IMG/VR virus record: IMGVR_UViG_3300011444_000012
Location: 1-58,060 of that record
DNA from: a virus
Lineage: Duplodnaviria; Caudoviricetes
Strand: one strand, 5' to 3'
DNA length: 58,060 nt
Shown: one piece after another, positions 1-58,060 of the stretch
Layout of the letters: each line of letters begins with the position of its first letter
Position numbering within the stretch: position 1 is the stretch's first letter
The notes under the pieces: generated by a model
Told to the model about the DNA's origin: nothing
The model's input: the letters and a program-made list of their open reading frames with translations, nothing else
Databases searched by the model: none
Made by a program: the position numbers and the translations under genes

Positions 1-21
1 AACCAGTATAAGATTGATCTA

Positions 22-336
22 ATGGCCTTGTGTAAGGTGAAGCGGTTTAAGCTGCCCTCACAGGGGCTTTGTATTAAGTTCTATATACCGATGCCTAGAA
101 CCTGGAGAAAGTGGCAGCGTGAGGCTATGAATGGCAAACTGCATCGGAATAAGCCGGATATTGACAACTTATTGAAAGCTGTCTTTGATAGTTTGATCTC
201 TGAAGATAAGTTCATAGGGCATATTGGAGAAGTATCTAAGCATTGGACAGATGCAGAAAGAGGATGGATTGAGTTTGAAATAAAAAAAGCCCCCTATATG
301 GAGGCTGAATTTCCTAAGAAGAAGCCGAAAGCCTAA
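22..336 (+). CDS. rusA: RusA-family Holliday junction resolvase
   Basis: KPDIDNLLKAVFDSL..ED motif and FYIPMP strand typical of RusA. Confidence 0.85.
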   Translation: MALCKVKRFKLPSQGLCIKFYIPMPRTWRKWQREAMNGKLHRNKPDIDNLLKAVFDSLISEDKFIGHIGEVSKHWTDAERGWIEFEIKKAPYMEAEFPKKKPKA

Positions 337-1004
337 TTATACGTTTCTAAGATGTTATTTCTCTCTTGGATGGCTCTAATAAGCCGTAAGTGCAGGTTAT
401 CTTGTATCCTTTTGTCCTGTTTTACTGTTATTATCTTGATTTGCTTTTCTTTGGAGCGCATTCTTTCGTCAAATGATACGAAATCCCACTCTTTAGCCCC
501 TGTTATCATCATTAAGTTCTGTATTTGGACGTATGCTTGCTTGTAGTTTTGGGAAATATCCCATTGATCCTTCCATTTTAACCTATCGAAGTGGTACATC
601 GGGTTCTTGGGACACTTTATTTCTGCTCCAAAGTCAACTTGTTTGGTAATACTATCGGGGCTACCACCAGAATTGCCCTTTAATGCCTCATATTCGATGA
701 ATAATGGGTTTTCTGCACCTAAATACACCATTTCGGTGTTCCTGGTAGTGGTTATGTATCTTTCGTAAGCCGGATATTCATATATTTTACCATGCAGTAA
801 TGATTTTACTTCTTCTAGTTCCGGTCTTTCCCACATTACAGTAAACATTTCAAGTGCTTTTTGCTTTATATACGTCCATGCGCCATCCCCAAACACTTCT
901 CCTTTGGCATTATTGCTTAATAACTTGTAATTTTCAGAAGCGGTGAACTTACTCCACCGTTCTGAATACCATTTATCTACTGTATCGTTTATTTCGTTGA
1001 ACAT
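333..1004 (-). CDS. YqaJ/lambda-exonuclease family nuclease
   Basis: RWSKFTASE, GSPD, EIKCP, QIQ..M..TGA..WDFVSFD motifs. Confidence 0.88.
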   Translation of the reverse strand: MFNEINDTVDKWYSERWSKFTASENYKLLSNNAKGEVFGDGAWTYIKQKALEMFTVMWERPELEEVKSLLHGKIYEYPAYERYITTTRNTEMVYLGAENPLFIEYEALKGNSGGSPDSITKQVDFGAEIKCPKNPMYHFDRLKWKDQWDISQNYKQAYVQIQNLMMITGAKEWDFVSFDERMRSKEKQIKIITVKQDKRIQDNLHLRLIRAIQERNNILETYN

Positions 1005-2138
1005 TTAATATGCTTTTAAGGATAAAATTTCATCCAATTTAGTCTTAGCGGCAAGAGCCACTTTCCGGTATTGCCCGCTTTTGAATGCAGGTACATGGAT
1101 TTTAGCTACTTCACCTAAGAAATGATCTAATAAGGCTTTATCTCCAGCTTTGGCAAGTTCTTCTGCTTTGCGCTGTTCTTCCTGTTGACGTTTGATTTCA
1201 GCCTGTTTCTGTTCTGCTTCCATGCGTTCACGCTCTCTTTTGGCGGCTTCTTCTGTAATGCGCTTTTCTTCAGCCGCTTTACGGGCTTCGTGCTTTCCTT
1301 TCATAGAATCAACGAATGAAAGAAATGTTTCTTCTTCCATTGCCCATAAGCCATCCATATTTACATATTCATCTTTGGGGCTGTAATACTGGTATATAAC
1401 CTGAAGCCTTTTATTCTGAAGTTCATCCTGTTTGCGCCTTTCTGCACGTTCAGATTCTTCTTTTTGGCGGCTAAAAGCTTCTTGCTGCTCCTTAAATTCT
1501 CTCTGTTGCCTTATTAATTCTTCATGCTGACGTTTCATTTCGGCTTCTTTTTCAGCTTTGATCCGGTCTTGTTCTACCCTTTCTGCTTCTGCTTTATGGT
1601 ATTCTTCAACGAACTTGGGGAATATTTCTTCTACCCAAACTTGTTCGCTTGATTCTTTTACAAGGTTGCTTTCAATGTAAGTATCCCCTAAAGCGAAGCA
1701 ATTATCATGGTACAAAGCACCCATCTTGGTCAATGCCTGCATACGGCTCATATAGGCTTCTTCCTGCCTTCTTTTTTCAGCATCCTTCTTCCGGTTCACT
1801 TCATCATCAAAAGCCTGAATTTCGGCATCTAACGGGCTTTCTACCTCTGCAATCTTATTGCACACTTCCTTTTCTTTGGCAACCCAAAGCTTCTGAATCT
1901 TAACAGCGTCTTCCCTACCTGCCTTGCAGATTTTGACTGTCAATATCCTAACCTTAGCCACTTCCTTTACGGCTTCTTTGATCTCCAGGTACTTCTCTTT
2001 GTCTTCCAAAGTGCGAAGCTTTAAGTCTTTGTACTTGTCTTTAAGGGTGGCAATTACTGAATCTGTAACATTATGCTTTACTAAGCTTTCTTCAATTACT
2101 GAATTAAGTGGGTTTTCTACTAATAGTTCTTGTTCCAT
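1005..2138 (-). CDS. Coiled-coil phage protein of the recombination module
   Basis: 377-aa E/K/R/Q-rich ORF directly upstream of the exonuclease. Confidence 0.7.
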   Translation of the reverse strand: MEQELLVENPLNSVIEESLVKHNVTDSVIATLKDKYKDLKLRTLEDKEKYLEIKEAVKEVAKVRILTVKICKAGREDAVKIQKLWVAKEKEVCNKIAEVESPLDAEIQAFDDEVNRKKDAEKRRQEEAYMSRMQALTKMGALYHDNCFALGDTYIESNLVKESSEQVWVEEIFPKFVEEYHKAEAERVEQDRIKAEKEAEMKRQHEELIRQQREFKEQQEAFSRQKEESERAERRKQDELQNKRLQVIYQYYSPKDEYVNMDGLWAMEEETFLSFVDSMKGKHEARKAAEEKRITEEAAKRERERMEAEQKQAEIKRQQEEQRKAEELAKAGDKALLDHFLGEVAKIHVPAFKSGQYRKVALAAKTKLDEILSLKAY

Positions 2139-2143
2139 AGTTT

Positions 2144-2260
2144 TTATTTCTTTTTTAGTTGATTTCTTTTTTTACCGCAGCAAGGTTTTGGCTTTGGTTT
2201 GCTTACTACTATTATTATTTCTTTTGGATTAGTTAGGGGGTTATTGCTTTTCGTTTCCAT
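2144..2260 (-). CDS. Possible 38-aa basic peptide (METKSNNP...KPCCGKKRNQLKKK)
   Basis: Hand-translated; fills the gap between two minus-strand genes; below the ORF-track cutoff. Confidence 0.35.
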   Translation of the reverse strand: METKSNNPLTNPKEIIIVVSKPKPKPCCGKKRNQLKKK

Positions 2261-2269
2261 AGTGGGATG

Positions 2270-2839
2270 TTATTTTTTATTATAGGCTTTTTTCATACCA
2301 TTGAAACTTGATTCTGATAAAGCATTGGTTATTTCCATAATAGAATCAATCTCTTTTTTTTTGATTTCTATTTTAATGGACGATATGAGTTCTTCTTTAG
2401 CCGTGAGTTCTTTCCACTTATTATGATAAGTTAATTGAAGTTTAGGATTCATGCCAGCCAGTATTTCAAATGATTTTAGTTCTTCTACTGTCTTACAGGC
2501 TTGTATCTGATCTTCTATTGGAACTGGTTTTATTTTTTCTGGTATTATTTCCAATGCTTCAAGTCTTTTATCAATATCCGCTTGGGTTATCTTTCCAACT
2601 TCATAAAAATTCCTTTCTTCTTTATCTAACTGTCTTACTACATCAAAGTTTAATGATGTTTCTACTTTGGGGTAGTGTAATTTAAAGTTATAAGATATAT
2701 CTTCTCTTGCTTGGTCAATGGCAGCATTAACGTTATCAAACTGTTCAAGTTCTTTTGTTACAGAAATCTTTTCCATTATAAACTTATCATCGTTCATTAT
2801 ATGAAAGTTTCTTTCTACTGTTATGGAAGTTGTTTTCAT
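2270..2839 (-). CDS. Hypothetical protein
   Basis: 189-aa ORF in a tightly packed minus-strand operon. Confidence 0.7.
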   Translation of the reverse strand: MKTTSITVERNFHIMNDDKFIMEKISVTKELEQFDNVNAAIDQAREDISYNFKLHYPKVETSLNFDVVRQLDKEERNFYEVGKITQADIDKRLEALEIIPEKIKPVPIEDQIQACKTVEELKSFEILAGMNPKLQLTYHNKWKELTAKEELISSIKIEIKKKEIDSIMEITNALSESSFNGMKKAYNKK

Positions 2840-2841
2840 TG

Positions 2842-3066
2842 TTATTTCTTTTGAGTTGTGTCAATTTGTGCTTGGTATTGGCTTTGAATGACTGCCTGGA
2901 TTTCTTTTACTTGTAGATGTGGTGCGGTGGATTGATCCATCACTTGCCATAAAAGCTGTACCTGTGCATCTGTAAGTTTAAATGTGTAATCCTTTGGTGG
3001 CATCCCTGAAATAAATATGATACCTAACATTATTATTGTTACTATAGCTGCAAATATGTTCTTCAT
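2842..3066 (-). CDS. Small secreted or membrane-anchored protein
   Basis: N-terminal MKNIF plus hydrophobic stretch; C-terminal DTT sequon. Confidence 0.65.
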   Translation of the reverse strand: MKNIFAAIVTIIMLGIIFISGMPPKDYTFKLTDAQVQLLWQVMDQSTAPHLQVKEIQAVIQSQYQAQIDTTQKK

Positions 3067-3377
3067 GGTTGTTCTCCGTGATTTTTGATTATATAAATTG
3101 AATCTAATGGTTTATCTAGAAAAATAGTATCCGATGATGTAGTCCAAATGACAGTATCAACCCATTTGGTTGGGTAGCAAAAATTGGCGTAAATACTATC
3201 CCCTCTATAAATTAATTGGATACTATCATACCCTGTTGTTTTTCTCCAATCATTAGGCATAGCTATTAACTTGTCATGCATCCTAAAGTCATACTTGCTA
3301 TCAATCTTCTCCTTACACCCAATAAGTAACATTGCTATTGTTAATATGACTGAATATGCTGCAAATAGTTTCTTCAT
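3063..3377 (-). CDS. Putative lipoprotein
   Basis: MKK, hydrophobic core, lipobox LLIG-C; five D-[ST]-[IV] sequons. Confidence 0.75.
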   Translation of the reverse strand: MKKLFAAYSVILTIAMLLIGCKEKIDSKYDFRMHDKLIAMPNDWRKTTGYDSIQLIYRGDSIYANFCYPTKWVDTVIWTTSSDTIFLDKPLDSIYIIKNHGEQP

Positions 3378-3613
3378 TTTGGTTCTATTGTTAAACGGTT
3401 ATTTTTAAATAAGCCGACCCCGCTAAGAGTAGCTTTTAGGTTAAGATTGTTTTCTTTGATTACTCTTTGTGCTTCTTCTAGTGGGTATCCATTGCTCCAG
3501 GGGGATACGTTATATACCAATTCATCTCCAAGATCATTCAGGTTGGTAGAATAGAATTTACGCCGGAAGTCTGCTAGTGCTGCTTGTACGTCTGTTTCTT
3601 GTTCTTGTGTCAT
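3374..3613 (-). CDS. Hypothetical protein
   Basis: 79-aa ORF with ATGA overlaps on both sides. Confidence 0.7.
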   Translation of the reverse strand: MTQEQETDVQAALADFRRKFYSTNLNDLGDELVYNVSPWSNGYPLEEAQRVIKENNLNLKATLSGVGLFKNNRLTIEPK

Positions 3614-3858
3614 GCTACGTGTGGTTTATATTTTTCAGTAAGGTAATCTTTGAAGCGTACCCATAGTTCTGTTTTATCTACTGTTTGAGCATCTTCATCA
3701 AACCCATGCAATCCCATAAGGCTTACCATCATATCATTTCTATCAGTAGTAAAGATTAGGTAATCTTCGCTGCAAGCCTTTACAAATTCTTCCAATAGCT
3801 CCGCTTTAATTTCAGCATCACATGGAGCATCTATGATAGCTTTTAGTTTGTGTTTCAT
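3610..3858 (-). CDS. Hypothetical protein
   Basis: 82-aa ORF translationally coupled to the next gene. Confidence 0.7.
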   Translation of the reverse strand: MKHKLKAIIDAPCDAEIKAELLEEFVKACSEDYLIFTTDRNDMMVSLMGLHGFDEDAQTVDKTELWVRFKDYLTEKYKPHVA

Positions 3859-3877
3859 TTTGGTATCGTGTTTTTGA

Positions 3878-4084
3878 TTAAACGTTATTAACCTCTGGTT
3901 GTTGTATCATCGCTTTATATGGCATCCAATAAGTTATTGCCATGTCTTTAGAATAAGCTACAACATAGGATTCAATCAATACCGCAAGTGTTGTTTTGTC
4001 TTTTTTTGCTTTCCTCATAGCTTTTCTGTACGTCTTATCGGCTATTTTATAGCTACGTGCGTTTCTTTTTTCTTTCACTTTCAT
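3878..4084 (-). CDS. Ribbon-helix-helix-like DNA-binding protein, probably leaderless (start revised to ATG 4084)
   Basis: RSYKIADKTYRKAMRKAKKDKTTLAVLIESYV pattern; ATG lies 3 nt after TACGTTTG. Confidence 0.6.
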   Translation of the reverse strand: MKVKEKRNARSYKIADKTYRKAMRKAKKDKTTLAVLIESYVVAYSKDMAITYWMPYKAMIQQPEVNNV

Positions 4085-4087
4085 ACA

Positions 4088-4119
4088 CAAACGTAATACG
4101 TATTTCGTATTTCACCAAA
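4088..4119 (-). promoter_or_regulatory. Bacteroidetes sigma-A promoter TTTG-N20-TACGTTTG
   Basis: Exact -33/-7 consensus; TACG direct repeats in the spacer may be an operator. Confidence 0.75.
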
Positions 4120-4143
4120 TTATTTTCAATAAATATTTTTAAC

Positions 4144-4151
4144 TACCTTTG
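4144..4151 (+). promoter_or_regulatory. -7 box TACCTTTG
   Basis: Consensus TAnnTTTG ending 23 nt upstream of ATG 4175. Confidence 0.6.
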
Positions 4152-4174
4152 AAACAACTAAAAACTAACAAGCC

Positions 4175-4345
4175 ATGTCATTAGTAGCACTATTAATTTT
4201 TTTGATTATTCTGGTAGCGATCTGTTACTGCGTAGCCTTATTGCCTATTGATGTAACCTTAAAGCGAGTATTGGGTATTGTAATCTTCTTGATTGCTCTA
4301 CTTTATATATTACAGAAGTTTGGGTTGGTAAGCTATATAAATTAA
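4175..4345 (+). CDS. 56-aa two-TM membrane protein (Thivi_2564-like)
   Basis: Hand-translated MSLVALLIFLIILVAICYCVALLPIDVTLKRVLGIVIFLIALLYILQKFGLVSYIN; has its own promoter and a downstream hairpin; missing from the ORF track. Confidence 0.75.
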   Translation: MSLVALLIFLIILVAICYCVALLPIDVTLKRVLGIVIFLIALLYILQKFGLVSYIN

Positions 4346-4428
4346 AAAAGGGCTGTTATCGTAGCTAATGATAACAGCCCACACTTTTGAAACTTCGAAA
4401 GAAAACCCAATAACCTATGAATACATGA
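4344..4428 (-). ncRNA. Candidate sRNA A (~85 nt)
   Basis: TATCTTTG at 4434-4441; terminator GGGCTGTTATC/GATAACAGCCC (4350-4380) plus U6; no plausible ORF. Confidence 0.55.
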
Positions 4429-4440
4429 TGTGACAAAGAT

Positions 4441-4518
4441 AAAAAACCTGATCTATATTTTACATAGATCAGGTAAGAAATTTTCTTTAGTTATTTCTTA
4501 TGGTTTACTTGTACTAAG
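4441..4518 (-). ncRNA. Candidate sRNA B (~78 nt)
   Basis: TATATTTG at 4524-4531; terminator ACCTGATCTAT/ATAGATCAGGT (4446-4474) plus U-tract. Confidence 0.55.
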
Positions 4519-4563
4519 GACTGCAAATATACGGGATGTCGTGAAACGGGACACCCCCTAAAT

Positions 4564-4646
4564 AAAAAAGGGGAATATGAATATATCCCCCGAAAGTACC
4601 AAAACAATAATAAATAACTATTAGAGCTTATGAGTACCGCAATATT
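4564..4646 (-). ncRNA. 3'-UTR element / candidate sRNA C containing CTCATAAGCTC and a terminator
   Basis: GGGG/CCCC hairpin 4570-4591 plus U6; motif shared with 24221-24231. Confidence 0.45.
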
Positions 4647-4841
4647 TTAATTAAGCGTTATTACTTCTGAATGGTCGTTGACGAATGCGAAAGTAACTAT
4701 TTCGTCATTTCCAACAACTATATTTATTCTTGTACCATTTTCCAGGTTCTTCGCTATTTTCCAACAATCCAATAAGAAATCACTAAACTCATTCTCGGTA
4801 CAATTAAGGTCTTTGTGCGTTAGTTTTTTGGCTTGGTTCAT
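4647..4841 (-). CDS. Hypothetical protein, probably leaderless
   Basis: 64-aa ORF; TAACTTTA lies 4 nt before the ATG. Confidence 0.65.
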   Translation of the reverse strand: MNQAKKLTHKDLNCTENEFSDFLLDCWKIAKNLENGTRINIVVGNDEIVTFAFVNDHSEVITLN

Positions 4842-4855
4842 ACAATAAAGTTAAA

Positions 4856-4925
4856 CAAAATAACCTCCGAACATGAAAATGAAGGAGGTATTGACTACAT
4901 GAAGTGATTTAAACAATGAAAAACC
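4856..4925 (-). ncRNA. Candidate sRNA D (~70 nt)
   Basis: Variant -7 box TAATTTTA at 4930-4937; hairpin ACCTCC/GGAGGT followed by TATTTT. Confidence 0.35.
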
Positions 4926-4938
4926 TTCATAAAATTAC

Positions 4939-4969
4939 AAAAAAAGCAGCAAGTGAGCCTACCTACTGC
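4939..4969 (-). terminator. Intrinsic terminator
   Basis: GCAGTAGGT/ACTTGCTGC stem (G-U pairs form only on the minus strand) plus U7. Confidence 0.7.
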
Positions 4970-4992
4970 CTTAAGATGAAAAATCAAAATAC

Positions 4993-5307
4993 TTATTCAG
5001 GAATTGATATTAGCCAACTGTAGTATTTATCGGCAGTGGCTATAATATTTATTCCGCCACCTAATTGCCCTTGATTTAAAGAAGTTGCCCTTCTCATTAC
5101 CTCTGTATTGTTTTCTGCATGAGCCATTTCTAAAGCTCTCTTTCTGCAATCTTGTTTGTAACGGGCAAATTCTGTTTTCTGCTTTTGCTGTTCAACATTA
5201 ATTGTGGCTTGCTTTTGTGCTTCGGCGGGATCATAAACAGGCATTTGGTTAGATTTCCTTACTCTATTTAAATCTTCGGCTGCTTTAAAAGCATTTTGAA
5301 TACTCAT
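4993..5307 (-). CDS. Hypothetical protein
   Basis: 104-aa ORF with its own TACATTTG box (5338-5345) and terminator. Confidence 0.75.
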   Translation of the reverse strand: MSIQNAFKAAEDLNRVRKSNQMPVYDPAEAQKQATINVEQQKQKTEFARYKQDCRKRALEMAHAENNTEVMRRATSLNQGQLGGGINIIATADKYYSWLISIPE

Positions 5308-5348
5308 AAAATTTATTTTACTTTTTAATTAATACCTCAAATGTAAGC

Positions 5349-5572
5349 AAAAAAAATGCGTTACTGGTCGTAATAGTAACGCAAGTAGAAGGGTGAGGTC
5401 GCATTAAAACCAAAAACCTAACTTCCAAAAAGTTTTTCAACAACCACTATGCCAAACAATTAACTTATCGGGGGCTTTTATGCTATATATAAAATAAAAA
5501 AAAGTGTCGTAAGACTGACAGGTTATAGAAAAGAAATGTAGTTCTCGTAGCCCACAAAAAGGGCAGATACGG
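5349..5572 (-). ncRNA. Candidate sRNA E (one or two RNAs)
   Basis: TATCTTTG at 5578-5585; weak hairpin plus U8 near 5496-5520; strong terminator TGCGTTACT/AGTAACGCA (5357-5383) plus U8. Confidence 0.4.
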
Positions 5573-5994
5573 TAAGCCAAAGATAAAGTTACACATATCA
5601 AATAACCAAATAAAAAAGCCAACACTACTAAATAACTCGTTAAAGCAAAGAACAACTACATAAACCCATAAACAAAGAAATACTGTCTAGCTGTGCGTAG
5701 GTGCGGTAACGCATATTTTGCGGGTGGCCTTTTCTTTTTGGGGAATTGTGAATTTGACAGGCCGGCCATGCCTGGTTTTGCTTTTCACTTTTAGTTTGCC
5801 ATTAATGTATATACTATATTGTTGTTTGCTGTTCAGGATTGAAAGCTACTTCTATTTGGCATTTTAAAGCTGCTGTTGCCTATATAGGGGAATGATCTAT
5901 GTATTGGTATTGCTTGCGAGTAATAGTGGTACTGGTATTGAGTTATACAGGTTGTTTCCTTAAAGTAACAATAGTTTGTTACCTTCGCAACACT

Positions 5995-6195
5995 ATGAAT
6001 AGAGTTAATCAATATACTAAAGTGGACCGTTTACCATTTGGAGCTATGAACATTGAGGAATATGCAGCTAATTTAGGAGTAAGTAAGAATGCTATTTATA
6101 ACACATGGAGAAGAAAAGGTAAACTGGATGGATATGTAATAGTGGTTTTTAAAGGTTTTAATTTTGTGGTGGAAGAAGGGTGTAAGGATAAATAA
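5995..6195 (+). CDS. Small helix-turn-helix protein (start revised to 5995)
   Basis: MNIEEYAANLGVSKNAIYNTWRR HTH; TACCTTCG box just upstream. Confidence 0.7.
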   Translation: MNRVNQYTKVDRLPFGAMNIEEYAANLGVSKNAIYNTWRRKGKLDGYVIVVFKGFNFVVEEGCKDK

Positions 6196-6221
6196 AGGTA
6201 GAAAAATAACGTAACGATTTA

Positions 6222-6253
6222 TTTGGTGAGTTAGAAAAGTTACGTTACGTTTG
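6222..6253 (+). promoter_or_regulatory. Bacteroidetes sigma-A promoter TTTG-N20-TACGTTTG
   Basis: Exact consensus; overlapped by the inverted repeat TAACGTAAC/GTTACGTTA. Confidence 0.75.
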
Positions 6254-6257
6254 CAGT

Positions 6258-6530
6258 ATGAAACAATGTTTGGTATGTGGGGTTGAATTTGAGCCTAAGA
6301 ACCCGAAAGGAGTTTTTTGTTCAAATAAATGCCGCCAAAAAGAACATAGAAGCCGTGTGAATGAATTATTGGCTGAAGCAAGAAAAGGCAAGATTGTTTC
6401 GGTAAAAATTGGAAAAGCGAAAGAGCAACCCAAAGCTGAAATTAAAATAGAATCCCCGCCCAAAAAGCAGCCACCAACAGAAAGTAGGGTATATATGAAT
6501 GATGCGATTAGAAAAAAACTTGGACTTTAA
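6258..6530 (+). CDS. Zn-finger protein, probably leaderless
   Basis: CLVCG..F......FCSNKCR motif. Confidence 0.75.
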   Translation: MKQCLVCGVEFEPKNPKGVFCSNKCRQKEHRSRVNELLAEARKGKIVSVKIGKAKEQPKAEIKIESPPKKQPPTESRVYMNDAIRKKLGL

Positions 6531-6542
6531 AACTAATAATAT

Positions 6543-6758
6543 ATGAAAATAAAAGATTTATCAATCGTGGATTTATATACTTTATATCAGTTTTGGGCTA
6601 GCATGGAGAAAGCTGAAATGAAATCAAAAAATAGTGAATTAGTGGAAGAAATTAAAAGCATTATAGAAACAGAACTTTTTGACCGTTCAACAGATGTAGA
6701 TGAAATATCTGATGCTTTTAGCGCATTTTTTAACGCCGAAGTAAAACAAACAGTATGA
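6543..6758 (+). CDS. Hypothetical protein
   Basis: 71-aa ORF with A-rich start context. Confidence 0.7.
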   Translation: MKIKDLSIVDLYTLYQFWASMEKAEMKSKNSELVEEIKSIIETELFDRSTDVDEISDAFSAFFNAEVKQTV

Positions 6759-6904
6759 ATATGCAAATTAAATTTAGATGGAAAAATAATCATTCCCTTG
6801 TTGAGATTTACCGCGAAGATTATAAGCAGAGTTATGAAGCATGGCTTTGTTATTATGACCATTGTGATTATTGGGAACGATTCTAAAACAAACAGTATGA
6901 ATAT
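6742..6904 (+). repeat. 21-bp perfect direct repeat TAAAACAAACAGTATGAATAT (6742-6762, 6884-6904)
   Basis: Read directly; each copy contains the start codon of a gene. Confidence 0.9.
6755..6886 (+). CDS. 43-aa aromatic-rich peptide
   Basis: Hand-translated MNMQIKFRWKNNHSLVEIYREDYKQSYEAWLCYYDHCDYWERF; ATGA overlap with the upstream gene. Confidence 0.55.
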   Translation: MNMQIKFRWKNNHSLVEIYREDYKQSYEAWLCYYDHCDYWERF

Positions 6905-7244
6905 AGAAAAAGAAATATTAGCCGCTCAACGGGAAATAATACAGGGATATTATATAAAAATATTTAACCAAAATCCTACCATTGAAATAATACTTCAATG
7001 GCTGGAAGATGATCTGAAATATTTGTTGCAAGAGGATGCGGTTGAAACGGTAAAGGATATTACAAATCCATTCAAAGCAGAACAAAAGCCTACCGAAGAT
7101 GAATTATGGGAAGGGATATTATTTGATTGTCAACAAAGATTTGATGATAAGTTTTTTGAATACGGTGTACCATATTGGGCTATTGCAGACTTTTTAGATA
7201 ATATTAGAAAAGAATATTCAATTATTAAAAAACAAAAAATATGA
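6897..7244 (+). CDS. Hypothetical protein (start revised to 6897)
   Basis: ATG lies inside the second direct-repeat copy. Confidence 0.7.
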   Translation: MNIEKEILAAQREIIQGYYIKIFNQNPTIEIILQWLEDDLKYLLQEDAVETVKDITNPFKAEQKPTEDELWEGILFDCQQRFDDKFFEYGVPYWAIADFLDNIRKEYSIIKKQKI

Positions 7245-7423
7245 AAGAGTTAAATGAAGCAGCACTAATTAGTTTTGGTAACTATTTGCTGTCAAAAGAA
7301 AGAGAAGATAGTTTTAGAAGTAATCCATCATTCCCCGATGGGCAACTATTGAAAGAAAGGTTGTCTGTTGTGCATGATTCTGATTTAAAAAACTGGTTTG
7401 AATATTCAATTACTAAGAAATGA
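7241..7423 (+). CDS. Hypothetical protein
   Basis: Coupled 60-aa ORF (LISFGNYLLS..R...V.DSDL.NW). Confidence 0.7.
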   Translation: MKELNEAALISFGNYLLSKEREDSFRSNPSFPDGQLLKERLSVVHDSDLKNWFEYSITKK

Positions 7424-7656
7424 AATATACCTACATAGTAAGCTGGACAATTACTATTATGGCTTATGTACCTTGTAAATCAGTTGATCTTATTGCGCCG
7501 CAAGTTGTGGGTATGGCTGATTATATCTGTTCAGAAACAGACGAAAAACATTTTAGTATCGGATTCTTAAATAGGGATTCAGCTTTACTTGTGTATAAAA
7601 GATGCATTAGTAATGATATAAGAACTGTTAAGTTGGATTCAATCGGATATAAATGA
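7420..7656 (+). CDS. Small exported or membrane protein
   Basis: Hydrophobic N-terminus; DSA and DSI sequons. Confidence 0.55.
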   Translation: MKYTYIVSWTITIMAYVPCKSVDLIAPQVVGMADYICSETDEKHFSIGFLNRDSALLVYKRCISNDIRTVKLDSIGYK

Positions 7657-7940
7657 GAGTAGCATTAATTGGCTTTATTATATTTTTGGCTGCTTGTAAG
7701 CCTACCGAAACCCAACAAACAGCGTATCCAGACTTCCCGAAACATATACGGCATGGCTACTATGCCCCGCTTGATACATTAGAGGTTAGATTCGGGAATG
7801 ATCTAAATTCAGGATTCAATATAACTCTACCTGATTCACTAATGATGCAGATATTTGATTCTCTTTCAGATAAAATTAAAGAGCAATTCATTATCTCGGA
7901 CAGCATCAAGCACTCTAAAACTCATTTTAAGACTATTTAA
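7653..7940 (+). CDS. Putative lipoprotein
   Basis: Lipobox FLAA-C; four D-[ST]-[LI] sequons. Confidence 0.75.
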   Translation: MRVALIGFIIFLAACKPTETQQTAYPDFPKHIRHGYYAPLDTLEVRFGNDLNSGFNITLPDSLMMQIFDSLSDKIKEQFIISDSIKHSKTHFKTI

Positions 7941-7983
7941 GACAGTCAACCAATTTTTGACACTCTGATACGTTTTTGATATT

Positions 7984-8005
7984 AAACCGCCAAGAAAGGC
8001 GGTTT
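7984..8005. terminator. Bidirectional terminator hairpin
   Basis: AAACCGCC/GGCGGTTT between convergent genes. Confidence 0.6.
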
Positions 8006-8023
8006 CTGCGTTAAACAGGGGCA

Positions 8024-8395
8024 TTATTGGAACAAGTTAGCCTGACGCAAAACATTAATACTACTCTTAACTATTGAAGGTTCTATTGGCTTGTAGGCTA
8101 CTTCTCTTGCTTTATTATCAGTTTTTACGGGGTTACGAAGCATCCATGTAAATCCCATTCTCCCCGACTTTAGCATCCGTTTATTACCTGACCTATAAAT
8201 TAATTCCATCCGGTCTAGCTCTGAAAGCCTTTTCCACACCCTGCTTTTATCTACTCTCATGTAGGCAGCTAGGTCTTCAAATGTTCCTTCATTAATCTCT
8301 CTTAGGGCATCTAGTATCTGCCTGTAGGTTTCATTTAGTTCTTCGACTTTAAGGCTTCTAAATGCAGCCTTAGACGTTTCTACAACGTTTCTCAT
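8024..8395 (-). CDS. Winged-helix DNA-binding protein
   Basis: GTFEDLAAYMRVDKSRVWKRLSEL...LIYRSG. Confidence 0.7.
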   Translation of the reverse strand: MRNVVETSKAAFRSLKVEELNETYRQILDALREINEGTFEDLAAYMRVDKSRVWKRLSELDRMELIYRSGNKRMLKSGRMGFTWMLRNPVKTDNKAREVAYKPIEPSIVKSSINVLRQANLFQ

Positions 8396-8432
8396 GGTTG
8401 TGTTAGTTTTAGTATGTTAGAAAACATTGGTT

Positions 8433-8996
8433 TTAAACTATCCCCTTAATTGGTAGTTTTATCGAATTGTTTACTTCGTTCCCGTAAACATCCCATCCTT
8501 CGTATTCGAAATCAGGGAAAAACCCCTCTCTGCTTCTTGCAAATATTTCCAATCTGCGTTCCCCAAATACTTCAATAGATTTTCTTATTTGGTCAGGCTT
8601 TTGGCTATGCTTTGCATTTTTAGATGATATTTTAAATATCGTGGGCATTGCATTCCTTTTAGGGTACATTTTAATCTTACCCTTATACCCGAAAACAAGA
8701 AATTCTGTTCTATTATGGAAGCCAAACAAGCAAAGACCATTCATTTTATCCCAAGTAATTGTTCTCTGATATTTAAACCCCCATGCTTTTAAAATTTCAA
8801 ACGTTTTTGGTAAATAGGATTGGGTCGCCCAAACAAAGCAAACACAATTATCATCTGCAATTTCATTTATTGGCATATTCTTAATATCATCAATATTCAT
8901 AGTTTCATAATCAAAATGAATTTGATTAGGTCTAGCCTTTCTTTGTATCTTTTTTACTTCCCATGGGGGGTCAGCATATATCACATTGTACTTCAT
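8433..8996 (-). CDS. MT-A70-family N6-adenine methyltransferase
   Basis: YNVIYADPPW, WGFKY, HSQKP and RLEIFAR motifs. Confidence 0.92.
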   Translation of the reverse strand: MKYNVIYADPPWEVKKIQRKARPNQIHFDYETMNIDDIKNMPINEIADDNCVCFVWATQSYLPKTFEILKAWGFKYQRTITWDKMNGLCLFGFHNRTEFLVFGYKGKIKMYPKRNAMPTIFKISSKNAKHSQKPDQIRKSIEVFGERRLEIFARSREGFFPDFEYEGWDVYGNEVNNSIKLPIKGIV

Positions 8997-8997
8997 A

Positions 8998-9147
8998 TTA
9001 AACTATTTCTTTTATTTGAGTATTACCATAAGCTATTTCACTCATGTTTTCTTTAAATTTCTGTAAGGCTTTTAACGGGCTATCAGCCCATATCCATACA
9101 TATCTTCTTTTACCTTTAGTGTATAATGCTATTTTGTACTTATTCAT
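8998..9147 (-). CDS. 49-aa hypothetical protein
   Basis: Hand-translated MNKYKIALYTKGKRRYVWIWADSPLKALQKF...; fills the operon gap exactly. Confidence 0.6.
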   Translation of the reverse strand: MNKYKIALYTKGKRRYVWIWADSPLKALQKFKENMSEIAYGNTQIKEIV

Positions 9148-9376
9148 AGTTTTTAATTTCTTCTTTTACCTGTTGCCAATACTTATAAACACTTCCATTA
9201 TGGCTATTTGTGGATTTATAACTATCCATTATTTCATCAACCGCTATTAAAGCACATTGTTTGGCTACTCTAAAAGGATTTTTATGTATCTCATTAAATT
9301 CACTTCCGATTGTACTTGGATATTCAAAGTTTTTAAACTTCTTAACCAGTTCTTTTGCTTTCTCTTGTGCTGTCAT
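9140..9376 (-). CDS. Hypothetical phage protein
   Basis: MTAQEKAKELV...AKQCALIAVDEI...YWQQVKEEI pattern. Confidence 0.75.
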   Translation of the reverse strand: MTAQEKAKELVKKFKNFEYPSTIGSEFNEIHKNPFRVAKQCALIAVDEIMDSYKSTNSHNGSVYKYWQQVKEEIKNYE

Positions 9377-9612
9377 AAGTATTTAATTTGAAAGTATATA
9401 TTTGGTTTGTCGTTTAACTTGTATCTATTAACCCAACGTTCCATTATCATTCTCCTATGAGGTCTGGAAGTAAACTTCAAAGTATCAATCAAATCTCCTT
9501 CATAATACAAAGCAACATACCCTTGTGAATGAGCTATTACCTTTCTTTCGAAATTATCTATCTTAATACCTATTCTATCTCCCAGGTTACCATTGATTGC
9601 TAGACTTACCAT
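9373..9612 (-). CDS. Hypothetical protein
   Basis: Coupled ORF. Confidence 0.65.
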   Translation of the reverse strand: MVSLAINGNLGDRIGIKIDNFERKVIAHSQGYVALYYEGDLIDTLKFTSRPHRRMIMERWVNRYKLNDKPNIYFQIKYL

Positions 9613-9941
9613 TACACAATAGATTTTTTAATTACGCTCAATTCAGAATCATGTCTTACAATCATAAAATTATTTTCAACCATAAAGTTCTCAAAGGCTT
9701 TTAATGCTTTGTATGGTTCTAATGTTTTGCTTGAAATGATAAATACTTTTCTTTCTTTTATTTTCTTTTTTATCATGCCAAAATAAAATTCATCACTTAC
9801 TGATTTTTCAACTACCAGGTTTACTTCTTTGCCATCTTTTTTATCTTCGTATTTCCAAAAGCAAACCTCACCGCAGAAGTCTCCTAACAACTGCTCATGG
9901 TGGTACTTAATTTCTTTACCGCAGGATTTACAATGTTTCAT
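9612..9941 (-). CDS. Hypothetical protein with N-terminal CxxC...CxxxC Zn-binding motif
   Basis: CKSCG...FCGEVC. Confidence 0.65.
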   Translation of the reverse strand: MKHCKSCGKEIKYHHEQLLGDFCGEVCFWKYEDKKDGKEVNLVVEKSVSDEFYFGMIKKKIKERKVFIISSKTLEPYKALKAFENFMVENNFMIVRHDSELSVIKKSIV

Positions 9942-10161
9942 TTTGTTTATTGTTTTGTATGTTTAATTTCAATCCGAAAATCAAAGTTTCAATAAGCGGG
10001 TAGTCATTCAGCAAACAAGTAGCATCTAAACTTATAGCGAATATCTTTTGGGCTATTTCTGGTGGCACTTCTCCTTCAACTCCAGTAGCGATATTGCGGT
10101 ACGTATCGTTGACCAAATGCTTGTAAAGTGCGTTTGTGGTTTTATGTCTTACTATTGTCAT
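9928..10161 (-). CDS. Hypothetical protein
   Basis: 77-aa ORF downstream of the primase-helicase. Confidence 0.7.
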   Translation of the reverse strand: MTIVRHKTTNALYKHLVNDTYRNIATGVEGEVPPEIAQKIFAISLDATCLLNDYPLIETLIFGLKLNIQNNKQNETL

Positions 10162-10163
10162 GG

Positions 10164-12038
10164 TTAAAAATTTATATCGTCATGGTACGGCTTCCATTGC
10201 CTTTCCGGTTCAAACCTTATCTCTTGCGTACTACTTGCTAATAGCAGTTTTGGGTCGCATGGTATCTGTCCGGTAATAGGATCGGAAAACCTTTTCTTGC
10301 TCCAAATCATGTTTAATTCAAAACTGCCTGTTTCACCACCAGTTCTTTTGCGCTTAACCTTTTGAATGTAAATCTGAACTTCTTTGCTTGTTTTGTCTAT
10401 GTGATAGTTTGGTCTGTAATAGGAAATTATGTTATCAGCTTTGTTGCCCCACATTGCCCCACCTGCTATATCGTACATATCAACAACAGGCAATGACTTG
10501 TCAGCTTCTCTTTGCGGCTTAACAGGATGAACGATGATATTGTATGAAACATTGTTCAGTAGGGCAAATCTTTTGATATTTTTAAGAATTTCAGACAGGT
10601 ATTGATCTTCCCTTTGATACGCCTTTTGGTTGTGGTCAAGCTGATTAAACGGGTCAATCATAACTCCATCAACACCTTTCTTCATAACCAGGTATCTGAA
10701 CTTCTCATTGATAGAATTTACATCGTGTTCGTTTTCGGGGTACACGTAGTATATGTGGTTGTTAATGAAGTTTGCTGCTTCGGTATATTCATGTTCACTC
10801 ATGTTTTGCAGCCACTTCCCTGCATACATTTCGATAATATCATCGTAGAAATCATAAGCCGGATAATTTTCGGGGCTGAATATTGCCCATTTCCAACCAT
10901 CGAATATGCTTTTGGTAAGCATAAGCTGTAAAGCGAATGTTGTCTTGCCATGATTACCGTAGCCTGTAAAAAGATTTATTTCACCTTTCTTCCACCTGAA
11001 AAACTTATCCATGCAATCAAACCTAGTGGTAGGTGCTAAAACAACTCCCTGTTTGAAATTGTCAAGCATGACAGGGAATAAATCATCTACGTAGTAAACC
11101 CCATCAACGGGTATTAATTCAGAACTATTAATGCACCGGATAACCGTTTGCTTGCCCAAGTATTGCAGCACTTCGTTTAAGTCTTTGCAACGTCTTTTCA
11201 ACCCGCTATCCATTGGCACAACTTCTTCAATCGGGTAAGTTATCAACCTGCATCTTTCAACACCCAATCTTCTTACAAGTTCTTCTTTTAGTGCCTTCCC
11301 TGCCTCGTCATTATCAGTAGCAATAACAAACTCATAAATACCCATAAGCCAATCAGAACAGTTGTCAATGTACTCTAGCCTTTGGTTGCCCTTACTTGCG
11401 CCGTTAGGGACAGACAAGACAGCCCATTTAGCCATTTCTTCGTTGGTAAGTACGCCTTGTTCGTCATGCTCCAAATCCCTACCAAACCCGCTTTCGTATA
11501 CCGCCATACAGTCAAACTCACCTTCGGTTATGATAACGTACTTCTTATCCCCCATTGAACTAAGGTTATAGAAGATAATTTCAGCATCCTTAACCATTTT
11601 AAAATGCTTATTCCCTGACCTAAACTTAATATTCACCATTACGCCATCCCTGAAATACGGGAAACAAATACACCTTTCTTTTTGGTTAGATTGCGGCATA
11701 AATTCTTCTCTACCGAAAATCATAAACTTATCTACCGTTTCATGTGAAATGCCTCTTGCCTGGAAGTATTGAACAACCTTATCATTCAACTCCCTGTTTT
11801 TTAGCATATTCTGGTCAGGCTTCTCATAGTGCTTGTTGCTCTGTTTTGCGATAGATGTTCTTACATTCCCCTTCCATCCGCAGTTATGGCAATTATATTC
11901 GCCCGTAGTTACGTTTACGGATAATGGTTTATCATTCTTGTTTTTCCTACCGTCAGAACATTGCGGGCATTTCACCTTATCGCTACCTGAATGTTTTGTT
12001 AGTTTTATTCCTAAATCGGAAAGCTTATCGTAGTACAT
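10164..12038 (-). CDS. Bifunctional DNA primase-helicase (T7 gp4/Twinkle-like)
   Basis: Zn ribbon CPQC/CHNC; TOPRIM ITEGEFD and ATDNDEAG; Walker A GYGNHGKT; IDPFN. Confidence 0.93.
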   Translation of the reverse strand: MYYDKLSDLGIKLTKHSGSDKVKCPQCSDGRKNKNDKPLSVNVTTGEYNCHNCGWKGNVRTSIAKQSNKHYEKPDQNMLKNRELNDKVVQYFQARGISHETVDKFMIFGREEFMPQSNQKERCICFPYFRDGVMVNIKFRSGNKHFKMVKDAEIIFYNLSSMGDKKYVIITEGEFDCMAVYESGFGRDLEHDEQGVLTNEEMAKWAVLSVPNGASKGNQRLEYIDNCSDWLMGIYEFVIATDNDEAGKALKEELVRRLGVERCRLITYPIEEVVPMDSGLKRRCKDLNEVLQYLGKQTVIRCINSSELIPVDGVYYVDDLFPVMLDNFKQGVVLAPTTRFDCMDKFFRWKKGEINLFTGYGNHGKTTFALQLMLTKSIFDGWKWAIFSPENYPAYDFYDDIIEMYAGKWLQNMSEHEYTEAANFINNHIYYVYPENEHDVNSINEKFRYLVMKKGVDGVMIDPFNQLDHNQKAYQREDQYLSEILKNIKRFALLNNVSYNIIVHPVKPQREADKSLPVVDMYDIAGGAMWGNKADNIISYYRPNYHIDKTSKEVQIYIQKVKRKRTGGETGSFELNMIWSKKRFSDPITGQIPCDPKLLLASSTQEIRFEPERQWKPYHDDINF

Positions 12039-12041
12039 AAT

Positions 12042-12545
12042 TTAAAATATTGCGCCTTTTAAAATGTTAGATGGTTTATAATCGCCGCTTTTGATAAATT
12101 CTTTTTGCTTTTCGCCTACCTTTTGAATCGTTCCATCGGAAAGTTGAACTTGCGAAAAATCCTCTAAGAATTTTATACCTTTTACTTTCTTATTTGTATT
12201 TTCATTTACATCTTCCATATGATTGCTCATATGACCTGTTTTTTTTGAATACTGATTTGCCCCGTTTTTGTTATTAACTCTACTGACAACGAATGACTTA
12301 CGTTTAGTTTGTTCTTCTTCTAATCTTTTGTTGTAATACAAACCGTTCTCATCTTGAACGAATTTATCCAAAACCTTATCCACCAGTTGACCTACCGTAT
12401 GAGCCATCATATGTTTGGTCATATGACCTCTATTGAACTGCATCATTAACAAATCCATGTAAGCCCCTTTTTCTTCAAAGGACATACCCATAGTGCCACC
12501 TAGCCAATCGTTAGGATAAAATAAAAAAGCGGGGTCTTTAGCCAT
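12042..12545 (-). CDS. DUF1376/YdaU-like replication protein
   Basis: MAKDPAFLFYPNDWL...EEKGAYMDLL...NKRLEEE. Confidence 0.8.
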   Translation of the reverse strand: MAKDPAFLFYPNDWLGGTMGMSFEEKGAYMDLLMMQFNRGHMTKHMMAHTVGQLVDKVLDKFVQDENGLYYNKRLEEEQTKRKSFVVSRVNNKNGANQYSKKTGHMSNHMEDVNENTNKKVKGIKFLEDFSQVQLSDGTIQKVGEKQKEFIKSGDYKPSNILKGAIF

Positions 12546-12742
12546 TTAATAGCTTTAATTAGTTAAGCAATATTCAGTTTTCACAAAGGCACGTTTTGGG
12601 CAATAGATTATTTGCACCGATATTTTAGTGGGTTTTGGCGGTGCGGATTCAGGCAAATCGTCAAGATTTGACATGTTTAAACCTCCTTGTATTAGCTCCT
12701 TTTGGGGGAGTGTGGTTGTTAGTAATTGGTATGTGTGTGCAT

Positions 12743-12781
12743 AAAAAAACGGATTAAAGTATTTGGTATTTATCCGTTTTT
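12743..12781. terminator. Terminator hairpin after the Cro-like gene
   Basis: AAAAAAACGGAT...ATCCGTTTTT. Confidence 0.55.
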
Positions 12782-12986
12782 AAATCTCCATGTTGAGAAT
12801 TTCGAAGCAAGCAATAGCTTCTTCGCCTGTCCAGTTAATTAAGCCACTACGCCTTTGAGAAATTTGGCTATCGTTCAACTCAATTCCCTTCGCTAATAAC
12901 TTCTCCTTTAGCCACCTATTGGGGCGACCATCCATTGCTATGTTTATACGTTCATAAACAGGGAGCTTAACTGTTGTTTCTGCCAT
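12780..12986 (-). CDS. Cro/XRE-like HTH regulator
   Basis: GRPNRWL...GIELNDSQISQRRSG..NWT.EE; first gene of the leftward replication operon. Confidence 0.65.
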   Translation of the reverse strand: MAETTVKLPVYERINIAMDGRPNRWLKEKLLAKGIELNDSQISQRRSGLINWTGEEAIACFEILNMEI

Positions 12987-13061
12987 TTTTCAATTTGTTT
13001 ATTACACAAATGTGGGATTTTATTTTAAATAAAAAAAATAATTTATTTCCTTGAAAGATTA

Positions 13062-13092
13062 TTTGGTAATATAAAAATGTTCAATAACTTTA
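13062..13092 (+). promoter_or_regulatory. Promoter TTTG-N19-TAACTTTA
   Basis: -33 box plus variant -7 box, divergent from the Cro-like gene. Confidence 0.6.
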
Positions 13093-13096
13093 CACC

Positions 13097-13705
13097 GTTG
13101 AATGATTAATTGAAACGTTAGAGGTTCTTTTTTTAGAGTGATGTTTTTCTTTATTAAGTACAGAGGCGGTTGCTTGAGAGGTGTAACCGCCTTATTTTGA
13201 AAGTTCTTTGAATCTCATATACACAGATAGGTGTGAATCATATTCTCACCAAATACAGCGAAAGAAGCGGCAGCTTATATGCTACGAAAACGGTAACGTT
13301 AATGTGATCCGTTGACAGCTTGGAAAGCATAGAGATACAACAAGCATGGACGAGAGTAAAAAGCATTAAACGGTGAGCCACTTCGAAAAAACAAACGGGG
13401 AGTAAGATGAAAGAGGAAGCTTACTCCCTTATTTTGAAAACAAGTTCTTTAACATAGCTTCAAAGGCGATGGCGGGATAAACAAATGGGAGTATCCCTAA
13501 CGGGGTATTATATCACATCGGAGCGGCAAAGATGCCATGAATACGCACCGCCAAACTTATTCAACTGCTTTGAACGCAGCGTTGTACGTTGATGATATAA
13601 TGAGGTCAAGTTATATCACAGAGCAGTTAATGTTTGTTTTGGATTTTCTCAATAAGCAGTTTAGTTTAACAACGGGGATTGTTTTTACTCTCCCCATCCT
13701 TTTAA
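13097..13705 (+). ncRNA. Long structured non-coding leader / ncRNA array with boxA-like motifs
   Basis: About 630 nt without a long ORF; many stems; repeated hairpin-CCTTATTTTGAAA-AAGTTCTTT junctions. Confidence 0.6.
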
Positions 13706-13724
13706 AAGTTTAAAATTAAATTAT

Positions 13725-14003
13725 ATGAGTTTTAAGGTCGTATGCTTAAATAAAGATGGTTGGCTTGAAGAAAAGAAGAATTGGTTTGGTAGAAAAAAAT
13801 GGGTTGATGGCGGTATGTACCCAATAAAAGATGAAATATGTACCGTAATAGAGGAATTGAGTAAGCCTGGTTTCTACTTCTTAGATGAATATGGTGATAC
13901 TTTCGAAAAAAGTCAATTTGTGCCATTAAAAAGTGATGGGCTTATCGAAGTAACTTTCGAGCAAATAAGGGAAGACTTAGGCATACCACAAGGCAAAAAC
14001 TAA
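13725..14003 (+). CDS. Hypothetical protein
   Basis: 92-aa ORF (KVVCLN...P.KDEI.TV). Confidence 0.75.
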   Translation: MSFKVVCLNKDGWLEEKKNWFGRKKWVDGGMYPIKDEICTVIEELSKPGFYFLDEYGDTFEKSQFVPLKSDGLIEVTFEQIREDLGIPQGKN

Positions 14004-14008
14004 CAGCC

Positions 14009-14230
14009 ATGCAATATATCTTAGCAGTATTACTAATCCCATTAGCCATTATGCTAATTAAAAGCAGGTGGATTCACCGGAAACACTCAAAGCTAAAAGA
14101 TGAATGGGGTGATCTACCAACTCATACCAAAGAGCAACAAGACTTCTTTAAAGGTAAGCCATCAGTAAACTTTCATGGAAGATTAATAAACATGGATGAA
14201 CACGCAGATGGTATCGTAGAAGAAAAATAA
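14009..14230 (+). CDS. Small membrane-anchored protein
   Basis: N-terminal TM segment. Confidence 0.65.
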   Translation: MQYILAVLLIPLAIMLIKSRWIHRKHSKLKDEWGDLPTHTKEQQDFFKGKPSVNFHGRLINMDEHADGIVEEK

Positions 14231-14236
14231 AACTAT

Positions 14237-14683
14237 ATGACAATATTTAAGGAATTACATAAAAGGATGGATGCTTTTGCAGAAAATATTGCTAAAGAGG
14301 TTGCTGAAAAAAGATTCTATGAAATAGAAGAAATAAAAGCTATCGCTAAGACTAGGCTATTTTGGGCAATACACGACTGCCTACAAATACAGGTTACCGA
14401 AAAGGAAAAAGAGAGAAGGGAATTGGTTGAAGCTTATGGCAAAGTAAGTGGGTCGCATAAAACAATTAAAATAGGGGTTGAGATTTCTAAAGTAAATGCC
14501 GAAAAAAAAGATGCTAACCGCCTTATGCATACTATACAAGATTATAATGAGTATGAGCAACTAAAGCATTACGTGAAAGATAAATTTGGTGAAAACGCCT
14601 TTTTTGATTTTGTTAATAATTATTTGGATCGGCAAGAAAACAGAAAAAGGAAGCCGTATAATTCTAAAGATACGGCACAATAA
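14237..14683 (+). CDS. Hypothetical protein
   Basis: 148-aa ORF. Confidence 0.7.
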   Translation: MTIFKELHKRMDAFAENIAKEVAEKRFYEIEEIKAIAKTRLFWAIHDCLQIQVTEKEKERRELVEAYGKVSGSHKTIKIGVEISKVNAEKKDANRLMHTIQDYNEYEQLKHYVKDKFGENAFFDFVNNYLDRQENRKRKPYNSKDTAQ

Positions 14684-14708
14684 AATATCAAACAGCCAAT
14701 CTAACACT

Positions 14709-14900
14709 ATGGTAATCAATACAGAAACAAAAGAAGAAATAGATGTATTTGGATATATATACGATAACACAAAACTTCTTTCTATAAAAGATGTACTAAG
14801 CTGTTGCCATGATGATTCAGCAGGAGCAGGAATAAAATACCTATTTGAAGATAAACTACGTGATTTAGTTAAAAGCAAACTTAATGATTTATGGGATTAG
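14709..14900 (+). CDS. Hypothetical protein (start revised to 14709)
   Basis: First non-overlapping ATG, in CTAACACT context. Confidence 0.55.
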   Translation: MVINTETKEEIDVFGYIYDNTKLLSIKDVLSCCHDDSAGAGIKYLFEDKLRDLVKSKLNDLWD

Positions 14901-15418
14901 CCGAATTACAACTTATCCGCCAAAGAAGGGAAACAATAGTACCAAAGAAGATATACTCCATAAAGAAAATATCTGACCGCAAAGCCAATAGAATAAAACA
15001 AAACCAGGAGAACGGAAGCGATAAGGATATGGATAGGTTTTTTGAAAGGATGCGTAAAAGGCTTATAGGTACTTGCCAATGTGGTTGTGCAGAACCTTCC
15101 CAAAAGAAAGATGATACCTTTTACCGTAATTGCATTTGCCACATTTTCCCGAAGCGGATTTTTAAAAGTATAGCAACACATGATCTTAATTGGGTAGAGC
15201 GTAGCTTCTGGAACGGGCATCATGGGAATATGGATAACCGCAGCATTGAGTTATGGAAGAACTTTGCAGACTTTGATGATATAAAAGAAAAGTTCCATGC
15301 ACTAGCACCACTACTTACGGATGAAGAACGTAAGACAAAGTTTTATCACAATTTGGAAGATTTGATTTACGGGGACTTGAAGAAAAGCCCCTTAAAAAAA
15401 GAGGCTATTGGAAGTTAG
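14891..15418 (+). CDS. Putative HNH-like/Zn-binding nuclease
   Basis: CQCGC...CHIFPKR...N...HH.NMD pattern. Confidence 0.5.
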   Translation: MGLAELQLIRQRRETIVPKKIYSIKKISDRKANRIKQNQENGSDKDMDRFFERMRKRLIGTCQCGCAEPSQKKDDTFYRNCICHIFPKRIFKSIATHDLNWVERSFWNGHHGNMDNRSIELWKNFADFDDIKEKFHALAPLLTDEERKTKFYHNLEDLIYGDLKKSPLKKEAIGS

Positions 15419-15531
15419 ATTTGGTTAAACGACCCTTATAAAACGAAGCTAAAATAATTAGCAGATGCAAATATCAACCAAATTATTGATACAAAGGTTA
15501 AATAGTAGGAATTATATAAGAATTAAATAAA

Positions 15532-16233
15532 ATGATACAAATGATCTCTATTTGCGTTCCTACTTACAATCGCTTCCGAATGACTATTGAGTGCTTTGAG
15601 CAAATCCTTTATGATGATAGAGTAGGCGAAGTGGTTATTGTAGATGATGCAAGTACAGATGGGAGTTATCAGAAATTAGTTGAGCATTTTAAATATGAAG
15701 CTAAAGTAAAAATGTACCGCAACGAAACCAATAGAGACTGTTATCAAAACAAGAAGACAGCTATTGAATTAGCTTCAAACAATTGGTGTTGTTTATGGGA
15801 TAGCGATAACATATTTTCCACTGGTTATTTGGATGAAATTTATAAATATGGGTGGAATGAAAATATAATTTATACGCCTTCATTTGCTGCACCGCACTTT
15901 GATTTTAGCAATTTTGGGGGGTTATTGGTTACTTCAAAAAACATTACTGAACATATACACAGACCAATGTTTGAGGTGTGTTTAAACGCTTGCAATTACT
16001 TCGTAAATAGAAAAATGTATCTTGAAGTTTGGGATGGCAGTATTGACCCTATAACTTCTGATTCTATTTATTTCGCCTATAAATGGCTAGAATCGGGTAA
16101 AGCTATATATATAGTTTCTGATTTAACTTATTTGCATAGGGTTCATCCTGGTTCGCATTACCAAAATAATGTTCACAGGACAAAGGAAGGATTTCACGAA
16201 AATATTTTACAGAAACTAAAAGAATTAAGATGA
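15532..16233 (+). CDS. Glycosyltransferase family 2
   Basis: ISICVPTYNR, VIVDDASTDG, LWDSDN. Confidence 0.92.
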   Translation: MIQMISICVPTYNRFRMTIECFEQILYDDRVGEVVIVDDASTDGSYQKLVEHFKYEAKVKMYRNETNRDCYQNKKTAIELASNNWCCLWDSDNIFSTGYLDEIYKYGWNENIIYTPSFAAPHFDFSNFGGLLVTSKNITEHIHRPMFEVCLNACNYFVNRKMYLEVWDGSIDPITSDSIYFAYKWLESGKAIYIVSDLTYLHRVHPGSHYQNNVHRTKEGFHENILQKLKELR

Positions 16234-16532
16234 AGACAATATATAAAATAGGGGAGATTGAATTGATTCTTGAACAGATTTCATGTATTGATAAAATGAG
16301 TGGGTATTTATCAAACGTTAAACATATCCCTATTTGGCTTACAGGCGGTAGTGAAAAGATAATTATTGAAATTTGTGCTGAAGGGGATGAACGACAACCA
16401 TACCAATCCGACCCACATAAACATTCATTCGTAGTAAGAGCGGAGAAAATATACGAAGATTTTAAATTAGCATGGCATAAATCTATATCCGAAAGTAATA
16501 TAAGCGAAAAAATATATGGTAACATTCAATAA
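16230..16532 (+). CDS. Hypothetical protein
   Basis: Coupled ORF within the glyco cluster. Confidence 0.6.
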   Translation: MKTIYKIGEIELILEQISCIDKMSGYLSNVKHIPIWLTGGSEKIIIEICAEGDERQPYQSDPHKHSFVVRAEKIYEDFKLAWHKSISESNISEKIYGNIQ

Positions 16533-17295
16533 TGCGGGGCGGCTAGGCAATTATTTGTACGAATTTGCTTGTGCTTGGGCTTATGCTAAAAAGAATGATC
16601 TAAAATTTACTGTACCACTTAATGATAGCAATCCAAAATGGTGTCCCGTTTATTTTAAAGAATTAAGAGATTATTCTTATAACAATAATGAAATAATAGG
16701 GGGGAAAGTAATTCATTGGGAGAACGGGCATCATTACCAACCATTAGACTTCTTTGAAGAGTGGAGAGATTATAACATAGTTATTGAGGGGTATAGGCAA
16801 TCATATAAATATTGGGATGAATACAGAGAAGAATTATTGAAAGCCTTCAATTTTCCTTATGAAATGAATAAAGGCGTGTGTGCTGTTCATATACGCAGGA
16901 CAGATTATCTTCAGAATCCAACAAAACATCCGGTAGTTACACTTGAATATTTGAGTATGGCACTTGCTATTATGAGCAACCAATATGGCATATACAGATT
17001 TGATGTTTTTTCAGATGATATTGCCTGGAGTAAAGAAGCCTTTCAATATTTGAATGATTTTTATCAGGTATCATTTTCTGAAGGGAGAAATGAAATAGAA
17101 GATTTAATTTTAATGTCTAATTGCGAACATATTATTTGTGCAAATTCAACTATGTCAACTTGGGCAAGCGAGATTAACCAAAACCCAAATAAAATTGTTA
17201 TAGTTCCACATCAGGATAATTGGTTTGGGGATGACAACAAAAAATTAGAGGTTTACGATATGTACCGTCCAGAATGGGTAACCATAAAATATTAA
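16516..17295 (+). CDS. Glycosyltransferase family 11 (alpha-1,2-fucosyltransferase-like)
   Basis: GRLGN, GYRQSYKY, VHIRRTDY, FSDDIAW, ICANSTMSTW. Confidence 0.92.
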   Translation: MVTFNNAGRLGNYLYEFACAWAYAKKNDLKFTVPLNDSNPKWCPVYFKELRDYSYNNNEIIGGKVIHWENGHHYQPLDFFEEWRDYNIVIEGYRQSYKYWDEYREELLKAFNFPYEMNKGVCAVHIRRTDYLQNPTKHPVVTLEYLSMALAIMSNQYGIYRFDVFSDDIAWSKEAFQYLNDFYQVSFSEGRNEIEDLILMSNCEHIICANSTMSTWASEINQNPNKIVIVPHQDNWFGDDNKKLEVYDMYRPEWVTIKY

Positions 17296-17320
17296 TAAAA
17301 TATACTCCAATATACGATTT

Positions 17321-17914
17321 ATGATAGGACAAGAAGAGCAGAAATTAGTAGGTCGAGATACCTGCTTGATAGATTTACCAAACGAAATTTGGAAGCCAAT
17401 ACCGAATTATGAAGATAGGTATATGGTTAGTAATATCGGAAGGGTTAAGGCTATATTTAGAGTTGTACCCTACAATAAAGATAAAAAAAGAACTTCGTAT
17501 AGAAGTGAACGTGTTATGAAGCAAAAAACGAGAAGCGAGTATTGTGTAATTTCTCTTTTAAAGGAAAAGAAAAGAGCATGGCCTCCAGTACACAGATTAG
17601 TGTTAATAGCATTTGTTGGGATGGTTGAAGGCAAAAACCAGGTTAATCATAAGAATGGCAATAAATACGACAATAGACTTGAAAATTTAGAGTGGTGCAA
17701 TGGAAAAGAAAATATCCAACACGCAATAAGAACAGGGTTGAAACCAGATATTGCAGGGGAAAAGCATTTCAAGGCGCAGCTTACAGAAAATGATGTATTA
17801 AGAATAAGAAGCCTTAGAAATATTGTAATTTATAAAGATTTGGCTAAAGAATATAATGTTGGGTTTTCTTGCATTGATAAAATAATGGGCAGAAGAACTT
17901 GGAAGAATATTTAA
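17321..17914 (+). CDS. NUMOD4-HNH homing endonuclease
   Basis: EIWKPI..YE..Y.VSN.GRV; VHRLV..AF; VNHKNGNK.DNRLENLEW. Confidence 0.93.
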   Translation: MIGQEEQKLVGRDTCLIDLPNEIWKPIPNYEDRYMVSNIGRVKAIFRVVPYNKDKKRTSYRSERVMKQKTRSEYCVISLLKEKKRAWPPVHRLVLIAFVGMVEGKNQVNHKNGNKYDNRLENLEWCNGKENIQHAIRTGLKPDIAGEKHFKAQLTENDVLRIRSLRNIVIYKDLAKEYNVGFSCIDKIMGRRTWKNI

Positions 17915-17926
17915 AACTATCTAATA

Positions 17927-19141
17927 ATGGCTATTGGGAAAGAAGAAGTTGATTTGGTAAGCGGGTTGTTCTCGTTTTTGAGCGTGAAACCTATAATTTT
18001 TGACGCTGGTTCAAACAAGGGATGTTGGGCAGATATAATGCTAAAAGAATATGGTGATAACTGTACGATTCACCTATTTGAGCCAAATAAAATGCTTTTA
18101 GACTATACACGCATTAAGTATGAGTATAGAAAGAATATTGTTTATAATGAAATAGCTATTTCATTATATGAAGGTGAAAAGGATTTTTATTATTTTGAGA
18201 ATTTCAATAATGAGCTTTCGTCTCTATATAAGCAGGATTGGTGGGAAAAAGAACTACCAATGAAAGTAGGAGTAGTTAAAACCACATCCATTGATAAATA
18301 TTGTCAAGATAACGGTATTAAGTATGTTGATTATTTAAAAATTGATTGTGAGGGCGGCGATGTAGAAGTATTTGCAAGCGCAATAAGATTTCTTAAAGAA
18401 GAAAAAATACGGTTTATTCAAATAGAATATGGGGGGCATTATCAAACATCAAAAAAGAAATTTCTTGATGTAATAGGGATAGCAAATGCAATGCAGTACC
18501 AAGTATATTCATACGATGGGAATAATTATAATGAAGTAAAAAAAGAAACTTTCCAAGAAGACTACCATTACGAAAACTACATAATAACCAAAGAAGAAAT
18601 ACATAACTATACAGTAGGATGGGATAGAGAGTTTATTGAAAGCACAAAGGACTTGGGGAAGTTTGATTTTGTACTGGAAGTTGGATGCGCAGAAGGGCTA
18701 ACATCTAAGTATATATGCGAAAACTTGCTTGAAAATAACGGGAGAATGATAGCTGTTGATCCGCTAAAGGATGTTTATAGGGAGGGGCATGAAGATTATT
18801 ACACCTTCTTCAAGCAGCAATACCAAAGATTTGTAAGAAATACAAGAGGACTACCAATAGAACTATTCAGGGAGGATAGCAGAAAGGTGCTGCCAAGATT
18901 CCATGCTTTTAGATTTTCGTTATGCTATATAGATGGAGACCATAGTGAAGAAGTGGTTTACAGAGATGCGGTTAATTGTTTCCCTATAACTAAACTTGGC
19001 GGGTATATATTATTTGATGATTGGGATAACTGGAGCAAGGAAACGAAAAGAGGGATTGATACATTTTTGATGGAATATGAGACCAAATACGAGATAATAA
19101 AAAGCGGCTATCAACTACTAATAAAAAAGACAAATGATTGA
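17927..19141 (+). CDS. Fusion of FkbM and Methyltransf_24-like methyltransferases
   Basis: FDAGSNKG, FEPN, LKIDCEG; second domain LEVGCAEG, YIDGDH, GGYILFDD. Confidence 0.88.
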   Translation: MAIGKEEVDLVSGLFSFLSVKPIIFDAGSNKGCWADIMLKEYGDNCTIHLFEPNKMLLDYTRIKYEYRKNIVYNEIAISLYEGEKDFYYFENFNNELSSLYKQDWWEKELPMKVGVVKTTSIDKYCQDNGIKYVDYLKIDCEGGDVEVFASAIRFLKEEKIRFIQIEYGGHYQTSKKKFLDVIGIANAMQYQVYSYDGNNYNEVKKETFQEDYHYENYIITKEEIHNYTVGWDREFIESTKDLGKFDFVLEVGCAEGLTSKYICENLLENNGRMIAVDPLKDVYREGHEDYYTFFKQQYQRFVRNTRGLPIELFREDSRKVLPRFHAFRFSLCYIDGDHSEEVVYRDAVNCFPITKLGGYILFDDWDNWSKETKRGIDTFLMEYETKYEIIKSGYQLLIKKTND

Positions 19142-19694
19142 TTTAAGCACAAGAGAAACATTGATTGCTACTTTACCGAAAGAAGGCTTTGTTGCTGAAA
19201 TAGGGGCAGAAGGCGGCAACTTTGCCAAGCGGATATTGAAGATGAATAACCCAAAAGAATTGTATTTAATTGATTGTTGGGAAAACCAAAGTGAAGATAT
19301 TTACGGCAACGATCCAGCCAATAATTCAAAAGAAGTAAAAGACGCACAATACAGGAACGTGGTTGAAAAGTTTTGGCATGACAGGAATGTTTATGTCATT
19401 AAACGTTACTCCAAAGATGCTGCGCCACTATTCGCAGATGGGTACTTTGATTGGGTTTACATAGATGCTAATCACTTACAGGCAAGACAAGATATTGAAG
19501 CATGGTGGCCTAAAGTGAAATCCGGCGGGATAATTTGCGGCCATGATTATACAATGTGCGGTGATTATATAACAGTAAAAAGAGATGTAGATGAATTTGT
19601 TGCAGAGCATAACTTAGATTTATTTGTAACAACGGGGGCTAATGGCGATATTTACGAAAAGAATTATCCTTCGTGGGGATTCAGAAAACCATAA
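19134..19694 (+). CDS. Class I SAM methyltransferase (Methyltransf_24-like)
   Basis: AEIGAEGG, IDCW, FDWVYIDANH, GGIICGHDY. Confidence 0.9.
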   Translation: MIDLSTRETLIATLPKEGFVAEIGAEGGNFAKRILKMNNPKELYLIDCWENQSEDIYGNDPANNSKEVKDAQYRNVVEKFWHDRNVYVIKRYSKDAAPLFADGYFDWVYIDANHLQARQDIEAWWPKVKSGGIICGHDYTMCGDYITVKRDVDEFVAEHNLDLFVTTGANGDIYEKNYPSWGFRKP

Positions 19695-19697
19695 CTA

Positions 19698-21170
19698 ATG
19701 AATAAAAGACAGGTAGTAATCTTTGTAGCCGATTCGAATTACGTAGATCATGTAAAATCATTAGCCGTTAATTGTAGGGAACACGGGAACTATAAGGGGG
19801 ATTTCGCTGTAATATGTCCAACAGGTAGCGATATTAAAAAGGAATTTGAGCCGTATGGATTTCATATCTTAGAAAGGGGCAGCACTACATTCTTCCAAAA
19901 GTTCTTTGTATTTGATGAATACTTCAAGCGTTGGGATTCTGCTTGTTATATGGATTGCGACATTATCATTCAGGATGATATGCAAAGGCTATTTGACCTA
20001 CTCAATAATGACGGCAAATACATTTACATGGATACAGAAGATGGCAGTACAATGCTATCATTCTGGAGAGATACCAAAGCCAATGAGCATAAAGATGTAT
20101 ATGATTGGATGCGCACCAATTACCCCCATGTAGATAGCCAAACATTTAATTCATCAGTAATAGTATTTAAGCCTGAATCTATACCTGCCAATGCACCACA
20201 AACTTTAATATGGATACAAAACCAAATTGAAAAAGTAAATAGCGCAGTTGAAGGTGGAACGGATCAGCAAACAATCAACCTATTACTTGCGCCACAATGC
20301 AAAAGAATACCAAGTAAGCTATCAACTTTTTGGGGATTAGCAGAACCACAGAATGACGTAGTATCGGAAACAAGAGGATGGGTTGGCGGGGAAGTTCCGG
20401 TAGCAATACATTACACCAGGTGGTACGCAATGTGGAATAAAAAAACACCAGACGCAGATGCTTACCTGATTCGTAAGTTTAATATGCCTACTTTCGAATT
20501 TTATCATCAAAATCTTGAAAAGTTCAAAGACTTACCAAAATCAACAGCAGAACTACCACCTATGACTTTAGGAGAACTATTCAATCATTTTGGTTCAGAT
20601 AAAGAATCAGGGCATCTATACGCACAATACTACGAAAAGCATCTACCAAAGAAAGTAAATAAGCTAGTAGAGATAGGGGCTTGGAAAGGAAGCGGTATTA
20701 CAGCCTTTAAAGAATATTACAAAAGCGAAGGAACATTTTACTCACTTGATAGGTTTATATTAGGTCATGGGTTAATAACTATGGGTGAATTGATGGCAAG
20801 AAAGATTGTACCAATACAAGGAGACCATGATGATTTTACTTTCTTGAAAAGTATTAAAGAGCAGTTCACCGTTATCGTAGATGATGGAAGCCATCATTGG
20901 AAATCACAAATAAACCTGTTCAAAAAACTGTTCGAAAATAATATGGAAAGCGGTGGAGTATATGTATGTGAAGATATTTTTGATGATGCATATTGGGGGC
21001 AAGGATTAATAAAAAAGAAAGAGCAAAACATAAAAGGGCTATTAGAAAAATACCAAAGAGGCGAAAGCATGGCAAGTGATTTTATATCAGAGTACGAAAG
21101 CATTACCCTTGCTTCAATGATTGATGAAGTATTTATTTATGATAATATTGTTTTTGTAACTAAAAAATAA
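19698..21170 (+). CDS. GT8-like glycosyltransferase fused to a sugar O-methyltransferase (MycE-like)
   Basis: YMDCDI, FNSSV, DQQTIN, IHYT; C-domain FGSDK..GH.Y, VEIG, IVDDGSH, GGVYVCED. Confidence 0.85.
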   Translation: MNKRQVVIFVADSNYVDHVKSLAVNCREHGNYKGDFAVICPTGSDIKKEFEPYGFHILERGSTTFFQKFFVFDEYFKRWDSACYMDCDIIIQDDMQRLFDLLNNDGKYIYMDTEDGSTMLSFWRDTKANEHKDVYDWMRTNYPHVDSQTFNSSVIVFKPESIPANAPQTLIWIQNQIEKVNSAVEGGTDQQTINLLLAPQCKRIPSKLSTFWGLAEPQNDVVSETRGWVGGEVPVAIHYTRWYAMWNKKTPDADAYLIRKFNMPTFEFYHQNLEKFKDLPKSTAELPPMTLGELFNHFGSDKESGHLYAQYYEKHLPKKVNKLVEIGAWKGSGITAFKEYYKSEGTFYSLDRFILGHGLITMGELMARKIVPIQGDHDDFTFLKSIKEQFTVIVDDGSHHWKSQINLFKKLFENNMESGGVYVCEDIFDDAYWGQGLIKKKEQNIKGLLEKYQRGESMASDFISEYESITLASMIDEVFIYDNIVFVTKK

Positions 21171-21173
21171 GAA

Positions 21174-21380
21174 ATGAATCAGCTAGTAAACAAAATAGAT
21201 GAATCTATAGTTAAGGTATATGAAGACGGTAGTTTAGTACCAACCGTTTACGAAGGTTCATACGTTATTGAAGACGATACTTCATTCAGGTACTTTATAT
21301 TTTCTGGTTCAACCATTGTAGATAAAATACCTTATGTTAATACACAATATACTATTGAATATAGTGCTGACGAAGCGTAA
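21174..21380 (+). CDS. Hypothetical protein
   Basis: 68-aa ORF in the operon. Confidence 0.6.
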   Translation: MNQLVNKIDESIVKVYEDGSLVPTVYEGSYVIEDDTSFRYFIFSGSTIVDKIPYVNTQYTIEYSADEA

Positions 21381-21391
21381 AAAATAAACCT

Positions 21392-22066
21392 ATGCTAATA
21401 TCATTACCAGAAATAGTACAGAAATATAATCTTAATACAAAAGGCGTAGTCCAAGTGGGGGCGCATTGGGCTGAAGAACATGAAATTTATGTTGAATTAG
21501 GAATAAAAAATATAGTGTATATAGAACCATGCAGGAATGCGTTTAATGTATTAATGTCTAAATTTGTAAATCAAGAAGAAATTAATGGGGTTATATTATT
21601 TAATTATGCTTGCGGGGAAAATGAGGGGGAATTAGATATGTTTATTTCTGATAATAATCAGGGGCAAAGCAATAGTCTTTTGAGACCAATGTTGCATTTA
21701 GAACAGCATAAAGAAATAGTGTTTACTCACCATGAATCCGTTAGAGTTATCGCATTAGATAAATTGTCATTCGACAAAACAAAATATAATTTGCTTATTA
21801 TGGACGTTCAAGGCGCAGAGGGATTGGTATTAAAAGGAGCAACAGAAACACTAAAGCATATTGATTGCATATACACAGAGGTAAATAGAGGACAGACCTA
21901 TGAAGGGAATATGGAAATATATGAAATGGATGCTTACTTGTCTAATTTCGGGTTTGTTCGTGTAGAAACTTATTGGCCTTCGCCTTCATGGACTTGGGGA
22001 GATGCGGTGTATATATCTTACGAATTGGATCATTTTTATAAAACAGGAGTTAGGCTTAACCCGTAA
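21392..22066 (+). CDS. FkbM-family methyltransferase
   Basis: GVVQVGAH.AEE, MDVQGAEG.VLKGA, YTEVN, WGDAVY. Confidence 0.92.
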   Translation: MLISLPEIVQKYNLNTKGVVQVGAHWAEEHEIYVELGIKNIVYIEPCRNAFNVLMSKFVNQEEINGVILFNYACGENEGELDMFISDNNQGQSNSLLRPMLHLEQHKEIVFTHHESVRVIALDKLSFDKTKYNLLIMDVQGAEGLVLKGATETLKHIDCIYTEVNRGQTYEGNMEIYEMDAYLSNFGFVRVETYWPSPSWTWGDAVYISYELDHFYKTGVRLNP

Positions 22067-22071
22067 TTATT

Positions 22072-22890
22072 ATGATTAATACACCAGATTGGACTAGACC
22101 AAGAATTAATGTTGTGTACCCGCCAAATTCATTCACAGAGTACGAGCGTTGGTATTATGAGAATTTTGAAGGAGAACAAACAGATAGAGAATACCTTCCT
22201 ATATTCTATTGCGGCTACCAAGTAAATCACGATTACGGCAATGATGTTCAAGCGATGTATGAACTACAAAGCTATGTAGATAGCCTTCCAACAGATAAGA
22301 AGTATTACACTATTTCGCAATACGATAACGGGGTAGGAGTAGATTGGAAAGGTAAAGATGTACTTGAATTTAACATGAGCAAGAAAGGCGAAAATATGTA
22401 CCCGCTTCCACTTATAGGGCAACCACATCCATACGTATTCAATTCAGAGAAGAAGTATTTGTGCAATTTTGTTGGCGGCATGACACATCCAATAAGAAAC
22501 CATGCGCTAACATTAAAAGATAAAGAAGGGTATTATATTTCTTTTGAAAGGCATGATCCATTGGAGTATTGTAAAATATTAAGTGAAAGTGTTTTTACTT
22601 TATGTTATAGGGGATATGGGATTAATAGCTTTAGAATAGCTGAAGCATTACAGTACAACTCAATTCCGATTTACATAAGCGATGAATTTATTGAGCCACA
22701 TAATGTACGGTTTCAATCTTATGGATGTAAAATGACAGTACAACAATTTGACGAAGCCGAACTATTTATGTCAATATCAAGAGGGCTTGGTTTAAAGGGT
22801 GATACAACAACAACGCAGGTTTATCAAGAACTATACACCTACGAAGGAACAAAAGACAAAATATTAAAGCATTTATTAACTTTGAAATAA
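22072..22890 (+). CDS. Exostosin/GT47-like glycosyltransferase
   Basis: FVG..THPIR, S.FTLC.RGYG.NSFR..EAL...IPIYISD. Confidence 0.85.
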   Translation: MINTPDWTRPRINVVYPPNSFTEYERWYYENFEGEQTDREYLPIFYCGYQVNHDYGNDVQAMYELQSYVDSLPTDKKYYTISQYDNGVGVDWKGKDVLEFNMSKKGENMYPLPLIGQPHPYVFNSEKKYLCNFVGGMTHPIRNHALTLKDKEGYYISFERHDPLEYCKILSESVFTLCYRGYGINSFRIAEALQYNSIPIYISDEFIEPHNVRFQSYGCKMTVQQFDEAELFMSISRGLGLKGDTTTTQVYQELYTYEGTKDKILKHLLTLK

Positions 22891-22898
22891 AAACTAAC

Positions 22899-23297
22899 AT
22901 GGCTACTTTACAAAAAGAACCAACAAAAACAGAAGAACCAGTACCAGTTGCTAAGTATGAAATCAAAAATCCCATTTTGTCGGCGCAACTTATAAGAAAA
23001 TATCCCGACAAAGATGTGCCTTACCCAAGTGAAGACGCAAAAGGGATTGCCGATAAAATGTTTAAAAACGAAAACAGGATAGAACTTGAAAACGTTTTAT
23101 TTGATGTTGATGATGCTCAAAAAGGCGGCAGGAAGGAAGTGAAAATAAAAGGTGATTTATCGGACAAAACACATCATTCATTATTCCAAATGGGGTTTAG
23201 AATGAAAATGGGGTATGAACAGAAACCCGCACACATGATTAACGCTAATACGGATCACGTTGATTTTAACAAAAGTTGGACACTTATAACATGGTAG
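22899..23297 (+). CDS. Hypothetical protein
   Basis: 132-aa ORF. Confidence 0.65.
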   Translation: MATLQKEPTKTEEPVPVAKYEIKNPILSAQLIRKYPDKDVPYPSEDAKGIADKMFKNENRIELENVLFDVDDAQKGGRKEVKIKGDLSDKTHHSLFQMGFRMKMGYEQKPAHMINANTDHVDFNKSWTLITW

Positions 23298-23950
23298 CAG
23301 ATTGGCAACGGTACTTCCATCACATCTTCTGTATAAATCTTAAAAAGAGAACAGACAGATTAGAAAGAGTACAATATATATTTCAAGAATATGGTATTGA
23401 TGCTACTATCTATGAAGGCATTGAATGTGAAAAAGGTGCAGTAGGATTGGTTTTAACCATGAAAAAACTGTTTACTGAATGCTTGGATAATGGAATTGAT
23501 AGGGTATTGGTTTTTGAGGATGATGTGAAAATGCTGCATGATCCTTACACTTTCCATAACACAATGAATAAGTGTGTTGAAGATTTAAAGCGGGTAGATT
23601 GGCAGCAATTCTATTTAGGTACACAACACCCAAAACCTTTCTTTAGATGGGAAACGGAGAACATATTGCCAGTAGAATTAGCCTTTAGCACTCATGCAGT
23701 AGCGTATGGTAAAAGAGCAATGGAAGCAGCCGAATGTGCTTTTATAGACGAGCCTATTGATAACTGGTGGGTAAGGGAGTTCCAAAAGTATAACCTAAGT
23801 TTTTGCAGCTATCCAATATTATGCACACAAGAAGCCATGTATTCTGATATTGGCAATGATTATATTGATTGGGATGTTTACATAACACCAACGTTTGAAA
23901 GGCACGTTAGACCTATATTACATGACAGATTTAAAAAACAAAAAGTATGA
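23291..23950 (+). CDS. Glycosyltransferase family 25-like
   Basis: FCINLKKRTDR, LVFEDDV, FYLG, STHAVAY, PIDNW, Q...YSDI. Confidence 0.87.
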   Translation: MVADWQRYFHHIFCINLKKRTDRLERVQYIFQEYGIDATIYEGIECEKGAVGLVLTMKKLFTECLDNGIDRVLVFEDDVKMLHDPYTFHNTMNKCVEDLKRVDWQQFYLGTQHPKPFFRWETENILPVELAFSTHAVAYGKRAMEAAECAFIDEPIDNWWVREFQKYNLSFCSYPILCTQEAMYSDIGNDYIDWDVYITPTFERHVRPILHDRFKKQKV

Positions 23951-24216
23951 ATAAAGTTCCCTATACTCCATTGGGACGGAGAATATTAATTAAAGAAGAT
24001 GATGCCATAACCAAAACAGACGGTGGTATCATTATACCGGATTCAGTTCAGCTTCGTAGAAATACAGGAGAAGTAATAGCCAAAGGGCATGAATCAACGT
24101 TTCCTTTTGAAATAGGGGATAAAGTAATGTACCCACAAGGTTCAGGTACAGAACTAACCATAAATAAAGAAAAGTATATTTTGATGTTTGAAGAAACCAT
24201 TGAAGGTATTTTATAA
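23947..24216 (+). CDS. groES: Co-chaperonin GroES
   Basis: PLGRRILI....TDGGIIIPDS....TGEVIAKG...GDKVMY. Confidence 0.9.
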   Translation: MNKVPYTPLGRRILIKEDDAITKTDGGIIIPDSVQLRRNTGEVIAKGHESTFPFEIGDKVMYPQGSGTELTINKEKYILMFEETIEGIL

Positions 24217-24245
24217 GTTTCTCATAAGCTCACGTAGTCAGTTGC

Positions 24246-24275
24246 GTCCGGTTCTTTCCAGAATCGGACTTTTTT
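24246..24275 (+). terminator. Intrinsic terminator ending the glyco/GroES operon
   Basis: GTCCGGTTCT-TTCC-AGAATCGGAC plus U6. Confidence 0.8.
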
Positions 24276-24289
24276 GTTTCAAAAAATGT

Positions 24290-24317
24290 TACATTTACAT
24301 TCAAAACCAATTCTAAC
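24290..24317 (+). promoter_or_regulatory. Putative late promoter/leader motif TACATTTACATTCAAAACCAATTCTAAC
   Basis: Near-identical copy at 45993-46021. Confidence 0.65.
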
Positions 24318-24321
24318 TAAC

Positions 24322-25182
24322 ATGGCGAAGCCTGTAAATTCTGTTTTTCTAAAGATAGAAAAGCCCATTCAGGATGAAATAATATTAGGCAACGGCATTA
24401 AACTTTACTTAGCAGGAGAATACAACAGGCAATGGAACGCTACCGTTACAGGGGTAGTAACCGCACTCCCAGACAATCCACAAGGCAGATACGCAGATAT
24501 ACCTAAAGAACTTGAAATAGGTGATGAAGTAGCTTTCTCTTATCAGGTAGTAAGTGATATTGCCTTTGATAAGGTAGGCAATCAGTTTATGCCTGTCATT
24601 GAAGAAAACCCATACTGCCAAAAGTTTGTCAATGCAGACGAACTAACTATAACCATGACGGCAATACCGCCAATCTTCGGTAAGTTCAATAAGATGTGGA
24701 TTGGGTTATTAACAAACAAATACGGGGATAGACTTGACGGTTTCCAGGGGGATGAAAGCGGGGTTGAACGATGGCTTTCCCAATTCCAATTTTCAGGAGT
24801 GCAAAACTTCCGGTTCAATAACCTAATGGAAGTGCAAGGCAAAGACTTCTGGAAATGCAACTACGAATACCTATATGCAAAGAAAGTGGGGAATAAGATA
24901 GTGCCATTGGGGGAAAGGGTTATTTGTGAGCCAATGGAAAGATCAATAAAAGAAATGATAGAAATAAGTGCCGCAATAAAACTTCCAAATGAGAGCGTAA
25001 AGGTACGGTTGTATGATAGGGCAAAAGTATTAGCAGGCGGTGAAAAAATAGGAGTTGAAAAAGGTGATGTGATTTCGTTTGAACCGAACTATGTTGAAAA
25101 ATACAGTCTGTTCGGGAAAGAATATTTCTTGATAAAAGAGCGCAGGGTTTTAGGCAAATGGACTGAAAATATACTTAACTAA
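24322..25182 (+). CDS. Protein with two GroES-like domains (start revised to 24322)
   Basis: N-domain TGVVTALP..EIGDEVAF; C-domain PLGERVICEP..GVEKGDVISF..EYFLIKERRVLG. Confidence 0.65.
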   Translation: MAKPVNSVFLKIEKPIQDEIILGNGIKLYLAGEYNRQWNATVTGVVTALPDNPQGRYADIPKELEIGDEVAFSYQVVSDIAFDKVGNQFMPVIEENPYCQKFVNADELTITMTAIPPIFGKFNKMWIGLLTNKYGDRLDGFQGDESGVERWLSQFQFSGVQNFRFNNLMEVQGKDFWKCNYEYLYAKKVGNKIVPLGERVICEPMERSIKEMIEISAAIKLPNESVKVRLYDRAKVLAGGEKIGVEKGDVISFEPNYVEKYSLFGKEYFLIKERRVLGKWTENILN

Positions 25183-25823
25183 TGGCGTACACGATTTTCG
25201 ATACGTACAACTTCATGGTTTACATTGTCAGAAAGCAACGAGGTGGCATGATTTCCATGAGTGAAGCGCAAACCGCATTAGGCAGAGGGCAATTAGACGC
25301 TGTTGATGCATGGTTTGAGATTTATGGCACTACCGAAAAAATACACGATGCTATAAGACAGCTAAGAGTATTTCAACCGTTTACAAGCGATTCGGCGGGT
25401 GAGGTTGCTTTTCAAGCAGATTACTTGCATTTATTGGGTAATCCGTTTACGGTATATGGCAGCACCATTACTAAAATGAGATTTATAAGCGAAGATGAAT
25501 TTGCTAACGCAATGACAAGCCAATTAAGGGAGGTATCAAATGATTATCCGATTGCTGTTAATTCAGATACTGGATTTACTATCTACCCGCAACAAGTTCA
25601 GGTAGGTAGTTATTGGTATATTAGAACACCTAATGAACCAATAATAGGGTACACCCAAACGGGCAGAACGATAACTTACGATCCAGGCAGCAGCGTTCAA
25701 TTAGAATTTACAGATAACTATATTAATAATATCATAGCAAGAGCGTTGGTTTATGTAGGAGTTAATTTGGATGAAACGGGGGTAGCTGCATTTGCTCAAC
25801 AATATAAAACAGATACAGAATGA
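25182..25823 (+). CDS. Putative tail tube/ring protein
   Basis: Size, position and Y.R.P motif resemble crAss-like ring proteins. Confidence 0.55.
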   Translation: MAYTIFDTYNFMVYIVRKQRGGMISMSEAQTALGRGQLDAVDAWFEIYGTTEKIHDAIRQLRVFQPFTSDSAGEVAFQADYLHLLGNPFTVYGSTITKMRFISEDEFANAMTSQLREVSNDYPIAVNSDTGFTIYPQQVQVGSYWYIRTPNEPIIGYTQTGRTITYDPGSSVQLEFTDNYINNIIARALVYVGVNLDETGVAAFAQQYKTDTE

Positions 25824-26470
25824 GCAGTAAACGCCAACTTTCGGAGCAAGTATTATATAGGTTAGCGTCAGGATTTCCCGATATGAGCTTTGAGATAGAT
25901 GAACGAGACTTGTTTAAAAAGATAGAACAGATCATAAATGCCAAGTATAAACTTAGCCAACTAACAGCAAATCTTCCGGCAGGGGAAACAATACCGGACA
26001 ATTTGAATGTAGCCACTTATGAGAATGTAGCGGTTACTTCAACGGTAATAAATAAGTCTAAAGCCGTATTACCAGTAATGCCAATATCGCTTACAAGGAA
26101 TATGGGCATCTTCTCTATCTATCCAACAGGTTACCCCGATAGCCCTTTTATTCCAGTTCAAAGGGGGCAAATGGCGTTGTTAAAAACAGATAGCTTATTA
26201 GGGGATATGTTAGGACAAGTAGCGTATGAGCCAAGTGGTAAAAACATTTTATTCTCACAAGATTTACCCATGTATGAGGTAGATACGGTAACAATGGAAT
26301 TGGTGGTATTGGATATAAGTTTATACGGTGCGACAGAACCACTTCCAATTCCAGCAGATTCAGAAAACGATTTAGTGGAAGAATTGGTAAAAGAATTTTC
26401 GCCTGTTACGCCAGCTACGGGCATAGTAAATCCTTATAATACTGTTGGTAATAAATTAGAAAACAAATGA
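25820..26470 (+). CDS. Putative tail tube/ring protein
   Basis: Position and C-terminal PIP..E..LVE helix pattern. Confidence 0.5.
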   Translation: MSSKRQLSEQVLYRLASGFPDMSFEIDERDLFKKIEQIINAKYKLSQLTANLPAGETIPDNLNVATYENVAVTSTVINKSKAVLPVMPISLTRNMGIFSIYPTGYPDSPFIPVQRGQMALLKTDSLLGDMLGQVAYEPSGKNILFSQDLPMYEVDTVTMELVVLDISLYGATEPLPIPADSENDLVEELVKEFSPVTPATGIVNPYNTVGNKLENK

Positions 26471-27234
26471 CTTTCACCAACTTAGATTCGATTTGTAGGA
26501 ATACGCTTTTGAAGCGGGGCTACCCAATGCACTATTATTTGCAGTTCCTTGTTTATGCAGCAGCAGGATTACGTGAACTTAGCATGGATAGCATAGCTGT
26601 TATTAATACCAAACTAATTCCGGTTGACCAAAATACAAACGAAGCAGACTTGCCAAATGATTACATGGATTTTATAGAAGTAGGTGTTCCGGTAGGGCAG
26701 AAAATAAAACCATTAGTAAGGGGTAATACGTTAAATAGCCTACCATCTTATACAAGCAATTTCACGCAACAGGAATATTTTCAAAGGGATTCAAGCGGCA
26801 ATAACCTTTACTATTACCCATTCCCTCTTTATTGGAATACTGTTGTATGGAATAGCTATGGCGAAAACATAGGAAGGTTATTTGGATGGGGTGCAGGCAA
26901 TCCGTCAGATACATTTGCCGTAATACCTGAAAGGAATGTAATTAAGATAAACGAAGGCATGAGCGCAACCAACATTGTGCTTCAATATATATCGGATGGC
27001 ACAAGTGCAGATGCAGCGACACAGATTACGCCTTATGCCTTTGATACCATTTACAAGTACATTATTTGGCAGCATAAAGAAAACAACAGAACATATAGTG
27101 AAGGGGAAAGAATGAGGGCTAAGATGGAATTTAAAGATGCTCACGGGGTATTGAGAGCAAGGGTAAACGGTATTACATTGGACGAAGTAAAACGCATAGC
27201 ACAAGATAAGTTCACGCAAGCAAGCAGGTATTAG
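26467..27234 (+). CDS. Putative tail tube/ring protein
   Basis: LPNDYMDF...LQYISDG...YIIW pattern. Confidence 0.55.
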   Translation: MTFTNLDSICRNTLLKRGYPMHYYLQFLVYAAAGLRELSMDSIAVINTKLIPVDQNTNEADLPNDYMDFIEVGVPVGQKIKPLVRGNTLNSLPSYTSNFTQQEYFQRDSSGNNLYYYPFPLYWNTVVWNSYGENIGRLFGWGAGNPSDTFAVIPERNVIKINEGMSATNIVLQYISDGTSADAATQITPYAFDTIYKYIIWQHKENNRTYSEGERMRAKMEFKDAHGVLRARVNGITLDEVKRIAQDKFTQASRY

Positions 27235-27235
27235 C

Positions 27236-30200
27236 ATGATTAACGAAAAGAAAGCATTCAATAATTTAAACGCAGATGATTCAGTAAGGTTTTTGGGAGA
27301 GAACGAATACCTTAATATGGAGAATATGCGCTTGGGTGTGAATGAATTTGGTTATCAGGGAACTTTACAGAACATACCTTCAACACAATTATTAGATACC
27401 ATAGCATTGCCAAGCGGCACTAACCTAACCATAGGCAGGGTATCAGATATAAGCGGCAACAGGCTTTTTAGGTTCAACTATAACAGCGAAGGCGAAAATG
27501 GGATTTACTGCCAAGATTTATCAGCAGGGGTAACTTATATCGTTTTATTGAGTAGTCAGGTGGATGGCGGATTAAATTTCTTGCCCGCTTATAGAGTTGA
27601 CAGAAACGCAAGGATAATAAGTAATCTTTTATTCTGGACGGACAATAATAATGAGCCAAGATGCATAAATATAGAACGGGGGATTAAACTTAATCAGCCA
27701 GGGTACATTACCTATATAACTCCCTACGCAACACCAATACCTGAAACAGATATAACTATAATCGTAAAGCCACCAGTATATCAATTAGAGGTAGAGAAAA
27801 TAGCAGACGGCGGGTTCACAAATAATTTTACGAGCAATGATGCTTTCCAGTTCTATTATTTTTATCAATACAGGGATTATCAAGAATCAGCTAATTCAGT
27901 TATAAGTGATCTAATCCCATTCAACTTTGAAGATGATACCTATAATTCCGTTAAAATACAAATACCGTTTGATGAACATATAGAAGATTATGTTCTTGCT
28001 ATAAATTTAGTTGTAAGGTTCGGGAATAAAGGCAAAAGCTTTTTAATATACACATGGAATAAAGACATTGCTTACGATGCTATAGCAATCGCAAGTCATA
28101 ATGCGGGGGCTGTCCAATTATACTATTTCTTTTATAATAATAAGGTAGGTGCAGCACTTTCGGATATACAAGCAAATACACCATTTCACGGGGTTGCATT
28201 AAAAGCTAAAACGCTTGAAATAGCTAAGAACAGGGTATTCTTAGGGGATGTTTTAAAAGGGTACAACTCACCATTGATAACGAGCTTAACCCTAACAGCA
28301 GAAGCCGCTACCACTACTGAAATATGTGTTAAATCTGGTTCTTCTTATGTTGGTTCTGTAACCTTTTTTGATAGGTATAAAAGACCGTGCGGCAGAGTTC
28401 CGTTAGGTGCGGTTTTGACAATTCCATACCGGACAAGAACACAGACAACCTTTGTTCCTGCAATGGATTGGACATTGAGCAATACCAATGCATTAACTGA
28501 AATACCGGATTCGCTTTATTATTATCAGATATGCCTAAGTCTAAACCAGGCAAGAAGTTTCTATGTTCAAACGTTAGCGCAGGATATTACTTATGTGCAA
28601 AGGACAGATACAGGTGAAATAGTAAACATAGGCGTAGTATATGATAATGCAAATACGTATGCCATTTCAGTAAATATAGGTTCATTATTAGCGGTTGGGG
28701 AAGGGTATGTGTTTTCAGACGGTGATTACGCTACATTGCAAACACAATATAATGAAGAAACATTAAGGGTATTAGGGCAAGATGGCAATAATGTTTGGTT
28801 GACACCCAAAGAATTTTTATTAGCTTATTCAAGGTATTTTTATGAAAGCGATTCAGCCTCTAACGTATGGGACGATCCAAATTCTTATTATTTTATATTA
28901 GACTACGTAAGTTCGGAAAATCCATCAGCGAGTATTACACCATCTTCAGTAGCTACAGTTGGTGCAACGGGTGATATAGATAATACAGACAATCACCCTG
29001 TTATGACATTTACCATACCATCGGTAATAGACACAAGGTTTCAAATAAATGTTGCTATCAACTTTAAGGCGGGGAATATAGGGGATAACCCGTATTCTAT
29101 GCAAATCAGAGCCGTAGCAACACACCCAACTTTGACAAATGTAGATATAGAGGTTTATGGTAAAGTAAATGCGGTAAGCGGGGAAATTTATGATGATAAA
29201 GGCTTCGGGGTAATTACTATTCCAGCAGGGTATGAGAAGTTGTTTATATATACAAACTTAGCAGGCGCACATACTCATATATTCAATATATCAATAGCTA
29301 TAACAAGCGTAGTTGACATAAATAGTTTAATTGAAATATTCACGCCTTATAAGCCTTCAGACAATGATCCGTTCTTTGGTGTTGGGGAAATAATGCCGAT
29401 AACAAATCCAACCACAATATCAAGACAATATTCAGTATTAAGTGGGACAATAGAAGGGGATAGCTACATTATTGATAGAACAGTAACCATTGATGATGTA
29501 GATTATGATTTTAAGGTAGAAAGTATGTCTCCCAATGATAATGTATGGCAAAGGTGGGAAAGGAATTTGGGATGGCCTTCATTCATTGATAGGGTAGGGC
29601 AGCAACTAAAAGAGACTTCTATTGATTGGTCTGATACGTATATTAATGGAACTAAGACAAATGGGTTAAATAATTTCGAACCGTTAAATACCAAAGACAT
29701 AGGTTCAAGTTCAGGTAGCATACAAAAACTACAACTAACAAGCAAGCAGCAGGAAGATGGTACAGTAATGCTTGTGGTAACAGATGCAGATTCTTTATCA
29801 GCTTACTTGCAAGAAGTACAGTTATACAAAGCGGCAACAGTAGAAGGCTTAATAACAACAGATGCAGTAATAGGAACTATCAACCCTCACCAAAACGGGA
29901 GAGGTACATTAAATCCCGAAAGCGTAGTTGAATATAATGGTGTGGCATGGTGGTGGGATGTAGTTCACGGAGTAGTAGCCCAATACGCACAGGATGGTAT
30001 TACTACGGTAAGTGATAATAAATTAGTAAGATTTGCTGATAGGTGGTCTAAAAGATACATGGCTTTAGGTAGGGCAGCAGTAGAGGCATTATGTGGTTTC
30101 TCTTATATAGATAGTTGCGTGGATGCTTCGACAGATGAAGTGTTTTTCTGTTTGCCACAAGTGGAAGAAAATGTATTCGTATCAATACTGCCTTCATACG

Positions 30201-31123
30201 CAAGGAGAGGGGTATGGAAATACACAACCTTATTTTACGATGCAGGGAGTGGTACAGAAGAAATAATTATATATTATGTATGGCTTGAAGAAGATGGATC
30301 ATCATATTATCCATCAATATATCAAAACCCAAATGATTTACCATTTGAGGTAAATTTTAATAAAATAGATATTGTTGGGTTTTCCGAAGATGCTCTTATA
30401 GAGTATATATTGAATTTTACATCACCGCCAAGTGGCACATGGTTACCAGGTCAAACACCTGTATTTAATTGGACAGACCCATTAGAATGGGTAGAATTGT
30501 TTGTCGCTGATTATGCAACAAGCGTACAAAACAGGTTTGATATTTACGATGGTCAGCCCAAAATAATATCTTATAAATTCTTTCAAAACGTATGGCAAGG
30601 GTGCTACTTATGGCTACCCGATTGCATGGATTATTTAGGCAATAGATTGGTGGGTTATAAGAACGGGCAAGCATGGTTATTTAATGAAGACAATACTTCA
30701 TTCAACAGCATCTTCGGGGTTCAATATCCACAGAGAATATGCCTTACCGCCAATGCAAATCCAAGCCTTATAAGAGATGTAATGCAACTCGCTATTGAAG
30801 GTAATTTTATACCACCAACATTTACAGTAGTATATTCGGATAGCCCTTACGTACAGATAACAGACTTGGTAGATACCGATTATGTAAATGATGAAAGTGT
30901 ATTGGATGTAACAGTTTTAAGGGATAGGTTAAGCCCTAATGCGACAGGGACAGCAGATGAAAAATTATATACAGGGGATGTGGTTAAGTCGGCATACCCG
31001 TTACTTATGATGGAATTTACAACATACGATTACGCATTAGCTATAAATATGTTGAACATCGGGTTCGCTGTTTCCAGAGGGCATAATAACATATTACAAA
31101 AACCAACTAAAACTAAAGAATAA
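27236..31123 (+). CDS. Large tail stabilisation/nozzle protein
   Basis: LNADDS...EYLNMENMR start, LLFWTDNNNEPRCINI, NPESVV..G..WWWD; 1295 aa. Confidence 0.7.
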   Translation: MINEKKAFNNLNADDSVRFLGENEYLNMENMRLGVNEFGYQGTLQNIPSTQLLDTIALPSGTNLTIGRVSDISGNRLFRFNYNSEGENGIYCQDLSAGVTYIVLLSSQVDGGLNFLPAYRVDRNARIISNLLFWTDNNNEPRCINIERGIKLNQPGYITYITPYATPIPETDITIIVKPPVYQLEVEKIADGGFTNNFTSNDAFQFYYFYQYRDYQESANSVISDLIPFNFEDDTYNSVKIQIPFDEHIEDYVLAINLVVRFGNKGKSFLIYTWNKDIAYDAIAIASHNAGAVQLYYFFYNNKVGAALSDIQANTPFHGVALKAKTLEIAKNRVFLGDVLKGYNSPLITSLTLTAEAATTTEICVKSGSSYVGSVTFFDRYKRPCGRVPLGAVLTIPYRTRTQTTFVPAMDWTLSNTNALTEIPDSLYYYQICLSLNQARSFYVQTLAQDITYVQRTDTGEIVNIGVVYDNANTYAISVNIGSLLAVGEGYVFSDGDYATLQTQYNEETLRVLGQDGNNVWLTPKEFLLAYSRYFYESDSASNVWDDPNSYYFILDYVSSENPSASITPSSVATVGATGDIDNTDNHPVMTFTIPSVIDTRFQINVAINFKAGNIGDNPYSMQIRAVATHPTLTNVDIEVYGKVNAVSGEIYDDKGFGVITIPAGYEKLFIYTNLAGAHTHIFNISIAITSVVDINSLIEIFTPYKPSDNDPFFGVGEIMPITNPTTISRQYSVLSGTIEGDSYIIDRTVTIDDVDYDFKVESMSPNDNVWQRWERNLGWPSFIDRVGQQLKETSIDWSDTYINGTKTNGLNNFEPLNTKDIGSSSGSIQKLQLTSKQQEDGTVMLVVTDADSLSAYLQEVQLYKAATVEGLITTDAVIGTINPHQNGRGTLNPESVVEYNGVAWWWDVVHGVVAQYAQDGITTVSDNKLVRFADRWSKRYMALGRAAVEALCGFSYIDSCVDASTDEVFFCLPQVEENVFVSILPSYARRGVWKYTTLFYDAGSGTEEIIIYYVWLEEDGSSYYPSIYQNPNDLPFEVNFNKIDIVGFSEDALIEYILNFTSPPSGTWLPGQTPVFNWTDPLEWVELFVADYATSVQNRFDIYDGQPKIISYKFFQNVWQGCYLWLPDCMDYLGNRLVGYKNGQAWLFNEDNTSFNSIFGVQYPQRICLTANANPSLIRDVMQLAIEGNFIPPTFTVVYSDSPYVQITDLVDTDYVNDESVLDVTVLRDRLSPNATGTADEKLYTGDVVKSAYPLLMMEFTTYDYALAINMLNIGFAVSRGHNNILQKPTKTKE

Positions 31124-31548
31124 TGCCAAACTTTTTAGAAGAAGCACATGGGGATGATGGTAGAAATATGGCTGCATTATACACCCCATTTGGCAAGCAA
31201 TCAGCCCTCGCAATGTCTCAAGGCTGGTTCCCGGAGACAGATGATAAAGGTGTGGTTACTTATAAAAACAAGTACACTAATGCCTTTAATAATGTGATAC
31301 TACCAAACAAAAACGAAAGAGGTCATATAGCCTTAATAGGTTACCCAAACCAAAAATTCGATATAGTAATAAGAGACAAGAACGGTAATATAGAGCATAC
31401 AGTATATAAAGGTATTTCACCGGAAGACGTGCAGAAGTATATAACCAACGATCAAAGCGTAGTAGCCCAAAGAAATAATTCAGTTGTAGCAGGGGCAAAC
31501 ATAGATAAGCCGGATGAACAAGGCGGGTACGTAGGTATAATGAAATAA
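31123..31548 (+). CDS. Hypothetical protein in the virion module
   Basis: 141-aa coupled ORF. Confidence 0.6.
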   Translation: MPNFLEEAHGDDGRNMAALYTPFGKQSALAMSQGWFPETDDKGVVTYKNKYTNAFNNVILPNKNERGHIALIGYPNQKFDIVIRDKNGNIEHTVYKGISPEDVQKYITNDQSVVAQRNNSVVAGANIDKPDEQGGYVGIMK

Positions 31549-31550
31549 GT

Positions 31551-32078
31551 ATGGTACAAGAAATATTAATACGGCAAGATGATGAACTAATAGATGCTTT
31601 GGAAGTAGCTATGATGGAAGCAGCATTGGATGATAACAGCAACGTGGCATTTGCTGATTGCCCCGTAATCCATGACTTCTTCCCTAACTTATATGTACGT
31701 ACAATTCTAATGGCAGCAGGGGTTACCATCACTTCAAAAATTCACAAAACTTGCCATCCCTTCAGAGTAATAGAAGGTATAGTTCATGTTAAAATAGATA
31801 ATGGAGAATGGGAAAGAATAGAAGCACCATACAGAGGGGTTACCAAAGCTGGAACAAGAAGGGTATTGAGAATAGAAAAAGATGCGGTATGGGAAACGTT
31901 TCACTCATTGCCGTTTATAACAGGTTGCGAAAATGACTTGTCGGATGAAGAAAAAGAACAAGTGCTTCAGCGTATCGAGGATGGCATTTTAGACCCTTAT
32001 CAAAACAAATTGGTTGGTGCAATAGTTACAAGAAACACATTAAAATATACAGAAAATGAAAACGGATTTCTTACCTAA
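31551..32078 (+). CDS. Cupin-fold phage protein
   Basis: H.F.P.LYVR.I..AG...TSKIHKT.H....G...AP....T.AGTRR. Confidence 0.75.
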   Translation: MVQEILIRQDDELIDALEVAMMEAALDDNSNVAFADCPVIHDFFPNLYVRTILMAAGVTITSKIHKTCHPFRVIEGIVHVKIDNGEWERIEAPYRGVTKAGTRRVLRIEKDAVWETFHSLPFITGCENDLSDEEKEQVLQRIEDGILDPYQNKLVGAIVTRNTLKYTENENGFLT

Positions 32079-32637
32079 TTTTCAACGAAGCTGGGTTGCG
32101 GTGGCAGTAGTGGGTGTTGGGGCAGCAATAAAAATAGGTACATCAATACACCAACACAATCAGGCTAAAAAGATAAAAGAATCTTACAAGCCCTATACGC
32201 CTGCACCAGAAGCAGGAGATAAGTTGGCGACAGCTAAGAATGTATATAATGGGCAAATGCCAGGAACGCAAAACTATCTACAAAACATTCAGGCGGCGCA
32301 ATCTAATTTCCAATCCAATACGCAAAGAAATGCAACGGATAGCAGCCAAGCCTTATTGTTAGGTAGTTTAGCGTATGGTCAAGGCAATAACCTAGCAAGT
32401 GATTTACAAGATAAAGAAGCGGCTTATAAGTTGCAAACGCTTAATAATCTGAATGAAGGGTATGATACCCAACTTGGCGAAAGCGATAAAGTATATCAAT
32501 CAATGCTTCAAAAGTATATGATAGATGCACAACAGAAAGCAGCGTTAAGAGGTGCAGCAATGAATAACCTGTCAAGTGGTATTAGTGATTTGGGTAGTGC
32601 AGCCGCTTACGGGCAAGCAGGCAGTAAGGCGGGATAA
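32056..32637 (+). CDS. Putative ejection/internal virion protein
   Basis: SWVAVAVVGVGAA hydrophobic N-region; Q/A/N-rich helices. Confidence 0.65.
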   Translation: MKTDFLPNFQRSWVAVAVVGVGAAIKIGTSIHQHNQAKKIKESYKPYTPAPEAGDKLATAKNVYNGQMPGTQNYLQNIQAAQSNFQSNTQRNATDSSQALLLGSLAYGQGNNLASDLQDKEAAYKLQTLNNLNEGYDTQLGESDKVYQSMLQKYMIDAQQKAALRGAAMNNLSSGISDLGSAAAYGQAGSKAG

Positions 32638-32663
32638 TATAAAATTATAAACACATAAGTATA

Positions 32664-34112
32664 ATGGCTATTCCTTTTGTATCCGGCGACCAGTTTCCAG
32701 CAGAATGGGCGCATACGTTACCAGAACAAACTTCGGCTTTTCGGGGATTGGAGCAACTCATTAATGTAAAGCAGCAGAATAAGGCTTTGGATGCCGAAGA
32801 AAAGAGGCGTAAAGATTTGCAAGATGAAAGAGAAGAAGCCAAAAGATCGCAGATATTAGGTCAAAGACAAGACGCATTAAAATATCATACAGGCTTACAG
32901 GTTTTTGATGATTTTGCAGATAGGAGAGCGCAGGATATTTTAGAAAAGTATTCAACCGATCCAGCATTAACAAATCTACCACCTGCTCAATTTGCAGCAT
33001 CTTTGAATCAAGCATGGTTGCCGATAGTAACCGGGTATGGTGCAGTAAAGAATAAACTGAATGCTGAAACCACTTCCATTAATCAAACAGTAGCACAAAA
33101 CAAATGGATAGACAAAGACCAATTAACAAGAGATGTATATAATGGTATAGCATCAGAATATATGCAGCCGGATCAAAATGGTGAAATGACATTTGTACCA
33201 CCGGACAGAGCCAACTATGACCAAAGTTTTACTGAACAAGCATTAGCATCCCCTGACGCTTTTAAATACGCAAATGAAAATGCCACAGCAGAACTTTATA
33301 AAACAATAGCACAACCAAAAGAAGAAAACAGAAACTACATATTAAATAACCCCGATAATAGCAGTTCGGTATATCAAGGTAAGTTAAGCCCATTTGAAAC
33401 AGAAAATGTAGTACCTGACGAAAAAGGATTTGTTAAGCAAGCACCTAGCTATTCAATAGCAACAGAAGGTAGAACAGATGCAGCAGGTAATCCAATAAAT
33501 TCTTTACCAAAAGAAACAATGGATAACTATATGCTTAATACGGCAGGCAACCAAATGGCATTTAAAAAGCTATTCAACGATTATGCAGACAAAATGAAGG
33601 TTGATAAAACTAGCCCATTGGAACAACAGAAGTTTGCATATACCATGATTAAAAATCTTAGGAATAATCAACCTGCATTACACTCATATCAAAGACCGCC
33701 AAAAATAAGCAATACCACTAATGTAAGCGTAGGTGATACCAAAGTAAATGATGTTTATAATAAAACGGCTACCGCCTTATCACAAGCAAAAGAACAAGGG
33801 GCATCATTAGTGCCATTGACAAATTTGGATGCGGATGCAAGAGAACTAATTGTAAAATCAGTTAATGCAGGAAGAAATGCGGATAACCAAATACCAATAG
33901 AAAGCATAAGATTAGTATTAGCTGATAATGGAGAAATAAGAGCCGTTGATATGAATGCAGGCGGGGATGTGGTTGGTGTATTTTCACCGCAAGGGTTGAA
34001 TCTGAAAGCCAATACAAGCCAAAAGCAGAAACAGAATATACTTCAAGGGAGCAATCAGCCGGCAAGCCAACCTAAACAAAATTCATCTAACAGACCAAAA
34101 GTAGATTATTAA
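32664..34112 (+). CDS. Putative internal virion/ejection protein
   Basis: 482 aa, helical, between the small and giant ejection-like genes. Confidence 0.55.
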   Translation: MAIPFVSGDQFPAEWAHTLPEQTSAFRGLEQLINVKQQNKALDAEEKRRKDLQDEREEAKRSQILGQRQDALKYHTGLQVFDDFADRRAQDILEKYSTDPALTNLPPAQFAASLNQAWLPIVTGYGAVKNKLNAETTSINQTVAQNKWIDKDQLTRDVYNGIASEYMQPDQNGEMTFVPPDRANYDQSFTEQALASPDAFKYANENATAELYKTIAQPKEENRNYILNNPDNSSSVYQGKLSPFETENVVPDEKGFVKQAPSYSIATEGRTDAAGNPINSLPKETMDNYMLNTAGNQMAFKKLFNDYADKMKVDKTSPLEQQKFAYTMIKNLRNNQPALHSYQRPPKISNTTNVSVGDTKVNDVYNKTATALSQAKEQGASLVPLTNLDADARELIVKSVNAGRNADNQIPIESIRLVLADNGEIRAVDMNAGGDVVGVFSPQGLNLKANTSQKQKQNILQGSNQPASQPKQNSSNRPKVDY

Positions 34113-34114
34113 TT

Positions 34115-37100
34115 ATGCCTAATGATAGTCTTAAAAAAGTTTACGATGCAGTATCTACCAAATTTGATTTAGGTACTTATGATGAATTTGCACAAAAGAT
34201 AAAAGACCCAATACGTAGAAAGAAATTATTTGATGCTGTTAGTAATGATTTTGATTTAGGGGATTATAATACTTTCAATCAGAAATTAGGATTTGATAGC
34301 CAAGAAGTAAAGCAGCAACAGAAGCAAGATTTTGCGGGTGCAATAAATACCTATAACACCCAACACGCAGGGCAACAACCCGATCCATCAGCATTAGGAT
34401 ATGATGTTGGTATGTCTCCAAAAGGATTTAGTTCCGAAACTCTTGCTAAGAATAAAAAGGCAGAAGAAGAAAAATTAAATAAAGCAGCCGAAAACACCTT
34501 TGCTAAAACAATGGGGCAAGGTGCTTATACAAAAGGCGATAGTGCTAAGTTGGTAAATAATTTAAAAGCAGGGGTTAAAGCAGGAGATTTAATAATTAAG
34601 AAAGATGCACAAGGCAATGATGTTATTAAAAATTCAGGGAACTTTTTACAAAGTTTTAAGGCATCAGCAGATTTAGCATACGCAACAGGGTTAGAAAATA
34701 ATTATTTAAGAAGCGTAAGTAAAGATGAAGCTATATCTTACTTAAATAGGGTAGCAGAAAAACCAGAAACGGGGATAGTAAAAGAGCCTATTTATGAGCC
34801 AAGTGGGGTAAGCCAAATGGCGGGGCAGAATGCAGATTTTTTAGGGAAGGCTACAATGGGGGCAATGGCATTGGGGCAGACCGGGCTAACGGGTGGCGGC
34901 AGTATTGGCAGTTTTCTTGCTATTGTAGATGATTTAGATAAATCGGGGTATTCGCAACAACTAAAGATAAATTATTATCAACTAAAACAAGAAGGGTTAA
35001 GTGATAGTGAGGCTTTTGATAAAGCTACTCATGCCGCATTGGTTGGTGAAGCAGTAAGTTTGGGAACGGGTGCATTGCTTTCGGGCGAAATAAAAATGTT
35101 ATCAAAACCAACAGTTTCCACAGAAGGGTTTACAAAGTCATTAGAGCATACGTTTAAATCAGCACCCAAAGTATTAGGGGCAACAGCAGCAGGTTCAGTT
35201 GTAAATGATATTGAAACAAACGCAATAGCCAATGGCAACCCAATAGATGCTAAAGAAATGGCTGCTAATGCAGGCGAACACGCTAAAGAAATGGCGGTAA
35301 TGCACTTTGCGTTAGGTGGTATGACAGCAATAGCCAATGGTCAAAAATCAATAGTACCAAGCTATGCAAGGCCACAGATGGAAAACATAGTGGCAAGTGC
35401 AGACAGAAACCAAGTAACAGCCTACCTATCATCCAAAGAACAGAACGGTGAAATACCACAAGGCACAACAGCAAAAGTATTAGGTACGTTATCTAAGTTT
35501 GACCAACAGAAAGCAGTTGTAGCACCTTTTAGAATATCTGAAGAAAGCAAAGCAGCAATAGCAGGTAAACTTGTTCAGAAACAAAAGCTATTGGATGAAA
35601 AAGCATCATTAAAGCCAAACGAAAATGCTTTCCCCGAAAGAATTAATGAGATTGATAAAGAAATCAACGGCATTGATGGAGAAATCAATAAACTCTATAA
35701 TGCGAAGAATCCTTTTGAAAAAGAAACTGACACGAATACAGGCGATAAATCTTATCAACCAAAGACGTTTGAAGAACTTAAACCACAAGAAAAAAATGGC
35801 ATTATAGTTCCTAAAGAATACGGCGATGTTGAAATTGTTGAAAGAGGGGAAGGAGAAAATAAAACATATACAGCAAAAGCATATTCCATAGATCAACAAG
35901 GAAGCCTTTCAATTAAGAAAAATATTCACGATGAAGCAGGCTTTACTGATAAAGACAAAGCACAAGCCGCCGCCGATAACGCATTAAAACAACACTACTA
36001 TGAAAACGGATTACATGACAATGCCAAACCAGATAAAAAAATAGTAGGCAAGCCGGAAGATATTTCAAAGCCAATAGATTTAAGCACAGATGTTCCACTT
36101 GATGCAGAGGTTAAAATAATGGCAAATAAAATAGCAAGAGGGGAACAAGAGAATACGCCGGAAGCAAAACAATTCTATGAAAACAACAAAAATGCAATAG
36201 AAAATGAACTTAGAACCATTGCCGAAAAAGAAAAGCAAGCCAAAACAGAAAAGCTTACCGAAGAAACAGTCCCAGGAACTACAGCAGTTGATGAACCAAC
36301 AGGCAAGCCCGCAAATGAAGGCAGCAAGACAAAAGAAGATGTTGTTGAGCCTATACAATCACAGCAAGAAGGTGTGGCGAGGCTGAAAAATGATGATAGA
36401 CAGTATGTAAAAAGTATTTTCCCAGAAACTAAAATTTTAAATAAAAATAATGAGCCGCTAAAGGTATATCATGGTAGTAGAAGTGAGGAAGATTTTAATG
36501 ATTTTGAACGTGGAGATATAGGATTCCATTTTGGCGATAAAAGGCAAGCGGAACAAAAAGGGGATAAAATTATTGAAGCATTTTTGGATATAAAAAACCC
36601 GCTTAAATTAAATGATAAAGGGGCTTTTGAGGGGCAAGAATTAGTAGATGAATTATATAAGGTCAAGGTACTATCTAAAGATGAATACAATTTTTTTACT
36701 AAAGAAATGAATGAATTGCCTAATGATGAAATTTACGGGTATGATACTGAAATAAATAAACAACTTAGACAAAAAATAAAAGATAAGGGGTATGATGGCA
36801 TCCAATACCAGAATATGTATGAAACAGGGCGAAATAATAACCCAACTATGATTGCGTTATACCCACATCAAATTTTAATGGCAGATGGCAGAAATTTGGG
36901 AACTATTCTAAAAAGTAAATCGGAAGGAGAATTAAATAATGAAAAAGAAAATCAGATTAATAACGAAATCGAAGAAACACCGAAACAGGAAGTGGAATCT
37001 GTGTCAAATCAGAATGATAATTTACAATCCACCAAAAATTCACTAATAGAAGACATATCCAAAATACCATTAGAGGGGGTAAGCAAAACTGCTTATGAAG

Positions 37101-40100
37101 GTAAGCCTGAAAAGCTATTGCGTTATATTCAAAAAGAAGCCACAGGAATAAATGACCAAACAGATAAAATAGGTGATAACAATTACGAAAAACAAGTAAA
37201 ACTTTACGGGGAAGACATAGTAAATAGAGCAATAGAAGCACTACCCGAAGCAGATAAACAAAGATTAGCCGAACATTATAAATCACAAGAAAGCATACCT
37301 GAAAAACTAAAAGAAGCATTAGGTATTAAAGAAGAAGCAAAAGAACCAATAACCGAACAAAAAACAGAAACACCACCACCAGAAGGTAAACCACCTTTAG
37401 AAGAAGGCGGTGGGGAAGGCAAGCCACCGGAGAAGCCGCCTGTTGATGCAACCAAGTTTTCTGAAGAACCAAATAAAGAAACAAGGGTAAGAGGGGCATA
37501 TAGGCATTTGATGGAAAGTAATATTCCTGAAGATATAAAGCAGAAATTCAAAGATAAGGGCATAACGTATGAAATCTCAAAGAACGAAAGCGCACAGAAA
37601 GTAGGTAGAGCCGTAGTAGATTCTTTTGGTACAGAAGAAGCAGTAGCATTGGCAAGACGTGGTGATGTGTTTTCTCCTTCCGTAAATAGTGCAGTATATT
37701 CAGAAGCCATCAACGATCATTATTTAGCAGAAAGAAATGCTACCAACCAAGTAGATAAATTCAAGGCAGCAGCGCAATGGGCTAATCTATTTAATGAGTA
37801 TGCTGAAAAATTAACAGGGGCAGGGCAGTTTGGGCAGTATGCTTACAACTTCTATAAGACAAGCCCATTAGGGTTTATTCTATCAGCAAAAGAAAGATTG
37901 CAAGAACGTAGAAATGTATTCTTAGCAAAAGATGAAAAGAGTTTGAAAGAAGCATTTGAAGCGTTTAAAGATGTGCCTGAATTTCAGGAATTGTTTCAAA
38001 AAGAAGTTGGCGAAGCAGTAAAGAAATCAAAGAACGAAATAAAAGCAGCCAACAAGAAAAAGATAAGTGATGCTTTCGATAAGTTTAAATTAGATAAGAA
38101 CGCTGCTTATGCAACCTTTGTGCCACCGCCAATAATTAATGGTGCTATTGAGGCAATGAAGCAAGCCGTCTTATTGGGATATGAAGTTGCAGATGTTATT
38201 GCCGAAGGTGTAAAATATATAAATGCAAGGCATAAAGAAGGATGGAATGAGCAAAAGTTCAAAGATGATTTTGCACCAAAAATAGAGGGGTTGATTTCTG
38301 AAAACACTAAACAACCAAGCGAAAAAACAAAAGAAAAAATACTTAATAAGTGGGATAAAAAATTAACCAAGCTCGAACCACAAGCAAGAAAAGAATTACT
38401 ATCAAAAGTATTAAATGAGATAGTGCAGAATGGTGGATTGGAATACGATAAGTTTAGGGAGATGTATGCAGATGCTTTGGGCTTACCTGGATTAACCCCT
38501 GAAATGGAAACCAAACTACATGAGTTAGGTGGTAAATTAAATGCAGTAGATGTAGCCAAAGAAAATCTTGAAAAAACACCAACAGAAGAAAATATAACAG
38601 CCTTTAAAAAAGCGATGGCAGAAGGTGAAGTAGCATCAAGAGAAATAAATGATTTGTTAGGGGATAAGGGTATTACGCTTGATAGGTTTTTGAGTATTGC
38701 AAAGCTGAATACGTTAGGTGTCGCGAACCTATTAGTAAATCCGTTCTTTAATATATGGTTCATGCCTGTACGGTTTTTAACAAGTATTACTCATTCAATG
38801 CTTGACTATGGGCTAAAATATTCTGGTTTCCCGAGTAAGGATGGTATTTACGAAAACACAATATTCAAGCAAAGAGGATATGCCAAAGGGCTAGTTAGTG
38901 GTACAGAAAGAGCCATACAAAATATAGTAACAGGGGATAACCAGTTTGATTACTTCCAAAAAGCTACACGCCAAAATATACAGCCAATAGAAAGCGCAAA
39001 AGATTTGATAGCACACCATAAAGGGGAAAAGAAGCTAACAAATGCAGAATATGCAAACGCTTTAATGGAAGCATTCCCCACAATGGGCGGTACGGCTGCA
39101 ATTATATCAAGAGGGTTACAATTAGGTGATTTGCCGTTTAGGTTCGCAGCAGAACGTGGTACAGCAGAAAGTATAGCCAAACAAAAAAAGCTAACCGGGG
39201 CAGCCAAAGAAGCCTTTATATTAAACCCCGATGAAGCAAGCGCAGCTAAGATAAAAGATGCAGGCGAAAAGGCAGTAATGGCGCAAGATAATCTTGTAAC
39301 AGGTATGATAAATAGCGTAGGAAATTATCTTAAACACGCTACTAAAGACAAGCCAGCAGCAAAAATAGGGACAGCATTGGGTAAGATAGCCGGATCAGCA
39401 ACACAACCATTTTTAAAGATACCGCTTAATTCAGCTATGACAGTCTTTGAATTAGCTGTACCTGAATTTTCGATAGCAAAAGGCATATATCATGCAGCCA
39501 TAGAAAAAGACAGAACGAAAGCATTAGAATCATTTTCTAAAGCCGTTGTCGGGATGGCAATAGGTATGGCATTTACACAGATAAGTAAAGTAGGATTAGT
39601 AACAGCAACAGAAGATGATGAAAAGAAAATAAACGCAAGCATTTATCAAGGGGATATTGTAGGCACAAAAACATTGAACTATACCGGACTTAAAAGGTAT
39701 TTACGTGGGGGCGACCCGACATTTAAGGATGGCGATGTAACAGTAGATATGCAATGGTTGGGTGTGCCTGGAAGTATAATGCTTATGCAAGCCCAAAAGT
39801 TTGATAAGATGAAAGCCGAAGATTGGGATAAGCAAGGGTATCTGCCAAACCTAACTGAAAGAATAAGCGGTAGTTTGGGTACAGGTATAAAGAATAACGT
39901 ATTCGGCAATACATCAACACTATTGGGCGCAATGGATGGCAATTCATATAGCACGAATAAATGGTTACGTGGTTCATCAAATGTATTGATGAACGCTTTT
40001 GAACCATCGTGGTTATCAACTGCAAGCAGAATAAGCGATAATTATAAGCCTGATTATTCAGCTATGAATTTAAAAGAGCAAATGGCAGCAACACTAAAAG

Positions 40101-40609
40101 AAAGATTTTGGAAGGGCGATGATTTGCCAAAACAAATAACAGTATGGGGTGAGAAAAGAGCCGATGCGCCAAAAGGAACAAATGAATTTCTTTACTACTA
40201 TGCAGACATAACCAAACACAGAAACGTAGATACAAATGATTTCGGGTACAACATACTTGCCTTGTATAATAAAACAAAAGAAGATGCTGTAATACCATCA
40301 AGACCACAAAAAACCGTAAGACAAAATAACACGTCATACCAATTAACACCAAAGCAATATGAAGAATTTCAGGTAATGGTTGGCAAGAACAGGAAACAAC
40401 TTGCGCAAGCATTAATGAGTACGCATAAATACAACAAAGCAAAAGATGATGAAAAAATAAAGATGCTAAAAGGTGTTTATAGTGATGGGTACGATATAGG
40501 TAAACTGGAATTAGAGTTTAAGTATTTCGATATATTCAAGCAAGAAGGGCTGCTTACTAAAAAAGACACCAAACAGAAATTACAAAGAGAAATAAAAAAC
40601 TCAAAATGA
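34115..40609 (+). CDS. Giant ejection-type polyvalent protein with an ART-PolyVal-like domain
   Basis: 2164 aa; PLKVYHGS..FNDF..GFHFG..AFLDIKNPL..GYDGIQY..P.QI at about 36425-36880. Confidence 0.7.
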   Translation: MPNDSLKKVYDAVSTKFDLGTYDEFAQKIKDPIRRKKLFDAVSNDFDLGDYNTFNQKLGFDSQEVKQQQKQDFAGAINTYNTQHAGQQPDPSALGYDVGMSPKGFSSETLAKNKKAEEEKLNKAAENTFAKTMGQGAYTKGDSAKLVNNLKAGVKAGDLIIKKDAQGNDVIKNSGNFLQSFKASADLAYATGLENNYLRSVSKDEAISYLNRVAEKPETGIVKEPIYEPSGVSQMAGQNADFLGKATMGAMALGQTGLTGGGSIGSFLAIVDDLDKSGYSQQLKINYYQLKQEGLSDSEAFDKATHAALVGEAVSLGTGALLSGEIKMLSKPTVSTEGFTKSLEHTFKSAPKVLGATAAGSVVNDIETNAIANGNPIDAKEMAANAGEHAKEMAVMHFALGGMTAIANGQKSIVPSYARPQMENIVASADRNQVTAYLSSKEQNGEIPQGTTAKVLGTLSKFDQQKAVVAPFRISEESKAAIAGKLVQKQKLLDEKASLKPNENAFPERINEIDKEINGIDGEINKLYNAKNPFEKETDTNTGDKSYQPKTFEELKPQEKNGIIVPKEYGDVEIVERGEGENKTYTAKAYSIDQQGSLSIKKNIHDEAGFTDKDKAQAAADNALKQHYYENGLHDNAKPDKKIVGKPEDISKPIDLSTDVPLDAEVKIMANKIARGEQENTPEAKQFYENNKNAIENELRTIAEKEKQAKTEKLTEETVPGTTAVDEPTGKPANEGSKTKEDVVEPIQSQQEGVARLKNDDRQYVKSIFPETKILNKNNEPLKVYHGSRSEEDFNDFERGDIGFHFGDKRQAEQKGDKIIEAFLDIKNPLKLNDKGAFEGQELVDELYKVKVLSKDEYNFFTKEMNELPNDEIYGYDTEINKQLRQKIKDKGYDGIQYQNMYETGRNNNPTMIALYPHQILMADGRNLGTILKSKSEGELNNEKENQINNEIEETPKQEVESVSNQNDNLQSTKNSLIEDISKIPLEGVSKTAYEGKPEKLLRYIQKEATGINDQTDKIGDNNYEKQVKLYGEDIVNRAIEALPEADKQRLAEHYKSQESIPEKLKEALGIKEEAKEPITEQKTETPPPEGKPPLEEGGGEGKPPEKPPVDATKFSEEPNKETRVRGAYRHLMESNIPEDIKQKFKDKGITYEISKNESAQKVGRAVVDSFGTEEAVALARRGDVFSPSVNSAVYSEAINDHYLAERNATNQVDKFKAAAQWANLFNEYAEKLTGAGQFGQYAYNFYKTSPLGFILSAKERLQERRNVFLAKDEKSLKEAFEAFKDVPEFQELFQKEVGEAVKKSKNEIKAANKKKISDAFDKFKLDKNAAYATFVPPPIINGAIEAMKQAVLLGYEVADVIAEGVKYINARHKEGWNEQKFKDDFAPKIEGLISENTKQPSEKTKEKILNKWDKKLTKLEPQARKELLSKVLNEIVQNGGLEYDKFREMYADALGLPGLTPEMETKLHELGGKLNAVDVAKENLEKTPTEENITAFKKAMAEGEVASREINDLLGDKGITLDRFLSIAKLNTLGVANLLVNPFFNIWFMPVRFLTSITHSMLDYGLKYSGFPSKDGIYENTIFKQRGYAKGLVSGTERAIQNIVTGDNQFDYFQKATRQNIQPIESAKDLIAHHKGEKKLTNAEYANALMEAFPTMGGTAAIISRGLQLGDLPFRFAAERGTAESIAKQKKLTGAAKEAFILNPDEASAAKIKDAGEKAVMAQDNLVTGMINSVGNYLKHATKDKPAAKIGTALGKIAGSATQPFLKIPLNSAMTVFELAVPEFSIAKGIYHAAIEKDRTKALESFSKAVVGMAIGMAFTQISKVGLVTATEDDEKKINASIYQGDIVGTKTLNYTGLKRYLRGGDPTFKDGDVTVDMQWLGVPGSIMLMQAQKFDKMKAEDWDKQGYLPNLTERISGSLGTGIKNNVFGNTSTLLGAMDGNSYSTNKWLRGSSNVLMNAFEPSWLSTASRISDNYKPDYSAMNLKEQMAATLKERFWKGDDLPKQITVWGEKRADAPKGTNEFLYYYADITKHRNVDTNDFGYNILALYNKTKEDAVIPSRPQKTVRQNNTSYQLTPKQYEEFQVMVGKNRKQLAQALMSTHKYNKAKDDEKIKMLKGVYSDGYDIGKLELEFKYFDIFKQEGLLTKKDTKQKLQREIKNSK

Positions 40610-40950
40610 GTGAAGACAGAGTAAAACAACTTGAAGCCAAAGTAGCTGAATACGAAAAGCGTATGGGGATAAATCAGAATGATCCTGCAAAGGATGGTTA
40701 TTTGGTATTGGTAGGGATGTTGCGCCAACAGAATGAATACTTAGGTGAATTTAGAATAAAATCTAAGATAGCATCAGATGATAAAGGAGACCAGATAGCC
40801 TACAAAAACGCAAAAGACTTGTGGGAGAACTTACCAAAGATGATTGAGAATGTAAGCAATTTGAAGATTGCTTTGAAAATGGAAGGCGAAGAAAAGAAAA
40901 GTATTTATAAACCAATTTCATCAAAAGAAATAGCTAACGGTAGTGTTTAA
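40606..40950 (+). CDS. Possible terminase small subunit
   Basis: Small helical ORF overlapping the large-terminase start; positional call only. Confidence 0.35.
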   Translation: MSEDRVKQLEAKVAEYEKRMGINQNDPAKDGYLVLVGMLRQQNEYLGEFRIKSKIASDDKGDQIAYKNAKDLWENLPKMIENVSNLKIALKMEGEEKKSIYKPISSKEIANGSV

Positions 40951-43072
40951 AGATTTAGGTAATGGATATATTGATGTGCCGGATAATGCCTTTGGGTTTA
41001 TCTACAAATGCTATTTGCCGCCTGTTGGGTTTGGGTTAAATGCTGCTAATGGTGTATTGCAGGAAACAGATATATTGCTTTCATCTGAAATTCCTACCGA
41101 ACAATTATGGGAACGACCATCATTGCCAAGTGATTTTAAATCAAGAAGGAAAAAAGAGAAAGACGTACAGGCTATAGACCCTTATTATGTTGACCCATAT
41201 TTGGAAGAAATTAGAAAACGTGAATGGAGAAGAAGGCTATGCGGTGTATGGTTTTGGAATTATAATCCTATCAAGCAACATAGCGAATTAATCTACATAA
41301 CAGGGCTTAACTACTTATATATAACATACTGGAAGTTTCAGGGTAAGTTTTTGGACTTTCGTATGGCAGATAGAGACTTCTTTTATTTCGTAGCCTACTG
41401 CATGGAAGATGATAAATGTTTAGGCGTAAATGAAATAACGAAGCGTAAGAACGGGAAGACGGCAAGGGCAGGTTGTTGGAGTTACGAAAGAGTATCAAGG
41501 ATGAATAACCATCATGCAGGATTACAATCTAAAAGTGATGATGATGCAGAAGAAGCTTTTTTTAAGGCAATCATAAACCCCTGGTCAAAATTACCTGATT
41601 TCTTTCGCCCAAGATATGATTTAATGAAAGGCGAAGAACCAAATGAATTAAGATTCTTTGCCACAGCGAGAAGGGGTAGCAAAGTAGAGGAAGATGATAG
41701 TAGTATTGAAGAACCATTAGAAAGTTTTTTTGATTTTAAGCCTTCAACAGAAGCGGCTTTTGACGGCCCAGAATTGCATTCTTACGTTTCAGATGAAGCG
41801 GGCAAAACCAAAAAACCTGTTTCAATTAAAGAACGTCAAAATGTAACAAGGTATTGTACTGAAATAGATTTCGAATTAAAGGGGAAGCATTATTATACCA
41901 CAACGGTAGAGCCGGAAAAAAACGAAGAAGAAAATTACGAGTTTCAAGAACTTACGGCAAACAGCAACCCACTTGAAAGAGATGAAAACGGGTTTACTGG
42001 AACAGGTCTTTATACTATATTCTTACCTGCACAAAAGGGGATGTATATTAATAAGGATTACGCCAAGTATGGCTTTGCGGATGAAGGCATGAATCTGCAT
42101 ACTATTAATAATAAAATAGCTGCACTAAAAGAAAAGAACGATACAAGAGGCATAAGTTCATTCAAAAGAAAAAACCCTACAACTTTAAAAGAAGCATTTT
42201 CGGCAGACGGCGAGTATTCCCTATACAATCCAGAGCTATTGAATAATCAATTAGATGCAATACAATGGACTACCAAGTTTACTGAATTTGGGAATTTAGA
42301 ATGGGAGAAAGGGGATAGAATGTTTATTGAAGAAACAGCATCGGATGGCACAATAACTATAAAGCCAAACAAATTAAGATGGGTAGCAAGCGCAACGGGG
42401 AAGATAGAAAAGGTGATTAATTGGATGCCAAGAGAAGCCAATAAGGTTTATTACCACGCAGGCGGCTTTCACCCAAATAATAATATGTCTTTAAGGATGG
42501 GATGCGATCCATTCAAATACGATAAAACAAAAGATAAAAGGCGGTCTAATTGCGCAGGGTATGTGTATCAATTACCAGATGATATTTATCCCGATCCTAT
42601 CTATGATGATGCCTTTGTTTTAAGGTATGCATATAGAGAAGAAAGCACAAGGGCAGCTAATGAAGATATTTTAAAAATAGCATGGTGGTGTGGTTGCCAA
42701 GTGTTGTTTGAAAGGAACGTAAATCATTGGAAGAATGATTTCATAGATTGGAATTGTGCTGCATTTTTAATGTGGTTACCAAATGAAGTAGAACCTGGAA
42801 TCATAACATCAACCGGAAGTAATGGAGTGCAGTCTATATGCAACTATACAGAAGCATACATAAATGAATTTGTGCATAAGGTTTACTTCAAAACATTACT
42901 AAGAAAAGAAACGGGATGGCTAGGATTTAAAGTAGAAGATACAGAAAAGTTTGATGAACCAATGGCGGCAGGCATAACACTAATCAATGTACGTGGCGTA
43001 AAAAGAATGCCAAAGACACCAATAAGAGATATTAAAGATTATTTCCCTAATTCAAAAGCATGGGCAGTATGA
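40943..43072 (+). CDS. Terminase large subunit
   Basis: ITG.NY.Y, KRKNGKT Walker A, VSDEAGK Walker B, GCDPF nuclease, ERN. Confidence 0.9.
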   Translation: MFKDLGNGYIDVPDNAFGFIYKCYLPPVGFGLNAANGVLQETDILLSSEIPTEQLWERPSLPSDFKSRRKKEKDVQAIDPYYVDPYLEEIRKREWRRRLCGVWFWNYNPIKQHSELIYITGLNYLYITYWKFQGKFLDFRMADRDFFYFVAYCMEDDKCLGVNEITKRKNGKTARAGCWSYERVSRMNNHHAGLQSKSDDDAEEAFFKAIINPWSKLPDFFRPRYDLMKGEEPNELRFFATARRGSKVEEDDSSIEEPLESFFDFKPSTEAAFDGPELHSYVSDEAGKTKKPVSIKERQNVTRYCTEIDFELKGKHYYTTTVEPEKNEEENYEFQELTANSNPLERDENGFTGTGLYTIFLPAQKGMYINKDYAKYGFADEGMNLHTINNKIAALKEKNDTRGISSFKRKNPTTLKEAFSADGEYSLYNPELLNNQLDAIQWTTKFTEFGNLEWEKGDRMFIEETASDGTITIKPNKLRWVASATGKIEKVINWMPREANKVYYHAGGFHPNNNMSLRMGCDPFKYDKTKDKRRSNCAGYVYQLPDDIYPDPIYDDAFVLRYAYREESTRAANEDILKIAWWCGCQVLFERNVNHWKNDFIDWNCAAFLMWLPNEVEPGIITSTGSNGVQSICNYTEAYINEFVHKVYFKTLLRKETGWLGFKVEDTEKFDEPMAAGITLINVRGVKRMPKTPIRDIKDYFPNSKAWAV

Positions 43073-43638
43073 CAGATAAGGTATATATAATTCATAATTC
43101 AGATAGAATAGATAGGTATAGAGTATTAATGAATGAACTAAGAGAACAAGGAATAGATAATTATGAATTAATGCCAGCATTACATGATGATAATTTTGCT
43201 TATATTGGTATTAGTAAGGCGCATAAAAATGTAATCCAACACGCAAAGAATGAAGGATTAGAAAGTATCATAGTAGCCGAAGATGATCTAAAGTTTTTCG
43301 GTAAGGGGGCTTTTGATTATTGGATGAAAAGAACACCAAAAGAATACGACTTGTGGCTTGGGGGTGTTTACTTGGGGGTTATAGAAGATGGCATAACAAG
43401 CCGATTTACGGGTATGTCATTATACCGATGCCATTCATTGTTTTATGATACGTTTTTAGAAGCAGAAAAATACGAGCAAATAGATATAGCATTAGCACAT
43501 AAAGGGCTTTATAAAGTATGTGAACCAATGGTAGTAAGACAGCATAACGGGTATAGCGATAATGAAAAGAGGCACATGAATTATGACTTTATGTTTAGTG
43601 AACGAAGCATTTACAAAGAAAGCGTAGAATATTATTAA
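43069..43638 (+). CDS. Glycosyltransferase family 25-like (start revised to 43069)
   Basis: YIIH...R.DR, G..KAH, IVAEDD, YD..LGG, ID..L, Q..GYSD. Confidence 0.8.
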   Translation: MTDKVYIIHNSDRIDRYRVLMNELREQGIDNYELMPALHDDNFAYIGISKAHKNVIQHAKNEGLESIIVAEDDLKFFGKGAFDYWMKRTPKEYDLWLGGVYLGVIEDGITSRFTGMSLYRCHSLFYDTFLEAEKYEQIDIALAHKGLYKVCEPMVVRQHNGYSDNEKRHMNYDFMFSERSIYKESVEYY

Positions 43639-43671
43639 CTTTACTAACACAAACCAAACTAACAAAAGGTA

Positions 43672-45945
43672 ATGGAAACCAATTATCCTTATCCAGACGA
43701 TAATATAGACCCCCGCAAAAAGACTTTTGATTGGATTATCCAATACATGAAGGCGGCATGGGCAGATAGCCGTAATTACATGCCCAGTGTCATGCAGTTT
43801 ACAAGCAACATAAACCAGATGGCAGAGCGTAAACAGTACGCAATGGGTAAGCAATCCATTACTAAGTATAAACTTGTTCAGGCAGGGGATGAAATAGAAG
43901 ATAATACCGATCTTAATACCGATGGTAGTGTACTTGCTATCATTCCTAAGTTCAGAGAAATAGCTGTATCAAAAGTAATGCAGCGTGAATATTATGTAGA
44001 AGCATTTACGGTTGATCCATTAGCAAAGAGTGAAGAAGATGCATACTTTAATCAGCAGAAAGCTAAGATTATTATGCGTCAAATGGCGCAGGAAGCGGGT
44101 TCTGAATTAGCCAATACGCCCGCACTTAGGCAGCAAAATAAAGAGCCGGAAGATTTAGAGCAACTTCAGATACAAATGGATTTCGGGTATAAGCACGTAA
44201 TGGCAATGCAGGCAGAAGAAGGGGTTCAATTAATATTTGAGCAAAATCAAATGCCGCAAGAAAGAAAGGAAACTATCGAATGTTTATATGATTGGGGTAT
44301 CGGCGGGTATAAAGCATGGATTGACGAAAATGGTATGGTTAAATTCAGGGCGGTAAGCGGGGAGTATGTAATAACTTCTTATTGCCAAAAAAGCGATTAT
44401 TCAGATGCAGTACATATAGGGGAAGTAATCTTTGTTTCAGTAGCAGATTTAGCCCCATATTTTAGCGATGGGCAAAGGGAGCAAATAGCAAGGAATGTGG
44501 CAGGCAGATATGGCAACCCTAACGTGTTTGATATGAAGATTAATCGTTGGTGGGATAGGTTTCAGACAGCCGTTTTAGACCTGCAATTCTTCTCTTACAA
44601 TACGATGGTGTATGAAGAAACAATAGATGGTAGAGGTAATCAAAGATTTGGCAGAACAGAATACAATAACATACAATACATAAGTAGAGATGAAGACATG
44701 AAGGGTGGTGAAGCCTTCCCAAAATACATGAGTACAATGCGTAAAGTAGTGTATAAAGGTAAATGGCTTATCGGTACTGAATTTATGTATGATTATGGAT
44801 TGAAAGAGAATCAAAACAGAAAACTATCTTCATGGTGGGATACTCAATTAGATTATGTATTAGGGTCATGGAGTTTTTATAAGATGCAGTTTTCGGGTAT
44901 AATGGAAAGATTGATACCGCTTGCAGACGCATATCAATTAACATGGAGAAGGTTACAGACATTTAAGAACAAGCTGATACCTTACATGATTGAACTTGAC
45001 CTTACAGCATTGGAAAAGGTAGGGCTAGGGAAAGGCGGTAAGGATATGACACCTCAAAAGATTTTGGATTTCGCTTTTAAGAACTTCGTATTATTGAAAC
45101 GTACTACTTCTGAATTTGGCAACAATCCTAACTACAAAGCAATAGATATTCAACCAACCGGAGAACTATACGCCTTCACTCAATTATATGCAGACCTAGA
45201 TAGGTTGTATTTAATGATACAGCAGATAAGCGGATTGAATGAATTAACCGATGGCAGCACACCTAATGCAAAAACACTTGTACCAGTAGCCAATGCAGCA
45301 GTACAAAGCACCAACAATGCATTATATCTAATAACTGAATGTGAAAAGAGATTAATAGAAAGGCTATCAGATATTATAGTACAGAAAATACAGATAGCAG
45401 TTAAGATAGGTAAGGTAGAAGGGTATGCAAAAGCATTAGGCAGTAGCACCGTTAAATTCTTACAGATAAATCCTGATATAGCATTATGTGAATTAGGTAT
45501 TTTCATAAGAGATATGCCAACAGAAGAACAACGTATGATGTTATTGCAGGAATTGAATATAAAGGACAGCAATGGGCTAATAAATCCGGCAGATAAAATC
45601 ATTGTGCAGTCTATGGTCAACTTGAAGCAAGCAACAATGTATTTAGCCTATGCAGTTAAAAAGAGACAAGAACAACAGCAAGCGCAACAGATAGCGTTAG
45701 TGCAACAACAGGCACAAGCCAATCAAGAGGCAATGATGGCGGCAGAGCAAGCCAAGCAATCAACCATGATTTTACAACATAAGTTCGTAATGGAAGAAAT
45801 TGCAGCAAAAGGGCAATGGGAATATGTAACGCAAATGGGCAAAAAAGAAGGTGATCTGGAATCGGCAAAAACGCAGAGTTCGGCAAAGATAATTTCTGCA
45901 CAGATAGCAGCGCAAGCAAAACAGGTTGCAACGGCAATAGGGTAA
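43672..45945 (+). CDS. Portal protein
   Basis: 757 aa; YAMGKQSITKYK, IIPKF, A.TVDP, SGLNE.TDGSTP; Q-rich C-terminus; position after terminase. Confidence 0.85.
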   Translation: METNYPYPDDNIDPRKKTFDWIIQYMKAAWADSRNYMPSVMQFTSNINQMAERKQYAMGKQSITKYKLVQAGDEIEDNTDLNTDGSVLAIIPKFREIAVSKVMQREYYVEAFTVDPLAKSEEDAYFNQQKAKIIMRQMAQEAGSELANTPALRQQNKEPEDLEQLQIQMDFGYKHVMAMQAEEGVQLIFEQNQMPQERKETIECLYDWGIGGYKAWIDENGMVKFRAVSGEYVITSYCQKSDYSDAVHIGEVIFVSVADLAPYFSDGQREQIARNVAGRYGNPNVFDMKINRWWDRFQTAVLDLQFFSYNTMVYEETIDGRGNQRFGRTEYNNIQYISRDEDMKGGEAFPKYMSTMRKVVYKGKWLIGTEFMYDYGLKENQNRKLSSWWDTQLDYVLGSWSFYKMQFSGIMERLIPLADAYQLTWRRLQTFKNKLIPYMIELDLTALEKVGLGKGGKDMTPQKILDFAFKNFVLLKRTTSEFGNNPNYKAIDIQPTGELYAFTQLYADLDRLYLMIQQISGLNELTDGSTPNAKTLVPVANAAVQSTNNALYLITECEKRLIERLSDIIVQKIQIAVKIGKVEGYAKALGSSTVKFLQINPDIALCELGIFIRDMPTEEQRMMLLQELNIKDSNGLINPADKIIVQSMVNLKQATMYLAYAVKKRQEQQQAQQIALVQQQAQANQEAMMAAEQAKQSTMILQHKFVMEEIAAKGQWEYVTQMGKKEGDLESAKTQSSAKIISAQIAAQAKQVATAIG

Positions 45946-45992
45946 GAATATTACATATTGCCTCAAAAATATTTGGTAAAAGGAAAATTCGC

Positions 45993-46021
45993 TATATTTA
46001 CATTCGTAAACCAATTCTAAC
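45993..46021 (+). promoter_or_regulatory. Putative late promoter/leader motif TATATTTACATTCGTAAACCAATTCTAAC
   Basis: Copy of the 24290-24317 motif; TTTG at 45972-45975. Confidence 0.65.
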
Positions 46022-46026
46022 AGCAG

Positions 46027-47166
46027 ATGTCCGATTTGAAAATTAACGGTTCTGGAACATTATCAGATGCATTAGCGAGAGATGCAGTAGCAATTCAAGA
46101 AACACTTGCTCCACAAACAGAAGTTCCAGTAGAGACAGCAACAGAAAATACCACAGATATTTCAGTTAATCAAAACGGTGAATTGCAACAAACAGATGCA
46201 ACCATTACTGAAGCTGTTGCAGAAACTAAAGAGCCGGAAGAACAAATTTTCGATTTCGATTCACCGCTATTTAAAGATTCTGAAAAGACAGAGCCGGATG
46301 CCGCCACACAAACACCTTCCGCAATAACATGGCAGGATGCACTTAAAACAGTTGACAGAAAAGAATTGCTCAAATATTTAGATATTGATGATTTCGCTAT
46401 CGAAATGAACGAGCATATCAAAAAAGGCGGCGCACCAGTAGATTATCTAAACGCAAAAGCAGTAGATTGGAACAGCGTACCAGATACAGATTTAATTATA
46501 GGGGAAATGAAAAAAGAGTTCCCCGATGCAACACCAACACAGTTACAAAGGTTATTCAATAAGAAATATAGCCAAACAGATTTATCGGATGATGATGATA
46601 AAGATGATGGCTTGCTTTTAATGAAAAGCGATGCAAGGAAATTACGTGCAACAAAGGTGAGTGAACAGAGTAATTTCAAGATTGCCGAACCAAAACAAGT
46701 TCAGCAAGCAGCGCAACCGGAAATTTCAAAAGAACAATTAGAAAAAAGGGAAAGATTTAATAAGATATTTCAAGAACATGAGGCGACAAAACACCTAATT
46801 AACAATAAGAGAGTTACGGTTAATTTAGGGGAAGGGTTAAAACCTTTCAGTTATAATGTTGACCCACAGGAAGTATTCAATATTATGTACGACCCCGAAC
46901 ACAACGCAAAATACGGTTTGACGAAGACGGGAGAGCCAGATGTTCAACAAACCTTAGAAGCAGTTCTATTTCGCATGAATCCGGCTAAGTTCAAACAGGA
47001 CTTAATCAATTATGGGAAAAGCTTGGGCGAAAAAAAAGTAGTTGAAGAAGGGCAGAATATCCAAAAGCCTGGACAGCAAACACGCCCACTTACTACCACA
47101 ACCGATTTAAAGACTTTGTTCCAAACAAATGCAAAGACAGGGACATTGGCGGGCAAATTAGGTTAG
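46027..47166 (+). CDS. Putative capsid scaffolding protein
   Basis: Acidic disordered N-terminus; lies between portal and capsid. Confidence 0.7.
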   Translation: MSDLKINGSGTLSDALARDAVAIQETLAPQTEVPVETATENTTDISVNQNGELQQTDATITEAVAETKEPEEQIFDFDSPLFKDSEKTEPDAATQTPSAITWQDALKTVDRKELLKYLDIDDFAIEMNEHIKKGGAPVDYLNAKAVDWNSVPDTDLIIGEMKKEFPDATPTQLQRLFNKKYSQTDLSDDDDKDDGLLLMKSDARKLRATKVSEQSNFKIAEPKQVQQAAQPEISKEQLEKRERFNKIFQEHEATKHLINNKRVTVNLGEGLKPFSYNVDPQEVFNIMYDPEHNAKYGLTKTGEPDVQQTLEAVLFRMNPAKFKQDLINYGKSLGEKKVVEEGQNIQKPGQQTRPLTTTTDLKTLFQTNAKTGTLAGKLG

Positions 47167-47213
47167 GGTATTTTTTAAGGTACAATTTTATTTATTTTTT
47201 AAACCAACTAACA

Positions 47214-48560
47214 ATGGCATCTCTTAGCTATATCAACAAATCGTATGTGTCCGCACTTGATCCAGTTCTCGATACAAGGGAAATTAACAGGAAAGTAGCC
47301 GATCTTTACAACGAAAACGGGCTTACCAAAATATTAGGCGTAGGCGACCGTAAGAAACCTATTACAACGGGGCAACCTTTATACCGCACATTCGTAAACG
47401 AAAGTCTTTTCAAGAAACTTGATACCACAGGCGCAAGCGTAGGTACTAACACTACCCCAACTATCACAACACAGGCTACAGCAGCAACAAGCGGTTACAC
47501 ACAACCTGGAGACTTGGTGATATTCCCTACAAAGAATATTATCGGTTATGTATATGCTGTAACAACAACTTCCGGCATTGATGCTCTTACTATCAAATCT
47601 GTATCCGGCGCAAATATAGCTACTACCGCAGGCGACCAGTTGGGGCTTATCTCAATGGCATACGGTGAAAGAGCAGGCGCACCACAGAACGTAAGGTATG
47701 GCGTAACAAGTTACTTTAACAAGTATCAGATTTTTCAGATTACTTGCCAAATAACTGACGTTCAGAAAGCCGCAACGGTAGAAGTAGAATTTAATGGCAA
47801 CAACAAATGGGCTGTAAAAGACCAGATTGATAAAGCATTAAAATTGCAAGGTGCTGTAAACGCTATGTTCATTGCAGGTGATATGTCTGTAACATCATTT
47901 AGCGATACTAACCCTGTTTTGACTGACCAAAACCTGCCATCAGACGGCGGCGGCGGCGGGCCAGTTCAGACCACAAGAGGGGTGAACAAGTACATTGAGC
48001 TATATGGTACTACTTTGAATCCTGGTAACGTTTCCTTCGGTGCTATTGACGATGCGCAAGATAATTTACTTGCAAGCCGTTCACCAAAAGAGCAGTTGAT
48101 TATGTGTTCATCTAAAGTTCGTAGGGCTTATGACACATTCCTTAAAAACTTGGGTTCAGCAGGAGTACAATCTGTTCGTTTAGTAGTTGATGGCAAAGAA
48201 GTAAACTTCGAAGTTGACAAATGCGAATACGGCGGATTCATAATGAACTTCGCTACGATGCCAATATTCGATCATCCGGTTATGTTCTCTTATACCAATA
48301 TTGTTAAGAGTGCTTTCTGGGTGCCTTATAACGAACAAGTTCCTATTTATGGTGGTGGTTATGATCCAGCAATGCAGGTTCGCTACATACCAAATCCTGA
48401 AACTTACGGTACAGATATGATTGGTGAAAGCCATTCAGGTACATTATCTCCTATCAATCCTAATGGACACATTCAGGAATGGAAGACCGTGTACGCTACA
48501 CGTCAAGGGTTTGAATTTATAGCACCACAGTTTGCATTACGCCAACAGGTAATAGCTTAA
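47214..48560 (+). CDS. Major capsid protein
   Basis: 448 aa; N.YQIF, TTRGV..YI; followed by a terminator; position after scaffold. Confidence 0.8.
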   Translation: MASLSYINKSYVSALDPVLDTREINRKVADLYNENGLTKILGVGDRKKPITTGQPLYRTFVNESLFKKLDTTGASVGTNTTPTITTQATAATSGYTQPGDLVIFPTKNIIGYVYAVTTTSGIDALTIKSVSGANIATTAGDQLGLISMAYGERAGAPQNVRYGVTSYFNKYQIFQITCQITDVQKAATVEVEFNGNNKWAVKDQIDKALKLQGAVNAMFIAGDMSVTSFSDTNPVLTDQNLPSDGGGGGPVQTTRGVNKYIELYGTTLNPGNVSFGAIDDAQDNLLASRSPKEQLIMCSSKVRRAYDTFLKNLGSAGVQSVRLVVDGKEVNFEVDKCEYGGFIMNFATMPIFDHPVMFSYTNIVKSAFWVPYNEQVPIYGGGYDPAMQVRYIPNPETYGTDMIGESHSGTLSPINPNGHIQEWKTVYATRQGFEFIAPQFALRQQVIA

Positions 48561-48569
48561 AGCTTTTTA

Positions 48570-48597
48570 AAGGGGGGCATACAGTCCCCCTTGCTTT
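48570..48597 (+). terminator. Terminator after the capsid gene
   Basis: AAGGGGG...CCCCCTT plus T-rich tail. Confidence 0.65.
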
Positions 48598-48615
48598 ATA
48601 TAAATTATATATTTT

Positions 48616-49350
48616 ATGCAGCGTCTTAAAAACTTCAACAACATTTCCGATAAACTGTATAACAGCATTCCTAAGTTAAAACAAGGGGAAATAAAAGTGT
48701 TTCATATGCTTAATGGCATAGCAAACCCTGATCCTGATATTGACGAAAGAATGAAACGCCCCGTACTATACGGCGCAGTACAGTTACGTACATGGGCAAG
48801 GATAAGAGACCCATTTATCAAGAATGAAAAAGGGGATGAAGTTGGTGGTTATGTGGACATTGGATTGGTTAAGGACTTCGACACAACAACAGAACGTCCT
48901 TCAAGCTTTAAAACAGTTGTGGTTGGAAAAGTAGCTTCTGAAAGGGGTGCAGGATATTTTACATTGAATGGGGATAGGATAGAGGATGCTGAATTGTATG
49001 AGATACTTTATTTAAGCCCAGAAAACAAGCGTAACAATACCACCGGAGATGCTTTGTTTGAAGAAGTAGAAGCCATAGATGAAAATGAAACAGTAGCCAC
49101 CGATTTAGGGTTGCTTTCATCTGCATTAGAAATATATAATTCTTTCAATTACGATGATTTGGAAAGGACAGCATCTATATTAAAGATTGATGCTTCTTTA
49201 GGTGCTAAAGCGTTAAAGACAGAAATAGGCAAGGTGATAAAAGCCGATCCTAAGAAGTTCTTGGCTATTGCATCTGAAATAAACAGCCGGAAAAAGAATC
49301 AAGGGAAAGCAAAAAATATAAAGCAAGAAGCGGTTTTGGAAGGAAGCTAA
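48616..49350 (+). CDS. Hypothetical protein following the capsid gene
   Basis: 244-aa ORF. Confidence 0.7.
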   Translation: MQRLKNFNNISDKLYNSIPKLKQGEIKVFHMLNGIANPDPDIDERMKRPVLYGAVQLRTWARIRDPFIKNEKGDEVGGYVDIGLVKDFDTTTERPSSFKTVVVGKVASERGAGYFTLNGDRIEDAELYEILYLSPENKRNNTTGDALFEEVEAIDENETVATDLGLLSSALEIYNSFNYDDLERTASILKIDASLGAKALKTEIGKVIKADPKKFLAIASEINSRKKNQGKAKNIKQEAVLEGS

Positions 49351-49407
49351 TACTTATTGTGGCGGGGGATGCTTTTAAAATTATTTGTTCATTTTTAAAA
49401 ATCTCTA

Positions 49408-49950
49408 ATGCCATTTACAGCATCGTTCACCATTAGCCAAACTATTGCTGGATCAACATTTACCATAACAGATATTTCAAATTATGGGGATGAAGCAAAG
49501 AACACATTTACTGCAAGAAGATTGTATATCTATTTGTGGAATGGTTCTACGTATAACGCTTCTGGTACAATAGATACTACTCCAACATACATTGATTTTT
49601 CATTTGCAAGCTATCCATCAGATGTAATTACTATTCCTATTTCAAGAGACTATGCTTTCATAGTTACTCTCTCATTAATTACTTCAAACCCAATATCAGG
49701 GAGTACGTATAGTGCTACCGAGTATGTGGGTTTTTTGTTTTATCTAAAGCAATTCAAATACCAGTTAATGCAGTATGCGGCTGCACAAAGAGGGCTATTC
49801 TCTAATGTCAACTTTTTTGGCAGTACACAGAAGCTAAATGTTGATATAAAAGGTGCTGAAAGCGCAATAGAAAATTCGGATGTATGGAACGCACAGAAGA
49901 TGATTGATGAAGGATATAAGTTGATGAATAACCCCGTTAATTTCTACTAA
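49408..49950 (+). CDS. Putative structural protein (no signal peptide)
   Basis: Beta-rich N-terminus with helical C-terminus. Confidence 0.6.
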   Translation: MPFTASFTISQTIAGSTFTITDISNYGDEAKNTFTARRLYIYLWNGSTYNASGTIDTTPTYIDFSFASYPSDVITIPISRDYAFIVTLSLITSNPISGSTYSATEYVGFLFYLKQFKYQLMQYAAAQRGLFSNVNFFGSTQKLNVDIKGAESAIENSDVWNAQKMIDEGYKLMNNPVNFY

Positions 49951-50801
49951 TGCCAAATGCAAATAATATATTGGAATGGATTGAGATAGGTAAAGTGTGT
50001 ACTTATTTAGCGGCATCCGATGTTAAGAAGCAAACTTTTTTAGGCACTAACGTAATGGATAAGTTGCAAGCCGAAAAAATATACTTAGTAAATGATTCTG
50101 TTGAATGGGGTTATACCTATGATAATAACACAGCAGCACTTGATTTAGTTAATGATTACCAGATAGCCTTATGTGGTAAATATACAGCCGCAGCAAGAGC
50201 TATTATTAGCGGAAGTTCAGGCGGTAGTACGGTGGTGGTAATTGGCGATGGCAATACTTGTTATACTGTTGCATGGAATAAGGTACAATTAGTAATTGGT
50301 GATCCAGCAGCAGCAATACCAACAGGTTTCACAACGCCAAATGCAGGTGATAATACTGTTATTATTCCTTACGGGGTAATGCCTAATTCAGAAACAATTT
50401 TCTATCAAGGGATTTTCGTTAAGAAGAATCCAAGTGATGATTTTAATTATACGCCTTTTTATAATGGCACGACAGATACCACTTACGTATTTAGCCAGGT
50501 ATTCGAAGATGGCTTTAGTCTTGAATTTAATATAGCTCAAATACTAAGTGTAGGTAATTGTGGTGGCGGTTCGGCTACTGGTGGTACGGGGTTATTGTCA
50601 GTAGTATTTACAGTAACAGCAGATGGCAACACTATAACAGTACCACAACTTGCTAACGGGGCGGTATTTGTTTTAGCTATTAAGGGGATGCAGCCATTAG
50701 ATACAACCTACGTTACACAGACAGATGATGTACTTGATTTTAGTGCAGTAGGTGGGGTAACATTAAACGAAAACATTACAATATTATATCTTCCAGCATG
50801 A
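49950..50801 (+). CDS. Putative structural/fibre-anchoring protein (no signal peptide)
   Basis: Helical N-terminus, Gly linkers, two beta-rich domains. Confidence 0.6.
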   Translation: MPNANNILEWIEIGKVCTYLAASDVKKQTFLGTNVMDKLQAEKIYLVNDSVEWGYTYDNNTAALDLVNDYQIALCGKYTAAARAIISGSSGGSTVVVIGDGNTCYTVAWNKVQLVIGDPAAAIPTGFTTPNAGDNTVIIPYGVMPNSETIFYQGIFVKKNPSDDFNYTPFYNGTTDTTYVFSQVFEDGFSLEFNIAQILSVGNCGGGSATGGTGLLSVVFTVTADGNTITVPQLANGAVFVLAIKGMQPLDTTYVTQTDDVLDFSAVGGVTLNENITILYLPA

Positions 50802-51835
50802 GTAGAGTAATTGCAATCATATTATTTTGTGTGTGTGCTGCAAGTGCAAATGCGCAAAATAAAACTCTTATAAACCCACCAACTTCAGGCAAGAATACCA
50901 TCAATCACTATGCAGATGGGTTATTTGCCGATAGTGTTCAGTTCTTCCCAACTGGTTCTGGTTACCCATCCATCAACATGGCTAATTATATGTCTAAAGT
51001 AAGTTTAGGCGCATTACAGTATGATGTTGCAAATCATATTTGGTGGAGTTTTGACCCATCCACAGGTTTATGGGATACGCTATCAAGTAGCGGGGGTGGT
51101 GGCGGGGGTGGTGAAACAATTCTTCCGGCTGGGCCTTTTGTAACATCAAATGTCGGTATAGGGTATGATCCAGGCACTAACCTAACAGCAGCCGAAATTA
51201 TTCAAAAAGTTTGGTATGGCACAAGACCATCAGCGACATTAACAGGTGGAACTACTATTGAATTAACAAGTGCTTCAACGGTAAGTCAAACATTAAATTG
51301 GGGGGCTACAAGGCAAGTAGGGGCAACAACATTAGCAACTATTGTAGTTGCGGGAGTATCGCAATCTTTTTCACAACCAGTAGCAGGGGGAACGGTTTCG
51401 GGAACACAAGCCGTAAGCGTTCCTGCAAATATATCAACAACGTACAGCAATGTAGTTACTGCTTCGGATGCGCAGACAATAACGGCAACAACCACATTTA
51501 ATTTTCAGAATAAAATTTATGCAGGGTTTGTTACATCTACTTCACCAACGAGCGCAGATATACTTGCGGCAACAAGCAGCACGTATGTTGGCGGTAGGTT
51601 TTCTACATCAAAAAATCAATCGGGATCATTAACAACACCTAGCGGGGCTAAGTATGTAATGTTTGCTAACCCTGTAAGTTTTGGGATACCAAATGTTGTT
51701 ATTAATGGGCTTGGAGTTATTTATACGATTTCGATACTTTCTTTTACTAACGCAAGCGGGTACACAAGCAACTATTATGTTGCTATAAGCCCATTTGTTA
51801 CATCGGGGGCTATTGATAGTTATGTGGTAAATTAA
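50798..51835 (+). CDS. Secreted fibre/adhesin-like protein
   Basis: Signal peptide MSRVIAIILFCVCAASANA-Q; Gly linker; T/S-rich beta domains. Confidence 0.75.
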   Translation: MSRVIAIILFCVCAASANAQNKTLINPPTSGKNTINHYADGLFADSVQFFPTGSGYPSINMANYMSKVSLGALQYDVANHIWWSFDPSTGLWDTLSSSGGGGGGGETILPAGPFVTSNVGIGYDPGTNLTAAEIIQKVWYGTRPSATLTGGTTIELTSASTVSQTLNWGATRQVGATTLATIVVAGVSQSFSQPVAGGTVSGTQAVSVPANISTTYSNVVTASDAQTITATTTFNFQNKIYAGFVTSTSPTSADILAATSSTYVGGRFSTSKNQSGSLTTPSGAKYVMFANPVSFGIPNVVINGLGVIYTISILSFTNASGYTSNYYVAISPFVTSGAIDSYVVN

Positions 51836-51842
51836 ATATTAT

Positions 51843-52943
51843 ATGCGTAAGGTATTAATCATATTATTTCTTCTTGTTTCCTTAGTTGGCTTTTCGCAAA
51901 CTAAGATAACTGCACCACTTGTTCGAAATTTTCCAACAGATACAACTTATTGGATGGTGCAAGATAGTTTGCTGAAGGGCGGCTATATGGTTTTTACGCA
52001 TATTACAAACAGAAATGCTTTACCAAATTCGCAAAGAAGAATAGGATTGTTATGCTTTGTAACAGATAGCTCGGTTTTCTATCAATTACGTGGTGGGATA
52101 GACAATGGTAATTGGTTGCAAGTTTTGGATAGTACAGGCGGCGGCGGTAGTGGCACAGTAAACTTTGCAAATCAGGGTACTTCTCTTAGCGGCGATACTG
52201 TTCAGTTAGGGGGTTCTTTATATAAAAATGCAACCATAACAACAGATGATTTTGGCTTGTCACTTTCTTCTTCATCAATAGGTATCCCATTACAATCTTC
52301 AAGTGCAGGCAACATTGCTTTTGCGGCAACAACACAAACAGGGGCTTATGCGGGTTCATTCTACACTAATCCGGTTGCAGCCAATACGGTTGCGCCAATA
52401 CTAAGATTATATAACACAGGTACAGGAGTAGGGGCTAATGGCATAGGGGGTAGTTTAGATTTCGCATTGCAAGCCACAAGCGGCAACGTAGTTTCAAACC
52501 AATTAATAAGCAGTCTAACAACCGCTACTGCATTATCTGAAACATCTACATTTTCAATTAAAGGGGTAAGCGCAGGCACAGCATCAACACTACTCACATT
52601 AAATGGCGATGGCGGGTTACAACTTAATAAATATACAACAGGGGCTTTTCTTGGTACACCAGATTATATATTAGGAACAGATGCAAGTGGTAATGTAATC
52701 CAATCATCAGTACCAACAGCAAACATCATATTGGATAGTGTAGTAATAGTGTTCGATGGATTAAGTTCAGAGACAACATTTGCATTAACACGTCCAAACA
52801 CAGGGTTTAAGAATTTAGAAATAGCAGCAGAAGAAAGTGATGCAGGGGGATTTGCACAAAGCTTTAATCAAGCAGAAGGCATATTAGATTGGCAAGTAGC
52901 AATAAAGGGTTCGAAGAAATTTTACATCACTTATTATTATTAG
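51843..52943 (+). CDS. Secreted fibre-like protein
   Basis: Signal peptide MRKVLIILFLLVSLVGFS-Q; RNALP..RR.G..V...YQL.GGIDN.NW module; LGTDASGNV. Confidence 0.75.
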   Translation: MRKVLIILFLLVSLVGFSQTKITAPLVRNFPTDTTYWMVQDSLLKGGYMVFTHITNRNALPNSQRRIGLLCFVTDSSVFYQLRGGIDNGNWLQVLDSTGGGGSGTVNFANQGTSLSGDTVQLGGSLYKNATITTDDFGLSLSSSSIGIPLQSSSAGNIAFAATTQTGAYAGSFYTNPVAANTVAPILRLYNTGTGVGANGIGGSLDFALQATSGNVVSNQLISSLTTATALSETSTFSIKGVSAGTASTLLTLNGDGGLQLNKYTTGAFLGTPDYILGTDASGNVIQSSVPTANIILDSVVIVFDGLSSETTFALTRPNTGFKNLEIAAEESDAGGFAQSFNQAEGILDWQVAIKGSKKFYITYYY

Positions 52944-52954
52944 GGAATGAATAT

Positions 52955-55900
52955 ATGGTAACCCCAAAAAAGATTTTTATTTTATTATGTTCTTTGATTT
53001 GTTTTATTAAAGCATCGGCACAATTACCGCTTGATACGGCTGCCTATAACCATACTATAATTGTAGTTCAGAATAAACATTATATCACAAGTTGGGGGCA
53101 ATTTGGAAATTTTGATACAAGTATAGTTCAGGCGGGTACAAATTTGGGCGGGGCATATATTAAAAAGCAAGGCACAGCACAACAGCACAAGGTATTAATC
53201 AATGAAGGTGGAATGTTTACTATGAATGGTGTTGAAATTGATGATTGCGCATATTTGGATTTTATAGGGTTGGGTAGTGCAGATGCATACGGCATTAAAA
53301 TGAATGCACAGAACAATGGGGTAGGGATACCGATAAATGGGAAATGTCATGATCTGCAATTCATAGGAATAAATATAGATGGCGGCTTTTCACAAGGGAT
53401 TACCGCTAAGATTGAGGCTAATGATTTTGCAAGTAAATATTTATGTGATACAAGCTATGCATATTTTGTTCAAAGAAGAATTAGAATAAGTAATTGTAAG
53501 GTGAGAAACAACGGTAACGAAAGCGTATATGTTAATAGTACAGGGTGGTTTTCCCGTGATAGAGTAACGGGGAATGCGCCTTTTTTGGGATGCCCTTTAG
53601 GTAACACTAATGTTTTTGATGGGCAAAACAGGGCAGATACAATTACCAATTCAGGGACAGTAACCAATAAAGCATATTTAGACCCCGCAATAGCAGACCC
53701 CGCTAAAATAACTGTATGGTCTGGTGTTATAGCAAGGATTTCAGGAACAATAAGCGGGAACATTGTATTATCCGGTTCAAACAATGGCACTACCTATACC
53801 CAATTACAAACACAGCCTTTAACTAATGTAGCAAGCAATACCTATACATTTAATCTATCCACAAGAAGCAATAATTACTTTAAGATAGATGTGGTAACAA
53901 GTGGTACTATGTCTGCTACATTAAAGAGCTATGTTAGTTTCAACTATTTCCCACCTGTAAGTGATTCTATATTTATAGATAGTAACGTGTTTATAAACCC
54001 AAGACGAAGTGCAGTAAATTTTAGTAATATGTCTCATGGGTTTTATAGAGGGAATAAAGGATGGCATTTAGGTGGAGAATTAAATGGGGCGCAAGGCAAA
54101 ATGTTGGCAGCAGGCGGCAAATTGGGTTACTTAGGAGATACCACTTATGTTTCAGGCAATAAATGTTTTGGTTCATGGAACAATAATTTCTGGTTTGTGG
54201 CAGAAGGGTACATTGTATTTGAAAACAACTATGGGGATAGTTCAGGGTATTGGGGTACAACCAAAAACCCCGATCCGACACCAAGCACAGTATTTGGTGT
54301 AAGCGTTGGCAGAACAGTACCTACTACATGGAGAATATGCAATAATGCATTTTATTTTAATACAGCTTCACCATCTACGCAATATTCATTAAATCCAGGC
54401 GCACAGAATACAACCGCTAACGTAGTTGGGGGCAATACTGGCAATGTTGATATAAAAGGTACACTTGTGTATTCTAATAATTGTGGTGCAGTTGCCAATC
54501 AGCCACCAATAGTAAACGCAGGTAACAATGCAACCATTACTTTACCAACAAATTCTTATCAATTACAAGGAAGCGGTAGTGATCCTGACGGCACGATAGT
54601 AACAGTTGTTTGGACGCAGGTAAGTGGTGGAAGTTATACGATAGATAATGCTAACATATTTACACCAACTGTAAGCAATCTTACAGCAGGCACGTATGTT
54701 TTTAAGCTAACCGTTACAGATAACATAGGAGCAAGTGCATCAAAAAATGTTACTATAACTGTTTTGCCCGCACCTAACCAACAGCCGAATGTATCGGCAG
54801 GCGGGACAGTAGTTATAACGTTACCAACAAATTCTTATGCGTTTACTTCAGCGACAGCAAGCGACCCTGACGGTTCAATAGTTTCTTATTTGTGGACGCA
54901 AGTAAGTGGCAGTTCCTATACAATAGATAACGCTGCCATACTTCATGCTACTGTATCAAATCTCCTTGTTGGCACGTATGTTTTTAAACTTACTGTTACA
55001 GACAACGGCGGGTTAAGCAATTCAGACAACATTACTATAACTGTAAATGCCGCACCAAATCAACCACCAGTTGTAAATGCAGGTAATAATGTAACAATAA
55101 CACTACCTACTAATCTCTATACAATAGCGGATGCCACAGCAAGCGATCCGGACGGAACAATAGTATCTTACGTGTGGTCTAAAACCGCAGGTGGTACTTA
55201 TACTATAAATGACGCTACAATATTAAATCCAACAGTTTCAAATCTAGTAGCAGGGGTATATACATTCAAATTGGTGGTTACTGATAACAACGGGGCAACG
55301 GCTACAAGCAACATGAAGATTACAGTAAACAATCAACCAAATATACCACCAAATGTAAATGCAGGCAAAGACACAACATTGATTCTTCCGACTACATCTT
55401 ATCAAACAGTAGCGACAGCAACAGACGCAGATGGAACGGTAACAACATACCAATGGTTGCAGATAAGTGGAACTACCGTAACTATAAGCAATGCTTCAAG
55501 TCTTTTGCCGCTTATATCAAACTTTGTTGTTGGTACTTTCGGGTTTAGCTTAACAGTAGGGGATAATTTGGGTGCTACCGCAAAAGATACAATATTTATT
55601 ACTGTTAATCCGGCAGCGAATAAAACACCTTCAGTAAATGCAGGTGGGACAGCAGTAATAACATTACCAGTTAATTCATATCAGGTTACAGCCAATGCAA
55701 GTGATACGGATGGAACTATAATAGCATACGCGTGGACGCAGGTAAGTGGGGGTGCTTATACTATATCAAATGCTTCTGTTCTCAATCCTTTATTCACAAA
55801 TCTATTGCAAGGAACGTATGTGTTTAAGTTGACTGTAACAGATAACGTAGGGGCAAGCAATTCTGATAACTTAACAATCATAGTAAACCATGCATTGAAT

Positions 55901-57067
55901 ATACCGCCTTCAGCTAATGCGGGAAGTGATAGAACAATAACGTTACCTACCAATAGTGTACAGATAAGTGGTACAAGCGCAACAGACCCCGATGGCAATG
56001 TAGTATCGGTTGCATGGACACAAGCAAGCGGCGGTTCTTATACCATAAATGATGCAACTATTTTAAATCCATTATTCTCAAACTTAACGCAAGGCACTTA
56101 TAGATTCGCATTAACGGCAACAGACGATAGCGCACAAGTAGGTAGAGATACCATGAACATAATAGTTAATCATGCCTTGAATTTACCACCTGTTGTAAGC
56201 GCAGGTAACGATACAGCGATAACACAACCTGCAACAACAATAAACTTAATAGGGACAGCAACAGACCCCGATGGCAATATAGTTTCAAGTCTTTGGGAAA
56301 ATACGGATGGATGCGTTATCAATACTGCATCTTCTTTAATTACTACTGCAACTTGCGCCACAACAGGCACACATCTATTTACATTAACAGCAACAGATGA
56401 TTCAAGTATAAGTAGTATTGATTTTAAAATTGCAATAGTAAATCCAGCAGCCAATGTACCACCAGTAGCAATAGCAAGTAATGACACAACCATATATCTT
56501 CCTTTGGATTCGGTTATATTAACGCAATCAGGTACAGATGCAGATGGAACTATTGTAGGGTATTTAACCACTATCTACCAAAGTAAATATGCACCAGTTG
56601 TTGCAAGAGAAACAACAACAAGCCCCGCAATAAAAGGATTGCAAGCAGGGGATACAATAAGAGTGCTATTAAGAGTGCAAGATGATGATGGCATTTTTGC
56701 TTACGATACAACTAACATATATGTACTTGCTGATACCGTAAATCATCCACCAGTAATTGTAATAGATTCTAATATCAATGTAAGAATGCCTGTTCAATTC
56801 CTAAGCATTGATGCAAGTCAATCTTATGATCCCGATCCAGGGGATGTAATAGTTTCTTATAGATGGGTGCAGACCGAAGGTGATACTTCAATAGATATTA
56901 GTGGTGAAAATGGTTCTATAATGACGTTATCAAACTTGCCACAAGGTTTTTACACATGGATACTTACGGTAACAGATAATAGAGGTGCGGATAGTCAAGC
57001 AACAGTTAATGTAGTGGTATTGGCATCGGTAAGGGTTAAAGCAATTAAGGCAAAAAAGAGATCATAA
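52955..57067 (+). CDS. Secreted beta-helix protein with nine PKD/Ig-like repeats (start revised to 52955)
   Basis: Signal peptide MVTPKKIFILLCSLICFIKASA-Q; repeats N.PP.VNAG...ITLP...SD.DG.I..Y.WTQVSG...GTYVFKLTVTD. Confidence 0.85.
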   Translation: MVTPKKIFILLCSLICFIKASAQLPLDTAAYNHTIIVVQNKHYITSWGQFGNFDTSIVQAGTNLGGAYIKKQGTAQQHKVLINEGGMFTMNGVEIDDCAYLDFIGLGSADAYGIKMNAQNNGVGIPINGKCHDLQFIGINIDGGFSQGITAKIEANDFASKYLCDTSYAYFVQRRIRISNCKVRNNGNESVYVNSTGWFSRDRVTGNAPFLGCPLGNTNVFDGQNRADTITNSGTVTNKAYLDPAIADPAKITVWSGVIARISGTISGNIVLSGSNNGTTYTQLQTQPLTNVASNTYTFNLSTRSNNYFKIDVVTSGTMSATLKSYVSFNYFPPVSDSIFIDSNVFINPRRSAVNFSNMSHGFYRGNKGWHLGGELNGAQGKMLAAGGKLGYLGDTTYVSGNKCFGSWNNNFWFVAEGYIVFENNYGDSSGYWGTTKNPDPTPSTVFGVSVGRTVPTTWRICNNAFYFNTASPSTQYSLNPGAQNTTANVVGGNTGNVDIKGTLVYSNNCGAVANQPPIVNAGNNATITLPTNSYQLQGSGSDPDGTIVTVVWTQVSGGSYTIDNANIFTPTVSNLTAGTYVFKLTVTDNIGASASKNVTITVLPAPNQQPNVSAGGTVVITLPTNSYAFTSATASDPDGSIVSYLWTQVSGSSYTIDNAAILHATVSNLLVGTYVFKLTVTDNGGLSNSDNITITVNAAPNQPPVVNAGNNVTITLPTNLYTIADATASDPDGTIVSYVWSKTAGGTYTINDATILNPTVSNLVAGVYTFKLVVTDNNGATATSNMKITVNNQPNIPPNVNAGKDTTLILPTTSYQTVATATDADGTVTTYQWLQISGTTVTISNASSLLPLISNFVVGTFGFSLTVGDNLGATAKDTIFITVNPAANKTPSVNAGGTAVITLPVNSYQVTANASDTDGTIIAYAWTQVSGGAYTISNASVLNPLFTNLLQGTYVFKLTVTDNVGASNSDNLTIIVNHALNIPPSANAGSDRTITLPTNSVQISGTSATDPDGNVVSVAWTQASGGSYTINDATILNPLFSNLTQGTYRFALTATDDSAQVGRDTMNIIVNHALNLPPVVSAGNDTAITQPATTINLIGTATDPDGNIVSSLWENTDGCVINTASSLITTATCATTGTHLFTLTATDDSSISSIDFKIAIVNPAANVPPVAIASNDTTIYLPLDSVILTQSGTDADGTIVGYLTTIYQSKYAPVVARETTTSPAIKGLQAGDTIRVLLRVQDDDGIFAYDTTNIYVLADTVNHPPVIVIDSNINVRMPVQFLSIDASQSYDPDPGDVIVSYRWVQTEGDTSIDISGENGSIMTLSNLPQGFYTWILTVTDNRGADSQATVNVVVLASVRVKAIKAKKRS
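54497..57025 (+). repeat. Nine tandem ~93-aa PKD/Ig-like coding repeats
   Basis: Units start NQPP, NQQP, NQPP, NIPP, NKTP, NIPP, NLPP, NVPP, NHPP. Confidence 0.85.
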
Positions 57068-58060
57068 TGAAAAGCATATTATTAATATTATTTCTGGTTC
57101 TATCATCAATCTGCTATTCACAAGTACGGCAAACATTTGGTGCAGTAGCGGATAACTTGGATAGCCTTGTTACTCATGTAGGTAAGCACAATCAATACGT
57201 ACTTGTATTAGGTAGAGACCATGCTTATGATTCTTTAGGAGGTGTTTATGCTTATGATACTGCTTCAACGGCAACAGTAATACCAAATATTATTTTTAAA
57301 GTAACGGGTAAAGATACGGGCAGGTGGAAAGCTGTTTATTTCTTCAATAGTAGTGCAGCAGAAAGATTTGGTATAGAAGATAATACTGGTATTCAGAATA
57401 GAGATATAGATATGGGTAATTTCTCTCTTTCTGCCCATAATGCAAGTGATATAGTATGGCAAAGTGGTAGTGATGCAAACCCAAGTGCAGGATTTGAAAC
57501 AACCATAGACGGGGATGATCCACCAAACCATGCATCAACAATGTATTCATATAATGCAGGCGGCGATGTTACTCAATTAAGAGTTCATTCAGGCAATATT
57601 ACCATTACCAATGATGCAGGTACATACCCTACTCTAACAAATGCGTATCTACCCGTTTCTGTAAATGGGAATTTCGCAGACAATACTGGTAATATAACAG
57701 TAAGTGGTAGTGGTGGTGGGATAGGGGCGGTTTACGCAGGGACAGGATTAACTAAAGATAATGATAGCACGTTAAGCTTAACTATTCCTGTTGCTATAAG
57801 TAGCGGGGGTACAAATAATGCTTCTATTTCAGTAACAAATCAGAATTTAATAATAGCAGATGGCACTAAATTAATAGGGCTTGTAAAAGGCACAAACGGG
57901 CAACATCTTATAGTTAATGGTTCTGGTAATTTAGCATGGGTAGATACAACGGCGGCAGGTGGTGGTGGAACGGTAACAAGTATTGCAACTACTTCACCAA
58001 TAGCAGGCGGTACAATAACTAATACCGGAACTATATCTTTAGATACAACAACAGCAAGCG
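57067..58060 (+). CDS. Secreted tail-fibre-like protein, 3'-truncated by the window
   Basis: Hand-translated MKSILLILFLVLSSICYS-Q...PVAISSGGTN...GTNGQHL...GTVTSIATTSPIAGGTIT; TAATG overlap; open to the window end. Confidence 0.8.
   Translation, partial: MKSILLILFLVLSSICYSQVRQTFGAVADNLDSLVTHVGKHNQYVLVLGRDHAYDSLGGVYAYDTASTATVIPNIIFKVTGKDTGRWKAVYFFNSSAAERFGIEDNTGIQNRDIDMGNFSLSAHNASDIVWQSGSDANPSAGFETTIDGDDPPNHASTMYSYNAGGDVTQLRVHSGNITITNDAGTYPTLTNAYLPVSVNGNFADNTGNITVSGSGGGIGAVYAGTGLTKDNDSTLSLTIPVAISSGGTNNASISVTNQNLIIADGTKLIGLVKGTNGQHLIVNGSGNLAWVDTTAAGGGGTVTSIATTSPIAGGTITNTGTISLDTTTAS

Follow-up and report, generated by a model that had tools for sequence, protein, structure and literature searches.

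The segment considered here lies on the minus strand at positions 4344-5585 of a 58,060-nt viral DNA record, the whole of which we call the window, and comprises ~1.2 kb with which one early gene block opens in a Bacteroidota-type phage. It is best read as the promoter-proximal part of a leftward early region, in a phage whose host belongs to the Bacteroidota (Flavobacteriia-like). Among cultured phages, those closest by primase-helicase have Tenacibaculum, Cellulophaga and Flavobacterium as hosts. A Shine-Dalgarno signal is absent from the 70 gene starts of the phage, where positions -14 to -3 seldom carry G (2-12 of 70) and often carry A, and its ordinary leaders are A-rich. The next leftward operon, also on the minus strand, has the -7 box TACGTTTG at 4095-4088, and runs from an ATG at 4084 to a gene for a YqaJ-like exonuclease (333-1004), which is followed by a terminator (305-281). 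ARAGORN detected no tRNA or tmRNA genes, and Rfam gave no match at gathering score in the whole window; the seven matches returned for 3800-6300 at E values up to 5 were all far under their gathering scores and are treated as noise. Neither strand of 5680-5800 showed any structure (z 0.4 and 1.1).

Contrary to an initial impression that the segment has no credible ORF, ORFs of 104 aa (4993-5307) and 64 aa (4647-4841) lie within it on the minus strand. The 104-aa gene represents a real gene family of unknown function, with 23 invariant columns across eight homologues; Pfam and PHROG yielded no family for the protein, and the Atlas gave no usable match by features and, by structure, only generic helical look-alikes. 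Its -7 box, TACATTTG (5345-5338), is followed by a 30-nt leader, and box and leader together show 82-90% DNA identity in nine of ten related loci, with a variable protein N-terminus. An intrinsic terminator lies at 4938-4972 (-10.9 kcal/mol, z -3.1). The cassette recurs in ten other loci in unrelated contexts and ends in a terminator in most of them; in other phages, promoter, 5´ leader and terminator thus accompany the gene. The 64-aa ORF is an orphan, matching only itself in the collection searched; five of the eight listed differences from a relative's contig fall at third codon positions, by our own count. It is preceded by a variant box, TAACTTTA (4846-4853), only 4 nt from the ATG, a near-leaderless geometry with box-to-ATG spacings of 3-4 nt that is also seen at 4095-4088 and 6246-6253. 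In its 3´ UTR (4564-4646) there is an extra hairpin as well as a terminator (hairpin 4591-4570, T-run 4569-4564; z -4.7). With a promoter (for the 64-aa ORF, the variant box) and a terminator of their own, both units would be ordinary protein cassettes. From the other side, a 56-aa gene on the plus strand (4175-4345) with its own box at 4144-4151 converges on the segment. It encodes a hydrophobic protein with two hydrophobic stretches, as judged by eye, and five distant homologues.

The terminators of this segment are clustered far beyond chance. Six of the 16 terminator-like sites in the window fall on the minus strand of 4349-5382 (1.04 kb), and the Poisson P is ~4e-7 for five alone. Four exact TAnnTTTG boxes occur on the minus strand within 4344-5585, among them those at 4441-4434, 4531-4524 and 5585-5578, to which the preliminary description had drawn attention together with a variant, TAATTTTA, at 4937-4930; these three boxes and the variant are present as described. 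The box excess over chance is mild: the three T-rich gaps contain four boxes where 1.25 are expected (2000 dinucleotide shuffles, P 0.03), and the gap that holds units A and B, described below, contains two where such shuffles predict 0.29 (P 0.03). There are no -7 boxes on the plus strand of the three gaps. Across the window the motif is depleted (55 versus 85 +/- 10), and just eight of the 55 boxes are fully intergenic, seven of them within 4088-6253. Because four of these seven precede a called start by 3-30 nt, and the other three head units A, B and C, we think that the motif is used as a promoter in 4088-6253. Related phage loci (1.06 Mb) contain 61 box-to-terminator pairs against ~37 expected, the latter figure being our own calculation from how densely 1522 boxes and 446 terminators are spread, and adjacency of box and terminator is thus weak evidence when taken alone.

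In unit A (4441-4531, minus strand), the exact box TATATTTG (4531-4524) is followed by a body that is A-rich and unstructured, and by a terminator (-14.4 kcal/mol; hairpin at 4473-4447, T-run at 4446-4441). Unit B (4344-4441, minus strand) has the exact box TATCTTTG (4441-4434), a body that is rich in U and G and likewise unstructured, and a terminator (-17.2 kcal/mol; hairpin at 4380-4350, T-run at 4349-4344). As had been noticed, the U-tract of A overlaps the box of B (TTTTTTATCTTTG). Both terminators are strong, with runs of at least six T. The predicted RNAs, ~77 nt for A (~4518-4441) and ~84 nt for B (~4428-4344), would each consist of an unstructured 5´ body of ~45 nt and the terminator hairpin: the whole units fold much better than shuffles (z -4.4 for A and -4.3 for B, with none of 200 shuffles as good), while the bodies alone stay near shuffle level (z -0.25, -1.9 kcal/mol for A; z -0.34, -3.8 kcal/mol for B). 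No ORF of at least 20 aa starts inside either unit, and the longest ATG ORF past the boxes has 3 aa. B ends at 4344 and the convergent 56-aa ORF at 4345, an overlap of 2 nt; A overlaps nothing. Neither box has a TTTG ~20 nt upstream.

It is possible, if on the unlikely side, that the A and B boxes arose by chance in T-rich DNA and produce no RNA of their own, and that the span acts as a terminator stack or insulator. Three successive terminators within 300 nt past the 64-aa gene (4591-4564, 4473-4441 and 4380-4344) would halt leftward early transcription before it ran antisense into the 56-aa gene and beyond it to the next operon. The missing TTTG at -33 fits such a role, as do the unstructured bodies without homologues and the convergent gene against which A and B run up. 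Moreover, the usual terminator tail, TTTTTTAT, found behind many terminators in this phage group, supplies the first letters of the B box at no cost, and a composition-aware P of 0.03 for two boxes in the A/B gap is not negligible. However, few boxes in the window are intergenic (eight of 55), the other intergenic ones of the region sit 3-30 nt before gene starts, and no box is found on the plus strand of these gaps. The stops are ~100-120 nt apart, and the box follows straight after the T-run, as in the terminator-promoter junctions of the coding cassettes. In Flavobacterium, the -33 element is not detectable genome-wide, according to the available part of one report (PMC7366714).

Unit C differs from A and B in its promoter (5578-5610, minus strand), which combines a TTTG (5610-5607), a 21-nt spacer and the box TATCTTTG (5585-5578). 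Neither A nor B has the TTTG that C shows at the -33 spacing, and the layout of the C promoter (T-run, ATTTGG, then box) is also found at gene-proximal promoters of related loci. The predicted transcript (5349-5572, ~220 nt) contains no ORF; the longest ORFs that overlap C (72 aa from a TTG, 37 aa from an ATG) start upstream of its box, and no homologue of the 72-aa ORF was found. A weak 4-bp hairpin followed by U8 lies at ~5518-5493, 75 nt past the 5585 box, and the first strong stop is at 5382-5349 (hairpin 5382-5357, T-run 5356-5349; -10.1 kcal/mol). A further unit, D (4853-4937, minus strand), is doubtful. It joins the variant box at 4937-4930 to a weak hairpin (4889-4861; -8.3 kcal/mol, z -0.7) and TTTTGTTT, and may simply be spacer and the 5´ region of the 64-aa gene. 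Between the end of the box and the T-run there are 77 nt in A, 84 nt in B, ~75 nt in C and ~69 nt in D; the statement that a hairpin and U-tract follow each box after 70-90 nt thus holds for their presence, but they are of uneven strength.

The position of C directly upstream of the 104-aa cassette raises the question of conditional termination. In lambdoid phages, the pR´-tR´ unit (6S RNA / StxS) has a promoter and, within ~70-200 nt, a terminator, with no ORF between them; it heads the late operon and depends on the antiterminator Q. The units described here similarly have a promoter and then a terminator without an intervening ORF, and transcription from the 5585 promoter, and perhaps from those of A and B, could run into a terminator unless a phage or host factor permits readthrough. 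The downstream early genes would then be switched by the short RNAs, or would have them as by-products. We regard both the leader mechanism and this role for the RNAs as unlikely, although comparable arrangements exist. One related locus (L003, with a primase-helicase of 58% identity) has divergent early promoters, each with a terminator within 44-55 nt and before the first gene, and a second terminator 110 nt down from the leftward promoter; another (L002) has a box, ~130 nt, a terminator and then a gene. In Pseudomonas phages, the accessible portion of an ONT-cappable-seq study reports 42 terminators inside 5´ UTRs, most of which give a dominant short RNA of <250 nt (71 nt in phiKZ); these RNAs are proposed there as ncRNA candidates with unknown functions (PMC10914365). 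They resemble our mini-units in having a terminator immediately downstream of a promoter. Those RNAs lie in 5´ UTRs and were observed as transcripts, whereas A and B are predicted and precede a convergent gene, so that there is nothing past them to switch on. Only C heads a cassette in this way, and a conserved box belonging to the 104-aa gene itself comes immediately behind the C terminator, which makes readthrough unneeded. Unlike pR´-tR´, the units are tandem and early, and no Q-like protein or antiterminator-like family was found in the 38 different ORFs scanned (~70 called).

We prefer, with a probability of roughly 45%, to view the span as a chain of self-contained early cassettes, some of which are non-coding and constitute candidate phage sRNAs. 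Each mini-unit would start at a -7 box of the host sigma-A type (TAnnTTTG) and end at an intrinsic terminator. Three units lack an ORF: C, ~220 nt long and behind the best promoter, and A and B, arranged in tandem, with the end of B meeting the convergent gene. Only D might be added to these. A, B and C stand as candidate small RNAs because they combine a host-type -7 box, the absence of an ORF and an intrinsic terminator, and A and B most likely yield a pair of short non-coding RNAs, built as base-pairing sRNAs of Bacteroides usually are, with an unstructured 5´ body and then a terminator hairpin. The array is no pure sRNA battery, since the two protein-coding cassettes are interleaved with these units. 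That the boxes fire, the positions of transcript starts and stops, and any regulatory action are inferences from signals predicted in a single record of an uncultured phage. Morons, phage genes flanked by a promoter and terminator of their own, mostly occur as single insertions in late regions. Moron-like in this sense (for the term, see the available text of PMC7067206) are the 104-aa and 64-aa units, each with promoter, small gene and terminator; in the present case, however, several cassettes follow one another where the early region begins, and some have no ORF.

What the non-coding units might do is a separate matter. The preliminary description envisaged a battery of trans-acting RNAs in which a CAU core followed by U/G-rich sequence masks the A-rich leader and AUG of host or phage mRNAs, a proposal that we find rather doubtful. 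In its favor, U makes up 42-50% of the bodies of B, C and D, unlike the A-rich ordinary leaders of this phage, and CAT occurs 15 times in the 591 nt of non-coding segments against 9.6-9.9 expected (15 being reached in 10 of 500 and 12 of 1000 shuffles). CATAA or CATAG, a motif picked after looking, occurs five times versus 0.98 expected (3 of 1000 shuffles). Further, TTTTCAT, likewise chosen after looking, is found in 9 of 39 non-redundant promoter-to-terminator bodies from related Bacteroidota-phage loci, with 1.8 +/- 1.3 expected; it is also present in 10 of 267 pre-terminator stretches lacking a box and 13 of 1067 post-box stretches lacking a terminator. There is also a precedent in GibS of B. 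thetaiotaomicron, which, in the part of the report available, acts on start regions in a phylum that does without Shine-Dalgarno sequences (PMC7366714).

Other observations count against it. The CAU core is only weakly enriched. CAT is about as frequent in the non-coding segments as on the minus strand overall (0.023 per nt). One of the proposed unit cores, CUCAUAAGC, sits in the 3´ UTR of the 64-aa gene, outside the promoter-terminator units. The body of A is A-rich (43% A), and both A and B lack TTTCAT. In four of the nine TTTTCAT units of the relatives, the CAT is the reverse of an opposite-strand ORF start (25-126 aa) and may be cis-antisense or accidental. When the phage's own 70 start regions were used as targets, none of six candidate RNA bodies outdid dinucleotide shuffles, and the masking of start codons gained no support from this comparison. 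The number of shuffles per 100 that paired as well was 57 for A, 8 for B, 49 for C1, 24 for C2, 19 for D and 66 for the 64-aa 3´ UTR, and for all six candidates mean pairing was weaker to start regions than to within-gene windows. The sole pairing above background was that of A with the coding region of the 64-aa mRNA, where 15 of 16 nt pair (-19.6 versus -12.7 +/- 2.5 kcal/mol; 1 of 60 shuffles), a value that is not significant after correction for the eight RNA-target combinations tested. The best repeat family, comprising B, D and 5683-5662, reaches 73% over 22 nt; ~100 such pairs are expected by chance, on our own estimate, and we rejected the idea of a shared core or paralogy. An extended version of this model, in which U-rich, promoter- and terminator-bounded RNAs (UUUUCAU or CAUAR facing an A-rich leader plus AUG AAA) would be broad blockers of translation initiation during host take-over, with A, B, C and perhaps D as a tandem set and the nine TTTTCAT units among the 39 as relatives in function rather than in sequence, is more speculative still and in our view improbable.

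The meeting of B with the 56-aa gene suggests another function, as a cis-antisense or type I antitoxin-like RNA with overlapping 3´ ends. The T-run of B abuts the stop codon of the 56-aa gene, the same hairpin would serve both, and the protein is small and hydrophobic. In phage lambda, OOP overlaps the cII 3´ end by tens of nucleotides, whereas B shares only 2 nt with the coding region of its neighbor and A none; host phylum and promoter type differ as well. The phage RNAs OOP (77 nt) and P22 sar (68/69 nt) are similar in format, since, like the RNAs predicted for A and B, they are early-region RNAs of ~70-80 nt with a promoter and terminator of their own; they lie next to regulatory genes, and OOP, which acts on cII mRNA, is convergent with its target gene, as set out in the accessible sections of a review (PMC12197685). 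The homologues of the 56-aa gene lie co-directionally inside operons in eight viral loci, none of which shows a convergent box-plus-terminator unit, and B pairs worse with the 56-aa mRNA than shuffles do (46 of 60 as good). We therefore consider an antisense role of B very unlikely and have rejected a type I toxin-antitoxin pair, in view of the same eight loci; a 3´ UTR overlap of B and the 56-aa gene through a shared hairpin is possible.

Hardly any probability attaches, in our judgment, to the converse explanation that the CAT triplets mark the starts of plus-strand micro-ORFs and that the non-coding appearance comes from looking at the wrong strand. The gaps are A-rich on the plus strand, resembling ordinary leaders, and a 35-aa plus-strand ORF (4916-5023) starts at the ATG opposite TTTTTCAT in D. 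But that ORF crosses the terminator hairpin and extends into the end of the 104-aa gene, the plus-strand ORFs facing the CATs in A and B comprise 5 and 3 codons, and the three gaps offer no plus-strand -7 boxes.

If A, B and C are true RNAs, they would be the first examples for Bacteroidota phages within the literature searched, in which we found no sRNA of such a phage described; the string "Bacteroid" does not occur in the available text of a 2025 review of phage-derived sRNAs (PMC12197685). A and B may also be compared with GibS-type sRNAs, with which they share a sigma-A-type promoter, an intrinsic terminator, no ORF, low GC and an unstructured 5´ part. GibS, however, is ~145 nt, chromosomal, conserved across Bacteroides and mapped experimentally, whereas A and B are ~77-84 nt, phage-borne, without a homologue found and predicted from the sequence. 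In Bacteroides, the three features that A, B and C combine (-7 box, intrinsic terminator and lack of an ORF) were used as criteria for high-confidence intergenic sRNAs, and in B. thetaiotaomicron a TSS with an intrinsic terminator marked eight of nine northern-validated intergenic sRNAs, as far as the accessible portion of that study reports (PMC7366714). True RNAs would offer a handle on early-gene regulation in the absence of Shine-Dalgarno-based translation control. For annotation, small early genes of this phage group may be treated as autonomous promoter-leader-gene-terminator cassettes, of which empty ones occur, and the region provides a compact natural set of predicted Bacteroidota promoters and strong terminators.

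Our searches for homologues of A, B and C covered sequences that include no close relative containing the region. Exact patterns from B and C had no match in two scans of viral contigs, and blastn of 3800-6300 had none in the phage collection. Against related loci, blastn of the A/B/C region gave no match or short marginal ones, and against five related phage records it gave only matches of 14-41 nt with E values of at least 6e-4. When primase-helicase relatives (L002-L081) were compared with 22 ORFs of the window, only a DUF1376 protein matched, and blastn found nothing. The possibility that A, B and C are pseudogene remnants was rejected, as tblastn of 125 ORFs from loci L082-L091 against 3800-6300 gave strong matches only for the 104-aa homologues, and no remnant of these neighbor ORFs scored better than E 0.01 in the three units. 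Contigs from four DNA runs matched 3500-6500 only as fragments of 39-241 nt and did not cover A and B (4207-4610) at 80% likeness; a 151-nt contig over 5403-5554 had one difference and one gap, and others of the same run differed by 3-15%. As these contigs may stem from more than one genome, we draw no conclusion from them. Among RNA runs, none was found to contain the stretch. Single-protein scans of viral contigs recovered none with the 104-aa, 377-aa or YqaJ-like protein, and a 104-aa profile found nothing in the five related phage records. An alignment of the 104-aa family likewise found none in viral contigs or genome contigs, but retrieved ten loci from metagenome contigs, where the single sequence alone had found none. 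In two of these loci (L082 and L090), ORF-less box-to-terminator units lie just upstream of the 104-aa homologue.

Between 4344 and 5585, the minus strand carries a closely packed series of -7 promoter boxes (TAnnTTTG) and terminators. The four boxes of the preliminary description are present on that strand as described, and a hairpin with a T-run follows each of them 69-84 nt further on. The predicted promoter of the first unit, C (TTTG at 5610-5607, a 21-nt spacer and a box at 5585-5578), precedes about 220 nt without an ORF, which include a weak 4-bp stem-loop followed by U8 around 5518-5493 and end in a strong terminator at 5382-5349. The cassette of a 104-aa protein comes next (box 5345-5338, 30-nt leader, ORF 5307-4993, terminator 4972-4938), followed by unit D, a variant box at 4937-4930 with a weak hairpin at 4889-4861 (-8.3 kcal/mol; unit fold z -0.7) that is doubtful as a genuine unit. 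A further variant box, TAACTTTA at 4853-4846, lies four bases ahead of the ATG of a 64-aa ORF (4841-4647) whose structured 3´ UTR ends in a terminator (4591-4564). Units A (box 4531-4524, an ORF-less stretch of about 77 nt, terminator 4473-4441) and B (box 4441-4434, an ORF-less stretch of about 84 nt, terminator 4380-4344) complete the series, the first T of the unit B box also being part of the unit A T-run. We propose, tentatively and with a probability of roughly 0.45, that A and B yield discrete short transcripts that function as RNAs, and that C probably does so too.

On the plus strand, a convergent 56-aa gene (4175-4345, with its own box at 4144-4151) has a stop codon that adjoins the unit B T-run. 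The next leftward operon is long, extending from a minus-strand box at 4095-4088 as far as the exonuclease gene and its closing terminator (305-281), with no further stops between. Given the dense stops inside the array and the unstopped course of this operon, the array is a separate, heavily punctuated block heading the leftward early region. The rightward block opposite opens with the gene for a helix-turn-helix (HTH) protein (5995-6195), and its early genes also include one for a zinc-ribbon protein (6258-6530).

The firmest element of the observation is how tightly the stops cluster. A uniform scan of the whole window found 16 terminator-like sites, six of them on the minus strand at 4349-5382 and five of these six with a T-run of six or more T; the Poisson probability of five clustered terminators is about 4e-7. 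The boxes are less secure: T makes up 40-49% of the three array gaps on the minus strand, and dinucleotide shuffles yield P 0.03 both for the three gaps together (4 boxes seen, 1.25 in shuffles) and for the A/B gap (2 seen, 0.29 in shuffles). Across the window, TAnnTTTG is depleted: it occurs 55 times versus 85 ± 10 in shuffles, and none of 100 shuffles has fewer copies, a pattern that would fit selection against stray promoters. Fully intergenic boxes number just 8 of the 55, with 7 of them inside 4088-6253. Were the boxes present by chance, the three stops after the 64-aa gene would form a terminator stack that shields the convergent gene and the next operon; this is the main rival to short RNAs, and we consider it possible but unlikely.

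That the array has no credible ORF, as had been stated, holds for A, B and C and fails for the span as a whole, which includes the 104-aa gene with its homologues and the 64-aa ORF. No ORF of 20 aa or more starts within A or B, where the longest ATG ORF has 3 aa; ORFs overlapping unit C start upstream of its box, and no homologue was found for a 72-aa ORF that overlaps this unit. Translated comparison with 125 ORFs of related loci found no gene remnants in the three units. Micro-ORFs on the plus strand are an unlikely explanation of the gaps, since plus-strand boxes are absent there and the ORFs opposite A and B have 3-5 codons. Unit B could also be conceived as an OOP-like or type I toxin-antitoxin RNA directed at the convergent gene, which is unlikely because the overlap with that ORF is just 2 nt and such a unit occurs in none of eight loci with homologues of the 56-aa protein.

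As short RNAs, A and B would have a simple shape. Whole-unit folds beat shuffles (z -4.4 for A, -4.3 for B) entirely on account of the terminators, the bodies that precede the hairpins being unstructured (-1.9 and -3.8 kcal/mol; z about -0.3), so each predicted product would consist of a free 5´ portion of some 45 nt and a terminator hairpin. The body of A is A-rich (43% A) and that of B U/G-rich. No Rfam family matched, no homologues of A, B or C were found in related loci, viral contigs or related phage records, and no RNA run contained the stretch; we thus infer the transcripts from their signals.

Short phage RNAs bounded by a promoter and a terminator are known, among them OOP and sar (PMC12197685) and short 5´ RNAs of phiKZ and other phages (PMC10914365), and Bacteroides has intergenic sRNAs of the same build (PMC7366714). 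In the article texts searched, no sRNA of a Bacteroidota phage is described; literature searches that took in such phages returned none, and the string "Bacteroid" does not occur in the review of phage-derived sRNAs (PMC12197685). Our finding consists of predicted signals in a single uncultured record; if real, A, B and C add to the known RNAs of this kind.

A shared CAU core had been noted in the units, together with a proposal that they mask translation starts. CAT is modestly enriched over shuffles in six non-coding segments (15 versus 9.6-9.9 expected), at a rate that equals that of the whole minus strand. CATAA/CATAG, picked after seeing the data, occurs 5 times versus 0.98 expected (3 of 1000 shuffles). 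Among related loci, 9 of 39 non-redundant box-to-terminator bodies contain TTTTCAT (shuffles 1.8 ± 1.3), as do 10 of 267 box-less stretches before terminators and 13 of 1067 terminator-less stretches after boxes. For four of the nine units the CAT of this motif is the reverse of an opposite-strand ORF start (25-126 aa), and for the other five the opposite ORF has 4-14 codons. TTTCAT is absent from both A and B.

Start masking found no support among the phage's own mRNAs. Against 70 start windows (-30 to +15; 100 dinucleotide shuffles per test), the six bodies pair at shuffle level in both best and mean duplex energies, with 8 to 66 of 100 shuffles equalling them, and mean pairing is weaker for start windows than for windows inside genes. 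Two of eight local RNA-mRNA combinations stand out, A with the 64-aa mRNA (-19.6 versus -12.7 ± 2.5, 1/60; 15 of 16 nt match at 4787-4772) and B with the start of the next operon (2/60), and both fail correction for eight tests. Even if the short RNAs exist, we regard this mechanism as unlikely.

The 104-aa ORF is, on sequence grounds, a real gene. Its product is matched by eight other proteins (E 2e-19 to 2e-7), with 23 invariant alignment columns in two blocks, and belongs to no Pfam or PHROG family. Homologues are encoded in ten metagenomic loci (L082-L091), in nine of which 31-50 nt upstream of the start codon match the window at 82-90% identity (blastn); the N-terminus of the protein is not conserved, unlike this upstream DNA. 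From box to ATG, 19 columns are invariant in a nine-sequence alignment, and they include a TATTAATTAA core and TTTTATG; the DNA compared spans 5299-5367 (minus strand) in the window. The box and its leader, about 30 nt long, might act as an operator or as a site of control at the RNA level, carried along with the cassette, and a terminator closes most of the homologous cassettes.

No relative of the 64-aa ORF was found in the collection searched. Its flanking promoter-like box and terminator, and differences from a related contig that fall at third codon positions in five of eight listed cases (own count), weakly suggest that it is coding. A 264-nt contig of DNA sequencing run X4 aligns with 4761-4854 at 14 differences and with 4852-4925 at 1, some 96 extra bases separating the two parts, so that this relative has an insertion just ahead of the ORF (around 4852-4854). 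The boxes at 4088-4095, 6246-6253 and 4846-4853 end just 3-4 nt ahead of an ATG, implying leaderless or nearly leaderless mRNAs; these are rare in Bacteroides, in which 5´ UTRs shorter than 10 nt make up about 3.7% of the total (PMC7366714).

Possible operators lie nearby. A perfect 7-bp inverted repeat (GTAACAATAGTTTGTTAC, 5965-5982) is located just ahead of the likely start of the HTH gene (5995). GTAACG/CGTTAC half-sites flank the box at 6246 (6196-6252) and build the stem of the terminator at 5382-5357 (5359-5381), position 5706 belongs to the same set, and 6 of the 22 such hexamers in the window fall within 5158-6248. They are putative operators of the HTH protein, and the terminator at 5382-5357 may double as a binding site. 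A relatively GC-rich island (5690-5796, plus strand, up to 47% GC) has hairpins with T-runs at 5690-5737 and 5755-5796 and no plus-strand -7 box upstream; its fold is not better than shuffles, and the second hairpin has at least seven differences in a related contig.

The 58-kb virus record lacks end repeats and has an estimated completeness of 79%; 70 non-overlapping ORFs in the standard code cover 93% of the window. They include genes for a YqaJ-like exonuclease (333-1004), a primase-helicase (10164-12038), an MT-A70 methylase, and glycosyl- and methyltransferases. The very large proteins encoded towards the right are presumed to be structural, purely from size and position. By primase-helicase, the closest cultured phages (27-35% identity) infect Tenacibaculum, Cellulophaga and Flavobacterium. 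Sequence before start codons in the window is A-rich with G nearly absent, hence without a Shine-Dalgarno signal, and several gene starts have a TAnnTTTG box 3-30 nt upstream. Together these features point to a host in the Bacteroidota, probably of the class Flavobacteriia. The full stretch is present in one run only, a freshwater-sediment metagenome that may be the source of the record. A further long gap in which no ORF was called (12987-13536, 550 nt) separates leftward replication genes from rightward genes, and terminator scans found none in it.

Relatives show comparable layouts. ORF-less box-to-terminator units lie directly upstream of the 104-aa homologue in two loci (L082 and L090). 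In L003, a relative by primase-helicase, a terminator follows within 44-55 nt of both divergent early promoters, and downstream of the leftward promoter there is also a second stop, followed by some 300 nt of non-coding DNA rich in G and T. This arrangement suggests conditional termination at promoter-proximal stops, which have been mapped in Pseudomonas phages (PMC10914365); as an account of the array we find it improbable, less so for C alone. The same L003 region (13990-14440, minus strand) has two or three terminators, and its G/T-rich DNA repeats a GTTGCGGGAAGT-like motif; these iteron-like repeats are possibly an origin of replication.

For short RNAs such as A and B, box-to-terminator pairing in itself is a weak guide. 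Related loci totalling 1.06 Mb contain 61 such pairs, just 1.6-fold or so above the 37 or so that we calculate from box and terminator densities (1522 boxes, 446 terminators), and many of the pairs sit within long open frames and are probably accidental. A unit of this kind recurs shortly past the primase-helicase gene in several marine relatives (L024 at 12112, L026 at 2885, L029 at 7562, L030 at 7998, and others), with the same spacing (78-80 nt from box to T-run) and the same terminator energy; it is a candidate conserved short RNA that offers better comparative material than the units of the window.

What the first reader, a model, noticed from the sequence alone, without database searches (positions are those of the whole stretch)
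50798..58060. Four consecutive fibre/adhesin genes of the virion module carry Sec signal peptides and O-glycosylation sequons
Seen: ORFs 50798, 51843, 52955 and 57067 follow the capsid genes in one tightly packed run. Each begins with a Sec-type signal whose predicted mature residue is Gln (ANA-Q, GFS-Q, ASA-Q, CYS-Q). Hand counts of D-[ST]-[AILMVT] are 2, 5, 14 and 6, against 0 in the 757-aa portal, 0 in the 709-aa terminase and about 5 in the 1295-aa tail protein. Known: Bacteroidetes exported proteins often start with Gln (pyroglutamate), and this sequon is the target of their periplasmic general O-glycosylation. Tail fibres normally assemble in the cytoplasm. Inference: the phage exports fibre-like proteins to the periplasm to be glycosylated, and they then either join virions at lysis or decorate the infected cell.
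Basis: partly seen in the sequence, partly recalled or inferred. Interest (0 to 1): 0.85.

Follow-up and report, generated by a model that had tools for sequence, protein, structure and literature searches.

The report
Phage fibre proteins carrying export signals
An uncultured short-tailed phage of Bacteroidota puts its host's secretion signal and an excess of the host's sugar-attachment motif on four consecutive fibre-, adhesin- and depolymerase-like late proteins, so these parts probably mature in the periplasm, not in the cytoplasm where tailed phages are built.

Summary
ORFs 50798, 51843, 52955 and 57067 each begin with an n-h-c signal cut before Gln. No other of the 37 ORFs of 150 aa or more does. 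Sequon counts are exactly 2, 5, 14 and 6, that is 27 against 11.8 expected; the 33 other ORFs have 28 against 31.8.

Relatives support export. Leader plus Gln is kept in 45 of 53, 7 of 7 and 5 of 5 homologues. Among 145 representatives of the g51843 fibre family, the 64 with a leader carry the sequon at 1.92 times chance and the 81 without at 0.82; control motifs show no such gap.

g51843 is predicted to form an intertwined trimer (0.93 against 0.00). Its N-domain matches tail proteins of Cellulophaga phage phi12:1. ORF3 is a beta-helix glycanase-like domain followed by nine PKD domains.

Other phage lineages carry similar leader-bearing runs between tail and lysis genes. In cultured phage phi18:3, three such proteins are annotated as virion proteins from MS/MS.

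Export is very likely, glycosylation likely, and presence in the virion plausible but unshown here. This scan noted the same thing on eight other genomes. I found no paper describing it for tailed-phage fibres.

The parts
50798..51835 (+). g50798, 345 aa. Signal peptide aa 1-19 (nt 50798-50854, cut ANA|Q). Variable N-domain aa 20-98, Gly run aa 99-105, then two tandem Ig/FnIII-like beta-sandwiches aa ~130-345. Sequons at aa 45 and 93.
   Evidence: 54 family members; 45 of 53 others have leader plus Q. AF2 mean pLDDT 83.5. Foldseek gives only generic Ig-like matches such as TCR, integrin and RbmA. Orthologue at the same position in G001 (43% identity).
51843..52943 (+). g51843, 366 aa. Signal peptide aa 1-18 (nt 51843-51896, cut GFS|Q). 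N-domain aa ~19-95 of the type found at the N-terminus of Cellulophaga phi12:1 tail proteins. Gly linker aa 98-103, fibre shaft aa ~100-290, conserved C-terminal domain ending KFYITYYY. Sequons at aa 33, 41, 96, 118 and 298.
   Evidence: 1026 HMMER hits. N-domain aa 48-94 against phi12:1 gp60 aa 20-66: 34% identity, E = 5e-8; against gp59, E = 1e-5. PHROG hits include phrog_24134 'virion structural protein', E = 3.7e-4. Homotrimer of aa 96-366: ipSAE 0.93 against best control 0.00.
52955..57067 (+). ORF3, 1370 aa. Signal peptide aa 1-22 (nt 52955-53020, cut ASA|Q). Right-handed beta-helix, polysaccharide lyase/glycosidase-like, with an inserted beta-sandwich, aa ~23-510. Nine K319L-like PKD domains aa ~511-1330. 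Short basic tail. 14 sequons, 12 Cys.
   Evidence: Pfam PF22352, 9 stretches, E = 4.9e-151. AF2 of aa 1-522: pLDDT 71.0. Foldseek matches GH110, alginate lyase 6kfn, chondroitinase B and the phage tailspikes CBA120 TSP4, Depo32 and P22, with E from 3e-6 to 1e-3 and TM at most 0.37 by query. Homologues: 7 of 7 with leader plus Q, Q23 invariant, D27-T28 invariant, 9-16 sequons against 4.3-7.7 expected.
57067..58060 (+). g57067, at least 331 aa, cut by the end of the record. Signal peptide aa 1-18 (nt 57067-57120, cut CYS|Q). S/T/G-rich with Gly runs. 6 sequons.
   Evidence: No Pfam, PHROG, NCBIfam or PDB sequence match. No match in G001.
49950..50801 (+). 283-aa protein without a leader, directly upstream and overlapping g50798 by 4 bases. 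It is conserved at the same place in G001. Possible docking or neck partner; function unknown.
   Evidence: No family hit.
47214..48560 (+). Major capsid protein (SU10_MCP), followed by a strong terminator-like hairpin at 48570-48592. This sets the context: the four genes sit at the distal end of the head/late block.
31551..32078 (+). 175-aa protein without a leader, in the tail module, matching 'short tail fiber protein' / 'tail fiber adhesin' PHROGs. It is a possible cytoplasmic receptor-binding candidate.
   Evidence: phrog_12032 E = 1.6e-19, phrog_24280 E = 2.2e-9.
15532..23950 (+). Phage glycan-building cluster: GT2, GT11, (HNH insert), FkbM+MT24, MT24, GT8+MT24, FkbM, GT47-like and GT25. 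A link to the exported proteins is possible but untested.
   Evidence: The same families occur in relative G001. They are absent from the complete genomes G003 and G005, which also have leader-bearing fibre runs.

Best explanation
The window is an incomplete 58-kb genome of a short-tailed phage of a Bacteroidota host. Its portal is 23-26% identical to those of Flavobacterium, Cellulophaga, Tenacibaculum and Maribacter podophages.

At the end of its head/late gene block it encodes four proteins made as Sec precursors:
- an Ig-like adhesin (g50798);
- a trimeric fibre (g51843);
- a beta-helix depolymerase-like protein with nine PKD domains (ORF3);
- a fourth, truncated S/T/G-rich protein (g57067).

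Proposed course of events:
1. SecYEG exports each protein and signal peptidase I cuts before Gln. This is inferred, with high confidence of about 0.9.
2. The host glutaminyl cyclase caps the new N-terminus as pyroglutamate. This is inferred from the Q-rule.
3. The host's general O-glycosylation system loads glycans on the D-[ST]-[AILMVT] sites. This is inferred, at about 0.7.
4. The folded, partly trimeric proteins wait in the periplasm. They meet the cytoplasm-built, DNA-filled particles only when the holin opens the inner membrane, and dock there or in the lysate as fibres or appendages. This is inferred, at about 0.55.

What is shown: the signals, their conservation, the motif excess and its specificity, the fold and trimer predictions, and the gene positions. 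What is not shown: cleavage, glycan attachment and virion incorporation.
For: Signals:
- 4 of 4 consecutive ORFs carry a leader, against 0 of 33 other ORFs of 150 aa or more.
- Leader plus [small]-Q is present in 45 of 45 leader-bearing members of the g50798 family (45 of 53 members carry a leader), 63 of 64 in the g51843 set, 7 of 7 in the ORF3 family and 5 of 5 close g51843 homologues. The same test shifted by 40-120 aa scores 3-12 of 45 and 12-15 of 64.
- The residues behind the Gln are hypervariable while the leader is kept.

Compartment marker, independent of the leader:
- The sequon is 27 against 11.8 in the four proteins, and 28 against 31.8 in the 33 other ORFs of this genome.
- In the g51843 family it is 517 against 268.8 for 64 leader-bearing members, and 284 against 348.3 for 81 leaderless members, with near-identical composition.
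- Control motifs E[ST]X, N[ST]X, the reversed motif, D[AG]X and G[ST]X show no such gap, and D[ST][other] is depleted in the leader group (0.65).
- Per-protein medians are 2.16 against 0.78, p = 1.7e-10.
- The same direction is seen in G001 (3.18 against 0.84), L010 (2.41 against 1.50), L013 (1.98 against 0.94) and L014 (2.35 against 0.99).
- The review PMC12871550 (passages read) states that the motif is enriched in noncytoplasmic proteins of Bacteroidota, that engineered motifs become glycosylated, and that cross-species glycosylation works.
- The ORF3 family keeps 6 invariant Cys.

Fibre or virion nature:
- The g51843 trimer scores 0.93 against best control 0.00. Runs agree in at least 95% of contacts and the partner's pLDDT is at least 86. 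The mark was reached by 20 of 30 solved pairs and 1 of 23 single chains in the calibration, which held two copies.
- The N-domain is shared with phi12:1 gp59 and gp60.
- The shaft is shared with leaderless phage-type fibres.
- Leader-bearing runs sit between tail genes and lysis genes in G001, L010/L012 and L013-15. G003 (L013) and G005 (L014) are complete genomes.
- phi18:3 gp085-087 have leader plus Q and are annotated as structural 'based on experimental MS/MS proteomics analysis'. Its portal is related to the window's, E = 1e-32.
Against: - No trained signal predictor was run; my rule is crude.
- Nothing here measures cleavage, glycans or virion content.
- The window's four proteins have no BLASTP similarity to phi18:3 gp085-087.
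- The 4 ORFs that my rule flags in phi18:3, gp085-087 among them, are depleted in the sequon (3 against 9.9). Export and sequon excess therefore do not always go together.
- g50798 has only a generic tandem Ig-like fold.
- ORF3's best fold matches by TM-score are monomeric bacterial lyases, and PKD arrays are typical of secreted bacterial enzymes.
- A leaderless 175-aa 'short tail fiber' PHROG match at 31551-32078 gives the phage another possible receptor binder.
- In L010 the leaderless ORFs also run above chance (1.50).
- Some sequon columns are conserved structural positions, so sites are not independent.
- The leader-bearing and leaderless fibre homologues may come from phages of different host phyla.
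- The host is not identified. The genome-contig scan found nothing and only one homologue carries a label, a Ferruginibacter MAG.
- No mechanism is known by which periplasmic proteins join tailed-phage particles.
- The record ends inside g57067, so the rest of the module and the lysis genes are unseen.
Confidence: 0.55

Rival explanations
1. The proteins are exported but are not virion parts. They would act in the periplasm or on the envelope of the infected cell. Possible roles are a depolymerase with binders that destroy or mask the receptor glycan from within, so that progeny are not trapped on debris; a block to superinfection; or loosening of the envelope for release.
For: The export evidence is the same as above. 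ORF3's best matches by fold are secreted bacterial polysaccharide lyases and glycosidases, and it carries PKD arrays. g50798 looks like a matrix or adhesin Ig tandem such as RbmA. A leaderless 'short tail fiber' candidate exists at 31551-32078. The P. gingivalis prophage paper reads its Q-rule genes as modifiers of the host surface (PMC10367356, passages).
Against: g51843 shares its N-domain and shaft with phage fibres and is predicted to form an intertwined trimer. The runs occupy the fibre slot in several lineages, including 35-kb genomes rated complete. In the part of those genomes that I read, 20 kb of G003 and 15 kb of G005, I saw no leaderless fibre-like gene after the tail genes. phi18:3's leader-bearing proteins are annotated as found in virions.
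Confidence: 0.3
2. The proteins are surface-displayed adhesins that decorate the infected or lysogenic cell. They would be cargo genes taken from the host and not phage appendages.
For: Leader, Ig-like and PKD domains and the sequon excess are all typical of Bacteroidota surface proteins.
Against: No T9SS C-terminal domain was found in the four proteins or in 5 large proteins of G001's module, 4 of them leader-bearing (0 of 9, NCBIfam at E <= 0.01). There is no lipobox in the four leaders. The genes are syntenic, late and tightly packed with structural genes in related phages. No integrase was seen among the window's ORFs scanned.
Confidence: 0.07
3. The hydrophobic N-termini are not cleaved export signals. 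They would be membrane anchors or assembly handles of proteins that stay on the cytoplasmic side.
For: No predictor or experiment here proves cleavage. Phages do use uncleaved signal-anchor-release domains in lysis proteins (established knowledge, recalled).
Against: Gln at +1 behind small -3/-1 residues is kept in 45 of 45, 63 of 64, 7 of 7 and 5 of 5 leader-bearing homologues, against 3-15 in shifted windows. This only makes sense for signal peptidase I substrates of Bacteroidota (PMC5837995, abstract). The periplasm-specific sequon excess would also be unexplained.
Confidence: 0.05

Closest known systems
Cellulophaga phage phi18:3 (Pachyviridae, NC_021794.1) gp085, gp086, gp087
   Same: Three consecutive large proteins whose N-termini are leader plus Gln (…FGYS|Q, …GVSA|Q, …GLNA|Q). 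They lie just upstream of the lysis genes, in a phage whose portal is related to the window's (23% identity, E = 1e-32). The record annotates them as structural from MS/MS.
   Different: No sequence similarity to the window's four proteins. The sequon is depleted: 3 against 9.9 expected in the 4 ORFs that my rule flags there, gp085-087 among them. Neither the record nor any paper I found remarks on the leaders. I did not see the proteomics paper itself.
Sec/signal peptidase I substrates of Bacteroidota that obey the Q-rule (PMC5837995, PMC10653852; abstracts seen)
   Same: An n-h-c leader with Gln exposed at +1, and presumably pyroglutamate capping that stabilises extracytoplasmic proteins.
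   Different: The described substrates are cellular proteins. Here the genes are late genes of a tailed phage with fibre and depolymerase architecture.
Substrates of the general O-glycosylation system of Bacteroidota (PMC12871550 passages; PMC8550257 abstract)
   Same: A noncytoplasmic location is inferred. The D-[ST]-[AILMVT] motif stands at about twice chance, as reported for noncytoplasmic proteomes of the phylum.
   Different: These are phage proteins; the word 'phage' does not occur in the 2025 review. No glycan has been measured.
Leaderless tail fibre and tail proteins of cultured Flavobacteriia phages (Cellulophaga phi12:1 gp59/gp60, Flavobacterium phage 11b gp45/gp46)
   Same: The same gene slot between tail and lysis genes. 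The phi12:1 proteins share the g51843 N-domain.
   Different: They start directly with the N-domain and have no leader. Their genomes show no sequon excess (0.94 and 1.01).
Bdellovibrio bacteriovorus MAT fibres (PMC10769870, passages)
   Same: Phage-tail-fibre-like trimeric adhesins made with a signal peptide followed by a conserved N-domain. This shows that such fibres can fold after Sec export.
   Different: They are chromosomal genes of a predatory bacterium, used on its own surface or vesicle. They belong neither to a virus nor to Bacteroidota, and involve no Q-rule or sequon.
Q-rule genes of Porphyromonas gingivalis prophages (PMC10367356, passages)
   Same: Phage-borne genes whose leaders obey the Q-rule. 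The authors note this as adaptation to the host's secretion system.
   Different: The paper describes five genes of unknown function in temperate phages, read there as modifiers of the host outer membrane. It does not identify them as fibres or link them to glycosylation.

Membership tests
Sec/SPase I substrate obeying the Bacteroidota Q-rule | N-terminal tripartite signal: basic n-region, uncharged hydrophobic h-region of about 10-15 residues, polar c-region | tested here: met
   4 of 4 by my own Kyte-Doolittle and charge rule. SignalP is not available.
Sec/SPase I substrate obeying the Bacteroidota Q-rule | Small residues at -3 and -1, and Gln at +1 | tested here: met
   ANA|Q, GFS|Q, ASA|Q and CYS|Q. 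Kept in 45 of 45, 63 of 64, 7 of 7 and 5 of 5 leader-bearing homologues.
Sec/SPase I substrate obeying the Bacteroidota Q-rule | Actual cleavage and a pyroglutamate N-terminus | not testable with these tools
   Needs N-terminal proteomics.
Substrate of Bacteroidota general O-glycosylation | D-[ST]-[AILMVT] motif in a noncytoplasmic protein | tested here: met
   27 sites against 11.8 expected. The excess is specific to the motif and to leader-bearing homologues.
Substrate of Bacteroidota general O-glycosylation | Glycan attached at the motif | not testable with these tools
   Needs glycoproteomics.
Phage tail fibre / receptor-binding protein | Homotrimeric intertwined fibre | tested here: met
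   g51843 aa 96-366 only: ipSAE 0.93 against best control 0.00, about 1076 contacts. This is a prediction, not a measurement. It was not tested for the other three.
Phage tail fibre / receptor-binding protein | Sequence relation to proteins known from virions | tested here: inconclusive
   The g51843 N-domain matches phi12:1 gp60 and gp59 (E = 5e-8 and 1e-5 pairwise) and there are weak PHROG hits. tblastn against 50,697 phage records found nothing for g50798, g51843 or the ORF3 N-terminal part.
Phage tail fibre / receptor-binding protein | Presence in the purified particle and a role in adsorption | not testable with these tools
   The only support is an analogy with phi18:3 gp085-087.
Tailspike depolymerase (ORF3) | Right-handed parallel beta-helix | tested here: met
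   AF2 pLDDT 71.0. Foldseek matches lyases, glycosidases and phage tailspikes with E from 3e-6 to 1e-3, but TM-scores are at most 0.37 by query.
Tailspike depolymerase (ORF3) | Trimer with an N-terminal particle-binding domain; catalytic residues | not tested
T9SS cargo (surface display in Bacteroidota) | C-terminal sorting domain (type A or B) | tested here: not met
   0 of 9 proteins match any such NCBIfam model at E <= 0.01.
Lipoprotein (signal peptidase II) | Lipobox with Cys at +1 | tested here: not met
   None of the four leaders has [LVI][ASTVI][GAS]C before the cut. The motif is recalled, not taken from a call.

The most novel reading that the evidence does not exclude
In a broad set of Bacteroidota phages, this one included, the host-recognition appendages are made outside the cytoplasm. 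They are Sec-exported, capped with pyroglutamate and coated with O-glycans in the periplasm. They are bolted onto finished, DNA-filled particles only after the holin opens the inner membrane. In this lineage, in addition, the phage's own cluster of five glycosyltransferases and four sugar-type methyltransferase domains (15.5-24 kb) rewrites the glycan that ends up on them. I put the periplasmic-maturation part alone at about 0.45. The added glycan-rewriting part brings the whole to about 0.15.
Probability: 0.15. Interest if true: 0.95.

Novelty: new variant of a known kind. Interest (0 to 1): 0.8.

Why it matters
Tailed phages are taught as particles assembled wholly in the cytoplasm. Receptor-binding parts that fold, are capped and are glycosylated in the periplasm would add a second assembly compartment and a late docking step.

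The finding would also have practical consequences:
- Host-range prediction and fibre swapping in Bacteroidota phages, including gut and aquaculture phages, would have to reckon with leaders and glycans.
- Fibres expressed in E. coli would lack their modifications.
- Annotation rules that treat a signal peptide as proof of a non-virion protein would mislabel them.

The question is directly testable with a phage already in culture, Cellulophaga phi18:3.

Tried and rejected
Searches that found nothing:
- Circular closure. There is no terminal repeat, and joining the end to the start gives stops at once. The record is a fragment and g57067 stays truncated.
- Megablast of 43672-58060, and tblastn of g51843, the ORF3 N-terminal part and g50798 against GenBank phages: no match.
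- PDB sequence searches for the ORF3 N-terminal part, g51843 and g57067: nothing below E = 0.5.
- g57067 has no relative in G001.
The single protein found nothing. The smaller alignment A2 gave 8 loci.
- There are no tRNAs. The PKD repeats are too diverged to appear as DNA tandem repeats.
- The sigma-70 promoter scan was at chance, 40 found against 40.9 expected.

Relatives without the feature:
- The Flavobacterium elemo phage, phage 11b and phi12:1 have no large leader-bearing proteins. The feature is therefore not universal in Flavobacteriia phages.

Ideas rejected:
- That the phage glycan cluster is needed for leader-bearing fibres. The cluster is absent from the complete genomes G003 and G005.
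- That the sequon excess comes from composition.
- That the excess comes from the fibre fold. Leaderless homologues run at 0.82.
- The minus-strand ORFs inside 50.8-58 kb (60-133 aa) lie within the long plus-strand frames, and I did not pursue them.

Literature:
- Searches found no paper describing exported tailed-phage fibres.
- Passages read in PMC6199706, PMC5723332, PMC8143477 and PMC12210884 were not relevant.


Full report
WHAT THE WINDOW IS

The window is the whole of a 58,060-base virus record. It has no terminal repeat, and the last ORF does not continue into the first bases, so the record is a fragment.

It encodes the following phage functions:
- a large terminase at 40943-43072 (phrog_6681, E = 1.4e-46);
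- a portal at 43672-45945 (phrog_6547, E = 3.3e-60);
- a scaffold-like protein;
- an SU10-type major capsid protein at 47214-48560;
- a 1295-aa virion protein;
- a 2164-aa polyvalent protein with an ART-PolyVal domain.

tblastn with the portal finds 87 GenBank phage records, all below 60% identity: Flavobacterium 68, Cellulophaga 15, Tenacibaculum 2, Maribacter 1 and one unnamed. So this is a distant relative of the podophages of Flavobacteriia. The host phylum is inferred from this and from the Q-rule below. I could not name the host: the genome-contig scan found nothing, the cluster look-ups gave no names, and only one homologue carries a label, a Ferruginibacter MAG.

The four ORFs are real, consecutive and tightly packed.

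Their N-termini are MSRVIAIILFCVCAASANA|Q, MRKVLIILFLLVSLVGFS|Q, MVTPKKIFILLCSLICFIKASA|Q and MKSILLILFLVLSSICYS|Q. For ORF3 the ATG at 52955 is the start used by 7 of 7 homologues, not the TTG at 52889 that the ORF listing reports.

Of the 37 ORFs of 150 aa or more in my gene set, these four have the top N-terminal hydrophobic windows (3.19-3.53). The next values are 2.59 and 1.88. None of the four has a lipobox. SignalP was not available, so the call rests on a simple rule and on comparison with relatives.

The hand counts of D-[ST]-[AILMVT] are exact: 2, 5, 14 and 6, with portal 0, terminase 0 and the tail protein 5. Composition-preserving shuffles expect 0.99, 1.54, 7.35 and 2.08. Composition therefore explains about half of the counts. 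Within this genome the four carry 27 sites against 11.8 expected, and the 33 other ORFs carry 28 against 31.8.

RELATIVES KEEP THE LEADER

- g50798 has 53 relatives. By my rule 45 have a leader, and 45 of those 45 have a small residue followed by Gln just behind the hydrophobic run. The same pattern in windows shifted by 40, 80 and 120 residues occurs in 5, 3 and 12 of 45. The eight without a leader include visibly truncated or over-extended gene calls.
- The roughly 100 residues behind the Gln are hypervariable. The C-terminal 220 residues are conserved.
- The ORF3 family gives 7 of 7, with Q23 invariant.
- The close g51843 relatives give 5 of 5.

In Bacteroidetes, signal peptide cleavage exposes Gln in most signal peptidase I substrates (PMC5837995, abstract). 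The Gln is then cyclised by a membrane-associated glutaminyl cyclase (PMC10653852, abstract). A Gln kept at that one position while everything behind it changes makes sense only if these proteins are cut by signal peptidase I.

THE SEQUON EXCESS MARKS A COMPARTMENT

An exhaustive HMMER search with g51843 gave 1026 hits at E <= 0.001, of which the best 150 were listed. Its shaft (aa ~100-290) recurs, up to 8 times, in proteins of up to 2188 aa.

Of the 149 listed proteins other than P0004 (P0061-P0209), 64 have a leader, 63 of them with Gln, and 85 have none. Many of the leaderless ones look like ordinary phage fibres.

For the motif test I dropped 4 proteins that did not start with Met, and the first 30 residues of every protein.
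- The 64 leader-bearing proteins carry the sequon 517 times against 268.8 expected (1.92).
- The 81 leaderless ones carry it 284 times against 348.3 (0.82).
- Amino-acid composition is nearly identical in the two groups.
- Control motifs do not separate the groups: E[ST]X 0.69 and 0.80, N[ST]X 1.10 and 1.15, the reversed motif 0.81 and 0.87, G[ST]X 1.17 and 1.19.
- D[ST] followed by another residue is depleted in the leader group (0.65 against 0.80).
- Per-protein medians are 2.16 and 0.78, Mann-Whitney p = 1.7e-10.
- Without the first 130 residues the figures are 364 against 233.8 and 250 against 301.6.

The g50798 family stands at 2.30, and ORF3 relatives carry 9-16 sites against 4.3-7.7 expected.

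The 2025 review of the system (PMC12871550, passages) says that the motif is enriched in noncytoplasmic proteins of this phylum, that sites are nearly fully occupied, that engineered motifs become glycosylated, and that proteins are glycosylated across species. Any exported protein with the motif should therefore be glycosylated.

Caveats: sites recur at conserved columns, sequences are related, and the two groups may come from phages of different hosts.

WHAT THE PROTEINS LOOK LIKE

- g50798. AF2 gives mean pLDDT 83.5. The model shows the leader helix, a poorly defined N-domain, a Gly run and two Ig/FnIII-like sandwiches. Foldseek finds only generic Ig-like matches.
- g51843. Its N-domain (aa 48-94) matches the N-terminus of Cellulophaga phi12:1 gp60 'phage tail protein' (34% identity, E = 5e-8) and gp59 'structural protein' (E = 1e-5). 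Those two proteins have no leader. Three copies of aa 96-366 are predicted to form an intertwined trimer: score 0.93, best of 3 controls 0.00, at least 95% of contacts shared between runs, partner pLDDT at least 86. In the calibration the mark was reached by 20 of 30 solved pairs and 1 of 23 single chains. That calibration held two copies and used other alignments, so the model supports the trimer but does not show it.
- ORF3. Residues 1-522 fold (pLDDT 71.0) as a right-handed beta-helix with an inserted sandwich. Foldseek lists GH110, alginate lyase, chondroitinase B and RbmB, and the phage tailspikes CBA120 TSP4, Depo32, K2-2 and P22, with E from 3e-6 to 1e-3 but TM-scores of at most 0.37 by query. 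Nine K319L-like PKD domains follow. Six Cys are invariant in the family.
- g57067 matches nothing.
- N-domains are shuffled between families. The g50798-type N-domain (QNKTLINPP…) heads g51843-type fibres in P0005 and P0061.

THE SAME ARRANGEMENT IN OTHER PHAGES

- G001 is a 69-kb relative whose portal is 59% identical. It has the same gene order, then a run of leader-plus-Gln proteins of 342, about 763, 802, 740, 136 and 890 aa with one leaderless beta-helix-like 417-aa protein among them, then small membrane proteins.
- Other lineages found through the g50798 family show the same thing. In L010/L012 four or five leader-bearing ORFs precede a lysozyme. In L013-L015 they follow a tape-measure-sized protein, a 784-aa virion protein and a major-tail-like protein, and precede an endolysin.
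- G003 and G005 are 35-kb records with direct terminal repeats, rated 100% complete.
- One leader-bearing L010 protein matches 'virion structural protein' PHROGs (E = 1.7e-22).
- Sequon ratios for leader-bearing against other ORFs are: G001 3.18 and 0.84, L010 2.41 and 1.50, L013 1.98 and 0.94, L014 2.35 and 0.99.

A CULTURED ANALOGUE

Following a lead from earlier notes of this scan, I fetched Cellulophaga phage phi18:3.

They begin MKNKITIIMILMSISFGYS|Q, MKKTIYILSILLLTISGVSA|Q and MKHTFSIVLFFILSIGLNA|Q, and lie just before the membrane proteins and the endolysin. Its portal is related to the window's (E = 1e-32).

This is the best support that leader-bearing proteins reach virions. It has limits. 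These proteins are not homologous to the window's four. The 4 ORFs that my rule flags in the first 50 kb of the record, gp085-087 among them, carry fewer sequons than chance (3 against 9.9). I did not see the proteomics paper; it is recalled as Holmfeldt et al. 2013 and is not in the library.

Other cultured relatives have no such proteins: the elemo phage, phage 11b and phi12:1.

MOST LIKELY MECHANISM AND ITS RIVALS

The most likely course is Sec export, cleavage before Gln, pyroglutamate capping, O-glycosylation at the motif, folding in the periplasm (trimeric for g51843), and docking onto cytoplasm-built particles once the holin opens the inner membrane. I put export at about 0.9, glycosylation at about 0.7 and virion incorporation at about 0.55.

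The main rival, at about 0.3, is that the proteins are exported but work on the envelope of the infected cell, for example by destroying or masking the receptor. ORF3's lyase-like fold, its PKD arrays and a leaderless 'short tail fiber' PHROG match at 31551-32078 speak for this.

Surface display is disfavoured because there is no T9SS C-terminal domain in 0 of 9 proteins and no lipobox. Uncleaved anchors are disfavoured by the Gln conservation and by the sequon excess.

THE GLYCAN CLUSTER

Between 15.5 and 24 kb the phage encodes GT2, GT11, GT8, GT47-like and GT25 glycosyltransferases and four FkbM/MT24 methyltransferase domains. G001 has them too.

Bacteroidota O-glycans are often methylated (PMC12871550), so the phage might tailor the glycan that its exported proteins receive. 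This is speculation. The complete genomes G003 and G005 have leader-bearing fibres without such genes. The cluster could equally serve host surface modification or cytoplasmic glycosylation.

PRIOR KNOWLEDGE

Seven full-text searches found no description of exported fibres in tailed phages.

The nearest statement is that P. gingivalis prophages carry five genes of unknown function whose leaders obey the Q-rule (PMC10367356, passages). Bdellovibrio MAT fibres show that tail-fibre-like trimers can be made with a signal peptide (PMC10769870, passages).

This scan has noted the same phenomenon on eight other genomes. Those are AI notes and I do not count them as evidence.

VERDICT

I class the finding as a new variant of a known kind and give it high interest.

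Noticed in passing
window 15532-23950: An 8.4-kb cluster of five glycosyltransferase families (GT2, GT11, GT8, GT47-like, GT25) and four FkbM/MT24 methyltransferase domains, interrupted by an HNH/NUMOD4 homing-endonuclease gene at 17321-17914. It is conserved in relative G001. Its target (virion proteins, host surface or DNA) is unknown.
   Followed up: partly
window 34115-40609: A 2164-aa polyvalent protein with an ART-PolyVal ADP-ribosyltransferase domain at aa 777-927. It is probably an ejected internal virion protein. In G001 the corresponding region is split and holds inserted genes.
   Followed up: no
window 23947-24216 and 24274-25182: Two GroES/Cpn10-like genes, one of them fused to the C-terminus of a 302-aa protein. 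Cellulophaga and Flavobacterium relatives also carry GroES-like genes near their structural genes.
   Followed up: no
window 31551-32078: A 175-aa leaderless protein matching the 'short tail fiber protein' PHROG (E = 1.6e-19). It is a possible cytoplasmic receptor binder alongside the exported set.
   Followed up: partly
window 3063-3377 (-), 7653-7940 (+), 2842-3066 (-): Small early-region ORFs with lipoprotein-like leaders (…LLIGC, …FLAAC) or a single membrane helix. They are candidates for superinfection exclusion or membrane functions.
   Followed up: no
window 48570-48592: A strong G+C-rich hairpin (9 pairs, 6 of them G-C) directly after the major capsid gene. It is the only convincing terminator-like site on the + strand between 45.9 and 58 kb.
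   Followed up: no
L018 (Cellulophaga phage phi18:3) 32891-38583: The MS/MS-annotated leader-bearing structural proteins gp085-087 each carry 1 O-glycosylation sequon, against 3.6, 3.1 and 2.9 expected. This is the opposite of the window's proteins.
   Followed up: partly
L013 13592-14524 and L010 14808-15332: Inside or just after the leader-bearing runs of other phage lineages sit proteins with lipoprotein-type leaders (…VVFCGSK, …LTGCMS). They may be spanin-like or lipid-anchored members of the same module.
   Followed up: no
G001 (L001 18120-18641; record 47862-48383): An HNH-type endonuclease gene is inserted between the first and second leader-bearing genes of the relative's module. It is absent at that place in the window.
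   Followed up: no
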